Of a stretch of DNA of 64,000 nt, positions 1-64,000 are shown piece by piece. This stretch comes from Mobula hypostoma (lineage: Eukaryota). How positions within the stretch are numbered: the stretch's first letter is position 1; each line of letters starts with the position of its first letter. The notes below the pieces were generated by a model. The model ran no database searches and was not told the DNA's origin. It was given only the letters and a program-made list of their open reading frames with translations. The translations under genes were made by a program, and so were the position numbers. The DNA is taken from contig NC_086097.1 of assembly GCF_963921235.1 (NCBI RefSeq), positions 22,570,001 through 22,634,000 of the forward strand. The letters are read 5' to 3'.

Positions 1-129
1 GCCACAGTACGTAATACTAATCGGGCTATTGGAGATCAAATCTAATGCAACAAAACAGCTCCAACAGGCAAATGACACAGCTTGATGTACAAGCGAAGCA
101 ACATAAGGAAAGAAACGCAGATTTTGGAA

Positions 130-300
130 ACCTGAAACTTTAAAAAAAACTGAAAATACTGAAAGCATTTAGCAGGTCAGGCAGTATCTGTGGAAAAAGA
201 ACTATAATTAGGATTTCAGGTTAAAGAGTTTTCATTTGAACTGTTAGATGTGCACACTTCAACCTGAAACATCTGCTCCATGTTTCCAGCATTCTGTGGT
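130..300. mobile_element. Degenerate Penelope-derived short element, inverted arrangement
   Basis: agcaggtcaggcagtatctgtgga followed by the opposite-orientation remnant cctgaaacatc...ccagcattctgtg; matches the family seen intact at 48507-48737. Confidence 0.5.
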
Positions 301-499
301 TTTTGGACATGCCACGAGATGACTCAACGCATTAATTTCCACTAAATATCTCTCTTGGGGTTTGAAGTACAGTAAAATACCTTTCGTGTGTCTGTTTAAG
401 GAGGGATTTGCCATCTGAGAAGATTATTAATTTCTCCAATAAATAGGTTGATTTATGAAAAAAGACTAAGAATTGTTGTGTTTGTATTCAGTGGAGATT

Positions 500-840
500 A
501 GATTAGAAGAATAAGCAGTGATCTTATTGAAATTTATGTTTTTAGGGGGTAGATACTGTAATGGGGAACATTGTAACTGGAACGCAGAGTTTCAGAATAA
601 ACATTCACCCATTCAAGATGGGAACGAGGAGGTTTTAATTTCCCACACAGCATCCTGACTTTTGGACTTCCCTACCCAAGAGAGCTCTGGAGACTGAGTT
701 TTAAGCATATTCAGGGCTGAGATGGTGAGCTTGAGGGATATGAGATGAAGGCAGTGGTGAGTCAGCAGGAGAGTGGAGTTCAGGCCATCAGATCAACTGA
801 TGGCTTTGAATGCTAGGGCAGGGCTTATGGATTGTTTGAC
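500..840 (+). mobile_element. Old CR1 LINE 3' fragment
   Basis: Diverged match to younger CR1 ends in the window (agaataagcagtgatcttattgaa ... gatgggaacgaggag). Confidence 0.5.
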
Positions 841-934
841 CAAAGTTGGCTTTGTACCTGAGGCAATGGACAATCTGCTCGAGGAAACCAGTAGATTCAG
901 CTGCATCTGTGGGAGAAAAGGAACTATCCTATCA

Positions 935-1901
935 GGTCAGCGGTAGGTGATAAGAGTGGGCTCCCTTTATCTTCACCCCTCTGACTTTCAATACAGGAGC
1001 CCCTCAGGGGTATGTACTAAGTCCCCACCTTTACTCGTATACCCATGACTGTGTCACCACCCACAGCTCTAGTCTGCTAATTACATTTGTCGATAACACT
1101 ACATTGATTGGCCTTATCTCAAAAAATAACGAGGTGGCCTACAGGGAAGAAGTCATGTCTCTGACACAGTGGTGTCAAGAAAACAACCTCTCCCACAATG
1201 TCACAAAAACAAAGGAGCTGGTTGTGGATTACAGGAGGAATGGAGATGGGTTAACCCCTATTGACATCAATGGATCTGGGGTTGAGAGGATAAACAGCTT
1301 TAAGTTCCTCGGCATCCACATCACTGAGGACCTCACGTGGTCTGTACACACCAGCTGTGTGTAAAAAGACACAACAGCGCCTCTTTCACCTCAGGCGGTT
1401 GAGGAAGTTTGGTATGGGCCCCAGGGGAACAATTGAGAGCCTCCTGACTGGCTGCATCACTGTCTGGTATGGGAACTGTACCTCCCTTAATCGCAGGACT
1501 CTGCAGAGAGTGATGCAGACAGCCCAGTGCATCTGTAGTTGTGAACTTCCCATGATTCAGTACATTTACCAAGACAGGTGTGTAAAAAGGGCCCAAAGGA
1601 TCATTGGGGACCCAAGTCACCCCAACCACAATCGATTCCAGCTGCTACCATCCGGGAAATGGTACTGCAGCATAAAAGCCAGGACCAACAGGCTCCAAGA
1701 CAGCTTCTTCCACCAGGCCATCAGACTGATTAACTCACGCTGATTTGAGTGTATTTTATGTTACATTGACTGTTCTATTTATTATAAATTATTATAAATT
1801 ACTATGATTACACACTGCACATCTAGACAGAGACATAACGTAAAGATTTTTACTCATGTATGTGAAGGATGTAAGAAATCAAGTCAATTCAATTGAATTC
1901 A
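935..1901 (+). mobile_element. Rex1/Babar non-LTR retrotransposon, 5'-truncated, frameshifted RT C-terminal region
   Basis: GAPQG-type motif near 996; ORFs 1104-1364 (NVTKTKELVVDYRR, FKFLGIHITEDLTWS) and 1357-1743 (QQRLFHLRRLRKFG, SFFHQAIRLIN); (CAATT)n-like tail at 1884-1901. Confidence 0.88.
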
Positions 1902-2584
1902 AAATCAACATTTCGAGTCATAATTCTGCATTAGGACACCTGGTTGTGGCCAAACTAGGGGCATGGAAATAGAGCTGGAAGCTATGTGAATTTGCATCTG
2001 ACATTCTTGCGAATCATGTGTCTTTTTCCTCATTATTAAATCCTGCTTAATCATAGACAGTTTTCTGATTTTAAAAATATGATTTATTTTGAGGAATATA
2101 AATTTTCTCTGTGGGTTATTTTATCCCCAGGTGCTTAAGTAATTTGTTGTCTTTTAATGCTTATTTTAGTTGTCTTTTATACTGCTAAGTGCACATAAAA
2201 TTAAATTACGTGCCTAAGCACTTGCACTTTAATTTTGCTTATGGCCTTGCGATTTAGCGAATAATGAGACCTTTTATACTTAAAAATTGTGGAATTGTTG
2301 GGTGGACTGATGGTGTAAAACACTTGCTGAGGGTTTAGTAGCTCTTTGTGCACATTTATTTCTCGGGGATGACAATGAGTAAAATTAGTATCATCAACAA
2401 CGTTAAAATTCTGTGCAGAGCACGTTCAGGATGATTCGGACAGCTGATTAATCATCTGTTTGCTGCTCATTTCTTTAAAACGCTGAACTGAATAGTCCAG
2501 CTTCGCTCATCCGTTCATCATCGGCGAGGCTTGCGAGAAAATCGATCAGTGCGAGACACGTGATGTGGCTCTACATGCATGGCC

Positions 2585-2760
2585 TAAATGATAGGTGGAA
2601 GAGGTAGAGGGCTGAAGAAGAAGGAATCTGATAGGAGAGGCGAGAGAACTGTGGCAGAAGGGAAGGAGGGGGCACCGGAGAGAGGTGATGGTAAGGTTAG
2701 GAGGTGGGGTGAGAAAGAAACTAGCATGGGGAATGGAAGAAGATAAATGGAGAGGGGCAT
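2585..2760 (-). mobile_element. Penelope-like element 3' region fragment
   Basis: gggctgaagaagaaggaatctgataggagagg...ggggcacc shared with copies at 7590, 13560 and 41320. Confidence 0.65.
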
Positions 2761-3564
2761 GCTCCAGCATGTCTGCTTTATACGACAATATTTTTCTTCC
2801 AATTATGTTATTTCTAGTATAAACCTGTATAATTTATCTTTAATTTATATTTTTCTTGTGAATGTTGTTTGCTATTCCATGCTCTATCTCAATAAATAAG
2901 TAAATCAGATGCTATGTGCCTGCGACATGGCTGCAATATATTTTATGTTCCTTATGACAATCAACCCAAGTTTGATTTTGTATTAACTTGGTGCCCTGAA
3001 TAATGTTCTCCTGTTTTGTACCCACTCACTCTCACATTAAGGCTCCTGTTTAAACTACATGGATTATGTCAAAGTTTTCACTTACAGATGAATGGTGAGC
3101 GACAGGTTTGTAGTTTTGAAGCTCTGTGAAATTCAGTGAAACGTTGACATTTCAGTCTGACCTGTCTCTGAAGAGGATTAGAATGAGAACAGCGTCTGAC
3201 ACTTTTTACCCTGTGAAGTGGTTGGGACAAAAAAATAAGAAAAATTCAACTGTGGAAAAAAATCCAGCGTACTTGGGAGCATTTTTGGATGGAAGGTGAA
3301 TCTTCTGCCGTTGGCGAATATTCAATGGCAACTTTGACTTCTGCACGTGCAGTTTAATATGAGAAACACTGCAGTTGCCGTTATTAATTCAACACTCCTT
3401 CAGGGGATGCACTCGTTTGCAGCCTTCTCCAGTTGATGTTTCCGTGCAGAGGTCCTTGATGTGTTGCATTTAATTAATTCAAACGAGTTTTAATGGTGTA
3501 GCAAGCCATAATTACTACTTGGCAAAGGACCTAGCCCTGAATATTCCTTTTACTTATGTTCATT

Positions 3565-3785
3565 TATTTTTAATTATTTAGACATACAACGAGGAACAGG
3601 CCTTTCCAGCCCAGCAACCCACCTATTTAACCCTCGCTTAATCACAGGACAGTTTACAATGAGTTACTAACTTGAAAGTCTTTGGACTGTGGGAGAAAAC
3701 CAGGACACCTGGTGCAAACCCCCGTGGCCGTGGCAAGTCTGCAAACTCCTTACAGATGGTGCTAATAGCACTGTGCCACTTCCAG
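3565..3785 (-). mobile_element. tRNA-derived V-SINE (HE1-like)
   Basis: Reverse complement of the V-domain core (tctttggactgtgggagaaaaccaggacacctgg), A-rich tail at left. Confidence 0.75.
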
Positions 3786-3819
3786 GGTATTCCTCACCCA
3801 GATACAACTTCAGTTGCCG

Positions 3820-4066
3820 GTTTGAGGTGCTGCAGCAGCCGTTAGCGTGATGCTTGACAGTGCCAGTGATCTGGGTTTGATTACTGTCAGCAAGGAGCTT
3901 TTACCTTCTCCCTGTGACCAGGTGGGTTTCCTCTGGGTGCTCCAGTTTTTTTCCACATTCCAAAGAGATATGGGTTAGTAGGTTAATTGGTCACAGGGGT
4001 GTAATTAAACCTCACGAGCTCGTTGGGCCTGAAGGCCTTCTTACTTCGGTGTATCTCTAAATATAA
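3820..4066 (+). mobile_element. tRNA-derived V-SINE (HE1-like)
   Basis: Core gggtttcctctgggtgctccagttttttt...cacattccaaaga; tail tgtatctctaaatataaa. Confidence 0.8.
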
Positions 4067-4204
4067 ATCGAAAGAGAGAAAATTTAGCTTTTCTTCCAGC
4101 GTTTATGAGTTTATTTTGAATTTTAAGTACTTATCTTCCTGTCTTACACGCTTTTAAGTTTTGATGAATCTGCTATGAGTTAACCCCGGTGCTTTTTAAA
4201 TGAA

Positions 4205-4592
4205 AGGAGGAGTGTTTGAGTGCTCTGGGCCTGTACTCACCGGATTTTAGGAGAATGAGGGAGGATCTCATTGAAACTTTATCGAACGTTGAAAGGTCTA
4301 GATAGAGTGGATGTGGAGAGTCTAGTACCAGAATAGAAGGACATCCCTTCAGAACAGAAGAGGTAGAAGAGGAGGAAATTCTTTGGGCAGAGGTGGTGAT
4401 TCTGTGGAATTCATTGCCACAGATGGTTGCAATGGCCAAGTGGTTGGGTATATTTAAGTCCGAGGTTGATAAATGATTAGCAAGGGCATCAAAGGTTACA
4501 GGGAGAAGACAAAAGGATGGGGTTGAGAGGGTTATTAGTAAGTCATGATGGAATGGCAGAGGAGACTCGATGGGCTGAATGGCCTAATTCTA
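4205..4592 (+). mobile_element. CR1 LINE 3' fragment
   Basis: Diverged LGLYS-x-x-F-RRMR-x-DLIE-type segment and CR1 3' UTR gatgggctgaatggcctaattct. Confidence 0.85.
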
Positions 4593-5579
4593 ACATGGAA
4601 AGTGCTTCCACCTGTGTTCAATACATGAACATTCATTCAGCACATTGACTGAACTGAACCCATGTCCAGTAAATTAAAACATCAATAATATGTTATTGGC
4701 TGATGCTTAAGCACTCTACATTTTAGGAAAAAAAGCATGCGTGGAATCTCACTAGGATATAAGCAAAGCAAATTAAATCCTGTTGGCAGTGAATTAATAT
4801 TTTAGTTTCTGATCTTAATTTGCATGATATCATTCAATAATTAATCACAAAATAAATGAGCTAATTATTTCCTGCAAAAATATTTAGACGCAATGAAACA
4901 AAATATTTTGATGTGTTCTGATTTTTTTTTTGACAACCAGTGTGACTAAACTTGCAGTTCATTTTCTTAATGGTACAGGGTGTGTGCATTCATATCTACC
5001 TCAGCTATTTCCCATATATGTTAAAGGTTCAAATAAATCCCTCTCATGTACAAACTAATCTGTAAAGTCAATTCCCTGGCATTGTGGAATAAATTAAATC
5101 AACTGACTTGTGACCCTTGTGTTCCATGAATGTTAAGGAGGGAAGTATGTTTGTAAGTGGAAATTGCTTGACAATAGACATAGTCCTGTGGTTTGAATTG
5201 TAATGAGAGTTTTGCCGACAGCATAAGTATATTTGCATAGGAAATCCTGTGAGCTTCTGTGCTATTTAAACAGACTGCATTGTATTAAACCAAAGCTGTA
5301 GTTTTCATTTCTTTCTTTGGTCTTGGTGTGCCTTGGGATAGCAGGGTGATCCCGTAGAAGTAATCTCCAGGAATACTGATGTGTTTGGGATGTGACTTGT
5401 TACACTTGTTAACATCTGTTCTCCTAAGTGAGCATCTATATTTGCCATGTGGTTGTGAATTTTTTTTTATATGTAGGACCTGCCAATATTAACGGAAAGC
5501 AAAACAAAATGTTGATAATCTGAAACAAATCTCTCAAATGTCTGAAACACTTGGGGCAATTTTGTGGGAGATTATTTTT

Positions 5580-5720
5580 AAACACAGGAGATTCTGCGGA
5601 TGCAAAATGCTGGAGGGACTCAGCAGGCAAGAGAGCACCTATATAGAGGAATAACTAGTTGATATTTTGGGCTGAAACTCTTCATCAGGACTGGAAAGGG
5701 AGGGGGGATGAAGCCAGATT
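5580..5720 (-). mobile_element. Penelope-derived short element with degenerate hammerhead
   Basis: aaacacaggagattctgc...ttcatcaggactgg. Confidence 0.75.
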
Positions 5721-6344
5721 TTTGAACAGTTATTAAGTCACATCATCTATTAGGATGAACGCAAAAAATCCCCTTGTACTATAGACAAACAAAACACTGG
5801 CACCTCAAGTATCCTACCTATCACTCATTCTTTTAAGATTGTTGAAACAGATAGTTGGATATTCATCTGATTTATGTTCACCGGACCTTAGGCATGACTT
5901 AATGGGCTCACTTCCTTGTATTAGTGGTGACTATTTTTCAAAAGTACACCCTTGTTCTTGAAGTTCTTTGGGACATCTTGAGAATATGAAACATTTCATA
6001 CAGGTGAAGTGTAATTTTCTTCATCTGTTCGGTGTGAACAAGATCTTTTATCCTCATGTTTTTAAATTGCTTGTGGATTTTAAATCATTTACATGACAGT
6101 TTGGGTGAATTCCTTAAAATGTTAATTTGCCTGCTCTCGCAAAAGATGCTCTGTAATTTGCTGTTTACAACATGATGTTTTCTAGGATTAAAGTGATTGG
6201 AGGTTTTAGACAATGTATCTTGTTTTATTTATGTAGTTTTATTTTACAAATTCACGCTTTAAAAACATTCAGAGGAGATTTAATTTGCATCAAACGTTGC
6301 ATGCAGCTTTCTCCTGCGATAAATTTAGCTATTTAAATGTTGCA

Positions 6345-6845
6345 TTGTAGTTTGCCTCACAGTACAGGGGACCTGGATTGAAATCCCACGGACGCCTGTG
6401 AGAGTGATGCACCATTAGTACATGTTCCAAAAGACTGGAAGTAGAGTAAATACTGAAAGGCTTTTATTTGCAGTAAAATGTGACCTCCAGCATGCTGAGT
6501 GTCTGCCTCTGGACTGAGAGGAGGAGCCAAGGCCTAATCGCCTTTAATCAGGGGTCTGTGGGAGGAGCCACAGGGGCAGTCAGCAGAGGGGAGTGTCCAG
6601 ACAGGTAACCCAGTTACAACGTGTATATATATGGTTTACCACAGAGCGTTTGTACATTATCCCCATGGCCACGTGTGTTTCCTCCAGGTGCTGCAGTTTG
6701 CACCCATTGTCAAAAGAGATACCAACTGATAGGTTACCTGGTCATTGTAAATTGTCCTGTGATTGGGCTAGGATTAAATTGAGGGATTGTTGGACACCGT
6801 GGCTCAAATAACCGGAAGGACCTAATCCACCCTGGATCTTAATAA
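6345..6845 (+). mobile_element. V-SINE interrupted by a solo LTR
   Basis: tRNA-like head before 6404; V core resumes at 6644 (tgtttcctccaggtgctgcagtttgcaccca). Confidence 0.75.
6405..6643 (-). mobile_element. Short solo LTR (239 bp)
   Basis: TG...CA ends, flanks gagag/gagcg (4/5), reverse-complement homologue of 22245-22472. Confidence 0.8.
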
Positions 6846-7434
6846 TGGTATTGTAGGATTGGATAAGTTGTTCTAACACTGCAGTGATTCAAAATGAATT
6901 CCATAATGTGAGCATTTTATTTCAGGACTTGATACAATATTGAAAAGCTTGACGAGCATTTGGAAAGCCAGACCTCATTCTGAATCTCTGTTTACAAGTG
7001 TAAAATTCCAGCCTTCTGGTGAGCCAGTGGCTCCATGTCAAATTAAGCTTTTGACTTGGAAAGCATGCTGTGTTCCCGCTGACAATATAGTCATCCTGAG
7101 CCTGGAAGGGTGAGCGAACTGAACAATTCATTTGGCGTGCGGCCTGAGCTCAAACATTAACATGTATAGTTATGTCCTGGGGTAGTAGGTGAATTTGATT
7201 TGTCGAAAGATATCCTAACCCTCTCGATATTCCCTGCGGCACATAAACTAATAGGCATCAGATTGGCTTTTTGCTTCAGTCTGGGGAATAAAAAAAAATA
7301 GCAGATACACCAGCCAACTGTTTATACAAGAAAACATTTGGGTCACCTAGTTCCACGATAGAACTGACTATATAAATTCCATTTGCCTGTTTTTTTTTCT
7401 CTCTCTCCGTGCCCTCTAAATATTTTGAGGTTTT

Positions 7435-8097
7435 ATCACACACAAAGTGCTAGAGGAACTCAGCAGGTCAGGCAGCATTTATAGAGGGAAATACGCAGTC
7501 AGTGTTCTGGGCCAAGACCTTTTATCAGGACTGGAAAGGAAGGGGGGAGGGGGGTGAAGCTGGCAGGGGATTGGTGGAAAAGGTACAGGGCTGAAGAAGG
7601 AGGAATCTGAGGGGAGTGGAGAGTGGACCATGGGAGAAAGGGAAGGAGGAGGGGCACCAGAGGGAGATGATTGGCATTTGAAGAGCGGGAATAAGAGTAA
7701 AGTGGGAATGGGGAATGGAAAAAGAGAGAATGAGAAGGGCGGCGAAATTCCAATTACTGAACATTAGAGAAATCGCTGTTCATTCTGTCATGTTGAAGGC
7801 TATCAAGGTGGAATATGAGGCAGTAGTGGATGCTATAAACTGACTTTCCTTCCTACTCTTGATAATGGGTCTCAGCTTGAAACATTCTCCATAGACACAA
7901 AATACTCTGCAGATGCTGGGGTCAAAGCAACACTCACAACATGCTGGAGGAACTCAGCAGGTCGGGCAGCATCTTTTCCACGGATGCTGCCCGACCTACT
8001 AAATTCTCCATAGACGCTGCCTGACCTGCTGAGTTCCTCCAGCATTTTGTGTGTGTTACTCTAGATTTCCAGCATCTGCAGAATCTCTTGAGTTTTT
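7435..8097. mobile_element. Penelope-derived element with inverted terminal regions
   Basis: Minus-strand arm 7435-7820 ending in a GIY-YIG C-terminal remnant; plus-strand arm 7845-8097. Confidence 0.8.
7897..8002. mobile_element. Younger Penelope-derived mini element nested in the previous one
   Basis: 13-bp TSD attctccatagac (7884-7896 and 8003-8015); internal inversion ggtcgggcagcatc/gatgctgcccgacc. Confidence 0.85.
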
Positions 8098-8195
8098 GAG
8101 ACTCTGTCAGATGGCTTCCTGATAAAAGCATTCATGTTGAGAAGCCTGATCTCTAATATTACTTTTTACAGTATGCACGAGTGAAAATTAATATT

Positions 8196-8392
8196 TCCAA
8201 GTCAAATTGCTTTTACTGTCATTTCAACCATAACTGCTGGTACAGTACACAGTAAAAATAAAACAGCAATCCTCCTGGACCATGGTGCTACATGAAACAA
8301 CACAAAACTACTCTGGACTACCTGAAACAACACAAAACTACACTAGACTACGTGAAACAATACAAAACTGCATTAGACTTCAGGCCTACACG
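8196..8392 (-). repeat. Retroelement 3' tail with three 30-bp tandem units
   Basis: ctacNtgaaacaacacaaaactac...gac repeated three times, about 8288-8379. Confidence 0.65.
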
Positions 8393-9329
8393 GTAAAGTA
8401 GATACTTCAGTTTCCTGGAGTATTCTTCCCAAATTGCACTGTTCTGGAAGTTTAACAGGGCACTTATCGTTCCAAATGAAACTTGCTACACGAGCTGTTT
8501 TGCGTGTTGGAAGTACACATAATGAAGTCATTCCCAGTTTAACACACTTTTAGAGCATTACAGTGAGAATCAATTAAGCCCCAGACTCGGCCATTAACCT
8601 TTGTCAGTTCTACACCAGTGCAGCACCTAAATGAACTGTTTTAATTTGTATGAGACTGATTCAGTGGTGCATAATACTGTGAGCCTGAGCACTACTGGAT
8701 TTCCAAACTATAGATCACAACCAAAATAGGTTGTCATGTGAATGAGTCAGATTCAGAATTTGGATTATTATCCCTGACATGTGAAATTTGTTGTTTTTGC
8801 AGCAGTAGTACAGTGCAAGACATAAAATATTACTATAAGTTATAATTTAAAATAAAATAAATAAATAATGCGAAAGGGGATTAGTGAGATGGTGTTCTTG
8901 GCTTCATGGACCGTTCAGAAATCCCTTATGTCCTTCGACTCCTGAGCGATGACAGAAATCATAAATTACAGGAAGTACTGAATTGTGTTCTGCAGATGTG
9001 TGCCAATTTCGGGCTTTTGTGTGTCTTACTGTACAGGTGAGTTCCCTCATATATTTTCGAGAAAGTAGAAGGGAATAAAAGTAACAAGAATCAGAATCAA
9101 GTTTTTTATCACTGACTAATGTCGTGAAATTTGTTGTTTTCATGGCAGTTTAGTTTTTTCACTGGAACGTGCAGTAAAAAATAGTAAGAGAAATGACTTT
9201 CTTATATGTGTATGTCATATTTCCATTTTCTGTGTGCCTATGAAAACTAAAATCTGTCAGTTTACCCCAAAAGTATACCCAGTGACTTAACCCACACAGG
9301 CATCCATGGCACTGAATTCCACAGACCAA

Positions 9330-9838
9330 ACATCTGAGAAAAGATGTGCTGGCATTGGAGAGGGACCAGAGGAGGTTCACAAGAATGATCCTTGGAATGA
9401 AAGGGTTAACATATGAGGAGTGTTTGATGACTCTGGGCTGAACCTACTGGAGCTTAGAAGAATGGCGGGGGGGGGTGGGGATCTAATTGAAACCTACTAC
9501 ATATTGAATAGTCTGGTTAGATTGGATATGGAGAGAACGTTTTCTATAGTTGTGGAGTCTGGGACCAGAGGGCACAGCCTCAGAATTGATAAATGTCCAT
9601 TTAGAACGGAGATGGGGAAAATTTTCTTTAGCCAGAGGTTGGTGAATCTGTGTCACGGATGCCAGTGCGGGCTAGGACACAGGGTATACTTAAGGTGGAG
9701 GTTGATAGGTTCTTGATTAGTCAGGGTGTCAGGAAGGCTGATGGATCAGCCATTGATGGGGCTGTGGAGCAGAAATGATGGGCGAAATGGCTAACTATAG
9801 GAGTAGTTTTAATATAGTTTTATGGTCTTATGGTCTAA
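9330..9838 (+). mobile_element. CR1 LINE 3' fragment
   Basis: ORF 9420-9716 (DLIETY...TRGHSLRI...FFSQRLVNL); tail ttatggtcttatggtct. Confidence 0.88.
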
Positions 9839-10084
9839 TTTTTTTTTTAGAGCTCTTGAACTAAAGAGTTAACCTGCATGTCCAGTTCTACTAATCCAAA
9901 GCAGCGTACATTTTTACATACTTACATTTAGAATTTGAATATATAATGAAAGTATACTGTACAGTCATTTCTTATTCTTTATTATTGCATAAAATATGCG
10001 TTGCCTGAGGCAAACAAAAATGTCATAATGCAAATCCAAGGAAAGAAAATGACACTGAGGATCAGTACACAAAGGGTGCATAAG

Positions 10085-10455
10085 TACAACATAGAACAGT
10101 ACATGGCCTTTGGCCATGTACCTTCCACAAGTACCTTCCACGTCAATCTAATCCTTCCATCCCATATAGTCCTTCATTTCGTTTTCATCCATGTGCCTAT
10201 CTCTCTTAATTGTTCCTTAAGAATCTGCCTCTAACACCACCCCTAGCAGTGTGTTCCATGCACCTAGCACTCTCTGTGTAAAACACCTGCCTCTGACACC
10301 CCCCTTATACCTTCCTCCCAACACCTTAATTTGCCATTTTTCCCCGGGGACGAACATTTCTAACTGTCCACTCGATCTATGCCTTTTATCATCTTGCACA
10401 ACTCTTTCAAGTCACCTCTCATCCTCCTTCACTCCAAAGAGAAAAGCCCTACCTT
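10085..10455 (-). mobile_element. CR1 LINE 3' fragment
   Basis: FTQRVLGAWNTL in ORF 10217-10399; catagaacagtac tail. Confidence 0.8.
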
Positions 10456-10964
10456 GCTCAGGTGGACATGAGACACTTTTTTGAGTGACTGTATTGCTGG
10501 TGGTTTCTTCCTAGAAATGCTGATAATTATTTTTCTGTGAAAAAGTCATTAGACTTTGAAAATGAACTGTAGGAGAACATTGCAGGAAAGGGTGATCATC
10601 ATATTAGAATGAAGCAACAAGACTTGAAATAAAAATGAAGCTACATCATTAAGCGATGGATGGCAAGATTTGAAAAAGCTTTCTCAAAATAAAATTCTCC
10701 ATGTTTATGCCTTGAAATTCGCTCATGGTCAGTCTTGCTACATAACACTTTAAATTATTGGCTACACATTCTACGCTCCGCCCTCTGAAATTTTTAAATC
10801 AAAGAGGTTTGAATATAGTATTCCACTAGCAGCTGATTGTACAGTTGTCATTTGTTGCTCAAAATTGGGGTGCTTAAAAGCAACAATCAGAGCTGCCGCA
10901 CAGTAGCATAATGATTGGCTACATCTTTAGTGGTTACCATGCAGCGCTCTTACTCAGACTCTGT

Positions 10965-11398
10965 CATGGGGAAGCAGCACCCCTCATTAGGCCCCCCCAC
11001 CACCCAGATCATGCTCCCTTCTCACTGTTGCCATCAGGAAGAAGGCAGAGGGACCTCGGGACCCAAACCACCAGGTTCAGGAACAGTTTCTACCCCTCAA
11101 CCACCAAGCTCTTGAACCAGAGGGGATAACCTCACTCAACTTCACTTGCCTCATCATTGAAATGTTTCTACAACCTATGGACTCACTTTCAAGGACATGT
11201 CATCTCATATTCTCAATTGCTCTCATAGTGCTTATTTGTTTATTCTTTTGTATTTGCACCATTTATTGTCTTTTGTACATTGGTTGTTTGTCCATCTTGT
11301 TGGGTGCAGGCTTTCATTGATTCTATTGTGCTTCTTGGATTTACGTTGTATAGGGTGATAAATACGTACTTCGAGAATAAATTTACTTTGTACTTGAA
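10965..11398 (+). mobile_element. Rex1/Babar 3' end inserted in a V-SINE
   Basis: HPDHAPFSLLPSGRR...TTRFRNSFYP; tail aataaatttactttgtacttga; SINE body resumes at 11399-11625. Confidence 0.8.
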
Positions 11399-13429
11399 AT
11401 GTTATTACAGTGCCAATGACCTGGGTTCACTTCCTACTGCTGTCTGCAAAGAGTTTATGCATTCTTCCAGTGACTGCATGAGTACCCACCAGATGTCCTG
11501 GTTTCCTCCCACGTTCCAAAGACACGTGGGTTAGTCAGTTACATCCATGTCATTGAACAGTGTGGGCATGTTGTTCGGAAGGGCCTGTTACCGAGTATAT
11601 CTCTAAATTAAAATAATTAAATAAATGCTAGCACTGTAAGTGAGTGGTGATGATGGGGTGAGGAGGGTGATTTTTTTTGGTGAGTTGAAGTAAAGGAGAT
11701 TGACAAAATAGTTTTAGTTTCTGCATTAGGTGGTAAAGTGAACAAAGAATAGCTGGTGGCAGCGGGGTTGCTGTTTGCATGGAGGAGGGCGATAATTGAT
11801 CAAATGGATATGTTGGAAGATGCCAAGAGACAGTATGTGAGAGCTTTTCAGGCTTAACTGGGAGGTAGACAAGACTGGAATAATGCAAGAAATATAAAAA
11901 TAAGACTGGGAGTTGTAGAAGGGAAGAGTTCTTGAAAGAGGAAGGGTGAAAGGGTGTGCAGTTTTGTGAGGGTTATAGATTGGGTAAAAAGGTGTTAATT
12001 ATAAACAGAAAAAAGGTGGGACTGGAGGTCCAGTGTGGTTGGATGCTGTGAAGAGTCAAATTATTAGGATGCCTCTGTATGCCAGTTTTTGGGATACATA
12101 TATGTTGAGGTAAACAGATTCAAAGGGTTGTGCATCCTACACCACTTGAAGGCTTTGGTTCAGATTTGCTTATTAATCAGATGTACATTATACAGTGAAA
12201 TGCATCATTTGTGTTAACAACCAACAGGACCTAAGGATTTGTTGGGGGCAGTCCACAAAAACAACGACACACTCCAACACCAACATTGCATGCCCACAAT
12301 ATTCAGCAGAACAACTTAGAACACACCAATACAGAACAGAACAAGCAACAAATCAACAGCGCTAGAACAAGGCCCTTTCACCTCTCCCGCCCACTCACAC
12401 TCATGGGTAGTCTTCCAAATCCAGGACAGGTGCCTGGACCGTCAGTCTATGGCCTTCGGCCATTGAGCTTCAACATCCAATCTTCTGATTGCCTTTGGAC
12501 CTTGATCTTGGTCATCAAACACTGGAGTAGCCAATGGCAGAAACTCAAACTCCAGGCCTTAAACTCTGGGCTTACCCGTGGCTTTCTTCTCACATGGTCT
12601 TCTGATCCCAGGACACACTGACCTGGGGCAGTCCGACATCCACAGATGTCCTTTGTCATACCTCCACATGGCTGGCCTTTTGATCAGCATGGATGTGAAG
12701 TTCTTGAAGGTTTCAAGGCTGAAGCCACAGGAGTTTTCTTTGGTAAGTGAGATTTGGGTCGGATCATCTGTGGTCTCTGAATGTTAGAATAGGAATGAGG
12801 AGCTGAATGGCCTAGCCTTGTCGGTGAATGGCTCTGTGGTCTTTTAGCTACAGGAAAATAACCGCAGTTGTTCTGACTTATAGAACAAAACATATTCTTA
12901 CAGTTGTATGATTTACAATTCAACATCACTGAGTATTATTGCAATCACATATTAAAGTTGTGGCATATTTTAATTGGAATTTACACTGAAATATGCTATT
13001 ACTACATTTTTTCAAGCAGTAATTTTTCTTAAAAATAGCCATTTTGGTAAGAAATAAGCTGAATGACACTCTACAGTGCTAATGGTGAGTTTTAGTGTGA
13101 ACACATTAGGACAGATTTTCAATTAACAACCTGGCCATAAAAGTAATGTTTCAAATTGCCTTCCCATTATGGAAACTATCATAATTTTATCTAAAATGAA
13201 ACTGAGGTTGGCGTAATGGTAGGTCGAGCTGAATTACCAGTTTTACTCTCAGCCATCTACTAGGTGAATACCTGAAGTTTTCCATTGTGTTGATGTGAAA
13301 ATGGAAGATATAATTGAATTAGAATCAGGTTTATTATCACTGACGTGCCTACCCCAAAGAGGTTTAAACCTTCTCTCCAATGAGAGTTCAGTGAGACCCT
13401 CTCTCACCACTCCCCCTCTGTGATCTCTG

Positions 13430-13782
13430 ATGTTCTCCAAATCTTTGACCACGTACTCACTCAGAATCTTCCCCATTTTGGTCTCTTACCTCTTCTCACC
13501 TGCCTATCACCCATCTCCTGATTCCCCTCCTCCTTCCTTTTCTCCTATGGTCCACTTTCCTCTCCTATCAGATTTCTTCTTCTCCAACCCTTTATCTTTC
13601 CAACCCACCTAGCTTCACCTATCACTAGCTAGCCTCTCCCCCCTCCCTTTTTATTCCGGCATCTTCTCCCTTCCTTTCCAGTGCTGAAGAAGGGTCTTGG
13701 CCCAAAACGTCAACTGTTTATTCATTTCCTTAGATGCTGCCTGACCTGCTGAATTCCTCCAGCGTATTGTGTGTATTGCTTT
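13430..13782 (+). mobile_element. Penelope-like 3' region with degenerate hammerhead
   Basis: Pyrimidine-rich tract, then cagtgctgaagaagggtcttggcccaaaacgtcaactg and gatgctgcctgacctgctga. Confidence 0.85.
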
Positions 13783-13784
13783 GC

Positions 13785-14460
13785 AAAAGTTGGTGTTTTA
13801 CAGCATCAGTACAGTGACTGCATAAGAAAACTATAAATTGCAATAAGAACTACAGTTAAAAAATTAAATTATAACGGGGAACGTCGACTCAGACCATGAG
13901 AGGCCTGCGTCGGGCACTTTCATGCCTTACAAGGCGCAAATTGGAAGTCTGTGTGGGGTGCCACTCCTCGCACAGACACTAGAGCAATGTGTGATTAAGT
14001 GCCTTGCTCAAGGGCACAAACACGCTGCCACAGCTGAGGCTCGAGAACTAGCGACCTTGAGATAACTAGACGAACGCCTTAACCACTTGGCCACGTGCAA
14101 ATAGTTAATAAAAATGCAAAACTAGTGAGGTAAAGATCGTGGGTGCATTGTCCATGCAGAAATCTGATGGCAGAGAGGAAGGAACTGTTAGTAAACTATT
14201 GAGTGTTTGTCTTCAGGCTCCCATACCTCCTAACTGATGGTAGGAATGAGAAGAGGGCATGTTCTGGGTGGTGTAGGTCCTTAATGATGGATGCTGCCTT
14301 TGTGAGGCATCAGTTTTGAAGGAGACCTATATAGTGGGGGAGGCTAGTGCCCATGATCTGGCTGAGTTTGCAACCCTTGGAAGCTTTTTCCGATCCTGTG
14401 CAATGGCCCCTCCATATCTGACAGTGATGCAAACAGTTGGAATGCTCTCCATGATCTATC
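13785..14460 (-). mobile_element. Rex1/Babar 3' fragment (interrupted by a SINE)
   Basis: gtcttcaggctcc...ctgatggtagg...gaagagggcatg...tccttaatgatggatgctgcc, reverse complement of the family C-terminus. Confidence 0.8.
13874..14098 (-). mobile_element. tRNA-derived SINE with CORE-like central domain
   Basis: Minus strand: A box tggccaagtgg, B-box-like gttctcgagcc, then tgtgcccttgagcaaggcacttaa; CpGs retained. Confidence 0.75.
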
Positions 14461-14702
14461 TTTTTTTTATGTTACTTCATCAAGTTTGCTGATAGGGTTG
14501 ATGCTAAAAGAACATCTAATGTCAATTTAATAGCATGAATGAATGATCCAAGGATTACTGGCAAATTGCCCGAGGAAATTGATTGAATTTTTAATTTTTG
14601 TATGGTTTGCTTAGTCTGGAACAAATCAGTGGTGCATATTTTAAATGCTTTTATAGTCACTTTTTAAAACCTCCCTCTAGTTTTCAGTATGTGATAATGT
14701 AT

Positions 14703-15078
14703 ACTGGCAGCACGATGGCACAGCAGTTGGCACCTTGCTTTATAGTACCAGCTGTAAGATTGGGGTTCAATTCTGTACAGAGTATGTATGTTCTCTAAAA
14801 TCCAAAATTCAAGGTAAATTTATTATCAAAGTACATATACATCACCATGTACAACCCTGAGATTCATTTCATGACCACATGAATTTCCTCAGAGTGCTCT
14901 GGTTTCCTCCCACATTCCAACGATATATGGGTTAGGGGTGGAGAGTTGTGAGCTTGCTATGTTGGCTCCAGAAGTGTGGTGACCCTCGCAGGCTGCTCAG
15001 CGCAAGCCGGACTGATTTGATTGGACGTAAATGACGCATTTCACTGTATGTTTCATTGTGACAATTAAAGCTAATCTT
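14703..15078 (+). mobile_element. V-SINE, alternative-tail subfamily, with a short LINE-tail insertion
   Basis: Head ggcagcacgatggcacagc, V core tttcctcagagtgctctggtttcctcccacattccaa, tail gacgcatttcactgtatgttt. Confidence 0.75.
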
Positions 15079-15582
15079 TAAAAAAAACTTTAAAACTTTA
15101 ATGTGTATTTTTATGTACAGAAATTTTGGCATCTAACCTTCAGGTAACACAGCAGAGTGCAGAAGCCTGTACATTGCTAGGAAAAAATGTACACTGTCAT
15201 TCTCCACAATAGGGCAAGCTAATTTGTCAGTTTTAATAGTTAGTATGTTGAGGAAAAATTCCTGTTGCTACAACAATGTGTGAATATTTACATATTTTTG
15301 AAGAAAATCTGCCTACAAATGATTGTTATTCATACATGAATAACAGAATAATCATATTGCTTTGTTGCAATTGCCAGAGGAAAATCCTAAACACAAGAGA
15401 TTCTGCAGATGCTAGAAATCGGAGAAACACACACAGACAAAATGCTGGAGACCTTTCAAAATCTAGTGTATTGTTGCTACTTTTGGCACTGAAATTGTAT
15501 TTTGATAAATGTGAATAATCCAAAGAAGGGAATTTCATTTCCATTCTTCTAGCAGTATCATTGGCAAAAGACATCTTGGCTG

Positions 15583-16113
15583 CAATCAGTGGCCACATTA
15601 TTAGGTACCTCCTGTATGTTTGTGGTCTTCTGCAGCTGTAAACCCTCCATTTCAAAGATCGGTGTGTTGTGTGTTCAGAGATGCTCATCAGCACACCACG
15701 GTTATTTGAGTTGCAATTCCCTCTAGTCAGTTTGAATCAGTCTGGCCATTCTCTTCTGACTTCTCTCATTACCAAGGCATTTTGGCCCACAGAACTGTCA
15801 CTCACTGGATGTGTTTTTTATTTCACGCACCATTCTCGATAAACTCCAGAGACTGTTGTGCATGAAAATTCCAGGTGATCAGCAGTTTCTGAGGAATTCA
15901 ATCCACCCCGTCTGTCACCAACAATCATTCCGTGGTCATAATCACTTAGATCACATTTCTTCCCAATTCTAATGCCTGGTCTAAACAACAACTGAACTTC
16001 TTGACCATGTGACCATGTCTGCATGCTTTTGTGTATAGAGTGGCTGCCATGTAATTGGCTCATTAGATGTTTACGTTAATGAGCAGGTGTACCTTATAAA
16101 GTGCAACTGAATG
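15583..16113 (-). mobile_element. Non-autonomous Tc1/mariner deletion derivative
   Basis: TIR ca(a)tcagtggccacattattaggtac; transposase N-terminus GKKCDLSDYDHGMIVG...TTVSGVYREWC; TA at the right end. Confidence 0.85.
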
Positions 16114-16589
16114 TACATTGAAATAGGACTTTAGATACAAAGCAGTGATGATCTGAATGGTTGTTGGAACAGATCTGGGACTGAAGAGTGTCCCTTGTTC
16201 TAATGACTTCATTGGAAATGTAATCAAATGCAGCAGGGACCAAGAACTGATGTTAAATTGTTCAAGTGAAAGTTCTTCCTACTCAAGTTAAAGAACATCC
16301 TAAGGTTTTGAGTATTATTTGTGTGAATTCACTAAAAGCACTCATGAGACCATTACATATCCAGTTTGCAAAAAAAATAGACAAATCATGCAAATAGTCA
16401 AAAAATATCTACAAAAGCACATGGAACATGAACTGCGGAGTTCCTGAAAGTGAGAGCACAACTGCGGAGTAGGTTCAGCGCCAACGCGAGTGAAGCCCGC
16501 CCCGGGGGCTTGACAATTGAACTTGAAATTGGATTTGAACTTCAATCAAGCTTCATAATCTATCTCCCTTTACATCTGGATCCTTGAAT

Positions 16590-17550
16590 TCTTATTAGGA
16601 GACGACAGTCAGTGCAGATCAGTAATTACATCTCCTCCTCGCTGACGATTAACACAGGCACACCAAGGATATGTGCTTACCCCACTGCTCTTCACTCTCT
16701 GCACTCATAACTGTGTGGCCAAGCACAGCTCGAACGCCATCTATAAGTTCACCAGTGACACATTTGTTGGTAGAATCTCAGATGGCAATTAAAGGTTTAA
16801 AGGAGATAGATTGGCTGGTTGAGTGGTACTATAACAAAAAAAACTCTCACTCAATGTCAGCAAGACCGAGGAACTGATTGTGGACTACAGGATGGGCAAG
16901 TTGGGGGAACACACACCAGTCCTTATTGAGGGGTCAGCAGTGGAAAGGGTGAGCACCTACAGATTCCTGGGCATCAACATCTCAGAGTTTCAGTCCTACA
17001 CCATGAAGATGGTATGCCAATAGCTCAGCTTCGCTTTGAGCTTGAGGAGATCTGGTATGTTGCCAAAGACTCGTAGAAACTTCAATAGAAGTACCACAGA
17101 GAACATATTAATGAGTTTCATCACCACCTGATATGGAGGCTCCAATGCACAGGGTTGCAAGAGGCCACAGGGGGGTTGTAGACTTGGCCATCTCCGTTGG
17201 GGCACAGCCCTCAGCATGGTTAAAGACATCTTTAAGATGCTGTGCCTCAAGAAGGTGGCATCCATCATTAAGGACTCTCACCACGTAGGATATGCTGTCT
17301 TCTCATTATTCCCTTCAGGGAAGAGGAACAGGAATCTGAAGATGCATAATCAGCAAATCAGAAACAGCTCTTTCCCTTCCATATCAGAAGGGAAAAAGTG
17401 CATGAACTCATGAACAAACCCTAGTTATTCTTTTATTTGCCATATTTATTTATTTTTCTAATGACTGTAGATTTTCATGACTTTGCATTACTGGTGCGAC
17501 CAAACAACAAATTTAACGTCATTTCTCAGTGCTAATAAATCTGATTCTGC
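16590..17550 (+). mobile_element. Rex1/Babar RT 3' portion, decayed
   Basis: acaggcacacc...atgtgctta, KTEELIVDYR-type segment, CLKKVASIIKDSHH...PSGKR; tail aataaatctgattctg. Confidence 0.82.
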
Positions 17551-17627
17551 ACATAAAACTGATACACGGGAAGTAGGAGAAGGAATAGGCCATGTAAACT
17601 CTAATGCTCTGTGCTATTCAATAAGAT

Positions 17628-17857
17628 GTGGAATTCTCTGCCACAGGAAACAGTTGAGGCCAGTTCATTGGCTATATTTAAGAGGGAGCTAGATATGGCC
17701 CTTGTGGCTAAAGGGATCAGGGGGTATCGGGGGAAGGCTGGTACAGGGTTCTGAGTTGGATGATCAGCCATGATCATACTGAATGGTGGTGCAGGCACAA
17801 AGGGCCGAAGGGCCGAATGGCCTACTCCTGCACCTATTTTCTATGTTTCTATGTTTC
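17628..17857 (+). mobile_element. Young CR1 3' end nested in an older minus-strand CR1 (about 17560-18150)
   Basis: (TTCTATGT)n tail, TSD taagat at 17622-17627 and 17858-17863. Confidence 0.88.
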
Positions 17858-18689
17858 TAAGATCTGACTGATCTAACATTGGCCTTGATCTCATTTTCTT
17901 GTTCGGTCTCTATGACATTTGATTCTCTTGTAGTATAAAAACCGATCTATCTCAATCTTGAATATACTTAATGACTTGGTTTCCACAGCTGACATGATAA
18001 TTGCAAAGATTTCCAAACTGTGAAAGAAGAAATTCATTATTATCTCTGTCTTAACTAATGGAACCAAATCTTGAGATTATGCTTCGATGTTCCAAACTTC
18101 CCATCAGGAGAACCCTCTCAGGCATTGGCCATCTCAAATGCTTTCAGAATCTGATGATTCCATTGTTTGTCAGTTGTAAAGTCCTTGGGTTATAAAAACT
18201 GCTATACTTAAAAAAAACATAAACACAAAGTCAGACAGTCCACCTTGTGGACATCATCACAAATTCCTTAAAGGAAAATGCTGGGAAAGAGTGCATTTGT
18301 TTGTAAATATCCTGTAGTGTTACTGGCACAAAACACACTCCACTCTATAATTTGGAATTGTCACATTACAAACTGTCTGCTTGCCTTAGATACTGATAAT
18401 GAACTTGTGAAAGAAAATCTGGCTCTATTTGCATCAGGCAGCACATTAATTTGTGATTTCAGAGATCAATTGTCTAATTGTCTATTATTAAGTTGTATTA
18501 TTCATGAAATGTAGAGAAAAATTGAAATTAGTTGATATGGCAACCTGGTGATTTTCAAATAGGACTGTGGAAATGGGCCTAGTCAGAAATAAAGGCAGTA
18601 GATAAACGGATGGCTATTGAATCACTCAGTGCTAACTTACAGGGTTAACAGAGATAGTAATTTTTTCCTATTATCAGCAGTTTCTCAAG

Positions 18690-19270
18690 GCATAGCAATA
18701 TGGTAGTTAAGGTGTTGGATTTGTATCCGGAAGCCTTAATTATCCATCCAGAGAAAGGAGTTTGAATCACAACACTGCAGCTGGGAATGTAAATTCCACT
18801 AATTAAATAAATGCAGAGTGAAGAGCTCGTATGAGTAATGGCGACTGTTAAAATATTAGATTATTAAGCAGATTTGTCTGGTTCACCCTCCTTCAGGGAG
18901 GATGTTTCTAATAGTGGGGGAGTCTAGGACCAGAGGGCAAAGCCTCAGAATAGAAGGATGTCCCTTTGGAAAAGATCTGAGGAGGAATTTCTTTTGCCAG
19001 AGGATGGTGAATCTGTAGAATTCAGTGCCACAGATGGATGTAGAGTACCAGTCATTGGGTTGACAAAGCAGGCTCGATGGGCCAAATGGCCTAATTCTGC
19101 ACCTATGTCGAATGATCTTAAAGAAAACCTTTTGTTTGTACCTGTTCTGGTCTGTATGGGAGTTTTGACTCACCATTGTGATTGATTTCTATCTGTCCAC
19201 TGGAATGACCCAACAAGCCACTCAGTTCAGGAGGAGTTTGGAGAAAGGCAGTAACACCAAACTGCCATGA
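18690..19270 (+). mobile_element. Old tRNA-derived SINE split by a CR1 fragment (about 18897-19120)
   Basis: gagtttgaatcacaac...tctggttcac...ttcaggga, later caagccactcagttca; reverse-complement relative near 39520-39705 and 40190-40370. Confidence 0.55.
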
Positions 19271-19559
19271 GTTAATGCCTTATGTACTCAATCAGCAAAC
19301 CTGAGTGAGCTATGTCTGCTCATGCTTCGGGTCTATACATATATGCACCTAAGATTTTTGCACAGTACTGCGTATTTATTGTGTTTTTTTTTTGTCATTG
19401 TGTTCTTTATCTTCTTGTGCTTTTTTTGTGTTGCAATGGATCCGGACTAAAAATTCTTTCGTTCTCCTTTACACTTGTGTACTAGAAAAGGCATTAAACA
19501 ATCTTGAATCTTGAAAGAAAATAAATCTCAAGATAGTAAATGGTAAAATGTATGTATTT

Positions 19560-20720
19560 TGTTAATAAACTTGTAGTTGACTTTGATCAGCGTTTTGGAA
19601 TGGTGTCCACTTGTCTGCATACTTACAGCATCACTAGCTTTCAGAAAGCTCAGTACTGACCAGGACCAAGCAGTCACCAGATTTAGCAGCTATCAACCAC
19701 CCTGAGCATTCAGTCTGTCCTCCTGTGGTATACAGTGGATGTAGTATGTGCTTTCTACAAAATTCACTGTAGTTACTCACCCAAGTTATTCCCCTGAGGT
19801 TGGGTGAGACTGGAACCAGAGGTCAGAAGTTAAGGGTGAAAGATGAAAAACTCAAGGGCAGCCTGAGGGGAGATTTCTTCACTCACAGGGTGATGAGAGT
19901 GTGAAATGAGCTACCAACAGAAGTAAGACACAAAATGCTGGAGGAACTCAACAAGTCAGGCAGCATCAATGGAAAGAAAGAACCAGCTTCAGCCCAATAT
20001 CCTTCATCAGAATTGAGAAGTTAGCAGAGGTGTGGGATTGCTTGCAACACTTAAGAGAAGTTTGTATAGTTAAATAGATGAGAGGGGTATGGAGGGCAAT
20101 GGTCCTGGTGTGGGTAGATAAAAAAACTGGTTGGCATAGACTAGATGGGCCAAATGGACTGTTTCTGTGCTGTAGTACGCTATGACTTGTATCATCAAGG
20201 ATAAAGTCTCGATGAGTATTGGAACAGTATCACCTGCAGGTGTTCCCGAAGTCTCATATTGTTCAATCTTGGAAGTACATCACTATTCCTTCATCATTGC
20301 TAGGCTTAAATCCTGAGACTCTGCTCAACAGTACACAATGAACAGTGCACTGATGATGTCTCCCTGTATGGTGACGAAGTGTTTGCCAAGGAATGCCAAG
20401 ACTGGAGAACAACTCAACCCAACTCTCAACCACCCTGAGCTACACATTTTCCGAGTTATTTCCAACAGAAGAATTCCTTCAACAGAAATCTCACGGTAGT
20501 ATAAGGTGGCCAGTTTGCTGGGTTCTGTGGGAGTACAGGGTTAATGTGATGGGTGGCTAGAATGGATTTTTCCTGTATTTGGAGAACCTCCAGGAATGTA
20601 AGGGAACAAATTTTCCCAGTTCTGCATTGGTTAGAAGGTGATTCAAATTCACTTTTTTTAAGGACTGTTCAGGGCGGGCACCAAATGCTGGTTTTGCCAG
20701 AGTCAGTCAGATTCTGAAAA
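19560..20720 (+). mobile_element. Old CR1-type 3' region with nested younger CR1 (about 19790-20190) and Penelope pieces
   Basis: cactgtagttactcacccaag ... tcacctgcagg ... ttccttcatcattgctaggcttaaatcctg ... aaatgctgg. Confidence 0.55.
20345..20465 (+). mobile_element. Second Penelope-like family terminal fragment with degenerate hammerhead
   Basis: tgca-CTGATGA-tgtc...gac-GAAG-tgtt-tgc followed by caaccaccctgagctaca. Confidence 0.6.
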
Positions 20721-22073
20721 TGAATAGAGTGTAAAAATACAGTAAATAGAACTTTTTTCAAATCAAATGCTTCGTGTGCATTATGAAATGAGCATCTGAA
20801 ATGATTTTGCATTTTGAACAAAAATAATAGATTTGAATCATCAGCTATATTTGTGTTTTAATCTTTTGTATCTGATTCAACTCTTCTACAAATGTTAAAT
20901 TTTTCTCTTGAGTGCAAGTGCGATGTTTATTAAATGATAAATAACTTTAGTACACAGACAGGCCTTTATTTAAACAAATTGAGGTGATACTTACACATAA
21001 AAGAAACTAGAATTCTGCAGAGTTAATTTATGACTATTCATTACAATAGAAAAACCATCAGAAGAATAACAAGTTTTTTTTAGTGGACCACATCTTTCAA
21101 TCAAAGAACTTTGATCTTTTCATCTGCAGAGGTTTGATGTTTATAGTAATTTGATACCGTATGTTCTAACCAAAAGATGGATGGGTTAAAATATTATAGA
21201 GGCATAGCCGACAAGCCATGTAGCAAAAGTGTGATGAAAATTTCATTGGACCATTGACAAACATTTTTTAATTTTGGATTAGCTGATTTTGTAATTTTCC
21301 AAAACTTTGTATTAATTTGGTTTTGAGGAATGCATGTGTAAAATGCTGTAACATTTTGGGTGATTGTATACCATTGCAGTGATGCATGTCTGCATAAAAC
21401 TAAATAGAAGCCTAATAAGTAAATGGCAGATTGCTTTAGGAAAAGTTATTTCATACATAATAAAAACTGGCGTGTGCTGAATGTGGTAACAAAAGTCATT
21501 TCGTATAATCTCTCTTGATCTGTGTTTTACACTTGACTAGATACATTTTAGAGGTGCTCACGTAGACAGATCTAGGACCAGAAGTTCTTCTCCACACGAA
21601 CATAGTTGTTCAGATGTTGCTAAGTGGTTTACCTGCACCACTCTGCAGCGATGAAAGTGAACCATGCATTGAATTCTGTAGATTCATGGGTTTCAGCTAC
21701 CTGAAGGTAACCATAGCAATGTCACACATTCAGTGGGTACCCAATATAAACTGACACACAAATTAATTATGCCACTGTTTATTCTGGACTGGTGAGGTTG
21801 TGGGGCAGGACAAATTGATGTTATAGGGCTGACAATGTTTTGGAAGTGGGTACATAAGAGATAGGAGCAGAATTGAGCCAGTCAGCCCATCGACTTGGAT
21901 TCGCCATTCAATCATGGCTGATTTATCTTCCATCTCAACCTCATTCTCCTGCCTTCTGTAATCTTTAATGCCCTGATTAACCAAGAACCTATCAACCTCC
22001 ACCTTAAATATACCCAATAATTATTAGTGTGTCACAGGGGTCAATGCTGGGATCACTTCTTTTCACGTTGTAT

Positions 22074-22206
22074 GTGATGAAGGGTCTCGGCCCGAAATGT
22101 CAACTGTTTATTCATTTACATAGATGCTGCCTGGCCTGCTGAGATCCTCCAGCATTTTGTGTGTGTTGCTTTGGATTTACAGCATCTGCAGATTTTCTCA
22201 TGTTTG
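22074..22206 (+). mobile_element. Penelope-derived short element
   Basis: tgatgaagggtctcggcccgaaatgtcaactg...agcatctgcagattttctcatgtttg. Confidence 0.88.
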
Positions 22207-22244
22207 TGGTTCTGTCTAAGCTAGTACTTTTCCTGTAATGTTAT

Positions 22245-22472
22245 TGTGGTAAACCATATATATGTTGTAACTGGGTTAACTGTCTGGACACACCCCTCTG
22301 CTGACTGCCCCTGTGGCTCCTCCCACAGACCCCTGAATAAAGGTGATTTCTCCTTGCCCCTCCCCCTCAGTCTGGGGGCAGACACTCAGCATGGAAGTCG
22401 TATTGTACAGCGAATAAAAGCCTTTCAGTATCTACACTATTTCAGTCTTTTGGGATTATTAAAGGTGCTTCA
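22245..22472 (+). mobile_element. Short solo LTR (228 bp)
   Basis: TG...CA ends, perfect 5-bp TSD gttat (22240-22244 and 22473-22477), internal AATAAA. Confidence 0.88.
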
Positions 22473-24254
22473 GTTATGTTCAGCTGTCTCATGTGTTCCA
22501 CCTTGTCAAAGGCCATTTGAAAATCGAAATAAACAACATCCATTGATTCTCCTTTGTCCTACCTATTATTTACCCAGAATTCCAACAGGTTTGTCAAGTA
22601 CAATCTCCCATTTAAAAACCAGGCTGACTTTGGCCCATTTTATCATAGCCTCCAAGTACCCTGTAACTTCATCGTTAATAATAGTTTCCAACATCTTTCT
22701 AGCTACTGACATCAGGCTAACTGGCCTATAATTTCCTTTCTTCTACCTCCCTCCCTTCTTAAAGAGTGGAATAGCATTTGCTATTTTCCAGTCCTCAGGA
22801 ACCATTCCAGAATCCAGAGATTCTTGGAAGGCAATTACTAATGCCTCGACAATCTCCTCAGCTACCTCTTTTAGCACCCTGGGGTGTAGTCTACCTGGTT
22901 CAGATGACTTATCTACCTTCACACTTTTCAGTTTCCCAAGCACCTTCTCCTTAGTAATAGCAATGACACTCAACTTCTGCCCCTGACCTCCTCGCATAGT
23001 TAGCATTCTGCTGGTATTCCCCCACAGTGAAGACAGACACAAAATACATATTAAGTTCCTCCACCATTTCTTTGTACCCCATTACTACCTCAAATATACC
23101 CAATGACTTGGCCTCCACAGATGCCTGTGGCAATGAATTCCACAAATTCATTACCCTCTGGATAAAGAAATTCCCACCTATCTCTGTTCGAAAGGGATAT
23201 CCTTGATTCTGATTCTGTACCCTCTAGTCCTGGACTCTCCCACAATAGGAGACAACCTCTCTGCATCCTCTCTATCCAGGCCTTTCAATGTTCAATAGAT
23301 TCCAATGAGTCCCCCCGCCCCACCCCTATTCTTCTAAGCTCCAGTGAGCACAGGCCTAGAACCAGCAAACAAATGGTTGTTATTTATCAGAGTTTAGAAG
23401 AACAAGTAATTTTCCTGATGAAGCAAGATGCTGAGGGGAATTGACAGGCTGTCAATGATCAGAATACTCAGAGGCTGGTTTCTCAGATGTGAGAACCTTA
23501 AAACTGATGGGGAGTGTGCTAGCCACAGAAAAAAAGTCAACCTTTTAGAACTATGATGAGTTCAAACTCCATGGAAGTTTTCACTCTAGTTCATAACAGC
23601 CAAGGATTCTGAAGGGGGCCTGATGAAGGGTCTCAGCCAATGTTGACTCTTTATACCTCTCCGTCGATGCTGCCAGACCTGCTGAGTTTCTCTGGTATTT
23701 TTGTATGTGTTACGCAGCCAAGGATGATAGATGTGTGGATTGTGGGGAATTAAAGGATAAGCAAATTGTCAGGGAAGTGGATTTAAGGTACAGCATCAAT
23801 CGCAAACTTATTAAGTTGCCGAAGGAGGCTGGAAAGCCTCTGTGAATCTGCCGCCTTTTATTTGCTTCTGTTCTTTGTTTTCTTAAATTCTGAAATGCAC
23901 ATGAAATTTTCTGCCATCTGAACTTGATGCCATCATTTGTTGCTTGGTTGTCCCTTGGGTTTGAGAATAACTTACTTCCACTCAAAAGATGAGGGTACTG
24001 AAGTTGCTGACTGTGCAGGACTGCAGAATTTGCCACTGATGGGCCACAGTATACTTGCTGAGGTAGTAGGTGGTAGTTCAGGAGGATAATGCTAGGCTTC
24101 TAAGTATTTTTAACAAATGTAATCAAGGTTTTGATGCTCTGTAAGGTCCTTTTGCATTCTGAACAGTCATGGCTTAGGGATCTCGCTGAGTTAATGTTTG
24201 TGTTATACTGTTTCACTGAGGCTTGAGAACCTTCTTGAGTTATCTCTTTTTGTG

Positions 24255-24735
24255 CTGGCATTGGAGAGGGTCCAGAGGGGTTCACGTGAATGATCTCAGG
24301 AATGAAACGGTTAACATAGCCCCAGAGTTATTGAGCCTCATACTTGCTGGTGTTTAGAAGAATGGGGGAGGGGGATTGGATCTCATTGAAACCTGTTGAA
24401 TATTGAAAAGCCCAGATAGAGTGGATGTAGAGAGGATGTTTCCAATAGTGGGGAAGTCAAGTGCCAGGAGGCGCAACCTCGGAATATAAGGAGGTCCCTT
24501 TAGAACAGGGATGAGGAGGAATTTCTTTGCCACAGATGTGTGTGGCGACCAAGTCATTGGATATATTTAAAGTGGAAGTTGATAGATTCTTCATTAATAA
24601 GTGTGTCAAAAGTTACGGGGAGAAGGCAGGAGAATGGGGTTGAGAGAGATAATAAATCAGCCATGATGGAACGGCGGAGCAGATTCAATGGGTCAAATAG
24701 CATTACTCTGCTCTTATGCCTTATGGTCTTATGGT
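24255..24735 (+). mobile_element. CR1 LINE 3' fragment
   Basis: gcattggagagggtccagagg... to tail ttatgccttatggtcttatgg. Confidence 0.88.
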
Positions 24736-24804
24736 GGACTGGTGGGCTGCTTCCAGGGTTGTCACATGGAGCTAACTAAGTGTGTTTAGGGCATCGATGA
24801 TGGA

Positions 24805-25035
24805 TTTTATGTATTTATTGAGGTAGAGTGTGCAATAAGCCCTTCCAGCCCTTTAAGCTGTACCACCCAGTAACCGCCAATATATTTCTAGCCTAATTAT
24901 GGGATCATTTACTATGACCAATTAACCTACCAACCAGTAGGTCTTTGGACTGTGTGAGCAAACTGGAGTGCCCAGAAGCAAACCACGTGGTCATGGGGAG
25001 AACATACAAACTCCCTACAGGACAGCGGTGGGAAT
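24805..25035 (-). mobile_element. V-SINE
   Basis: gtctttggactgtgtgagcaaactggagtgcccagaagcaaaccacg. Confidence 0.75.
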
Positions 25036-25679
25036 ATGTTAGCCTGGAGGAGGATGCTGGTGGTGGTTTGTTTATCCTGCCTTTGGATTTGTGGGATTTT
25101 CTTTCATTAAATTGGTGTTTATCAATGATGTCTGCCCCTATTAAGAGATGGAGTTAACTTGAGAAATGCATGGAGTAGCATCAGCTGAACTACATGGCTT
25201 TCTTTGATCTTCAGCATGTCTACACTGATGGTCAAGTTTATGGTAGATTCAAAGTGGAGGTTGCTAGGTTCTTGGTTAGTACGTGTGGGAGCAGGCAGGA
25301 GAATAAGGTTTAGGGTGAAAATAAATCAGCCAGGACAAAATGGTGCAGTACGCTTGATGGTGCTGCTCTTGTCTCTTGGTTTTATGGATTGAATCTGAGT
25401 GCAGACTGATGTCAAGTCAAACTGTGCCATTGCTCCATTGATTTTCTCAATTTTTCTTGCTGCTCTGTTGCACCTGATTTCTACAAAGCTTCCCATTGAA
25501 CTGGAATGTTTTTACCGGATATAGGGACAACAGCAAAATATGCTGGAAAAACTTGACAAGTCAGGTAGAGCCTGTGGAAGAGAAACCAAGTTACTCTTTT
25601 AGTTTGGATAAACAAATGATAAACTGTTCGAACTGCATGAACTCATCTCCAGAGCCAACTTCCACAGTTTCAGTCACTG

Positions 25680-28600
25680 AACTGCAGTAAATGGGTGAGC
25701 TGCAGCACCTCAGAGGACATATTAAGGGACTGGAACTGCAGCTTGAGGACTGCAGTGGTGATTGGAGATTCCAAGGTCAGAGGAACAGAGGTGAGATTCT
25801 GTGGGCGCAATAGAGACACCTAGATGGTATGTTGCCTCCCAGGTCCCAAGGTCAGTGTTGTCTCTGATCAGGTCCACAGCTTTTTAGAGGGGGAGGGGGA
25901 AGCAGTCTCAAATTTTGGTACTGTTACGTACCCCGTAACTGGGTTGCCAAACCAGCAGAAATGGACCACTTAGTTGGAGTCTGGATTACTGGAACTAAGA
26001 AAGTTTTATTAAAGAAATAAGTAACACAGTACTCTAAACGTAAGGATATAAATGCAACGGGTTAGCAATGATAAAACACACATGTATGCAGAACTAGGAT
26101 AATCGGATCAATCAAGCTCTATCACAGTCTAGGGGTAAAATGATCAATCTCAAGTGACACAGTTCAGTTCAGTTCAGTTCGCAATAATCGCTGTTGTGCT
26201 GTTGGGGAGAGAGAAAGCGAATGCTGATATTCAAATCGGATTCAACAGACCTTTGATATTCCTCGCAGTTAGCTTTCGGGTGAGCCCTTTGTATGTCTTC
26301 TGAGGTCACCGACTGTGACCCCTCCATTCCAGATACAATCGTTCTTCTGCGGTGAACCCGGCACCCAGGCAAGGATGGACACACACACCAGGTTCCCACC
26401 GATCGTACCTTCTCACCCTGTGCGTCTATGGTTCGTCCCGCGAACAGACCTCCAAAACTTCCACCAACTTGTGGGGGCACACCGCTTTTCCAGGGTCTCG
26501 TTATCTCGTGGTGTCGTGGTGGGTTTGCTTGCCTTAGCGAACCTGCTCCTTTTATCCCCCTGCTGGGATATCACCTGTCCATCAAACTTCAAACAGTTCA
26601 GGTTCAAAGCAACCGGTCTAAACAATACTCGGAACTGTATCTCTTTTCGGTAATCTCTCTTGTCTCTCTCTGATTAGCATTTTGAATGTTTCCCCCATTT
26701 GACTGTCTCTTACCTCTCTTATCAGCACTAATCTTCTGATAACTTGGTATTTTGTCACAGTAGGTATTGGCAGCAATGACAACAGTAGAAAAGATGAGGA
26801 GGTCCTGAAGAGAGATTTTAGGGAGCTAGGTAAAAAGCTGAAAATCAGGGCCTCCAGGACAGAAATCTCTGGATTGCTTACTATGCCATGTGCTAGTTAA
26901 GAGGAAAATATGATGATTTGGCCGATGAATGCTTGGCTGAGGAACTGGTGCTTGGGGCAGGGTTTCAGATTTATGGATAATTGAGATCTCTTCTGGGAAG
27001 TTTTGACCTGTACAAAAGGGACAGGTTACACTTAAACCTGAGGGGAACCAATATCCTTGCCTGCAGGTTTGCTAGAGTTGTTTGGGAGGGTTTAAACTAA
27101 TTCGGCAGGGTGCAGTGAGACTGCTATCAAGGAGAGGTCAAAATTGCTTCTCATCCTGTTGACTCCAATGCAAAAGGCAGCCAAAATCGTAAAGGATAAC
27201 TACAGGATTGAATCTTTTTATATCAGAATATGTGCAGTATATGGAATAAGGTAGATGAGCTTGTAGCCCAGTTACAGATTGGCATGTATGATGTTGTGGG
27301 CAGCATCACTGAACCATGGCTGAAAGAAGATTATGGCTGGGAGCTTAAAGTCCAAGGATACACATTGTATCAAGGGACAGGTGGGTAAGCAAGAGGGGGT
27401 TGCCTGGCTCTCTAGGTAAAAAATGAAATCAAATCATTAGAAAAAAGTAAATTGTTGTGGGTAGAGCTAAAGAACTGCAAAGGTGAAAAAACCCTATTGG
27501 GAGTTATAAGCAGGCTGTCAAACTGTATTAAAGATATGGTCTACAAAATACAATGGGAGATAGAAAATGCATGTCAAAAGGGCAATGTTATTATAATCAT
27601 GGGGGACTTCAACATACAGGTAGATTGGGAAAATCAGGTTGGTGCTGAATTCCAAGAGGGAGAATCTCTAGAATGCCTACAAGATGGCTTTTTGGAGCAG
27701 CTTGTGGTTGAGCCCACGAGGGATCAGCTGTTCTGCATTGGGTCTTGTGCAATGAACTGCAATTAATTAGAGAGACTAGGGTAAAAGAACCCTTAGAGGC
27801 TTGTGATCGTAATATGACAGAACTCACTCTGCAATTTGAGATAGAGAAGCTAAAGTCAGATGTAACGGTATTATAGTGGAGTAAAGGGAATTACAGAAGC
27901 ATGAAAAAGGAGCTGGCCAATGTTGATTTGAAAAGTACACTGGCAGGATGACGGCAGAGCAGCAATGGCTGGAATTTCTGGAAGCAACTTGGAAGTCAAA
28001 GGATATACACATCCCAAAGAGGAAGAAATATTCTAAGGGCAGGATGATATAACTGTGGCTAACAAGAGAAGTCAAAGCCAAAGAGAGGCTATAGATCAAA
28101 AATTAGTGGGAAGTTAGAGGATTGGGAAGCTTTTAAAAGCCATCAGAAGGCAACTAAAAAAGTCATGAAGGAAAAGTCATGGAATGCGAAGGTAAGCTAG
28201 CTAATATTATGAAAAAGGATAACAAAAGTTTCTGCAGATATATGAAATGTAAAAGAGAGGCGAGAGTAGATATTGGTCCAATGGAAAATTAAGCTGGAGA
28301 AGTAGTTATGAAGGACAAGGAAATGGCAGAGGACTTGAATAAGTAATTTGCATTAGTCTTCACTGTGGAAGTTCAGCTGTGTCAGGGGACAGGAGTGTGT
28401 GAAGTTGACACTACTAGGGAGAAGGTGCTTGGGAAATTGAAAGATCTGAAGGCAGGTAAGTCATGTGGACCAGATGCTATACACTCCAGCATCCTAAAAG
28501 AGGTAGCTGAAGAAATTGTGGTGGGATTAGCAATGATCTTTCAAGCATCAATTGATTCTGTTATGGTTCAGGAGGAATGGAATATTGCAAATCTCACTCC

Positions 28601-29868
28601 ACACTTCAAGAAGGAGAGAGACAGAAGAAAGGAAATTATAGGCCAGTTAGTCTGACCTCACTGGTTGAGAAAATGTTGGAGTTGCTCATCAAGGATGTGA
28701 TTTTGAGGTACTTGGAGTTTTGTACTTGGATTTTCAGAAGTCTTTGACAAGGTACCACACATGAGGCTACTTAACAAGTTAAGAGCTCATGGTATTTCAG
28801 GAAAGATACTAGCATGGATAGAATATTGACTGATTGTCAGGAGGTAAAGAGTGGAAATAAAGGGAGCCTTTTCTGGTTGGCTGCTGGTGATTCATGGTGT
28901 TCTGCAAGGATCTGTGTTGGGAACAATTCTTTTTACATTACATGTCAATGATTTGGGTGACGGAATTGATGACTTTGTGGCCAAGGTTGCGGATGATACC
29001 TAGATGGAGGGGCAGGTAGTTTTGATGAAGTAGAGAGGCTTTGGAAAGACTTAGACAGATTAGGAGAATGGGCAAAGTGACAGATGGAATACAGTATCAG
29101 GAAGTATATGGTTATGCACTTTGGCAGAAGAAATAAAAGTTTAGACTATTTTCTAAATGGAGAGAAAATGCAAAAAAAATTGAGTTGCAAAGGGACTTGC
29201 AAGTCATTGTGCAAGGTTCCCTAAAGGTTAATTTGCAGGTTGAGTCGGGGGTGAGTAAAGCAAATGTGAGGTTAGCAGACATTTCGAGAGGACTAGAATA
29301 TAAAAGCAAGGGTTTCATGTTGAGGCTTTATAAGGCACTGGTAAGGCCTGACTTGGAGTATTATGAGCCCCTCATTGGAGTTTTGGGCCCCTTATTATAG
29401 AAAGGATGTACTTGACATTGGAGAAGATTCAAAGAAGTTTCATGAAAATGACTGGGATTGAAAGGCCTGTTATATGCGGAGCTTTTGATGACTCTGGGCC
29501 TCTGTACACTGGAATTCAGAAGGGTGATGGATGACCTCATTGAAACCTATCGAACGTTGAAAAGCCATGATAGAGTGGATGTGAAGAGGATATTTCCTAT
29601 GGTGGGTTGTCAAAGACCAGAGGACACAGCCTCAGAATAGAGGGGTGTTCTTCTTGAATGGAGATGAGGAGGAATTTCTTTAGCCAGAAAGTGGTGAATC
29701 TGTGGAGGCCAAGTCATTGGGTATATTTCAGACAGAGATTGATAGATCCCTGATTAGTCAGAGCATGAAGGGATACGGGGAAAAGGCAGGAGATTGGGGC
29801 TGAGAGGGAAAATGGATCAGCTTTGATGAAGTGGCCTAATTCTGCTCCTATATCTTAGAGTCTTACAG
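25680..29868 (+). mobile_element. Near-full-length decayed CR1 LINE (ORF1 with SGNH esterase, ORF2 endonuclease and RT)
   Basis: ORF1 VVIGDS motif near 25755; endonuclease IMGDFN (ORF 27452-27766); RT-region LKEVAEEIV...WNIANLTP, DFQK-x-FDKVPH, QGSVLG, ADDT; CR1 3' UTR; many stops and deletions. Confidence 0.92.
25922..26759 (-). mobile_element. Solo LTR (838 bp, Gypsy-like) inserted in CR1 ORF1
   Basis: Ends tgttac...gtcaca, flanks gtac/gtag, minus-strand AATAAA near 26005, CpG-rich; CR1 continues on both sides. Confidence 0.8.
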
Positions 29869-29934
29869 TATTATGCACGTTTGTATATACGTGTGCTTGG
29901 AGCCTAACTCATTCACTGAACCTATGAGAGAATG

Positions 29935-30110
29935 GGCCTTCTCCCTCCCCTGATCTTACCAATCACCAGCCAGCATGTATTCCCTTCCCCCTCCCTCTAC
30001 TATCTTCTTCTGGCGTCTGCCCCTTTCCTTTCCAGTCCTGATGAAGGGTCTCAGCCCGAAACATCGACTTTCATTTTCCTCCATAGATGCTGCCTGACTT
30101 CCTCCAGCAA
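29935..30110 (+). mobile_element. Penelope-derived short element
   Basis: ccctttcctttccagtcctgatgaagggtctcagcccgaaacatcgact...catagatgctgcctgac. Confidence 0.85.
30034..30069 (+). ncRNA. Minimal type I hammerhead ribozyme motif
   Basis: agtc-CTGATGA-aggg tctcag ccc-GAAA-ca-TC-gact: 4-bp stem I, core boxes intact. Confidence 0.6.
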
Positions 30111-30559
30111 ATCTCCTTTACCAAACTGCATCCACTATACGGCACTAACAAATAAATGAATCTCGGGTAGTATATGGTGACATATACATACTTTGGTTAT
30201 ACGTTTACTTCAACTTTGACCACCCTGACAATAAAGATCGATGACCCTGGAAAATAAGGATCACTTTCCATATCTTGGCAGCCACCATTTGACAAAAGTA
30301 GACATTGATGTTGAGCTTCGGGCAGATTCCAGATTCTGAAAACTGAACAAAAATTGCTGGTGTTACTTTTGCATTGCAGGACTCTGAAGAAAATGCTCAC
30401 CTGTGCAATTTTATTTGACACCTTTCCCGCACACAAGACACTGTGCTGAGTGCACTAATTAAAAATATAAATTGCTGAAACAGTACTTATGATTTGAAAT
30501 AGATTGCCACCTTCTGGAAAAGATGTTTTAACCCCAAGCACTTTCCTGTTGGGCTCAAA

Positions 30560-30750
30560 AAGATAAGAGATTCTGCAGATGCTGGAAATCCAGAGCAACA
30601 TACACAGATTTCTGGAGGAACTCAGCAGCACAGTGAATAATGAGGAATAATAGTGATAAGGGATCTTGGCTGGAACCCTCAACTGTTTATTCCTCTCCAT
30701 AGATGCTGCCTGACCTGCTGAGTTCCTCCGGTATTTTGTGTGTGTTGCTC
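30560..30750. mobile_element. Penelope-derived element, inverted arrangement
   Basis: agagattctgcagatgctgg...ggaactcagcag and the opposite arm ctgctgagttcctccggtattttgtgtgtgttgctc. Confidence 0.8.
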
Positions 30751-31644
30751 TATTTGGACTTGAGTTGCAGTCGCAGGTTGCCCATTCGTCGAGGATGGGA
30801 AACTACCAATTACATTGATAATAACCTTAAAGAAGTCATTCATCAATATAATAAACTTGAAATACGGAGCAACATTTTAAGGCTTCTTAAAAATAAAAGA
30901 TTCAATTTTTTTTCAACCAACTGGTTAGATTGTATTATTTTAAAAAATGATGGATTATTTGTCAAATTGCTTGCAATTGTCCTTTAGACCTTCAGTAATT
31001 ATTGGCTCATTTCTTGGTTATTGTGTTTTACATCAATGCGCTGCTTTTGACATTTGTGGTTAGTTCTTAATTAAAAAAAAATATGTTTGCTAGAATCCCA
31101 GCTGTTTGCAGAAGCAGTCTATAAATTCTTTAATCAGTGAAATACACAGATGGGTATTCTGGTGCTGCTTACTGCTGACACAAATACAGAGTAAATAGTT
31201 ACGAAAATGTTAGTGGCTAATGTAGTGCTGAACTGTGTATTCTTACCCACTGCTGACATGGTCCAGGGGCAGACAATAGGAAAGCAAGGATATGTTTGGC
31301 TGATTGATAAAACATTTCATTTGTTATGGGAGCACAATTGTGGCAGAATCACGGTATAGTAGATTAAACACTTAAAACTGGTGGTTAATACACAAATGAG
31401 CGCTGGGTGAAGACCTCTTGCCTGTTTTGTGTGAAGTAAGATTACTTTATTGTCATATACTCCAGTGTGCGATGAATATCCTTGTTTGTATGAAGCTCCC
31501 TGCGTAAACTGTATACACTGTCGTAATAATTACAGCAATCGTTATAGTGCTGAGTTCAAGACAATAGAATGGTGGAAAGATTGTAGTGCAACCTGGGGTA
31601 ATGGAAAAAATGCTAAAGTGACAAAAGTGGAATAGATTAGATTA

Positions 31645-31990
31645 GCAGACATGAGGAAATCTGCAGATGTTGGAAATTCAAGCAACACACACAAAAAATG
31701 CCGTTGAACGCAGCAGGCCAGGCAGCATCTATAGGAAGAGGTACAGTCAACATTTCGGGCCGGGACCCTTCGTCAGGACTGAAAGAAGATATAGCAAGAG
31801 ATTTGAAAGTGGAAGGGGGAGATCCGAAATGATAGGAGAATTCAGGAGGGGAGTGGTGGATCTAAGAGCTGGAAAGTTGATACTAGGCTGGAGAAGGGAG
31901 AGGATCATGGGACGGGAAGCCTGGGGAGAAAGAGAAGGGGGGAGGGGAGCCCGAAGGGTGGAGAGCAGGCGAGGAGTTATAGTGAGATTC
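31645..31990 (-). mobile_element. Penelope-derived element, younger subfamily
   Basis: Close match to 44700-45002 and 42966-43157. Confidence 0.88.
31744..31781 (-). ncRNA. Minimal type I hammerhead ribozyme motif
   Basis: Minus strand cagtc-CTGACGA-aggg tcccgg ccc-GAAA-tg-TT-gactg: perfect 5-bp stem I. Confidence 0.65.
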
Positions 31991-32469
31991 GATTAGATAA
32001 GTTTTATTTGTCACAAGTGCCTAAAAACATACAGTGAAATGCATCATTTGCATCAACAGCCAAAATAGTCGGAGGATGTGCTGGGCAGCCCCTGAGTATC
32101 ACCATGTTTCCGGTGCCAATGTAGCATGCCTACAACTTACCACCCTAACCCAAGAGAGGTAGAATGAATAGTCCAAGAAAGTAGCAGCACCAGCAAGTAA
32201 GGGACATAAAAGACATGACTGGTTGAGAAGTCTGATAGAAGTGAGGAAGCAGCTCTTCTGAAGTCTGGCTATCTGGGATTTCAGGCATGCATCTTCTGCC
32301 AGAAGGGAGAGAAGAGAAAAAAGGGAGTGATCAGCATGGAAAGTATCCTCGAAAATACTACTAGCCTTCCTGAGGCAACACAATGAGACGATAGACTAGA
32401 TGGGAGGCATTAATGAGCTCACAGTGATACACATTGAACAGGTTTTGCATTCGGAAACTTGTATTAAAG

Positions 32470-32553
32470 CAGCGTTTCCCAACTTGGTGTCCACAGACCC
32501 CCTTGCTTAATCGTTTTGGTCTATGCCATTTAAAAAAAAGTTGGGAACCCCTG
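32470..32553. mobile_element. Small hAT-type MITE
   Basis: TIRs cagcgtttcccaac/gttgggaacccctg; 8-bp TSD tattaaag/cattaaag. Confidence 0.8.
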
Positions 32554-32769
32554 CATTAAAGCCTCTCTTTCTTTAGCTTCTACTGTTGTAAAGAGAAAGG
32601 CCTGCTGGAAATCTGACTTGAGTAGTGGATGAGAAGTTGAGAGAGGATAGAACAAGGAGAGGTTATGACAAAGGAGAAGGAAGATCACAGGGAAGATAGC
32701 TGGTTTGTTTAATTAGAGTAAGTGAGTCCTATGCTTTTATGTTTCACCTGTTGTCTTTAACCATGGACT

Positions 32770-33065
32770 TTTTACTCTCCTCCCATCCGGTAGGCGCTAC
32801 AGGAGCCTCCGCTCCCACACCAGCAGGCACAGGAAGAGCTTCTTCCCTGAGGCTGTGACACTGCTGAACCTCACATCACAGCGCTAAGCAGTATTGCATC
32901 CGTATTGTACTGTCTCAGTACTTTTATATTTGTGTGCTGTAGCACTTTTTTATTTGCAGTTATTTTGTAAATAACACTATTCTTTGCATTTCTGGTCAGC
33001 ATTTCATTGGCTTTGTATCTGTACTCAGCACAATGACAATAAAGTTGAATCTAATCTAATCTAAT
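32770..33065 (+). mobile_element. Rex1/Babar 3' end
   Basis: LLPSGRRYRSLRSHTSRHRKSFFPEAVTLLN; tail aataaagttgaatctaatctaatcta. Confidence 0.85.
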
Positions 33066-33894
33066 GCTTTATTTAATTAATTCATTGATAGAAACATGTT
33101 TTGCGTGCCATGGACGAAGTAGTAGAAGTTTTGGACAGTTTGAAAGTGGGCCAATGTAGATGGCTTTGCCAGACATCAGATTTTCTCAGCTTTTTTTTGT
33201 TGTTTCATCCAACTGAGTACAGAATCTTGTCATTTTCGATCAGAATGGCTCTGGGTGGGAAGTTGACACACAGGAGGACCAAGAAAAGGTAAATCAAATG
33301 TTTGAGGAAATGTTTTAGGAACAGCTTCTTCCCCTCTGCCATTGGATTTCTGAATTGACAATGAACACCATCTCACTTATTGCAGTACTGAATTTTTTTT
33401 CTTATTGTAACTTACAACAAACCTCACGACATGAACATGGACATTTAAGAGGACAAAGGGGTTTGAAAACTACAGCTGGTTGATGTAAACTCAATTGCAA
33501 TAAATTCTATCAAAACAATCATTTTAAATGATAAATAAGAGAAAATCTGCGAATGCTGGAAATCCAAGCAACACACACAAAACGCCAGAGGAGCTCAGCA
33601 TCTATGGAAAAGAGTACAGTCGATGTTTTGGGCCGTGACCCTTCAGCAGGTTTGATGATAATCAGAAATAGAAATGTGACTTCAATAGTTAAAATCCACT
33701 TATGCTTAGGGAAAATATTTGCTTATATCCTTTTCCTGCTCATCAAATCAGATGTATAACAATGTTCAGAACAGGAGTTATAATAGTTTTATTTTAAAGT
33801 GATTGGAAGAAAGTATGGGGGGGTGGTGGTGTCAGAATTACATTTTTTTGTGTGGAACACCGTGCCTGGGGTGGTGATAGAGGCAGAGGCAGAA

Positions 33895-34243
33895 TCAGAA
33901 TCAGGTTTATTATCACCAGCATGTGACGTGAAATTTGTTAACTTAGCAGCAGCAGTTCAATGCAATACGTAATCTAACAGAGAGAGAAAAAAAAAATAAA
34001 ATAAAACATAATAATAAACAAGTAAATCAATTAAATAGATTGAATTGATTAGTAAAAAAGTGCAAAAACAGAAATACTGTTTATTAAAAAAAAGTGAGGT
34101 AGTGTCCAAAGCTTCAATGTCCATTTAGGAAACGGATGGCAGAGGGGAAGAAGCTGTTCCTGAATCGCTGAGTGTGTGCCTTCAGGCTTCTGTATCTCCT
34201 ACCTGATGGTAACAGTGAGAAAAGGGCATGCCCTGGGTGCTGC
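33895..34243 (-). mobile_element. Rex1/Babar 3' end inserted in a CR1 fragment
   Basis: agaatcagaatcaggtttatt tail; gaagaagctgttcctgaatcgc; flanking CR1 at about 33800-33890 and 34245-34310. Confidence 0.82.
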
Positions 34244-34334
34244 CATTTAAGGTTGTCGCATGGATGATAAAAAAATGGAGGGCATTGTGGGAGGGAAGGG
34301 TTAGATCAAGTTTCAGGTGTAAGTTTAATTGTCA

Positions 34335-34516
34335 ACACAAAATAATCTGCAGATGCTGGGGTCAAAGCAACACTCACAACACACTGGAGGAACTCAACAG
34401 GTCGGGCAGCATCCGTGGAAAAGATCGGTTGACATTTCGGGCCGGAACAGTCCTGATGAAGGGTTCCGGCCCGAAACGTCGACCAATCTTTTCCACGGAT
34501 GCTGCCCGACCTGCTG
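34335..34516. mobile_element. Penelope-derived palindromic mini element
   Basis: 13-bp TSD agtttaattgtca (34322-34334 and 34517-34529); about 58-bp imperfect inverted arms around a hammerhead. Confidence 0.9.
34450..34483 (+). ncRNA. Minimal type I hammerhead ribozyme motif
   Basis: gtc-CTGATGA-aggg ttccgg ccc-GAAA-cg-TC-gac with palindromic ACGT in place of stem III. Confidence 0.7.
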
Positions 34517-35519
34517 AGTTTAATTGTCATTTAGCTATACATGAATACCCATGAATACAACCAAACAAAACAGTGTTACTCCGGGGGCCAAGGTGCATAA
34601 CACAGTACCGACAGTCACACACAGCACAAAGCACACATAGCACATATAACATGGTAAGTGCATGTAAGGCAGCGAGTACATATAAGATATCAGTAAAACA
34701 CAGTCACAGAAGGAAATCTAGTCCAAGACCTTGACCCACAAATGCGCTGCGGCAGCCTGCAGTCGAACGCATCATGGCTTATCTTCTGCCAAGTGAACAG
34801 TGAGAGGCAGTGACACCGGCTTGGAGGCTGCGCCCTACTGCCCCCAGCACTCCGGTGGAGCACACCGACTCCAACGCCTCTCTCCTGGGCGGCTGTAAAC
34901 AGGCAACACCGTGCTTTGAGGCGTAACCCTCGCTACGAGTGAGGCCACGCACCTCCCCTGCCGTTTCCCAATAAATCAGTTAATCGAATGCAGCTTAGCT
35001 CTGAGTGTAGGTTAAAAAGTCAGCAAAACATAATGGACAGTCTGTACTGTTTTGTAAGGTTCTATGTTAACATACGGCAAGGTGAGATGGACTCTTGTTA
35101 GGGGTTGTCATTGCTGACCCTTTTGGGGTGAGAATGTTAATTATCAGTCCATGTCAGAATGTCCTTCAGAAGTGTTTTAATGGCTCAGTACTGAACATTT
35201 TCCAATCCTTGACTATATATTATTGAAGTGAATGCAGTCTGGTAGCTCTGGGTGAAATTTAACGTTGTTGTTCCATTGGGGATGTTAAAGAGACTCTTCG
35301 ATATGTACATAATAAAAGGAAAGTGGTGGTCTAAGTGGATGGGATGGGTTAGATTGATCTTACTGTAGGTTAAGAGGACAGCACAACAATGTGGGCCAAA
35401 GGGCCTGTACTGTTTTATGTTCTTTATGTCAGTGATGGTAATTCTGATTCTGTTTCCACATGTTGCAGCGGAGAGATTCACTGCTGAAAGAAATTTGTGA
35501 CCCATTACTTTAAAGGTAG

Positions 35520-35755
35520 CCAGAGAGTGGTGAATCTGTGCAATTCATTGCCACGGTTAGCTGTGAAGCCAAGTCATTAGGTATATTTAAGACAGAGGTT
35601 GATAGATTCTTGATTAGTCAGGGCATGAAGGGATAGTGGAGAAGACAAGAGATCGGGGCTGAGAGGGAAAATGGATCAGCCGTGATGGAATGGCAGAACA
35701 GACTCGATGGGCCAAATGGCCCGTTTCTGCTCCTATATCTTATAGTCTGATGGTT
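35520..35755 (+). mobile_element. CR1 3' end
   Basis: cagagagtggtgaatctgtg...tctgctcctatatcttatagtct. Confidence 0.85.
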
Positions 35756-36214
35756 TAAGGTAAGGTGTAGGAAAGTAGCTTACAGATAAATGAGAACTCC
35801 ATAATGTGAGTAAACAGTTTGTGCCAGAAAGGAAATAAATTAGATTGGGTTTGAATAACTGTTCTCCCTTCTGCACTGGGCAGAGATCCCAGCAAACCAG
35901 AGATAAGGTAATTTAACCTTTTTAGTGAGCAATATAAAAATTCGACTGCAAATGAAACCAAATCTGGAGTTCAGCATAGGCCTACATGAGCTTTTATAAT
36001 TTATAAACTACCTCTGAGCCTGAAGTAGCACAAATTGATCTGAAATTCAAGGATAGCCCTCTGTCAAATATACTCTCGGAGGTTCTGTCCAAACAAAAGA
36101 GGTAGGATCGCAATACGATTAGACATAGAAACAGAACTAGGTCATTTGGTCCATTGAGTCTGTTCTGCCACTTCAACCGCAATTATTATCCCTGTCAACA
36201 CCATTCGAGGTAAA

Positions 36215-36845
36215 TAAAAGTAAAGTAAAAGTAAATTTATTTATCAAAATTCATATATGTCACCGTATACTACTCTAAGATTCATTTTCTTGCAGGCATT
36301 CAGAGTAGATCCAAAGAAAGACAAAAGAATCAATGAAAAACTACACACGCAAACAATGGACAAACAACCAATGTACAAAAGAAGATAATTCTGCAAATAC
36401 AGGAAAAAAAACAAATAATAAATACACGAATAAATAAATAAATAATATTGAGAACTTGAACGAATAAATAAATAATATTGAGAACTTGAGTTATATTCCT
36501 TGAAAGTGAGGCCGTAGGTTGTCGAATCAGTTCAGTGTTGAGGTAGCTGTCCATGCTGGTTCAGGAGCCTGATTGTTGTACGTGGTGGTGTGGGACGTAA
36601 GGCTCCTGTACCTCCTGCTCGATGGCAGCAGCAGGAAGAGTAGATGGCCTGGATATTGCGGGTCCATGATGGTGGATGCTGCTTTCTTGTGTCAGCACTC
36701 CTTGTAGACGTGCTCAATAATGGGCCATACATGCTCAGTAATGGGTTAATTCTTGTAAAGGACTGGGCCGTATTGTACTGGTGTTTGCATACCAGGCCAT
36801 GACATAACAAGTCAGGGCACTCCACACTGTGCATGTATAGAAATT
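36215..36845 (-). mobile_element. Rex1/Babar 3' fragment
   Basis: ggttcaggagcctgat...gctcctgtacctcctgc...gatggtggatgctgctttc; (AAAGT)n tail; short tandem duplication near 36427-36489. Confidence 0.78.
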
Positions 36846-37343
36846 TTTCTAATTCTCCTAACTTCTCCCTGTAAGCTTTGACACTTTTACTAATCAAAAA
36901 CCTATCACCCTCCACTTTAAATATACCCAATGACTTGGCCTCCACAGCTGCTTGTGGCAGTGAATTCCACAGCACTGAAACAATAGGATGTTTGTTGTAA
37001 AATAATGTTCCAGGTCAGATGAATGGGATTTACAAAATTCCTGCTTGTAATTTGTATTACCTAGTGCAGGGCTTGGCATTGGAATTGGTTTATAATTGCC
37101 ACGTGTACCAAGGTGCAGTGTGAAGCTTGTCTTGCATACTGTTCATACAGGTCAGATCATTACATAGGGCTTTGAGGTAAAACATTGTAAAAGTTACAGA
37201 GAAAGTGCAGTACAGCTAAACAGTAAAGTACAAGATCATAATTTGTTAGATTGTGAGGTCAAGAATCCACCTTATCATGTAAGAGATCTGTCCACGAGCC
37301 TGAGAACAGTGGGATAGAAGCTGCACTTGAGACTGGCAATACG

Positions 37344-37443
37344 TTACGTCCTGACGAAGGGTCTCGGCCTGAAACGCCAACTGTACCTCTTCCTAGAGAT
37401 GCTGCCTGGCCTGCTGCGTTCACCAGCAACTTTGATGTGTGTT
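37344..37443 (+). mobile_element. Penelope-derived 100-bp element
   Basis: TSD actggcaatacg/actggtaatacg (37332-37343 and 37444-37455); begins just upstream of ctgacgaagggtctcggcctgaaacg. Confidence 0.88.
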
Positions 37444-37554
37444 ACTGGTAATACGAGCTTTCAGGCTTTTGTACCGTCTGCCCAATCGGAGTGGGTTGTG
37501 TGTAATTTGTAGTATTTTAGCCTCTTAGTTTAACAGGACTACATCAATATTTAT

Positions 37555-38745
37555 GGGTTGCAGAGTGGAGATACTTCTCTTCCAAAGGAGGTGAAAGAGA
37601 GAGCCTGTGGCATGTCGAATTGTCGGGCGAACGATTGATTTATGTTGTACTGCAGATCATGGTCCTCCCTGGGGTCCTTGCTATTGCATGCTTGGTGGGT
37701 GGAGGGTCATTGCTTTGCTGTTGCTGTGTGTGGGAGTGGGGAGTTGGGGGGGGGGGCTTTGGGTTCTAACATTTTAACTGTCACTCATTCTTTAGGGCAC
37801 ACTCCTCTTTGCATAGATGTCTGCGAAGAGCAAGAACTTCAGGATGTACGTTACTCTGATATTGAACTATTGAACTAAGGTGCAGCTTCCCTCTGCTAGC
37901 TTGTAGGTCACCCTTGGGCAAGGTGCAGCATCTGCTTAGCTTCCTCGATCAGGGTTCAGTGGGAGCAGGTGGTGGGTGGTTGCATGATCAGCCAGTAAAT
38001 ATCGTAAAGTCCTGGTTATGCGACCACTGACACCAGGAAAACAATCTCTGAACGGTATTGGCTGGGGTCACTCATCTTGTAAAGACACTGCCCAGAAGAA
38101 GTTATTTGGAGTATTGTGTACAGTTCTGGTCACCGAATTATAGGAAAGATATCAACAAGATCGAGAGAGTACAGAGTAGATTTACTAGAATGTCACCTGG
38201 GTTTCAGCACCTAAATTACAGAGAAAGGTTGAACAAGCTGGGTCTTTACTCTTTGGAGTTTAGAAGGTTGAGGGGGGACTTTATAGAGGTATTTAAAATT
38301 ATGAGGGGGATCGGTAGAGTTGACATGGATAGGCTTTTTCCATTGAGAATAGGGGAGATTCAAACAAGAGGACATGAGTTGAGAGTTAGGGGACAAAAGT
38401 TGAGGGAGAACTTCTTTACTCAGAGAGTGGTAGCTGTGTGGAATGAGCTTTCAGCAGAAGTGGTAGAGGCAGGTTCGATATTGTCATTTAAAGTCAAATT
38501 GGACAGCTATATGGACAGGAAAAGAATGGAGGGTTATGGGCTGAGTGCAGGTCAGTGGGACGAGATGAGAGTAAGCGTTCGGCACAGACTAGAAGGGCCG
38601 AGATGGCCTAATTGTTATATGGTTATATGGTTATAAGAAGGCAATGGAAAACCACTTCTGTAGAAAAAATTGCCAAGAACAATCATGGTCAAAGACCATG
38701 ATCGTCCCCATCATGCGACATGGCACATAATGGTGATGATGATGA
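37555..38745 (+). mobile_element. RTE-related non-autonomous retroelement, twice interrupted
   Basis: agaaggcaatggaaaaccact...ttgccaaga motif typical of RTE/Bov-B-derived elements; (GAT)n tail. Confidence 0.6.
38102..38634 (+). mobile_element. Young CR1 3' fragment with open ORF2 C-terminus
   Basis: YLEYCVQFWSP...LGLYSLEFRRLRGD...FFTQRVVAVWNEL; (GTTATATG)n tail; TSD aagaag. Confidence 0.93.
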
Positions 38746-38984
38746 CATCAATGTTTATGTCCCACTTCAGCCTTCACATATATCTTATCATTTAATCTCA
38801 TCAACATGCTTATACTTTTCCCCTGTGTGTTATCTATATTCCCTCAAAATGCAATTATGGTGGTCACCTCACTACTCCATTTTGGTTGTGGGCTCCACAT
38901 TCAAAACACATTTCTGTATTCTCTGTTATATTTGCTATTTTTTACAAGCTCAGGACTTATTCACAAATGGCTCAACTTCTATAC

Positions 38985-39064
38985 CAGGGGTTCCCAAGCT
39001 TTTTTATGCCATAGACCCCTACCATTAACTGAGGGGTCAGTGGAAACTAATTTGGGAATTCCTG
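38985..39064. mobile_element. Small hAT-type MITE, same family as 32470-32553
   Basis: caggggttcccaag ... ttgggaattcctg; internal tgccatagaccc. Confidence 0.7.
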
Positions 39065-39704
39065 CCTTGGAATCTTCTGTAATGTCATCTCTTAGTTTTC
39101 TCTTTTTTGAGAGAAAGGTTCTCCAGCCTACTGAATTTTTTCCGATAGGTTGAGATTCTCAATTCAGTGTAATCCAAGCAGCTCCTTTAGTAAACACAAT
39201 AGATTCTTCAGATGCTGGAAGTCCAGAGTAATACACACAAAGTGCTGGAGGATCTCAGCAGGTCAGGCAGCATCTATGGAGGGGAATAAAGAGTCAATGT
39301 TTCAGGCTGAGGCCAAAACTTTTCTATCACCTCAATATTGTTTTTAGAAGGATGTAGGCCAAAGCTATTCAAGTTTATAGCCTTGCCAGAACGTGATGTA
39401 GTTTTAACATGATACCTGCTCTTGTGTTATTTCAAATGCTTTGGTTTAATTTGTTACCCTTTTGATTGAAGATAAAAGCTGCACTACAGTTGGAGTGTAG
39501 TTAGATTTGGATGATGAGATATTGTATATTTTTATTCATTTGTGAGCTGCTCTGTATCATTGGCTATGTATCTATTTCACTAATTGCTCTTGAACGCAAT
39601 GGCTTTTTAGTCCACTTAACAGGTAAAAACATAGCTGTAGGTCTGGAGTTTCATACGTTCCTTGTCAGAAATGAGTAGCAGATATCCCTCCTTCGAGGAC
39701 ATAC

Positions 39705-40188
39705 ATGAGTTTGAGGAGATATGATATGTCACCAAAGACTCTCACAAATTTCTATAGATGTACTGTGGAGAGCATTCTGACTTGTTGCATTGCTGTCTGG
39801 TAGGGAAGTGCCAATGCACAGGATCAGAAAATTCTACGGAAGATTGTAAACTCAGCCCCTACCATCGTGAGCACTAGCCTCCCCTCCATTGAGACCACCT
39901 TCAAAAGGCGGCATCCATCATGAAGGACTTTCACCATCCAGAACATGCCCTCTTCTTGTTACTGCCATCAGCGAGGAGCCTGACTGTACATACTCAATTT
40001 TTCACAAACAGCTTTTCCCCGTCTACCATCAGATCCATGAACACTACTTCACTACTTTCGCACACCTTATTTTGTATTTCTTCTTGAAACTTAGTAATGC
40101 TTTTACGCATTGGCACTGTACTGCTGCCACAAGATGACCATTTTTTACAGCACATGTCGGAGAAAATAAATGTGATTTATTGATTCTG
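39705..40188 (+). mobile_element. Rex1/Babar 3' fragment
   Basis: FYRCTVESILTCCIAVW segment; tail aataaatgtgatt. Confidence 0.8.
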
Positions 40189-40939
40189 ACATTAGTAAAC
40201 CCAGTATGTTTTTACAACAATCTGTGACAGTTTTATGGTCTTTGTCCTTTTATTTACATTTTGATTTAATTCCTTAATTTTAAATTCCGCAGCTGCTGTG
40301 ATGGGATTTGAGTTCTAGACTCCCACTCATTAGCTGAGTTACGCAACTACCTTGCTAGTTTACCATGGCCCTGAGGGTTGGATCAACGCCTTTTGCAGTT
40401 AATTGTTAGAGACCTTGGGAAGGATGCTATAAGAAGCAATGCAAACATGGTAATGAGAAATGGAAAATATTAAAATCAATAAAAATACTCGTTTTCTCAT
40501 GTTACAGTATATTTGACATTGAGTAACTAATTTTCAATGCTATCAAAACAGTTGTGTAGAGATTTATTCCCTGTCAGAAACACAAAACTGGAATGTGGTT
40601 TGTTTAGTTCTGTTGGCTGGGGATGACTATCTGGGGAAAGTTGTTACTGAAAAACCACAACCTGAAATGATCAAGCAAACTTCAGAAGAACATAAGAAGG
40701 CATTATGAAAGCAAGAAATTCTGTAGCAACACGTACAAAATGCTTAGGGAACTCGGGCAGCGTCTATGGAGGGGCAGTAAGTGGTCAATGTTTCGGTCCG
40801 AAACCCTTTAGCGAGACGGTGTGCTGCCCTGGATTTCCAGCATCAGCATCTTGTGTTTAAGCAGTTCTTAAATGCTCCCTAGAACCATTGCCATTGCCTC
40901 CAAATCAACTGAACATTTTAAATCTAACTTAACAAATAC

Positions 40940-41440
40940 TAAACCCAAGAGATTCTGCAGTTGCTGGATATCAAGATCAATGCAAAATGGTGGAACACAG
41001 TAGGTCAGGCAGCATCTGTGGAGGGAAATAAACAGCCAACGTTTCGGGCTAAGACACTTGATCAGGACTGGAAAGGAGGGAGAGGAAATCAGAATAAGAA
41101 GCTGGTGGGGGAGGGGAAGGAGTACAAGTTGGCTGGTGATAGGTGGAGCCAGGTGAGGGGGGGAGGTGTATGATTGGGTAAATGGGGGGGGGGGAATGAA
41201 GTGAGAAGCTGGCTGGTGGTAGATGGAGCCAGGTGAGGGGGGGAGGTGTATGATTGGGTAAATGGGGGGGGGGGAATGAAGTGAGAAGTTGGGAGGTGAT
41301 AGCTGGAGGAAGTAAGGGCTTTAGAAGGAGGACTCTGATAGGAGAGGAAAATGGGCCATCAGAGAAAGGGAGGGAGGAGGGTCACCAGAGGGAGGTGATG
41401 GGTGAGTAAGGAGAAGAGAAGGGGAGAGAGGGGAGCCTGA
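40940..41440 (-). mobile_element. Penelope-like 3' region with internal 80-bp tandem duplication
   Basis: Family terminus at 40940-41075; duplicated units 41131-41210 and 41211-41290. Confidence 0.85.
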
Positions 41441-41769
41441 CAGGTATTCAAACTTATGGAGGTGAGAAGAAAATAACCCATGACCAAATTTTGTGCTGGA
41501 CCAGCCCTGAGGAGTGAAATAGGTTATATGAAATCCAATATTGCAGATGCAATGGCCTTAAATTGGAATTTGTACAACAGTAATGAGTCGCAGCCTGTTC
41601 TCTTGGAATCTCTTCTTTATTCTGCTGGTAAAATGGCTTAACTCCATAAAGTATCTGGTGTTTGCAGACTTCCTGAACATCCATCACTTTGTGGTTACAG
41701 AATCACAGCTGCAACTTTAAATGTCAGCGTACCACTAACATTATTCAATAATGTGACACTGTTTTATTT

Positions 41770-42175
41770 TAAACATAAGAGATTCTGCAGATGCTGGGAA
41801 TCCAGAGGAATACACAAAGTGTTGTGGGAACTCAACCAGATCAGGCAGCGTCTATGAAGAGGAATAAACAGTTGATGGTTTGGGTTTAGAGCTTTCATCG
41901 GGATTGGAATGAAAGGGAGAAGAAGATGGGGTAGAGGAAAGGAGTATAAGCAAGCGGGTGACAGGTGAAACCAGGGGGTGAGGGGGTTGGTCAGTGGTGG
42001 GGAAGGGGAATGAAATGAGAATCTGTGAGGTGAAATTACGGGAAATTAAATAAATCAATGTACATACCATCTGGTTGGAGGTTACTCAGACGGAATATGA
42101 GGTGTTGCTCCTCCAATCTGGAAAAAAAAGCCTCATTGTGGCCATAGCCCGACATGCTGGAATGGTAATTAGAGT
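41770..42175 (-). mobile_element. Penelope-like 3' end including GIY-YIG endonuclease C-terminal remnant
   Basis: Minus strand about 42119-42066 translates as RLEEQHLIFRLSNLQPDG; terminal hammerhead-bearing region downstream. Confidence 0.85.
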
Positions 42176-42216
42176 GAAAATGGGTGTTTTATTGTTTGAT
42201 AATTCTGTTTTATTTA

Positions 42217-42283
42217 CAGTACTGTGCAAAAGTCTTAGGCATGTATATATAGTGAGTGGGCCCAAGACTCTTGTCAAGTACTG
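42217..42283. mobile_element. Tc1-type mini MITE
   Basis: TIR cagtactgtgcaaaagtcttagg, TA on both sides. Confidence 0.8.
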
Positions 42284-43157
42284 TAGTACTTCTCCACCTA
42301 CTTACTCCCTCTGTCAGCTCTGAACCCCTGAATTGAATAAAGCTGCCCAAATCTCACAGAGCAGCCCCATTCAGAGTTCTTTTTCAAAGTTTATTGAATC
42401 TAAGTAACACCACAGCTAATATATCGAATATGATATATAATACCAAATAAGTTATTTGCTTGAAACAAGAAAGGAATTGTGCAAGACCAGACGATAGGAA
42501 ATGCTGTAATCTATGACCATGTGCCTTGCATTGCTTCAGGCTTTGGATTTAATGATCATGTTCAGCCCACAACTCTTAACTGTTATTTCAATTCCCACGC
42601 AATTAGCTCTAATCCTTATTCCAAGCACAGCTCCAACAACCAAGCAAATATTTGACCCTGTCTGTAATCTGATTGATTATTCTAACCTATCCATAGTTTA
42701 GCTGCAAAATTGCCCAAAATAGCTGAATTGCAAAAACAGTCCTGCCCACCATTGAGTGCTACCATAAGAAAGCAATATGCATTCTGAAGGACGCCCCTCA
42801 TCCAGGCCATGCTCTCTTCTTGCTGCTGTCATCAGGAGGGAGGTACAGGAGGCTCTGGACCCACGCCACCAGGTTCAGGAACAATTACCATCCAGTCATC
42901 AGGTGCTTAAACAAGTGTGTATAACTTCAATCACAACAACATTGAAATGATTCTGTGACCTATGGTTGACGTTTCAGGCTGAGACCCTTCGTCAGGACTA
43001 ACAGAAGGAAGAGACAGTAAGAGATCTGAAAGTGGGAGGGGGAGGGGGAGATCCGAAATGATAGGAGAAGACAGGAGGGGGAGGGATGAAGCTAAGAGCT
43101 GGAAAGTTGATTGGCAAAAGGGATATGAGAGGATCATGGAGGCCTAGGGAGAAAGTA

Positions 43158-44572
43158 AGTCATAGTCACAGTCATACTTTATTAATCCCAGGGGGAATTG
43201 GTTTTCGTTACAGTTGCTCCATAAATAATAAATAGTAATAGAACCACAAATAGTTAAATAGTAATATGTAAATTATGCCAGTAAATTATGAAATAAGTCC
43301 AGGACCAGCCTATTGGCTCAGGATGTCTGACCCTCCTAGGGAGGAGTTGTAAAGTTTGTTGGCCACAGGCAGGAATGACTTCCCATGACGCTCAGTGCTG
43401 CATCTCGGTGGAATGAGTCTCTGGCTGAATGTACTCCTGTGCCCACCCAGTACATTATGTAATGGATGGGAGATATTGACCAAGATGGCCTGCAACTTAG
43501 ACAGCATCCTCTTTTCAGACACCACCGTGAGAGAGTCCAGTTCCATCCCCACATCATCATTGGCCTTACGAATGAGTTTGTTGATTCTGTTGGTGTCTGC
43601 CACCCTCAGCCTGCTGCCCCAGCACACAACAGCAAACATGATAGCACTGGCCACCACAGACTCTTTGACCAGTCCAGTTTATTGTCAATTCGTATCCCCA
43701 GGTACTTGTAATCCTCCACCATGTCGACACTGACCCCCTGGATGGAAACAGGGATCACCGGTACCTTAGCTCTCCTCAGGTCTACCACCAGCTCCTTAGT
43801 CTTTTTCACATTAAGGTGAAGATAATTCTGCTCATCCCATGTGACAAAGTTTCCTACCGTAGCCCTGTACTCAGCCTCATCTCCCTTGTTGATGCATCCA
43901 ACTATGGCAGAGTCATCCGAAAACTTCTGAAGATGACAAGACTCTGTGCAGTAGTTGAAGTCCGAGGTGTAAATGGTGAAGAGAAAGGGAGACAAGACAG
44001 TCCCCTGTGGAGCCCCAGTGCTGCTGATCACTCTGTTGGACACACAGTGTTGCAAGCACACGTACTGTGGTCTGCCAGTCAGGTAATCAAGAATCCATGA
44101 TACCAGGGAAGCATCCACCTGCATTGCTGTCAGCTTCTCCCCCAGCAGAGCAGGGCGGATGGTGTTGAACGCACTGGAGAAGTCAAAAAACGTGACCCTC
44201 ACAGTGCTCGCTGGCTTGTCCAGGTGGGGAGACAATGGCATCCTCAATTCCTAGTCAGGGCTGGTAGGCGAATTGGAGGGGATCTAAGTGTGGTCTGACC
44301 ACAGGCCGGAGCAGCTCCAGAACAAGTCTCTCCAGGGTCTTCATGATGTGGGAGGTCAATGCCACCGGTCTGTAGTCATTGAGGCTGCTGGGGCGCGGCG
44401 TCTTCGGCACAGGGACGAGGCAGGACGTCTTCCACAGTACAGGAACCCTCCGGAGCCTCAGGCTCAGGTTGAATACATGGCGAAATATTCCACATAGCTG
44501 AGGGGCACAGGCTTTGAGCACCTTGGTACTGACACCATCCGGTCCTGCAGCCTTGCTTGGGTTGAGACGTTG
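43158..44572 (-). mobile_element. Rex1/Babar retrotransposon, RT domain largely intact
   Basis: LNDYRPVALTSHIMKTLERLV, DPLQFAYQP, DFSSAFNTI, GAPQGTVLSPFLF, KFSDDS; (ATGACT)n-like tail after AATAAA; two internal deletions or frameshifts. Confidence 0.95.
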
Positions 44573-44866
44573 GAATCCCAGAGGATGGTCAAGGAGTATA
44601 GTGAGAGGGACAGAGGGAGAAAAAGAGAAAGAAAAAAATATAATAATAATAAATAAATAACGGATGGGGTACGAAGGGGATACTCGCCCATCCTCTGGGA
44701 TCCCCCCTCCCCCTTTCTTTCTCCCTAGGCCTCCCGTCCCATGATCCTCTCATATCCCTTTTGCCAATCAACTTTCCAGCTCTTAGCTTCATCCCTGCCC
44801 CTCCGGTCTTCTCCTATCATTTTGGATCTCCTACTTTCAAATCTCTTACTATCTCTTCTTTCAGTT

Positions 44867-44902
44867 AGTCCTGACGAAAGGTCTCGGCCCGAAACGTTGA
44901 CT
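44867..44902 (+). ncRNA. Minimal type I hammerhead ribozyme motif
   Basis: agtc-CTGACGA-aagg tctcgg ccc-GAAA-cg-TT-gact; stem II weakened by one change. Confidence 0.55.
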
Positions 44903-45839
44903 GTACCTCTTCCTATAGATGCTGCCTGCCCTGTTGCGTTCACCAGCAACTTTGATGTGTGTTGCTTGAAATTCCAGCATCTGCAGATTTCCTCATGTTT
45001 GTATGTACTCATTTTCAAGGACTCTGCAACTCATGTTCAGTATATTATGTATTTAGTTAATATTTGCACATTTTGTCTTTTGCACATTGGTTGTTTTTCC
45101 GTCTGTGTATGTAGTTTTTCATTGATTCTATTGTATGTCTTTAATCTGTGAATTCCTGCAAGAAAATGAATCTCAGACGTAGTATATGGTGACATATAGG
45201 TACTTTGATAATAAATTTACTTTGCTGTTTGAAATTGCCCCCAAAGTATCCCACAGCCACCTTTTATTGTTACAATGAATGAATGAAGGAATGAATGAAA
45301 CAAGCCCCTTGTTTGTGATTGTGCCTTTTGTCTTTGATCATTCATCAAAAGTCATTGATGGTAATCTGTTTGCACCAATTAATCTGGGTAATGAACTTTC
45401 ATTTAAGGGTATGATTGGGACTTTCTCTGAATTTATTGGCAGCTGGATATGTTCTTCTCACCGTCTGGAAGTTCTGCACACAGTTAAGCTGCAGAATCTC
45501 TGTTTGGAAAATCAACGTCCATACATTGTACACTCAAGACTTGGGCTAATATATTTTAGTGACTGTATGTGCTATTGTAACTACATGTGTTTTGTATGCA
45601 TTGCGTTTTTCACCTTGGCCCCAGAGGAATGCTGTTTTGTTTAGCAGTGTATATGACAATTAAATTTGACTGTAAGCTTGTGATATTAGATTAACTTTGA
45701 AAATGAAAAGAGCTTTTCTTGTAGTTTCTTCAGCTCAGCCTCTGCTATCTTTAAGTGTGTGCAAAATAAATTGCCTTGCATAATGTCTGCAATTTTACGT
45801 CAAAATCAAATTAAAATATATCCAAAATATTTCCAAAAT

Positions 45840-46152
45840 AGTCCAGGACAAGAGGCCATAGTCTTAGAATTAGAGGGTAACTAGTTAAAACAGAGATGAG
45901 GAGAAATTTTTTTAGCCAGAGGGTCGTTGATTTGTGGAATTCGTTGCCACATACAGCTGTGGAGGCCCGATCTTTGAGGGTGTTTAAGGAGGAGATTGAC
46001 AGGTATCTAATTAGTCAGGGTATCAAGGGATATGGGGAAAAAGCCGGAAATTGGAACTAGATGGGTGAATAGTTTAGCTCATGGGGGAGCTGCGGAGCAG
46101 ACTCAATGGGCCGAATGGCCTACTTCTGCTCCTTTGTCTTGTGATCTTGTGT
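45840..46152 (+). mobile_element. CR1 3' end
   Basis: TRGHSLRIRG...FFSQRVVDLWNSLP; tail cttgtgatcttgtg. Confidence 0.88.
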
Positions 46153-46259
46153 GACCTTGTGATATCATCAAAGTACATATATGTCACCATATACCACCAT
46201 GAGATTAATTTTCTTGCAGGTATTTACAGGAAAATAAAGAAATACAATGGGATTTTAAA

Positions 46260-46545
46260 TTTTTATTTATTTAAAGAAACAATACAGAACAGGCCCTTCT
46301 GGCCCTTGAAGCTGTGCTGTCCAGCAACCCATCGATTTAACCCCAGGCTAATCATGAGATAACTTAGAATGGCCAATTAACCTGTGCATCTTTGGACTAT
46401 GGGAGGAAACTGGAGCACCCAGAAGAAATCAATGCAAATGGGAAGGAATGTACAGACTTGCTGACAGAGGACGCTGGAATTGAACCCCAAACCCCAATGC
46501 CCTGAGCTGTAATAGCGACGCATTAACTGCTACACTACCATGGCG
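46260..46545 (-). mobile_element. V-SINE
   Basis: tctttggactatgggaggaaactggagcacccagaagaaa; tRNA-like head at right. Confidence 0.8.
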
Positions 46546-46555
46546 TCCCTAAAAC

Positions 46556-47340
46556 GGTTCAAAGGTTCAATTTCATGTCAGAGAAATGTATACAATATAC
46601 ATCCTGAACACACATCAAAGTTGCTGGTGAACGCAGCAGGCCAGGCAGCATCTCTAGGAAGAGGTACAGTCGACGTTTCAGGCCGAGACCCTTCGTCAGG
46701 AACCCTACATCCTGAAATGTTTTTTCTTCACAAACACCCACAAAAATAGAGAAGTTCCCCAAAGAATGAATGACAGTTAAGCGTGAGAACCCCAAAGTTC
46801 CCTCTCCCGTGCGTAAGCGGCAGCAAGCAACAATCCCCCCTCGCCCCCAGCAAAAAAAAACGCACCAGCTACCAAGCACAAGCGTGGGCTAGGTGATAAC
46901 AAAGACACAGACCTTGCAGTTACCCCAAAGACTATCACATTTCATCCAGCATTCGACAAACCACAGGTTCTCTCCCTCCCTAATAAGGGAGAGGGAGGTG
47001 TCCCCCATTTTCACAGCGAGCAGGAGACATAACAACAGCCTGCTGACTTACGATGTTAAAAAGTCCATTTCATTGCTTTTTATGAGCTCTGTGACCGAAG
47101 ATCGCAAAGATCTCGGGTCTTTGGGCCCACAGTGAAAGATTTTCCGGCCTCCCCGACACGCAAATCTCCTTTCGTGACACCAACCCTCGATCTGCCCGTC
47201 TCCAGAGCCCTGAGATCTTAGGCTTTCGAATTCAAGCCGGATTCCCAGGCTGAACCCTTGGGCGTGCTGAACAATAACGGCTGGTCTCGAAACCCCGAGA
47301 ACAGGTCCCATTCCCGCAAAGAACCAAAGTCTGCGTGTAA
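46556..47340 (-). mobile_element. Unclassified non-autonomous retroelement
   Basis: Tandem tail ggttcaaaggttcaa, CpG-rich body; 3' part homologous to the plus-strand insert at about 37595-37877. Confidence 0.6.
46609..46705 (-). mobile_element. Penelope-derived 97-bp element
   Basis: 11-bp TSD tacatcctgaa (46598-46608 and 46706-46716); hammerhead core intact on the minus strand. Confidence 0.9.
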
Positions 47341-47756
47341 ACAAAGGCTGACAAGCAACCAATGTGCAAAAGTCAGTGTTGGTCAAATTAGAAGTTAAGT
47401 GCACATTTTGCTGTGAATTAAAAGCAAAGTTCAGGAGGAGCTTAGTGGGCCAGACAGTATGTGTGGAAGTAAAGAGAAGGTTGGTATAATGAGGTAGTAT
47501 CAGGATTGAGAGTGAAAGACAGCTAGTATAAAGAGGAAAGCTGTTAGTACCTGTCTATAGTAATACATCCTGATATGACTGATCTCTTGCCTCTTCAGTA
47601 CGTTAGCAGCTTTTAACTGCCTTATCTCTTTTTTTACCTGAGACATCACCTTGTGCATTAGCTTTCACACTCCTTCCATTGTTGTTCATCAATCATGACT
47701 TGGAATAATAAACAGACATGATGATCAATAGGAGCTTGACCAGAATATGTAATGTA

Positions 47757-48316
47757 CACTCAGTGGCCACTTTATTCGGTACTTCCTGCACCCAATAAAG
47801 CAGCCACTGAGTCTATGTTTGAGGTCTTCTGCTGCTGTAGCCTGTCCACTTCAAGGTTCGATGCATTGTGCATTCAGAGATGCTCTCTGCACACCACTGC
47901 TGTAATGTGTGGATATCTGAATTTAAGTTGCCTTCCTGTCAGCTTGAACCAGGGTGGCTATTCGCTTCTGACCTCTCTCATTAACAAGGTGCTTTCACCC
48001 ACTGATCTGCTGCTCACTGGAATTTTTTTTCTGTTGTTTTTCGCACCATTCTGTGTAAACTCTAGAGATTGTTGTGTGTGAAAACCCCAGGAGATCAGCA
48101 GTTTCTGAGATACTCAAACCACCCTGTTTGGCACAATCATTCCACTCTCAAAATCACTTAGGTCACTTTTCTTCCCCATTCTGATGTTTGGTCTGAACAA
48201 CAACTGAACCTCTTGATCACGTCTGTATGCTTTGTGCATTGAGTTGCTATCAAATGAGTTGATAAGATATTTGCATTAAAGATCAGCTGTACCTATAATA
48301 AAGTAGCCATTAAATG
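47757..48316 (-). mobile_element. Non-autonomous Tc1/mariner deletion derivative
   Basis: ta-cactcagtggccactttatt TIR; same body as the copies at 15583, 53381 and 58863. Confidence 0.88.
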
Positions 48317-48506
48317 TGCATTCTAGCATCAGTTCTAAGATTGTGGCCACCATAAAGTGATTCAGATGGATTCTAAGTCCCTTCTACATCACCTTTTCTT
48401 TTATGTAGTTCCTACAATCCACTCTGGATCACGTCCAATCCACTTAGTGGTTTGATCATTTTAGATTAGTCTTCCGGTTCAGAGAAATCAACTTCATTCT
48501 CAGAGT

Positions 48507-48737
48507 AACATACATCAAAGTTGCTGGTGAACGCAGCAGGCCAAGCAGCATCTATAGGAAGAGGCGCAGTCGACGTTTCAGGCCGAGACCCTTCGTCAGG
48601 ACCCTGACGAAGGGTCTCGGCCTGAAACGTCGACTGCGCCTCTTCCTATAGATGCTGCTTGGCCTGCTGCGTTCACCAGCAACTTTGATGTATGTTGCTT
48701 GAATTTCCAGCATCTGCAGAATTCCTGTTGTTTGCGT
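48507..48737. mobile_element. Very young Penelope-derived perfect palindromic element
   Basis: 94-bp perfect inverted arms (48507-48600 and 48603-48696), 41-nt tail, 14-bp TSD ttcattctcagagt (48493-48506 and 48738-48751). Confidence 0.95.
48568..48603 (-). ncRNA. Minimal type I hammerhead ribozyme motif
   Basis: Minus strand ggtc-CTGACGA-agg gtctcgg cct-GAAA-cg-TC-gact. Confidence 0.7.
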
Positions 48738-49409
48738 TTCATTCTCAGAGTTGTGGATGTGTTCTTCAAGATTCAGATTAGACTGACATTTAATTCTTTT
48801 TATAGATGTTAAGATTATCGTATTCTATTGACATTATTACAGGTGGCAGAATAGAAAATGAATGGGTTTATTAGATCCACATAAGTAATTGATTTGATTT
48901 AGATTTACTAATCACATGTACAGTGAAGCTTGTTGTTTGCATTAACAGCCAACACCATCTGAGGGTGTACTGGGGGCAGCCTGCAAGCGTTGCCACATAT
49001 TCTGGCTCCAACGTAGCACGCCCAGAAGGTTCGGCAGAACAACACGCAGCCAACGTGCAACAAGCAAAACAAACCTCACTCCCACCTCCCCACCCAAACT
49101 CACAAACAGGCCTCCAGCCTCAGAACAGGCCGCCTGCTGTCCTCTGACTTCCAAACTTGCTGACCTAATAGATTCTACAGTTGTATTTACACTGCACGTC
49201 CCTCATAAAATGAATTGACATTTCCATATTTGATGAGTTTGTTTGATCACGCAATTAACATCCCTCATTCTGGGTTGCTTCAAGTTGACCATTTGTGCAA
49301 TCTAGTATAAGTGTGTTCACAACCATTCCAAACTCTCCAAATTCATACAATTTAAGTAGCAATTGTACTTCTGATTTAATCACAAGTTTGAAGTAGAGAG
49401 CACGTCTTA

Positions 49410-50210
49410 GGGTGAGTGAGCTAGGGATGTTGTTTTTGGTGCGAAGGATGATGAAAGGTGACTTGATGAAGGTGTACAAAATGATAAGAGACATATATCG
49501 AGTAGACAGCCAGAGACCTTTCCGCAGAGTGGAAATGGCTAATACAAAGTGGTCATAATAAGAGGCATAGAGAGAGTGGACAGAATCCATGGTGAGATGA
49601 AGCAAGTGTACAAACCAGGACCAAGAAAATGGAAGTGAGTATGGGAACCAAGAGCCATGAGGTAATGATGCAGCTCTCTATATCTCTGGTTAGGCCACAC
49701 TTGGAATATTGTGTCCATTTTTGGTTGCCTCATTAGAGGAAGGATGTGGAAGCTCTGGAGAGGGTGCAGAGGAGATTTACCAAGCTGCTGCCTGGACTTG
49801 AGAGCATGTCCTATGAGGAAAGGTTGACTAAACCAGGAGCGGAGAAAGATGAGAGGTGACTCGACAGAGGTGTACAAGATGATAAGAGACATAGATTGAA
49901 TGGATAGCCAGAGACCTTTTCCCAGGGTAGAAATGGCTAACACAATGGGGCATAACTTTAAGTTGATTGGTGAAAATATAGGGAGAATGTTAGAGGTAAG
50001 GATTTATTTTACACAGAGAGTGATAGATGTGTGGAATGTGGTGATAGAGGCAGGTACATTAGGGACATTTAAGAAATTCTTAGATAGGCACATGGATGAT
50101 AGAAAAAACAAGTTACGTAGGAGGGAAGGATTGGATTGATCTTACAGTGGGTTAAAAGTTCAGCACAATATCATGGACCAAAGAGCCTGTTTGTGCTGCA
50201 ATGTTTTATG
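49410..50210 (+). mobile_element. Two adjacent CR1 3' fragments
   Basis: LVRPHLEYCVHFWLPH...LERVQRRFTKLLPGL; the VYKMIRDI segment occurs twice (about 49470 and 49870). Confidence 0.85.
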
Positions 50211-50454
50211 AAATCAGATAGTTGAGGTGGAACATTAATTGAAAGTCATAGATAAAGTGGTTTAATTGTCTATTTAATGGCTACATTATTTCATCTGATT
50301 AAAGACATTTCTTTAGTTTCATCCACTATCCACCCGCCACCTATCTGCTACTTCGGCTAACTTGCATTCTCTCTTACCCACAATGACATCATTGCTGTGG
50401 TCAACGGTTCCTCTGCCCTCATAGATGGTGCTTGACAACTGAGAACTTCCAGCA

Positions 50455-51160
50455 TGGACTATTCTCTAAATGGGGAACAAATTCAGAAATTGGAGTTGCA
50501 AAGGGATTTGAGAGTCTTAATGCAAGATTCGCAAAAGGTTGACGTGAGTCGATAGTAATGGAGGCAAATGCAGTATTGGCATACATTTCAACAGGACTAG
50601 AGTTTAAAAGTTAGGATGTAATGCTGAAGTTTTATAAGGCATCGATAAGACTGGATGTGGAATATTGTGAGCAGTTTAGAGCTCCTTAAATATAAAAGAA
50701 TATGCAGGCATTGGGGAGGGTCTAGAGGAGGTTCACTGGAATGATCCAGGGAATGAAAAGGTTAATGCACAAGGAGTGTTAGATGGCTCTCGGCCTGTAC
50801 TCACTGGAGTTTACAGGAATGGGAGGAGATAGGATGGACATGGTGAGGATGTTTCCGATAGTGGGTGAATCTAAGACCAAAGGGCACAGCCTCCGAATAC
50901 AAGGGCATCCCCTTTGAACAGAGATAAGGAGGAATTTCTCGAGCCAGAGGTTGGTAAATCTGTGGAATTCATTGCCACAGATGTCAAGGCTTTGGGTATA
51001 CTTAAAGTTGGGGTTGTAGATTCTAGATTAGTAAGGGCATCAAAGTTTATGAGGAGAAGGCGGGAGAATGGATTTGAGAGAGAATAAATCAGCCGTGATT
51101 GAATGTCGGAATAGACTCGATGGGCTGAATAGCTTAGTTCTGCTCCTATGTCTCATGGCA
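50455..51160 (+). mobile_element. CR1 3' fragment
   Basis: ttgcaaagggatttgagagtc...ggactagagtttaaaag...tctgctcctatgtctcatgg. Confidence 0.88.
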
Positions 51161-51589
51161 TGTTGTTTGTTGTTCAGGATTCCAGCATCTGTAATCTCAT
51201 GTGTTTCTTACCTTCTCTGCTTCTATTTTCTGAAGCAGGGTCTTTGACCCGTGACTTGAACTATTTCTCATTCTATTGATGCTGCCTGTCCTGCTGAATT
51301 CTCCCAGCATTTTCAGTTTTAATTACTGGGCAGTTTGTCAGTTTAAAATTTGTATGCCAGTATTATTTAGAATGTCAAACCCATATTCCTTAAATCATCT
51401 TATTGACCGGAGTAATATATCACAGTCCATCATTTCATTGCAGTAAAGAAGTCATAAACCATTTACAACATCCCAGAGAAGAATATTAATGATAACATAT
51501 TTCACTCTTCTTCTGAGATTTCAAATAGTTTTTTGGTGAAGTGTATGGTATGACTATATAAGGTGGTGATTGGGAATTAATTTTAATTT

Positions 51590-51820
51590 TTATTTATTTA
51601 GTGATACAGTGTGGAGTAGGCCCTTCCAGCCCTTCGAACCATGCTGTCCCAGCAACCCCACAACCCCGATTAACCCTAACCTAATGACGGGACAACTTAC
51701 AATGACCAATAAACATACCTAGAATGGAATGTGGGAGGAAGCCATATAGTCTCAGGGAGAACGTACAAACTCCTTACAGACAGTGAAGGTAATTGAACCC
51801 TGATCTTACAGCCGGTGCCG
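51590..51820 (-). mobile_element. V-SINE
   Basis: gaatgtgggaggaa...ggagaacgtacaaactccttacagacag. Confidence 0.75.
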
Positions 51821-52448
51821 TAAGGTTAGCATTCATCTCAGGAGGACTCGAATATAGAAGCAAGGATGCAACATTCAGACTTTATAAAGCACCGGTGAGG
51901 CCTCACTTGGAGTATTGTGAGCACTTTTGGGCCCTTTATCTTAGAAAAGATATGCTGAAACTGGAGAGGGTTCAAAGGAAGTTCTTGAAAATGATTCCAG
52001 GATTGAATAGCTTGTCGTATGAAGAGTGTTTGATGGCTTTGGGTCTCTATTCACGAGAATTCAGAAGAATGAGAGGTGATTTCATTGAAACCTATCAAAT
52101 GTTGAAAAGACTTTGATAGAGTAGACGTGGAGAAGGTGTTTCCTCTGATAGGAGAGGACCAGAGGACACAGGCTCGGAATAGAGGGGCATCCTTTTAGAT
52201 TAGAGATGAGGAGCAATTTCTTTTGCCAGAGAGTGGTGAATCTGTGGAATTCTTTGCCACTGGCAGCTGTGGAGGCCAAGTCTTTATGTATATTTGAGGC
52301 AGAGGTTGATAGATTCTTGACTGGTCAGGTCATAAAGGGATATGTGGCTGAAATTGGGGCTGAGACAAAAATTGGATGAAATGGTGAAGCAGACTTGATG
52401 AGCCAAATGGCCTAATTCAGCTCCTATATCGTAAGGTCTTTTGGTCTA
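51820..52448 (+). mobile_element. CR1 3' fragment
   Basis: ORF 51793-52116 (VRPHLEYCEHFW...LERVQRKF...EFRRMRGDFIETYQML). Confidence 0.9.
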
Positions 52449-52559
52449 AGATGCTGGAGGAATTCAGCAGGTCAGGCAGCATCTATGGAGAGGAAGAAAT
52501 AAAGAGGACGTTTTGGACTGAGTCCTGCCGAGTTACTCCAGCATCTTGTGTGTGATACC

Positions 52560-52850
52560 CATTGGATGGCGCGGTAGCTTAGTGGTTAACACAATGCTTT
52601 ACGGTTCCAGTGACCCACGTTCAATTCCCACCTCTGTCTGTAAGGAGTTTGTAAATTCTCTCCGTGAAATGCATGGGTTTCCTTTGGGTGCTCCAGTTTC
52701 CTCCCACGTTCCAAAGACTTACCGGTTGGTAGGTGAATTAGTCATTATAAATTGTCCCGTGACTAGGCTATGACTAAATTGGGAATTGCTGGATGGTGTG
52801 GCTGGAAGGGCCTATTCCAGGATGTTTTACTTTATTAATTAAATAAATTA
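52560..52850 (+). mobile_element. V-SINE
   Basis: Head ggcgcggtagcttagtggtta...gttcaattcc; V core gggtttcctttgggtgctccagtttcctcccacgttccaaagac. Confidence 0.85.
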
Positions 52851-53380
52851 TTTTAAAATACAAAATACTGATGAGCTTGTAACTTCCTGTCCTTCCATAC
52901 TCTGATATTTTGCTGAATCTCCTACCGTACACAGTACTTCAAAGGTACCACTGTGGTTAAAAGACCCTTGAGACATCCTGAGGAGAATCAAGAATTGCCG
53001 TAGAATGCAATTTTAAAAGCTATTTTGTTTTGCTACATGCTTTCTCTTTAGAAGCAGTCGAAACAGATAATTAGAAATGTTTATAATGGCTACAAGAGTA
53101 TTTATGTCTTTTTTATGTGAACTGAAGCTTTTTAAAGATAGCTATTTTATAAACTCCACTTCCATTTATGAGATCATCATGAACAAATTATCCCAGAACT
53201 TCAGGTTTCTGGGGAAATAGCTGGATGAGCTTTGTAGGTTTTGGTTTTTGTTGTATCTCCTGTTTCTGCTATATTTTTCACATCTTTAACTGTGTTCAGT
53301 TCCCCACGGTTGTTGAAAAAGTAGAAAGTGCAACTTGGCCCTGCATAAGAATCTTCCATTGGGCAATGCAGTGTGTTGTA

Positions 53381-53960
53381 CACTTAGTGGCTACTTTATT
53401 TAGTACCTCCTGTACGTTATAAAATGGCCACTGAGTGTAAGTTCATGGCCATCTGGAGCTGTAGTCCATCCACTTCAAGGTTTGATGTGTTGCGCATTCA
53501 GAGATGCTCTTCTGCACACCACTGTTGTAACACATGGCTATATGAGTTACTGTCACCTTCCTGTCAGCTTGAACCAGTCTGGCCATCCTCCTCTGACCTC
53601 TCTCAGTCGCAAGGCGTTTTTGCCCACAGCACTGCCTCTCACTGTATGTTTTTTTTTGTTTTTCACACCAGTTCTTGTAAACTCCAGAGACTGTTATATG
53701 TGAAAATCACGGGAAATCAGCAGTTTTTGAGATCCTAAATCACCCATCTGGCACCAGCAATAATTTCAAGGTCAAAGTCACCGAGATTACACTTCTTCCC
53801 TGTCCAGATGTTTGGTCTGAACAACAACTGAACCTCTTGACCACGTCATCCATAAAATCCATGTTTTTATGCATGGATTTGCTGCCACGTGATTGGCTGA
53901 TTAGATATTTGCATTAGAAAGCAGGTGCACAGATGTACCTAATAAAATAGCCACTGAGCG
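53381..53960 (-). mobile_element. Non-autonomous Tc1/mariner deletion derivative
   Basis: TA on both sides, TIRs cacttagtggctactttatt / aataaaatagccactgagcg. Confidence 0.9.
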
Positions 53961-53974
53961 TAGTTTATGCATCG

Positions 53975-54260
53975 ATTATTTATTGAATGGTACAGTGTGA
54001 AACAGTCCCATCTAGCCCTTCGTCCATGCTGCGGGCAGCCCACCTATTTAACCCTATCCTGATCACAGGACAATTTACGATGACCAATTGACCCACTAAC
54101 CAGTACATCTTCAGACTGTGGGCAGATAACGGAGCACCTGGAAATCCATGTGGTCAAGGGGAAAACATACAAACTCTTTACAGACGGTGCTGGAATTGAA
54201 CTATGATCTCTGACACCCTGGGCTGTTTTAGCATCGTACCATGCTACACACTATGCCGTG
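53975..54260 (-). mobile_element. V-SINE
   Basis: cagactgtgggcagataacggagcacctggaaatcc; body as 46260-46545. Confidence 0.75.
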
Positions 54261-54869
54261 GACCCCAAGGAGCTCCAGACTCCTGTACTCCTGCAGCCTG
54301 ACCTGCAATTTTTTTTTTCCTGAATGTATGAATACTGAGACAAATGAGTTCAATTTACTGGAGTGTCTAAAATCTTATTACAGCAGGAGACCTTTTTCAA
54401 AGTGAAACACACTCCTGGTGAAAAATGCAACATTAATCTTCTATTGTTTCGCCTCCTGAAACCTTGCACATCATTGGACACTGATATGTGGAGTCGTGAG
54501 GCATTAATCTGTGTTTGTGAATTAAATAAACATTCTGTTTGAAAAAAATAAATCAGTCAATGGCTTGGAGCTCATTTCTGAAGCCTTTACAGCCAATTTC
54601 AGATTAGCCAGGTAGACAAGAATGCAAAATGTATTTTTAAATAGAATCTTTGCTCTAGTTTCCGAAGAGATGTAGAGTTTGTCGCAATCTCACTGGGTGA
54701 TTTAGTGTCCTTACTGAATTTAATTTTGTTCTTTCATTTTTATCAATACTGTGTTTGGTTTTCTGACCTGTACTTTCCGAGCTTAGGAGATGGACCCTGC
54801 AACTATAATCAATATTAAATCAACAGTAAAGTATAAACAACAGAATATAAGGACGTTAGTTTTTTTTTG

Positions 54870-55140
54870 CCATATATACAATGAAATGCATTGTTTGTAT
54901 CAATGACCAACATAGTCTGTGGATGTCTTGAGGGCAGCCCACAAGTGCCAAAGTGCTTCCGGCACCAGCAGAGCATACCCACCACTTACTAATCCTCACC
55001 CTTTGTAATGTAGGGGGAGACTGGGATGTCCGAAGGAAATCCAGGTGGTCTTACGGAGAACGCACCAGCTCCTTACAGACAGTAGCAGAAATTGAACCAT
55101 AATCGCTGGTGCTGTAACTGTTATATTATGCTGCCACCTA
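54870..55140 (-). mobile_element. V-SINE, alternative-tail subfamily
   Basis: tgaaatgcattgtttg...gggcagcccacaagtg...ccttacagacag. Confidence 0.7.
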
Positions 55141-55194
55141 AAACAGCCATAATCTGTTATATGAATGTATGGATGTATGGAGCAGAGGAAGAGT

Positions 55195-55445
55195 TGTGGA
55201 GTATAAACAGAGAAGGCTTTGAACATAAACTGTTCTACATAGTCAACAAAGACATAGCTTGGCCCATGTGAGGGCCCATGGCTACCCCTTGAGCTTGGAG
55301 GAGCCGAAGGAAAAATTGTTCAGGGTGAGGACCAGTTCTTCCAGAAGGAGGAGAGTGGTGGTGGTGGTGGAGGGGGATTGATTGGTTCTTCTGTCAAGAA
55401 AGAAACAGAGAGCCTTGAAGTCTTCCTGATGCAGATAGAAGTGAT
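55195..55445 (-). pseudogene. Penelope-like reverse transcriptase remnant
   Basis: HQEDFKALCFFLDRR...LLLLEELVLTLNNFSFGSS, then after a frameshift GVAMG-PHMGPSY...VDYVEQ, typical PLE RT motifs. Confidence 0.85.
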
Positions 55446-55766
55446 GGCAAACCTGGTTGTGATATGAGTCTCTGTTGTGAACTGAGAGTGGGAAGGGGGT
55501 AGGGAAAGGGGAATCATAGTTGAGAAAAAGGGAAGGGAGAGGGGAGGGAGTGGGAACCATTAGAGAAACATTCTGTCTGGAATCAAATGACCTTGCCTGG
55601 TGGCTCAGGGCTGGGTGTGTCTGCACCAAATCCACCTTCCGTTCCTGGAACTCCTTCTTTCCCACCTGTCCCACACCCCTCCCGTGGTGCTCCATCCTCA
55701 CCATTCCCAACAACCTTTGCTCTGGCTAGATTTACAAACTCGCTCTCCATTCCACGTTGACAAAAA

Positions 55767-55841
55767 CAGTATTGTCCAAAAGTCTTAGGCATCCTAGTAC
55801 ATACATACAGCAAGGACGCCTAAGACTTTTGCACTGTACTA
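55767..55841. mobile_element. Tc1-type mini MITE, same family as 42217-42283
   Basis: cagtattgtccaaaagtcttaggc...gcctaagacttttgcactgtact. Confidence 0.8.
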
Positions 55842-56293
55842 TAGATATATATCTATAGCTAGATCAATAGACATAGAGATAGGTAGATATGTATGTATAC
55901 TTTTATCATGGTCGAGTACAGTCCAGTTCTCCAAGTTGTCAGACTATAGCAAGAATACATATTATTGGAGATAATGATGACAAAGGCAGTGAAGTAATTT
56001 AAAACATTTGAGCATTGATAAATTGACTTGTTTGAGATTAACGTACTCCAGAGAATAGAAGATTCTGATACGGAGATTCTTGCGGAAATCGAAAACCTTC
56101 ATAATCTGAGATTATAAAATCTAGAAAAAGGAAGCATAATTTTGATCTGATCTGGGCCAGAGCAAATTTTGAATTTTTTAACATTCCAAGGGTATAGGAA
56201 ATCAGTAGAATACATTACCCTGGAAAGCATTTGGTGCAGAGAATTATTAAAAATTTGTTGCATATGCCACGGACTTGTACTTATATTCTATCA

Positions 56294-56654
56294 CAGGGGT
56301 CCCCAACCTTTTTTGCATTGTGGACTGGTTTATTATAGACAATATTCTCGCGGACCGGCCGACCTTGGCGGGGTGGGTGGGTTTGCCAACGGACAAGAGT
56401 AGGAGTCAAATACGTTGTGTTTACCCTGAGAAAGACTACAATAACCATGAAGCCTTGCGCGGGCACCTGCGTGACTTGCGCGTGGGTGTACGTGCCAATT
56501 TTTTTCTACAAATCGTTTTTCGCAGTGCGCGTGACAGGGAATGAAGAAAGGTGCAGCTGACTGCTATCGCCAAATCATATCGTTTCCTCGTGGCCCGGTA
56601 GCATATTTCTTGCTGCCTGGCACCGGTCCTCAGCCCAGTGGTTGGGGACCGCTG
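56294..56654. mobile_element. Non-autonomous hAT (Charlie-like) DNA transposon
   Basis: TIRs caggggtccccaacc / ggttggggaccgctg, perfect 8-bp TSD ttctatca, CpG-rich. Confidence 0.92.
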
Positions 56655-57139
56655 TTCTATCAGTTTCAGTGTCCGTGGTCCACTACAAACTGCAATTCTT
56701 TATAATCCCCTTTATGCCTAACTGACTAACTGCATGATCTGGGATATGATAATGTGGATTATCTTGTATAAAATATACTGGACACAGTGATTTCATGTGT
56801 ACTGTGTGTTACTCATACTTAATGGAAATTAATATCAAAATTAGCAGAGATAATGTTGATTATAAATCAACAACTTATTCACTTTATTTGAAATATTGAA
56901 CTCAACAGAATATACTTGGCATCCAACTATCGTCTATTTCCTATTCCCACTTCGGAACTGTGATGCTGAATTTGCAAGAGTATTGGCAGGACCGCATCTG
57001 ACAGCTACTTGGGGATTTTCACTCAAGCTGTTAGTGGTTTGGCGAGGCTAACTTCTTCACAGGAACTCGTGTGAATTTTAAAAACTTGTCCTAGACTCCT
57101 AGATTTATAGAGTGATACTCACAGAAACAGGCCCCACAA

Positions 57140-57432
57140 TGCGGCGGCATGGTAGTGCAATGGTTAGCACAATGCTTTACAGTACCAGCAACCTGGGCTG
57201 AATTCCCGCCATTTCCTGTAAGGAGCTGGTATGTTCTCTCTGTGACTGGGTGTGTTTCCTCTGGGTGCTCTGGTTTCCTCCCACAGCCTAAAGACGTACC
57301 AGTTGGTAGGTTAACTCATCACTGTAAATTGTCTCATGATTAGGCTAGGATCAAATCAGGGATTGCTGAATGGCATGGCTTGAAGGGCTGGAAGGGTCTA
57401 TTCTGCACTGTATCACAATAAATAAAAAAAAA
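57140..57432 (+). mobile_element. V-SINE inserted in a minus-strand CR1 3' end (about 57100-57780)
   Basis: Head gcggcggcatggtagtgcaatggttagc, V core, A-rich tail. Confidence 0.85.
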
Positions 57433-58862
57433 TTAAAACTCATCCATGTCAACTAAGGGTTCTGTCTATACTAATCCCATTTGGCAAGTAGCTAAACGTT
57501 TCCTATCCATGTACCTGTGTAATTCGTAATTGTACCTGTCTCTACCACCTCCTCTGGCAGCTTGCTCCATATACCCACCATCCTCTATGTAAAGTTTCTC
57601 CCTCAGACCTCCTTTAAGTCATTCCTCTATCACCTTAAAACTATGACCTTCAGTTATATAATGCTCCACTCTTGGAAAAGTACTGATACTGTCTACCTCA
57701 GCAATGCCCAGCCTCCTCTCTCCAGGGAAAAATGTCCCACCCTCTCCAAGCTCTCCAAATCTAAGTACCCACGGTCCTCGGGTTACATAAATGTTCCATT
57801 CCTGAGAAGCATTCGCTGACTGATTTCTCTGTATCCCAAATATGTCTGTTTTCCACAGCTACCCATATTGTATTGCTTTGCAACTACTTTGTATAATCAT
57901 TTCTTTTCATCAAATACTCCCCATAACATTTTACTAGGATTGTTGGAAACCATTGTCTTTTTAAAATAATACTTTTGAAAGATTTGTACATTTTAACAAA
58001 CTCATATATTTTTCACACTCATTGGCAGAAAGCAGTATAGCAGCTAAACTAACGGTTTATGACCTATCTAATTTTTTATTGGCTAAATATTAGCTCATTA
58101 CCCACGTGATGTAATTGTTTTAGCCTATTAAGTGACACATCACTATCTAAGAAATTTTCTTCATCGTATCATGAAAGTGGTAGATTTTTCAGAAGCACCA
58201 TCTTTTATTCATTAATCCATTCTTAGCATTAATTCCTCTCAACATAATTCCTCAGCTCTTTATTTAGTTTGCTCAGTAATTCTGTGTTTGTACTCAAAAA
58301 TAAACTGAAATCTTGGATTTAAGACGGCTTGCTTTTTTGACTCCCGGAAGAACCCTGAGGATCAGAAATTAAACAGAGATCCAACAAGATCTTGAAAAAA
58401 ATGTTTCATAAAACTTCTGGGAGAATTTGCATAAAGTTAGATTTGCGCAGGTCACGTCATCTGTAAACAGGGCGTTGTGGCCTTTACTGTCTTTAGAATT
58501 TTATTTCTAATTTGATTGCATAAAAGATTGGTAAAACTTAGTCAATCTGTTAAATTAAAACATTCATATAGTCTCAGAAATGCCAAGAAAAGGTCTGTCA
58601 GTGAATGAAGTTAAATTCCTGAGGGTAATCAATATCCTTCCCAACCGTAACATGGTTGTCGTGGAAACCATTGGAGCCGGTGGACGATATTGCATTTAAA
58701 TGCAGTGCCGTTTTGCAAACTTGTCTCCAGGAAATAGGAGCCAGAGTTGAAGAGAGTTATTTGGACAACTATTTGCAGTAAAAAAAAATTGAAAGATTCT
58801 GGAATCAATTAATCTTCCTCACTCTCACGTGCTCACTCTTCCTTGTCACCCTCTCTCACAAA

Positions 58863-59395
58863 TACTCAGTGGCCACTTTATTAGGAACAGGAGGGGAATT
58901 CAGTTGGTTTTTGATGCTGGTAGCCCATCTACTTCAAGATTCGACATGTTGAGCACTCAGAGATGCTGTTCTCCACACCATGTTGTGACGCGTGGTTATT
59001 TGAGCTACTGTCACCTTCCTGTTAACTTGCACCAGTCTGGACATTCTCCTCTGAACACTCTCGTTAACAAGGCCCACAAAACTGTCGCTCACTGCATGCT
59101 TTTTGTTTTTCACACCAGTCTTTGTAAACTCTCTGTAGTGTTGTGTGTGAAAATCCCAGGAAATCACCAGTTTCAGAGATCCTCAAAACACCCCTTCTGA
59201 CACCAACAATAATTTCATGGTCAAAGTTACTTAGATCACATTTCTTCCCCATTCTGATGTTAGGTCTGGACAACAACCGAATCACTTGTCTATGCATGCT
59301 TTTATACATTGAGTTGCTGCCACATGATTGGTTGATTAGATATTTGCATTAATGAGCAGATGTACAGGTGTCCCTAATAAAGTTGCCACTGAGTG
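58863..59395 (-). mobile_element. Non-autonomous Tc1/mariner deletion derivative
   Basis: MGKKCDLSNFDHEIIVG...QRVYKDWCEKQK and QRRMSRLVQVNRKVTVAQIT; TIRs, TA at the right end. Confidence 0.9.
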
Positions 59396-59414
59396 TACAC
59401 TTTGATGTGATATC

Positions 59415-61125
59415 AAGTTCAAGTTCAGTTTATTCTCATTCATCCACACACATGTAAACTGCCAAATGAAACAACGCATACCAAGGTGCACAACACAGTA
59501 TATACAAGACATGTAACACATAAAGTAATATTACCACTAATAAATTAACAAATAACAAGACATGCTTACTACACAAGTTAAAAGGTAAACAGTGTAACAT
59601 TGCTTGCGCTTCATGTATGATGAGACCTAAGTGGTGGCAGGCAGTTCGGTAGTTTTACGGTCTGGGAGAAAGAACTGTTTCCCCATCCTAACTATTCCTT
59701 TCCTTATGCTACGTTACCTCCAGCCTGATTGAATTGAATTGACTTGGCGGGGGGGGGGGGGGGTCAAAGAGATTTTTGGAAGGATGGGAGAGTTCATCGA
59801 AACACTAAGGGCCCTATATACGCAGTTCTCCTGGTAAATATCTCTGACGGGTGGAAGAGAGAACCTAATGATCCTTTCAGCAGTCCTCACGTTCCTTTGC
59901 AGGGACTTGGGGTCAGGTGCCTTGCAATTCCTGTTCTAGAGAGTAATGCAGCTGGCTAGGGTACTTTCAATGGTACTTCAGTAAAATCTGGTTAGAATGG
60001 AACCTCACTCACCTCATTCTTCTCAGGAAATGGAGATGCTTGGCTTCTTTCTTGACTAAGGAGATGGTGTCGAGGGACCAGGTGAGATCATCCGTTACGT
60101 GTGTTCCCAGAAACTTGGTGCTCCTAACTCTCTCCATGGAGGAGCCGTGTATGTGCAGTGTGGAGTGGTCAGGCTGCACTTTTCTAAGGTCCACAATCAT
60201 CTCTTTGGTCTTGTCCACATTGAGACTCAATCTGTTGTGCTCACACCATTCTCCCAGTCACTCTGCCTCCTCCCTGTATGCTGTCTCACGGTCGTCGTTG
60301 ATGAGGCCAACCAGTGCTGAGCCATCAGCGAACTTGATCATTCAGTTTGAACTGAATCTAGCAGTACAGTCATGCATCAGCAGCTCTGGGGAGCACCAGT
60401 GCTCAGCATGATGGAGCTAGAGATGTTTCTGCCAACACAGACTGACTGTGGACTTTCTGTGTAGAAGTCTAGGATCCAGTTACTGAGAGGGCTGATGGGA
60501 CCCAACAAGGACAATTTACCCTCCAATCTGTGAGAGTTGATTGTAGTAAACACCAAGCTGAAGTTGATAAACAGCATCCTAGCATATGAGACACCGTTTT
60601 CCAGTTGGGATGGTAAGGAGTGGAGTGTAGAAGCTATGGCATCATCAGTGGACAAATTTGAGTGATAAGCGAACTGGAAGGGTTCCAATGTAGCAGGAAG
60701 ATGGGATTTAATGTGATCCATAACCAGCACTCAAAGCTCTTCATTATTGTTGAGGTCAGTGGCACTGGATAGTAGGCGTTGAGGCAGACTACCGGCACTC
60801 TCTTGGGCACTGGGATGATGATGGCTGCCTTGAGCCTGGGAGGACAGTGGTCTGTTCCAGAGCGATGTTGAAGATATCTGTTAGAACCTCATTTAATCGG
60901 GCTGCACAATCCCTCAGCACCTAACTAGGTATGCTATCAGGCCCCCATAGCTTGATGGCAAGGGTCTTCCTCACATCAGCAGCAGCTAGACAGAGTGGCT
61001 GCTCCTCAGGAAGAAGGGGAGTGGACCTTCCTCGCCAGCCATCGTCCTGTGTATCAAACTCACCACAAATGACATTCAGCTTATCAGGAAGAGTAACGTC
61101 ATTGCCGTTGATGTGCAGGGTTGAC
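59415..61125 (-). mobile_element. Rex1/Babar retrotransposon, decayed RT
   Basis: PFQFAYH...STDDAI, STGAPQ, LNVDKTKEMIVDLRK, KFLGTHVTDDLTWS; aagttcaagttc tail. Confidence 0.9.
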
Positions 61126-61127
61126 TT

Positions 61128-61440
61128 GCACAAAGACGAGAAAATCTGTGGATGCTGGAAATCTGAGCAACACACACAAAATGCTGGAGGAACTCAGCAG
61201 CCCAGGCAGCATCTATGGAAACGAACATGCAGTTGGCTTTTTGAGGGGTGAGGGAGACCCTTCAACAGGAATGGAAAAAAAAAGATGAGGTTACAGCAGG
61301 AAGCTGGGGAGAGGAGGAAGAAGTACAAGGTGGTAGGTGATAGGTAAAACTGGGAAAGAAGGAGAGGTGAAGTAAAGAGCTGGGAAGTTGATAGGTGAAA
61401 GAGATGAAGGGCTGCAGGAGGGTAATCTGATAGGAAGCAA
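61128..61440 (-). mobile_element. Penelope-derived element
   Basis: gatgctggaaatctgagcaacacacacaaaatgctggaggaactcagcag plus purine-rich arm. Confidence 0.85.
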
Positions 61441-61679
61441 TGAAATAATCAGAGGATATTCTTTTCATTTATGTATGTTCCATCTTCACATTCACCCCCA
61501 TCTTTTATGAGAAGACACCTGTCAAAATGAGGAGTTGAACTTTTGAAATATCGTCTTTTAGGACATGATTAGCAGTTTGCAGGTAGAGTGAAAAAAAAAC
61601 AGAGCAGGTTTCACATATAAAGTGCTGGAGGAGCTCAGCAGGTTAGGTAGCATCTATGGAAGAAAATGAACGGCCATGA

Positions 61680-61985
61680 TAAACAAGCAATGTGTAAAAT
61701 ATGACAAATTGTGCAAATAATAAATAAATAATGCTGAGGACAAGAGCTGAGTGCTTGAAAATATGTCTGTAGATAGTAGAGTCAGTTCAGATTTGAGGTA
61801 AGTGAAATTATCCAGGTCGGTTCAGGAGCCTGATGATTTTAGGGTAATAACTGTTACTGAACCTGCTGGTGTGGGACCTAAGGCGCCTAGACCTCCTGCT
61901 TAATTGTAGCAGTGATAAAAGAGCATGATCTGGATGGTGGGGGTCCTTGATGATGGATGCTGCACCCTTGTGGTGGTATTCCTTG
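61680..61985 (-). mobile_element. Rex1/Babar 3' end
   Basis: AASIIKDPHHPDHALLSLL...SHTSRFSNSYYP. Confidence 0.82.
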
Positions 61986-62474
61986 TAAATGCGGGCAGGG
62001 CTTCGCTTCTGATGGGCTGGCTTGTCCATCAATTAGCTGTCAATTCTAATCCTATTTACCTGACTTGGCTCATAACTTTCTATGCCCTGGAACTTCAAAT
62101 GTTCATCTAAATATTTATAAAATGTTATGAGTGTATCTACCCCACCATTCCATCACCCCAGTCTGTACATCTAAGTGACTTACTAGGCCTTTGCTGTGTA
62201 CCCCTGAGAAAATATTTTGCCCAAAAATATCCAAGGTGATAAATCTGTTGGAACTGAAATAGCTACAAGTAATATCTGCAATAACTGGTGTCCTCAATTC
62301 TCCCTTTCCTCTACAGTCAACTCAACTAGACAAAAATATCATGATCAAAATGCATTGTGTAGGCAATCACAGTTGAAACTTCAACTACAGTGGTTTTCAA
62401 GGCATTGTACAACTACTCCTATTCTTGTACCTGTCTTATCAGGAGAAACAAAATTTCTAGTTAATAAATCTGAG

Positions 62475-63058
62475 TATTGAGTACAGGAGTTGGGACGTTA
62501 TGCTGAAGTTGTATAAGATTTTGGTGAGGTCTACTTTGTGTGTAGTTCTGGTCACCTGCCTAGAGGAAAGGTATCAATAAGATTGAAAGAGTGCAGAGAA
62601 AATTTACAAGAACGTTGATGGGACTTGAGGATCTGAGTTATAGGGAAAGGTTGAATAGATTAAGACTTTATTCCCTGGAGCGCAGGGGAATGAGGGGAGA
62701 TTTGATAAAAGTATACTAAGTTATGAGTGTTATAGATGGGGTAAATGCTGGCAGGCTTTTTCCACTGAGAATGGTAAAAACTGAACTAGAGGTCATAAGT
62801 TAAGGATAAAAGGTGAAAATATTGAAGTAGAGTGTCTGAGGAGGAACTTCTTCACTTACAGGGCTGTTCGAGTGTGGAACGAACTGGCAGCAGAAGTGAA
62901 AGATTTGGGTTCAATTGCAACATTGAACAGAAGGTTGGAAACTGCATGGATTTTAGAGGTTTGGAGGGCTACAGTCCATATGCCAGTCGATTCAACTGGA
63001 GAGAATAACAGTCCGTCACAGACTAGATGGCCGGTTCTGTGCCACAGTGCTCTATGCC
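62475..63058 (+). mobile_element. CR1 3' fragment
   Basis: IEYRSWDVMLKLYKILVR...IERVQRKFTR; FTYRAVRVWNEL. Confidence 0.85.
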
Positions 63059-63662
63059 TTGTTAGACTTCCCATTTCTGTAATATTATCCAACCCAAAAC
63101 TTTTAAGTGTGAGTTTTTGTTTACTTCCTCCTGCTTCTGAAGAGTCTGAAAATTCTGAAAACAGTTGGAACCATGAAAGAAGAAGCAGAGCTGATTGGGT
63201 TTTGATTTGAGGTATTATCTCTGGTTCCCCCTATTGTGCTGTCTGATCTGGTGTTTCATGCATGTCCGTTTTCATTGCAGCTTTCCAGCAACTGTAATTT
63301 TGGTCATTTCAATCCAGACTAACAAAGGGACATATAATAGTTTATAGATTGTGGTGAAAGTCGGATGTTCATAGGGAAATCTGGTAAATTACTCTAAGAA
63401 TTTTGTGCAATTGAATCCTTTTAGAAAGTAGGACATGACATGCGGGCTGAAACGGGTATATAAAAGCTAAGGACTCTCACCATCTGAGATATACTCTCCT
63501 CTCAGCTCTCTCATTGGGGAGGAGATACAGGAATGTGGAGACTCACACGCAGTGATTCAGGAACAGCTTTTTTCTCTCGGCTGTCAGCTGTCTGAACAGT
63601 TCATGAACCCATAAATGCTCCTCATTATTCCTTTTTTTGCACTATTTATGTATTTTCGCAAC

Positions 63663-64000
63663 TCTTTTTTCTTTTCAAATCTTTTTATTATTATTATTCA
63701 AAAAAAACACGAATGCATCGAAGTAAGCAACACTTACAATGTCTCAAGAAGAAAAAATTATGTTAAAGATTGAAAAAATTTTTGTGATAATAAAAAGCCC
63801 TACTAAGCAGAAAAGTGGAAAAAAAAACCATTAGGTGTACAACCCCGGAGCCATGTGTCATACAAAAAGCTTCTAAAGATAAACATCAAACTGCCATCAA
63901 GAAAAAAAAATACCAGAAATTTACAATTAGATCGTGGAGAAAATTTATCAATTAACTCAAATGATAATAACGAGCAAATGAATCCCATCTTTTCTGAAAA
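63663..64000 (-). mobile_element. Probable L1-clade LINE 3' end (runs off the window)
   Basis: Minus strand FQKRWDSFARYYHLS-stop resembles L1 ORF2 C-termini, then T-rich UTR, AATAAA and A-rich tail. Confidence 0.65.

Follow-up and report, generated by a model that had tools for sequence, protein, structure and literature searches.

A candidate minimal type I hammerhead in the pseudo-LTRs of a Penelope-like element of Mobula hypostoma, and its truncated and inverted copies

Minimal type I hammerhead ribozymes (min-HHRs) form a class that is already known: they were described in the Penelope-like elements (PLEs) of metazoans, including Xena, Poseidon and Neptune of fish (Cervera and de la Pena 2014, PMC4209133), and passages of two later papers treat their role as still an open question (PMC11167929, PMC8557442). 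Cartilaginous fish are not among the hosts named in the available text of PMC4209133, and a preprint reports non-LTR retrozymes in one chondrichthyan genome (10.64898/2026.07.22.740005). Among the articles listed in our literature searches on sharks and rays, no description of the PLE hammerhead family reported here was found. The family was followed from a motif in a window of 64,000 nt, the whole stretch of M. hypostoma DNA that was analysed. With a probability of about 0.88, we take this motif for the minimal type I hammerhead that an autonomous PLE with a Neptune-type linker carries in its pseudo-LTR, and regard the copies in the window as 5'-truncated and inverted insertions of that element.

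The motif reads gtc-CTGATGA-a-gggt-tccg-gccc-GAAA-cg-t-c-gac on the plus strand and can be divided as follows:

34450..34483, plus strand: whole motif, a putative minimal type I hammerhead
34450-52/34481-83, plus strand: stem I of this copy, 3 bp
34453-59, plus strand: CUGAUGA box
34460, plus strand: unpaired A before stem II
34461-64/34469-72, plus strand: stem II, GGGU/GCCC, with a 4-nt loop
34473-76, plus strand: GAAA box
34476-79, plus strand: palindromic ACGU in place of helix III
C34480, plus strand: C17, with predicted cleavage after it

The original prediction had placed here a core with both boxes, stems I and II and an ACGU palindrome, and had put C17 at 34480; the sequence agrees with it on these points. 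Its drawing of stem II as aggg against ccc has to be corrected, as the A is unpaired and GGGU pairs with GCCC around a loop of 4 nt, and the ccc that it gave for every intact copy reads cct at 42966, 46667 and 48568. The CUGANGA and GAAA boxes, the U16.1-H17 site and the type I closure that define the class are all present, and this copy keeps the G10.1-C11.1 pair that PMC4209133 calls highly conserved in the text available to us. The unpaired A is common to the majority sequences of all four subfamilies described below, and so is the ACGU palindrome at 15.2-16.2 without a helix III loop (in the oldest subfamily by a CpG-aware call). As far as the published account goes, the min-HHRs of PMC4209133 share with the present motif the type I core, the short helix I, the unpaired base between positions 9 and 10.1, and the palindromic 15.2-16.2 without loop 3 in both pseudo-LTRs; unlike them, helix II is of 4 bp here and the dominant subfamily has G-U at 10.1-11.1. 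Judged by these sequence features, the motif is a min-HHR of PLEs, and we accept the earlier assignment to this Penelope-type class, which is thought to cleave as a dimer. In an ungapped scan with the 38-nt motif (at most 13 mismatches), 17 matches were found in the window, one of them the mirror arm of the same element, and none in each of five base shuffles of the window. A loose pattern of the two boxes also gave 17 matches against 5.58 expected, nine of which are family members. The Rfam scan of the window gave no hammerhead match; its five weak matches are repeat-derived hairpins, none of them a ribozyme.

In the host genome (3.48 Gb in 200 contigs), relatives of the window copy at 44688-45002 extend upstream into an ORF with reverse transcriptase (RT) and GIY-YIG motifs, and among the matches listed (150 of 154) in a search with the RT piece, many lie in open frames of 500-1,100 aa. 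The four longest open frames were taken for analysis (L035-L038). L037 and L038 are complete units, in which two direct hammerhead motifs, one in each pseudo-LTR, stand 3,512 and 3,508 nt apart, respectively; the direct repeats of L037 are 523 bp long (96%) and those of L038 344 bp (95%), with ORFs of 1,016 and 1,014 aa. L036 carries an inverted 5' arm, and the long frame of L035 is a chimera with another LINE.

L037 2384-6420, minus strand: near-complete PLE unit with open ORF
L038 2258-6105, minus strand: near-complete PLE unit with open ORF

The full unit, with a period of about 3.51 kb, runs from the pseudo-LTR with its hammerhead motif through 170 nt to the RT and GIY-YIG ORF, then a pyrimidine-rich UTR of about 290 nt, a second hammerhead motif and the tail. 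The main ATG lies at +170 from the start of stem I, and a 16-codon upstream ORF begins at +52, inside the tail region. All three long ORFs searched against Pfam matched RVT_1 (E of about 2e-05 to 2e-06) and GIY-YIG (E of 5e-04 to 1e-02), all under the curated cut-offs. They carry DKG, YIDD, a CX4CX2C linker (residues 883-891 in L037, 881-889 in L038) and a GIY-YIG domain with at least two internal Cys and two His; their ESM Atlas neighbours at 0.96-0.98 are RT/GIY-YIG clusters, and no relative with a solved structure was found. The features of endonuclease-bearing (EN+) PLEs are thus present, namely one ORF holding RT plus, at its C-terminus, a GIY-YIG bearing CCHH, pseudo-LTRs in partial tandem, a tail and an inverted 5'-truncated partner. 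As described in the available part of Craig et al. (2021, PMC8557442), the EN+ elements Neptune and Nematis likewise have the C-terminal GIY-YIG with CCHH, the CX2-5CxxC linker and DKG, along with partial tandems, an inverted 5'-truncated partner and a tail; unlike in that account, the target duplications in the window give no sign of microsatellite targeting. The linker is absent from Poseidon. From the anole Poseidon element PAc, so far as Frangieh et al. (2024, PMC11167929) could be compared, the present element does not differ in having the hammerhead at the junction of pseudo-LTR and ORF, two tail end points downstream of the hammerhead, AT-rich targets and signs of uncleaved template, but the ORF of PAc begins inside the hammerhead, whereas the first ATG of the long ORF lies here 170 nt after the start of stem I. 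These comparisons suggest that the motif belongs to an EN+ PLE with the Neptune/Nematis linker, by which the clade is tentatively placed.

Other loci were collected along with these units. In L017 and L024-L029, short pieces of hammerhead plus tail have inserted into the RT region of the element itself, or adjoin it, at comparable places; these loci were picked by a chimeric query. The stretch 5500-6300 of L037 is shared with contig sets of four other organisms, with a word share of 0.64-0.78 in three and at most 0.22 in the fourth; in the distant set, position 17 is U in the deepest contig.

One exact 34-nt pattern has 6,967 matches in the genome. A descriptor in which N7, the bulge and the loop were left free finds 66,936 intact copies, or one per 52 kb, against 0 matches in the control search, so the very large family that had been predicted is indeed there. 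For comparison, PMC4209133 gives, in the part available, about 9,000 copies in Xenopus tropicalis and 4,000 in the coelacanth, with descriptors and genome sizes that differ from ours. Extrapolation from the 31 family segments of the window gives 1.0-1.7 million relics genome-wide. Among the 66,936 matches, position 11.1 is C in 17,030 and U in 49,906 (75%), the latter with G-U instead of G10.1-C11.1; the ORF-bearing L035-L038 belong to the U11.1 subfamily. This loss of the G10.1-C11.1 pair in 75% of the descriptor-intact copies counts against our preferred explanation.

Conservation was followed in a non-random sample of 100 segments of at least 60 nt from the window and the loci (8 shorter ones of 108 were dropped), assigned by hand to four subfamilies of 32, 28, 9 and 31 copies. 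Their majority sequences are identical at 31 of the 36 positions of the motif, against 5 of 30 in the flanks, with one gap column ignored and the positions not independent of one another. The differing positions are N7, two in stem II and its loop, 11.1 and, in the oldest group with its dominant CpG decay, G12. The three younger majorities keep all 11 catalytic letters, C17 and the palindrome; N7, the sole free core position, varies in them. Five CpG-prone sites are retained. The tail is also conserved between subfamilies (34 of 49 positions), and so protein binding instead of catalysis could be what the constraint serves. Among copies of the oldest group, core letters outside CpG are mutated no less often (25 of 204) than tail letters (95 of 861), so that selection acted on the master elements and not on the inserted copies, which decay neutrally. 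With core and tail decaying at one rate in the old copies, most copies are, on this evidence from sequence, not maintained ribozymes. A covariation analysis of 20 copies found two-sided changes in 2 of 17 predicted pairs, one sequence each, with an unfavourable term; the check that had been proposed on the consensus thus lent no compensatory support to stem I or II, the stems being too little diverged. The consensus fold of motif and tail together was likewise weak.

A blastn search of the window with seven natural copies finds 31 family segments when inverted arms are counted separately; together with the sequences upstream of them, these occupy some 8% of the window. The earlier estimate of about 20 elements is corrected to this figure; family copies are present at all 14 positions that it had listed (13 by the 38-nt scan, 23619 by blastn). 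Both boxes are found in 9 of the 29 segments of at least 60 nt, namely the seven formerly called core-intact, that at 37348 and an unlisted one at 48603. For the seven, the boxes were thus rightly given, but stem I, stem II and ACGU occur together only at 34450 and 48569, which are also the only 2 of the 29 segments to match the strict descriptor. The segments represent insertions, either 5'-truncated or inverted with the tails outward, and carry AT-rich duplications of the target; in being mostly single, dispersed and truncated, with some close pairs on opposite strands, they resemble the min-HHR copies in the published account of PMC4209133. Besides the two insertions treated below, the window holds:

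5600..5718, minus strand: old decayed copy
7434..7820, minus strand: old copy with the last endonuclease codons (7757-7819), pseudo-LTR and decayed motif at 7495-7532
7890..8098, both strands: nested and inverted tail fragments of two subfamilies, without the motif core
13483..13790, plus strand: old decayed copy with pseudo-LTR
15388-15450, 19921-19987 and 61612-61676, all minus strand: tail relics
22075..22212, plus strand: older copy that begins 5 nt into the motif, so without C3, and has a long tail
23619..23711, plus strand: old decayed copy
29958..30098, plus strand: copy of an older subfamily, motif at 30034, both boxes, palindrome broken (ACAT)
30556..30751, both strands: old tail-out inverted pair
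31635..31998, minus strand: copy with a long tail and an 8-bp duplication that keeps about 210 nt of pseudo-LTR; motif at 31743-31780
33528..33661, minus strand: older copy that begins 3 nt inside the motif, long tail, 7-bp duplication
37338..37455, plus strand: young copy with its 5' end about 3 nt upstream of stem I; both boxes, with C in place of U16.1; short tail and 6-bp duplication
39190..39314, minus strand: old copy truncated inside stem II
40940..41430, minus strand: old decayed copy, long pseudo-LTR with an 80-bp tandem duplication
41770..42185, minus strand: old copy joining the GIY-YIG C-terminus (42042-42185; tblastn E 1.7e-07, 56% over 48 aa) to pseudo-LTR and decayed motif
42963..45002: inverted pair split by a LINE; minus arm 44572-44660 plus 42963-43159, plus arm 44683-45002 with motif at 44867 and long tail
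46598..46716, minus strand: young copy of 95 bp (46607-46701) truncated 2 nt into stem I, with a short tail and an 11-bp duplication (46598, 46706)
51206..51313, plus strand: old decayed copy
52445..52557, both strands: old tail-out inverted pair
55208..55431, minus strand: decayed RT-region fragment of the same element (tblastn E 1.5e-05, blastn E 1.5e-20)
61129..61345, minus strand: old decayed copy

Duplications of 13, 14, 11, 8, 7 and 6 bp fit the ends of 6 of the 11 window elements searched; the other five have no duplication above 6 bp or none that is convincing. Microsatellite targeting was not seen among these target duplications. At two short copies the target duplication is separated from the element's 5' end by four extra bases (46702-46705 and 33651-33654); one of these runs is rich in G when read on the element strand, as would be expected of cap copying or untemplated addition. 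The LINE fragment that splits the minus arm of the pair at 42963..45002 lies at 43200-44570 on the minus strand and matches RVT_1 of Pfam (E 9.5e-16); about 10-14 nt of the PLE arm are missing at its site.

The motif at 34450 is itself part of one arm of a single palindromic insertion of 187 bp:

34322..34334: left target duplication, 13 bp, AT-rich
34334..34448, minus strand: long arm, the element 3' end with long tail, 5'-truncated inside stem II
34449..34520, plus strand: short inverted-partner arm that begins at the 5' edge of the hammerhead, stops 71 nt on and overlaps the target duplication by 4 nt
34517..34529: right target duplication, 13 bp

The arms are 93% complementary across 58 nt, and a transcript of the insertion is predicted to form a hairpin of -119.8 kcal/mol (z -13.3) in which GAAA and the cut site pair with the other arm. 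By this model the copy would not be expected to cleave in place, and the cut once predicted after 34480 is unlikely in the genomic context, where a 58-bp hairpin would cover the core. The same tail-out design is found in a second insertion, which turns at the 5' edge of the hammerhead, with motifs at 48569 (minus) and 48603 (plus), and has a 14-bp duplication of its target on either side (48493, 48738):

48493..48751: young pair of inverted arms in tail-out order (48504-48600 and 48603-48699, 99% complementary), the plus arm reaching to about 48737

With the first base of stem I as the origin, tail ends fall at about +99 or about +133, which resembles the anole element with its two internal sites where reverse transcription starts (PMC11167929). 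The 5' ends were read by eye in 100 copies, the first of the 40,610 that are anchored on the young tail (both variants); they come from the first 6.1 Mb of one contig, and both arms of inverted pairs were counted. Nearly half (49) continue upstream past -38, and the ends of the other 51 fall at +16..+32 (9), +6..+15 (7), -5..+5 (21), -15..-6 (12) and -37..-16 (2); the rate per base is 2.3% at -5..+5, 1.9% at -15..-6 and 0.18% just upstream. Inversion junctions account for 34 of the 51 breakpoints, and among the 17 plain junctions, nine are at -1..+3 and only one is within 5 nt of the cut site. The 5' ends thus pile up at the 5' edge of the ribozyme and not at the cut site, a pattern that is possibly new. 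As cleaved RNA would give ends at +32 and few ends lie near the cut site, the RNA templates seem mostly uncleaved; uncleaved templates were likewise found in vitro for the anole element, in the part of PMC11167929 that bears on this.

Young subfamilies have an initiator-like TCAGTT at -6..-1. An RNA start at TCAGTT and a structural stop remain as explanations of the hotspot; the former is to be read with caution, because the RNA of the D. virilis element starts 121 nt before the end of the intron that borders helix I, according to the relevant parts of PMC2377424 and PMC4209133. Two other candidates were set aside. A splice acceptor, with a pyrimidine tract and AG at stem I by analogy with D. 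virilis (PMC4209133), was rejected because the upstream letters differ between copies and, in all three testable window copies, the target duplication lies no more than about 4 nt from the 5' end, so there is no shared exon or cargo; among the joints listed (15 of 19) in the contig sets, none matched this reading. Snap-back of new DNA at stem I is real but rare, its exact junction occurring 37 times with one tail variant against the 40,610 anchored copies of both variants. A drop in depth upstream of the motif, in four contig sets on L037, is confounded by older subfamilies that diverge there and was left aside.

Several of these observations can be joined in a tentative and rather doubtful reading. 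The pile-up at the 5' edge, at about 10 times the per-base rate of the next 22 nt upstream, may mean that short copies arise by internal initiation as "strong-stop" products, from uncleaved RNA whose start, or whose block to the enzyme, lies at stem I, and that the subfamily with most success expanded once its conserved 10.1-11.1 pair had been weakened. In our preferred explanation of the family, by analogy with the work on the anole PLE (PMC11167929, so far as it is available), the protein would nick AT-rich DNA, and target-primed reverse transcription would initiate at the tail ends within the RNA, on the downstream side of the hammerhead. Each insertion would thus carry the tail first and the hammerhead next, most would stop early, and a second nick, with second-strand priming, would give the inverted partner arm. 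The ribozyme may be functional only in master transcripts with two direct copies, where ACGU would pair with ACGU to form helix III, or with help from protein; a lone copy would fold into an inactive rod, and inserted copies decay neutrally. For four of five copies folded as monomers, the predicted minimum lies at -9.5 to -10.5 kcal/mol and has the core paired to the ACGU region, with the open hammerhead 2-4 kcal/mol above it (-6.0 to -7.9); the fifth copy folds otherwise. Single-copy folds are no better than those of shuffles (z -0.9 to +0.9). That the master motif cleaves, in the dimer or with protein, we regard as somewhat probable.

A possible, though unlikely, alternative is that the motif derives from a hammerhead but no longer needs to cleave, being kept as an RNA signal for the PLE protein and relaxed in the youngest subfamily. 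It would account for the U11.1 fixed in the youngest, ORF-intact subfamily (L035-L038; 49,906 of 66,936) and for the single plain 5' end of 17 within 5 nt of the cut site; within the portions of the sources at hand, catalytic mutants of the anole element insert normally and no RNA reads end at its cut site (PMC11167929), and Naiad PLEs are without the motif (PMC8557442). Against it stand the 11 catalytic letters, C17 and the palindrome, kept in the three younger majorities while N7 varies, and the five retained CpG-prone sites. Moreover, a G-U or A-U pair at the base of stem II may still permit hammerhead cleavage.

That the short copies make up a non-autonomous family, SINE-like or of retrozymes, of about 100-135 nt, which starts at the hammerhead and amplifies from its own short transcripts with the PLE protein, is very unlikely; this comes close to the SINE-like ribozyme family proposed originally. 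The 5' ends do cluster at the motif edge (21 of 51 at -5..+5; 9 of 17 plain ones at -1..+3), several window copies are of 95-135 nt with adjoining duplications, and the preprint, in the text consulted, proposes retrozymes as non-autonomous PLE derivatives (10.64898/2026.07.22.740005) and describes them, like the copies here, as short non-coding PLE-derived units with a type I hammerhead. Its units, however, form tandem arrays with a ribozyme in each, whereas the copies here are dispersed singles or tail-out inverted pairs, and no head-to-tail array of the unit is among the 7 tandem rows in the window. Furthermore, 49 of the 100 copies extend upstream of -38, short copies are 93-98% identical to the end of the full-length L037, and their 5' ends are ragged and colinear with the PLE. 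The window has 0 tRNA genes and no RNA-gene match in Rfam, and the copies have no tRNA head. The SINE-like label therefore does not hold for a family with no head of its own, no fixed 5' end and a sequence colinear with the 3' end of an autonomous RT and GIY-YIG element. A chance look-alike of two short boxes inside a conserved repeat, for which the shortness of the boxes, the absence of a hammerhead match in Rfam and the absent covariation could be cited, is highly improbable, as the published PLE consensus is matched jointly by the spacing, the additional A, the closing G-C pair, the palindrome, the UH site, stem I and the place in the pseudo-LTR.

The value of the hammerhead-bearing PLE lies in its scale and natural variation, with about 67,000 descriptor-intact copies and near-intact ORFs of 1,000 aa. 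Two young subfamilies differ at a conserved ribozyme pair, and the C11.1/U11.1 difference together with the 5'-end hotspot is a cheap handle on the role of the motif. If the strong-stop reading is true, a vertebrate that holds natural variants, both strong and weak, would allow the purpose of PLE hammerheads to be tested, and tens of thousands of young insertions would be a genomic record of how a PLE uses its RNA. The element also supplies long hairpins and sites of a pyrimidine tract plus AG across the host genome.

The window contains further repeats. Decayed LINE ends lie on the plus strand at 954-1743 (with RVT_1 and ALKBH8_N matches), 38052-38636 and 62785-63210; the last two have no Pfam match and look to us like CR1-type C-termini. 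Tiny inverted-repeat elements of two types, presumably Tc1-like MITEs, are found at 47752-47818, 53376-53442, 42215-42285 and 55768-55840. The first type gives sub-threshold Rfam matches to mir-9256, which suggests that the mir-9256 family is transposon-derived. GC skew is positive in 26 of the 32 bins of 2 kb in the window, which would fit its transcription as part of a long intron.

Follow-up and report, generated by a model that had tools for sequence, protein, structure and literature searches.

Two head-to-head, 5'-truncated copies of a likely Penelope-like repeat form a palindromic insertion flanked by a 14-bp target-site duplication

Introduction

The closest described counterparts of the locus analyzed here are insertions of endonuclease-bearing (EN+) Penelope-like elements (PLEs), for which an adjacent, inverted and 5'-truncated copy of the pLTR, a tail at one end and a target-site duplication (TSD) around the whole unit are the typical layout (PMC3846280; PMC8557442). 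The Penelope-type tail is defined in PMC8557442 and PMC11167929, and pairs of hammerheads on opposite strands, 100-700 bp apart, are on record (PMC4209133). The formation of the inverted structures is called undefined in PMC8557442; Arkhipova (2013; PMC3846280) reads the palindromes at their junctions as the result of self-priming.

The best-studied biochemical relative is the protein of the Anolis Poseidon element (PAc), which in vitro nicks and extends both target strands and is predicted to be a dimer (PMC11167929). Its reverse transcription starts at two sites that bound the tail, and cleavage by the ribozyme is dispensable (PMC11167929). The type I hammerheads of metazoan PLEs combine CUGAnGA, an extra base, a short helix II and GAAA with a loopless palindromic helix III and a short helix I (PMC4209133; PMC6765202). 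The G10.1-C11.1 pair that closes helix II is conserved (PMC4209133), no cleavage is detectable for the monomeric minimal hammerhead, the activity of dimers is low, and in D. virilis the 5' end of helix I coincides with the mapped intron end (PMC4209133; PMC6765202). With respect to the fate of such transcripts, Penelope and palindromic repeats provide a precedent for editing by ADAR (PMC5625713).

Here we analyze a palindrome at 48493-48751 of a 64-kb stretch of DNA, which in its entirety is referred to as the window. The locus shares with EN+ Penelope insertions the head-to-head copies, the tail at one end, the TSD around the whole unit, the heavy 5' truncation and the hammerhead in the repeat (PMC3846280; PMC8557442), whereas both of its copies are stumps of 94-135 nt without an ORF and the whole insertion is palindromic. 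Compared with rotifer Penelope elements, its TSD is longer (14 bp versus 8-10 bp) and its tail measures 41 nt versus 30-40 nt. The elements shared with PAc are the start sites bounding the tail, the use of both strands and the dispensable hammerhead, while the text covered of PMC11167929 reports no inverted joining of two cDNAs. The core of the palindrome reads CUGACGA, and it lacks the ATG that older copies in the window carry. The hammerhead features listed above for metazoan PLEs, from CUGAnGA to the short helix I, recur here; the differences are that helix I is truncated by the insertion, that a G-U pair replaces G10.1-C11.1 and that the location on opposite strands precludes a dimer in cis (PMC4209133; PMC6765202).

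Results

Anatomy of the palindrome

The left arm (48507-48600) is perfectly complementary to the right arm (48603-48696) over 94 bp, with 0/94 mismatches. A 41-nt tail of the Penelope type (48697-48737, plus strand) adjoins the right arm only, and the 14-mer at 48493-48506 is repeated exactly at 48738-48751, with 231 bases of insertion between the two TSD copies. Arm length, one-sided tail and TSD are exactly as described in the initial annotation. When the whole 64-kb window was scanned for perfect palindromes with arms >15 bp and a spacer of <=40 nt, this was the sole one found.

The initial annotation had placed a 2-nt spacer between the arms. Two nucleotides (AC, 48601-48602) are indeed present there, but their status as a spacer was wrong: the parent element reads ...AGTC|CTGA in longer copies, and AC is the reverse complement of the next two element bases. 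AC is element-templated rather than foreign sequence, and the left copy is 2 nt longer than the right one. The insertion thus consists of a 96-nt copy of the end module (48507-48602, minus strand), which includes AC, is truncated at its 5' end and lacks the tail, and a 5'-truncated copy of 94 nt (48603-48696, plus strand) followed by the tail. The 5' starts lie at -3 (left copy) and -1 (right copy), counted in nt upstream of the CUGA core, and the left copy ends at the tail boundary. At the centre, there are 0 shared and 0 added bases between the arms. Loose ends in the four sequencing runs (72-575 per run) begin only behind 48602.

The insertion is absent from two relatives

The region 48100-49150 was compared with 4 of the 23 listed sequencing runs, which stem from three organisms (A, B and C). 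Two contigs, X5 record 20 from organism B and X10 record 13 from organism C, have position 48492 followed directly by 48738, i.e., the insertion is absent and one copy of the TSD is present; these contigs extend 190-277 letters to each side. Since the empty site has a single 14-mer in B and C, the pair of 14-mers is a true duplication, and the palindrome is a true lineage-specific insertion with a genuine TSD. This supports the earlier claim of a single insertion event.

Run X1 of organism A provides contigs over both junctions, 48196-48529 on the left and 48715-49150 on the right, with 0 differences. These contigs are unbroken at the TSD, are found at flank depth and show the element in opposite orientation; X1 is probably the assembly's own sample, so it does not count as independent. 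In a second sample of organism A, X7, which possibly comes from the same individual, the right junction was found (48717-48896) at a depth of 2.4. The contigs at the outer junctions enter the element by only 21-23 letters, which is below the 31-letter bridging rule, and among the matches listed no contig piece runs through the centre of the palindrome. No empty allele of organism A occurs among the matches listed; as far as these go, the insertion would be homozygous in this organism. None of the listed runs matching the locus is marked as RNA. X7, whether RNA or DNA, shows listed differences that match the DNA runs, and these are not assignable to the palindrome locus.

Two further observations concern the left flank. 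Another short repeat of very high copy number with short inverted ends, showing very high depth, occupies 48100-48315 and 47755-47815, just left of the palindrome. A 21-letter stretch at 48415-48436, which adjoins a 14-nt near-repeat of 48210-48223, is missing in organism B and present in A and C.

Head-to-head pairs recur in the window

The hammerhead core was matched 15 times in the window, compared with 0.01 matches expected, and 31 fragments of the repeat were identified. In half of the 16 core-anchored copies, the sequence immediately upstream of the core is a pyrimidine-rich repeat with a terminal YAG, while the other eight, including both arms of the palindrome, start between -4 and +2 of the CUGA core (copies anchored at 22074, 23620, 33649, 34453, 37351, 46699, 48599, and 48604). 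Against a uniform null, this clustering of 5' ends has a P of 2e-3 to 2e-8 depending on the assumed range, for a set of copies selected on the presence of the core. Given that the arms start at -3 and -1, inside the -4 to +2 zone of the family, each arm resembles an independent truncation. The clustering sits at a polypyrimidine-YAG boundary resembling a 3' splice site, and the predicted cut site lies 27 nt further downstream.

The opposite ends of the copies also fall at two positions. The tail boundary at which the left arm ends is also the end of two tailless single copies (46607-46699 and 37351-37446), and the tail recurs in the copies at 44870-45001, 31645-31777, and 22075-22206, which end where the tail of the right arm ends. 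Three single tailless copies are flanked by TSDs of 11-12 bp; no convincing TSD was found for the single copies anchored at 22074 and 33649.

Among the 31 fragments, close pairs are head-to-head in five cases and tail-to-tail in none, which corresponds to one head-to-head pair per ~13 kb, and the rarity implied in the initial annotation is not supported. Three of the five pairs combine a TSD of 13-14 bp with a one-sided tail, and their centres differ. Apart from the palindrome, these are an insertion of another subfamily at 34322-34529 with a perfect TSD of 13 bp, a tailed left arm and arms identical at 54 of 58 positions, and an insertion at 7884-8015 with a 13-bp TSD, which is nested in a copy of the same family just downstream of its decayed hammerhead. 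In the former (pair 34335-34520), the tailless arm starts at -4 and the tailed arm at ~+11, i.e., the tailless arm reaches 15 nt further 5'. The two remaining pairs (30556-30749 and 52445-52554) are older and have no convincing TSD.

Joints between arms were also collected from the four runs of organisms A, B, and C. The 15 joints listed, out of 442, all lead from an antisense arm to a sense arm at varied positions; their short side comprises only 18-29 letters, and their pile-up at 48601-48602 is partly an effect of the reference edge. Among the 12 rows listed (of 343), four lead from 48601-48602 into a sense arm with only 1-7 letters between. A centre identical to 48601-48602 leaves no joint and so falls outside the joint count. 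A pattern scan of metagenome contigs gave 0 matches.

Class of the repeat and surroundings of the locus

The abundant hammerhead-bearing repeat is likely a Penelope-like retroelement, an identity that rests here on architecture and hammerhead: a minimal hammerhead lies in the terminal repeat, a tail is present at one end, one copy is inverted and 5'-truncated, and a TSD surrounds the unit. EN+ Penelope elements are defined by a linked ORF for a telomerase-like reverse transcriptase with a GIY-YIG endonuclease. A Pfam scan covered 300 of the 314 ORFs (>=50 aa) that lie outside self-repeats; the other 200 of the 514 ORFs in the window are mostly located in self-repeats. Matches were obtained to RVT_1 (3), to ALKBH8_N adjoining one of the RVT_1 matches, and, below the cut-off, to TMEM213. 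No Penelope reverse transcriptase or GIY-YIG ORF linked to any copy was detected by Pfam among these 300 of the 514 window ORFs, all copies in the window being short, and no host exon was recognised among the 300 scanned ORFs. Penelope endonuclease motifs gave two chance-like matches in the window with no link to repeat copies.

RVT_1 matches are located in broken remnants of non-LTR reverse transcriptases at 43313-44749 (minus strand) and 954-1740 (plus strand), which by eye are not Penelope-like. The remnant at 43313-44749 lies between two young Penelope-type copies of opposite orientation (42995 and 44871).

Age and subfamily

In comparison with organism A, the flanks show 12 differences in 665 letters (1.8%) in B and 35 differences in 582 letters (6.0%) in C. 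As the site is empty in B and filled in A, the insertion is younger than the A-B split. The 0/94 mismatches between the arms bound their divergence only below 3.1%, and at a divergence as large as that between A and B, a run of 94 identical bases would still have a P of ~0.18. A perfect TSD is a weak marker of age, as illustrated by the pair 34335-34520, where it coexists with arms identical at 54 of 58 positions. With the mutation rate of 7e-10 per generation determined for the epaulette shark (PMC10587355) and a cartilaginous-fish host assumed, the age ceiling is about 1e7 generations.

At three diagnostic positions, letters other than those of the older family make up 19-66% of the depth in X1, 4-42% in organism B, and ~1% in organism C, these shares being of summed contig depth and not of copy number. 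Many other copies carry the variant letters of the arms too, and organism A has these letters at higher frequency than B or C. These results support a young subfamily with activity after the species split. A later homogenisation of the arms was considered and is unnecessary, the variant letters being subfamily letters and 94 identical bases having a P of ~0.18. The initial annotation had called the insertion very recent and had concluded that the Penelope machinery was recently active; the empty sites and the variant letters bear out activity on the scale of species, while the qualification "very recent" goes beyond what arms bounded only at <3.1% divergence can show.

Hammerhead cores and predicted RNA fold

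A CUGAnGA...GAAA...GUC core is present on each strand, with one sense core per strand, and core, GAAA, and NUH were found on both arms. The minimal motif on the plus strand (48603-48636) has an intact core, a helix I of 1 bp, and a G-U instead of a G-C pair closing helix II, with the predicted cut after 48631. On the minus strand (48568-48603), the core is likewise intact, helix I comprises 4 bp including one G-U gained from the junction, a G-U pair closes helix II, and the predicted cut falls at 48572/48571. In longer copies of the window (e.g., 30038 and 31776), helix I has 4-5 bp. At gathering thresholds, Rfam gave 0 matches in the window. The claim that either strand contains a hammerhead core together with its exact antisense is therefore correct as to the cores, but both hammerheads are cut in helix I.

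The computed RNA fold has an energy of -215 kcal/mol (z = -26.8), and 0/200 shuffles fold as well, in agreement with the long hairpin expected at the outset. The hairpin is favoured over a hammerhead-compatible fold by 55-57 kcal/mol, the core has an unpaired probability of 0.0007, and on either strand the antisense arm is transcribed before the core. According to the model, the core of a transcript would lie buried in a 94-bp hairpin. The proposal that this hairpin sequesters a ribozyme agrees with the predicted burial, but not with the truncated helix I, the single core, and the inactivity of monomers. With one sense core per strand and monomers reported as inactive, there is probably little ribozyme activity to switch off at the palindrome, which likely never held an active ribozyme. 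An active dimeric minimal hammerhead was rejected as a candidate: helix I has 1 bp on the plus and 4 bp on the minus strand, a partner on the same strand is lacking, and the core is buried.

The young-subfamily copies at 37351, 42995, 46699, 48599, and 48604 have G-U for G-C at helix II and CUGACGA for CUGAUGA. The sequences suggest that the spread of this subfamily does not need a canonical ribozyme.

Discussion

The palindrome is an ordinary, well-preserved example of a known insertion layout. We consider it probable that it arose by one insertion of two 5'-truncated copies of the end module, placed head to head and likely derived from both nicks of a 14-base staggered cut. In this scenario, each target nick would prime reverse transcription: the outer start site, primed at one nick, would give the tailed arm, and the inner start site, primed at the other nick, the tailless arm. 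Reverse transcription would in both cases halt at the usual stop of the family, which is the 5' edge of hammerhead helix I at the polypyrimidine-YAG, 3'-splice-site-like boundary. A blunt joining of the two cDNA ends, with fill-in, would follow, a step which we infer and for which the main texts consulted hold no precedent among Penelope elements. The identity of the arms would reflect that both copies came from a template of the young subfamily. In line with this proposal, each arm shares its endpoint with the copies of its own kind, tailless single copies in one case and tailed copies in the other. By eye, the left target end shows weak pairing of ~4 bp, including two G-U/G-T wobbles, with the template at the inner start. 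The tailless-arm ends resemble target bases in two of the three TSD-flanked pairs, again by eye. In L1 twin priming, the second nick of the target provides an internal primer on the RNA, which yields an inverted segment inside one TSD. The inverted part of L1 is, however, a different upstream segment, whereas at the palindrome the same segment is copied twice.

The main rival is a fold-back: a single cDNA started at the tail and stopped at helix I could have served, through self-priming or a template switch, as the template for its own second arm up to the tail boundary, which would be an equally passive event. Such a fold-back fits with the arms being identical at 94/94 positions, with the close pairs being exclusively head-to-head, and with the interpretation of junction palindromes as self-priming in PMC3846280. 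However, the loop would measure 2 nt without microhomology, and a 2-nt loop with neither a shared nor an added base should be a poor snap-back primer. The end of the short arm, moreover, is the second start site used by single copies, and the resemblance of the tailless end to the target in 2/3 TSD-flanked pairs is what is expected of a second primer. For the pair 34335-34520, a tailless arm extending 15 nt further 5' than the tailed one is not simply given by copying the tailed cDNA. We therefore regard the fold-back as possible but doubtful. Priming at two nicks and fold-back are both ordinary Penelope-type by-products, and it is highly probable that one or the other accounts for the locus; most likely, the palindrome is a passive by-product of insertion. 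An artefact of fold-back during assembly or library preparation could be suspected from the centre, which no contig piece spans among the matches listed, but is extremely unlikely in view of the two outer junctions in X1 short-read contigs (0 differences, opposite element orientation, flank depth), the right junction in X7, and the two relatives whose empty site has a single TSD copy.

Two readings would ascribe a role of its own to the palindrome, and we judge both very unlikely. In one of them, it would be a functional hairpin, with the ribozyme held off by the antisense arm or with the double strand selected as a source of dsRNA for ADAR or Dicer. The advantage of 55-57 kcal/mol over the hammerhead fold, the unpaired probability of 0.0007 for the core, and the heavy editing of lizard Penelope and frog palindromic Harbinger repeats (PMC5625713) speak for it. 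On the other side, the insertion is missing from two relatives and so is not conserved; there is one core per strand, helix I is broken on the plus strand, and the closure of helix II is non-canonical; monomers are inactive (PMC4209133); no host exon was recognised in 300 ORFs, which is a weak test; and the editing of such repeats is a generic by-product. A palindrome copied as a unit, i.e., a self-propagating non-autonomous element of MITE-like or retrozyme-like nature, is just as improbable: the frequency of palindromic pairs is consistent with it, but centres and arm lengths differ among the five window pairs and among the joints listed, the inverted repeat falls short of one terminus, and the TSD of 13-14 bp is like that of single-arm copies (11-12 bp). 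MITEs have inverted repeats at both termini, a fixed structure, and short superfamily-specific TSDs. A MITE or another non-autonomous DNA transposon was accordingly rejected, the tail lying outside the inverted repeat, the centres varying, and the 13-14-bp TSD being as in single-arm copies. Non-LTR retrozymes are recognised by tandem direct repeats that carry two or more complete, equally oriented hammerheads (10.64898/2026.07.22.740005); this class is ruled out here, where the units are inverted and each strand has one core.

A transcript of the palindrome would be a plausible ADAR substrate. Like the palindromic Harbinger of Xenopus and the lizard Penelope repeats, it is a self-folding repeat of ~200 bp that would give a tight dsRNA; for those repeats, editing was demonstrated (PMC5625713). 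The literature covered, which is incomplete, contained no report on Penelope mini-insertions in cartilaginous fish that are palindromic throughout.

A more speculative extension of two-nick priming, which we consider rather improbable, is that mini-palindromes are fossils of an asymmetric Penelope reverse transcriptase dimer, with one protomer for each of the tail-bounding sites, acting on opposite nicks. The stops at -1 to -4 would then derive from a short processed RNA template (~135 nt) with its 5' end at a 3' splice site directly next to helix I.

As one of five pairs in 64 kb and with a published layout, the single locus matters little. Its value lies in the clean documentation of one Penelope-type insertion: the empty site is verified, both start sites of reverse transcription are represented, and the junction is base-exact. 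Young copies such as this palindrome are material for a census of how inverted structures form. If the dimer reading is true, the density of pairs and the recoverable empty sites make this genome a ready dataset for the mechanism of Penelope inversion. If many palindromes are intronic, they would present ADAR with a steady load of perfect dsRNA, as is the case for other palindromic repeats (PMC5625713).
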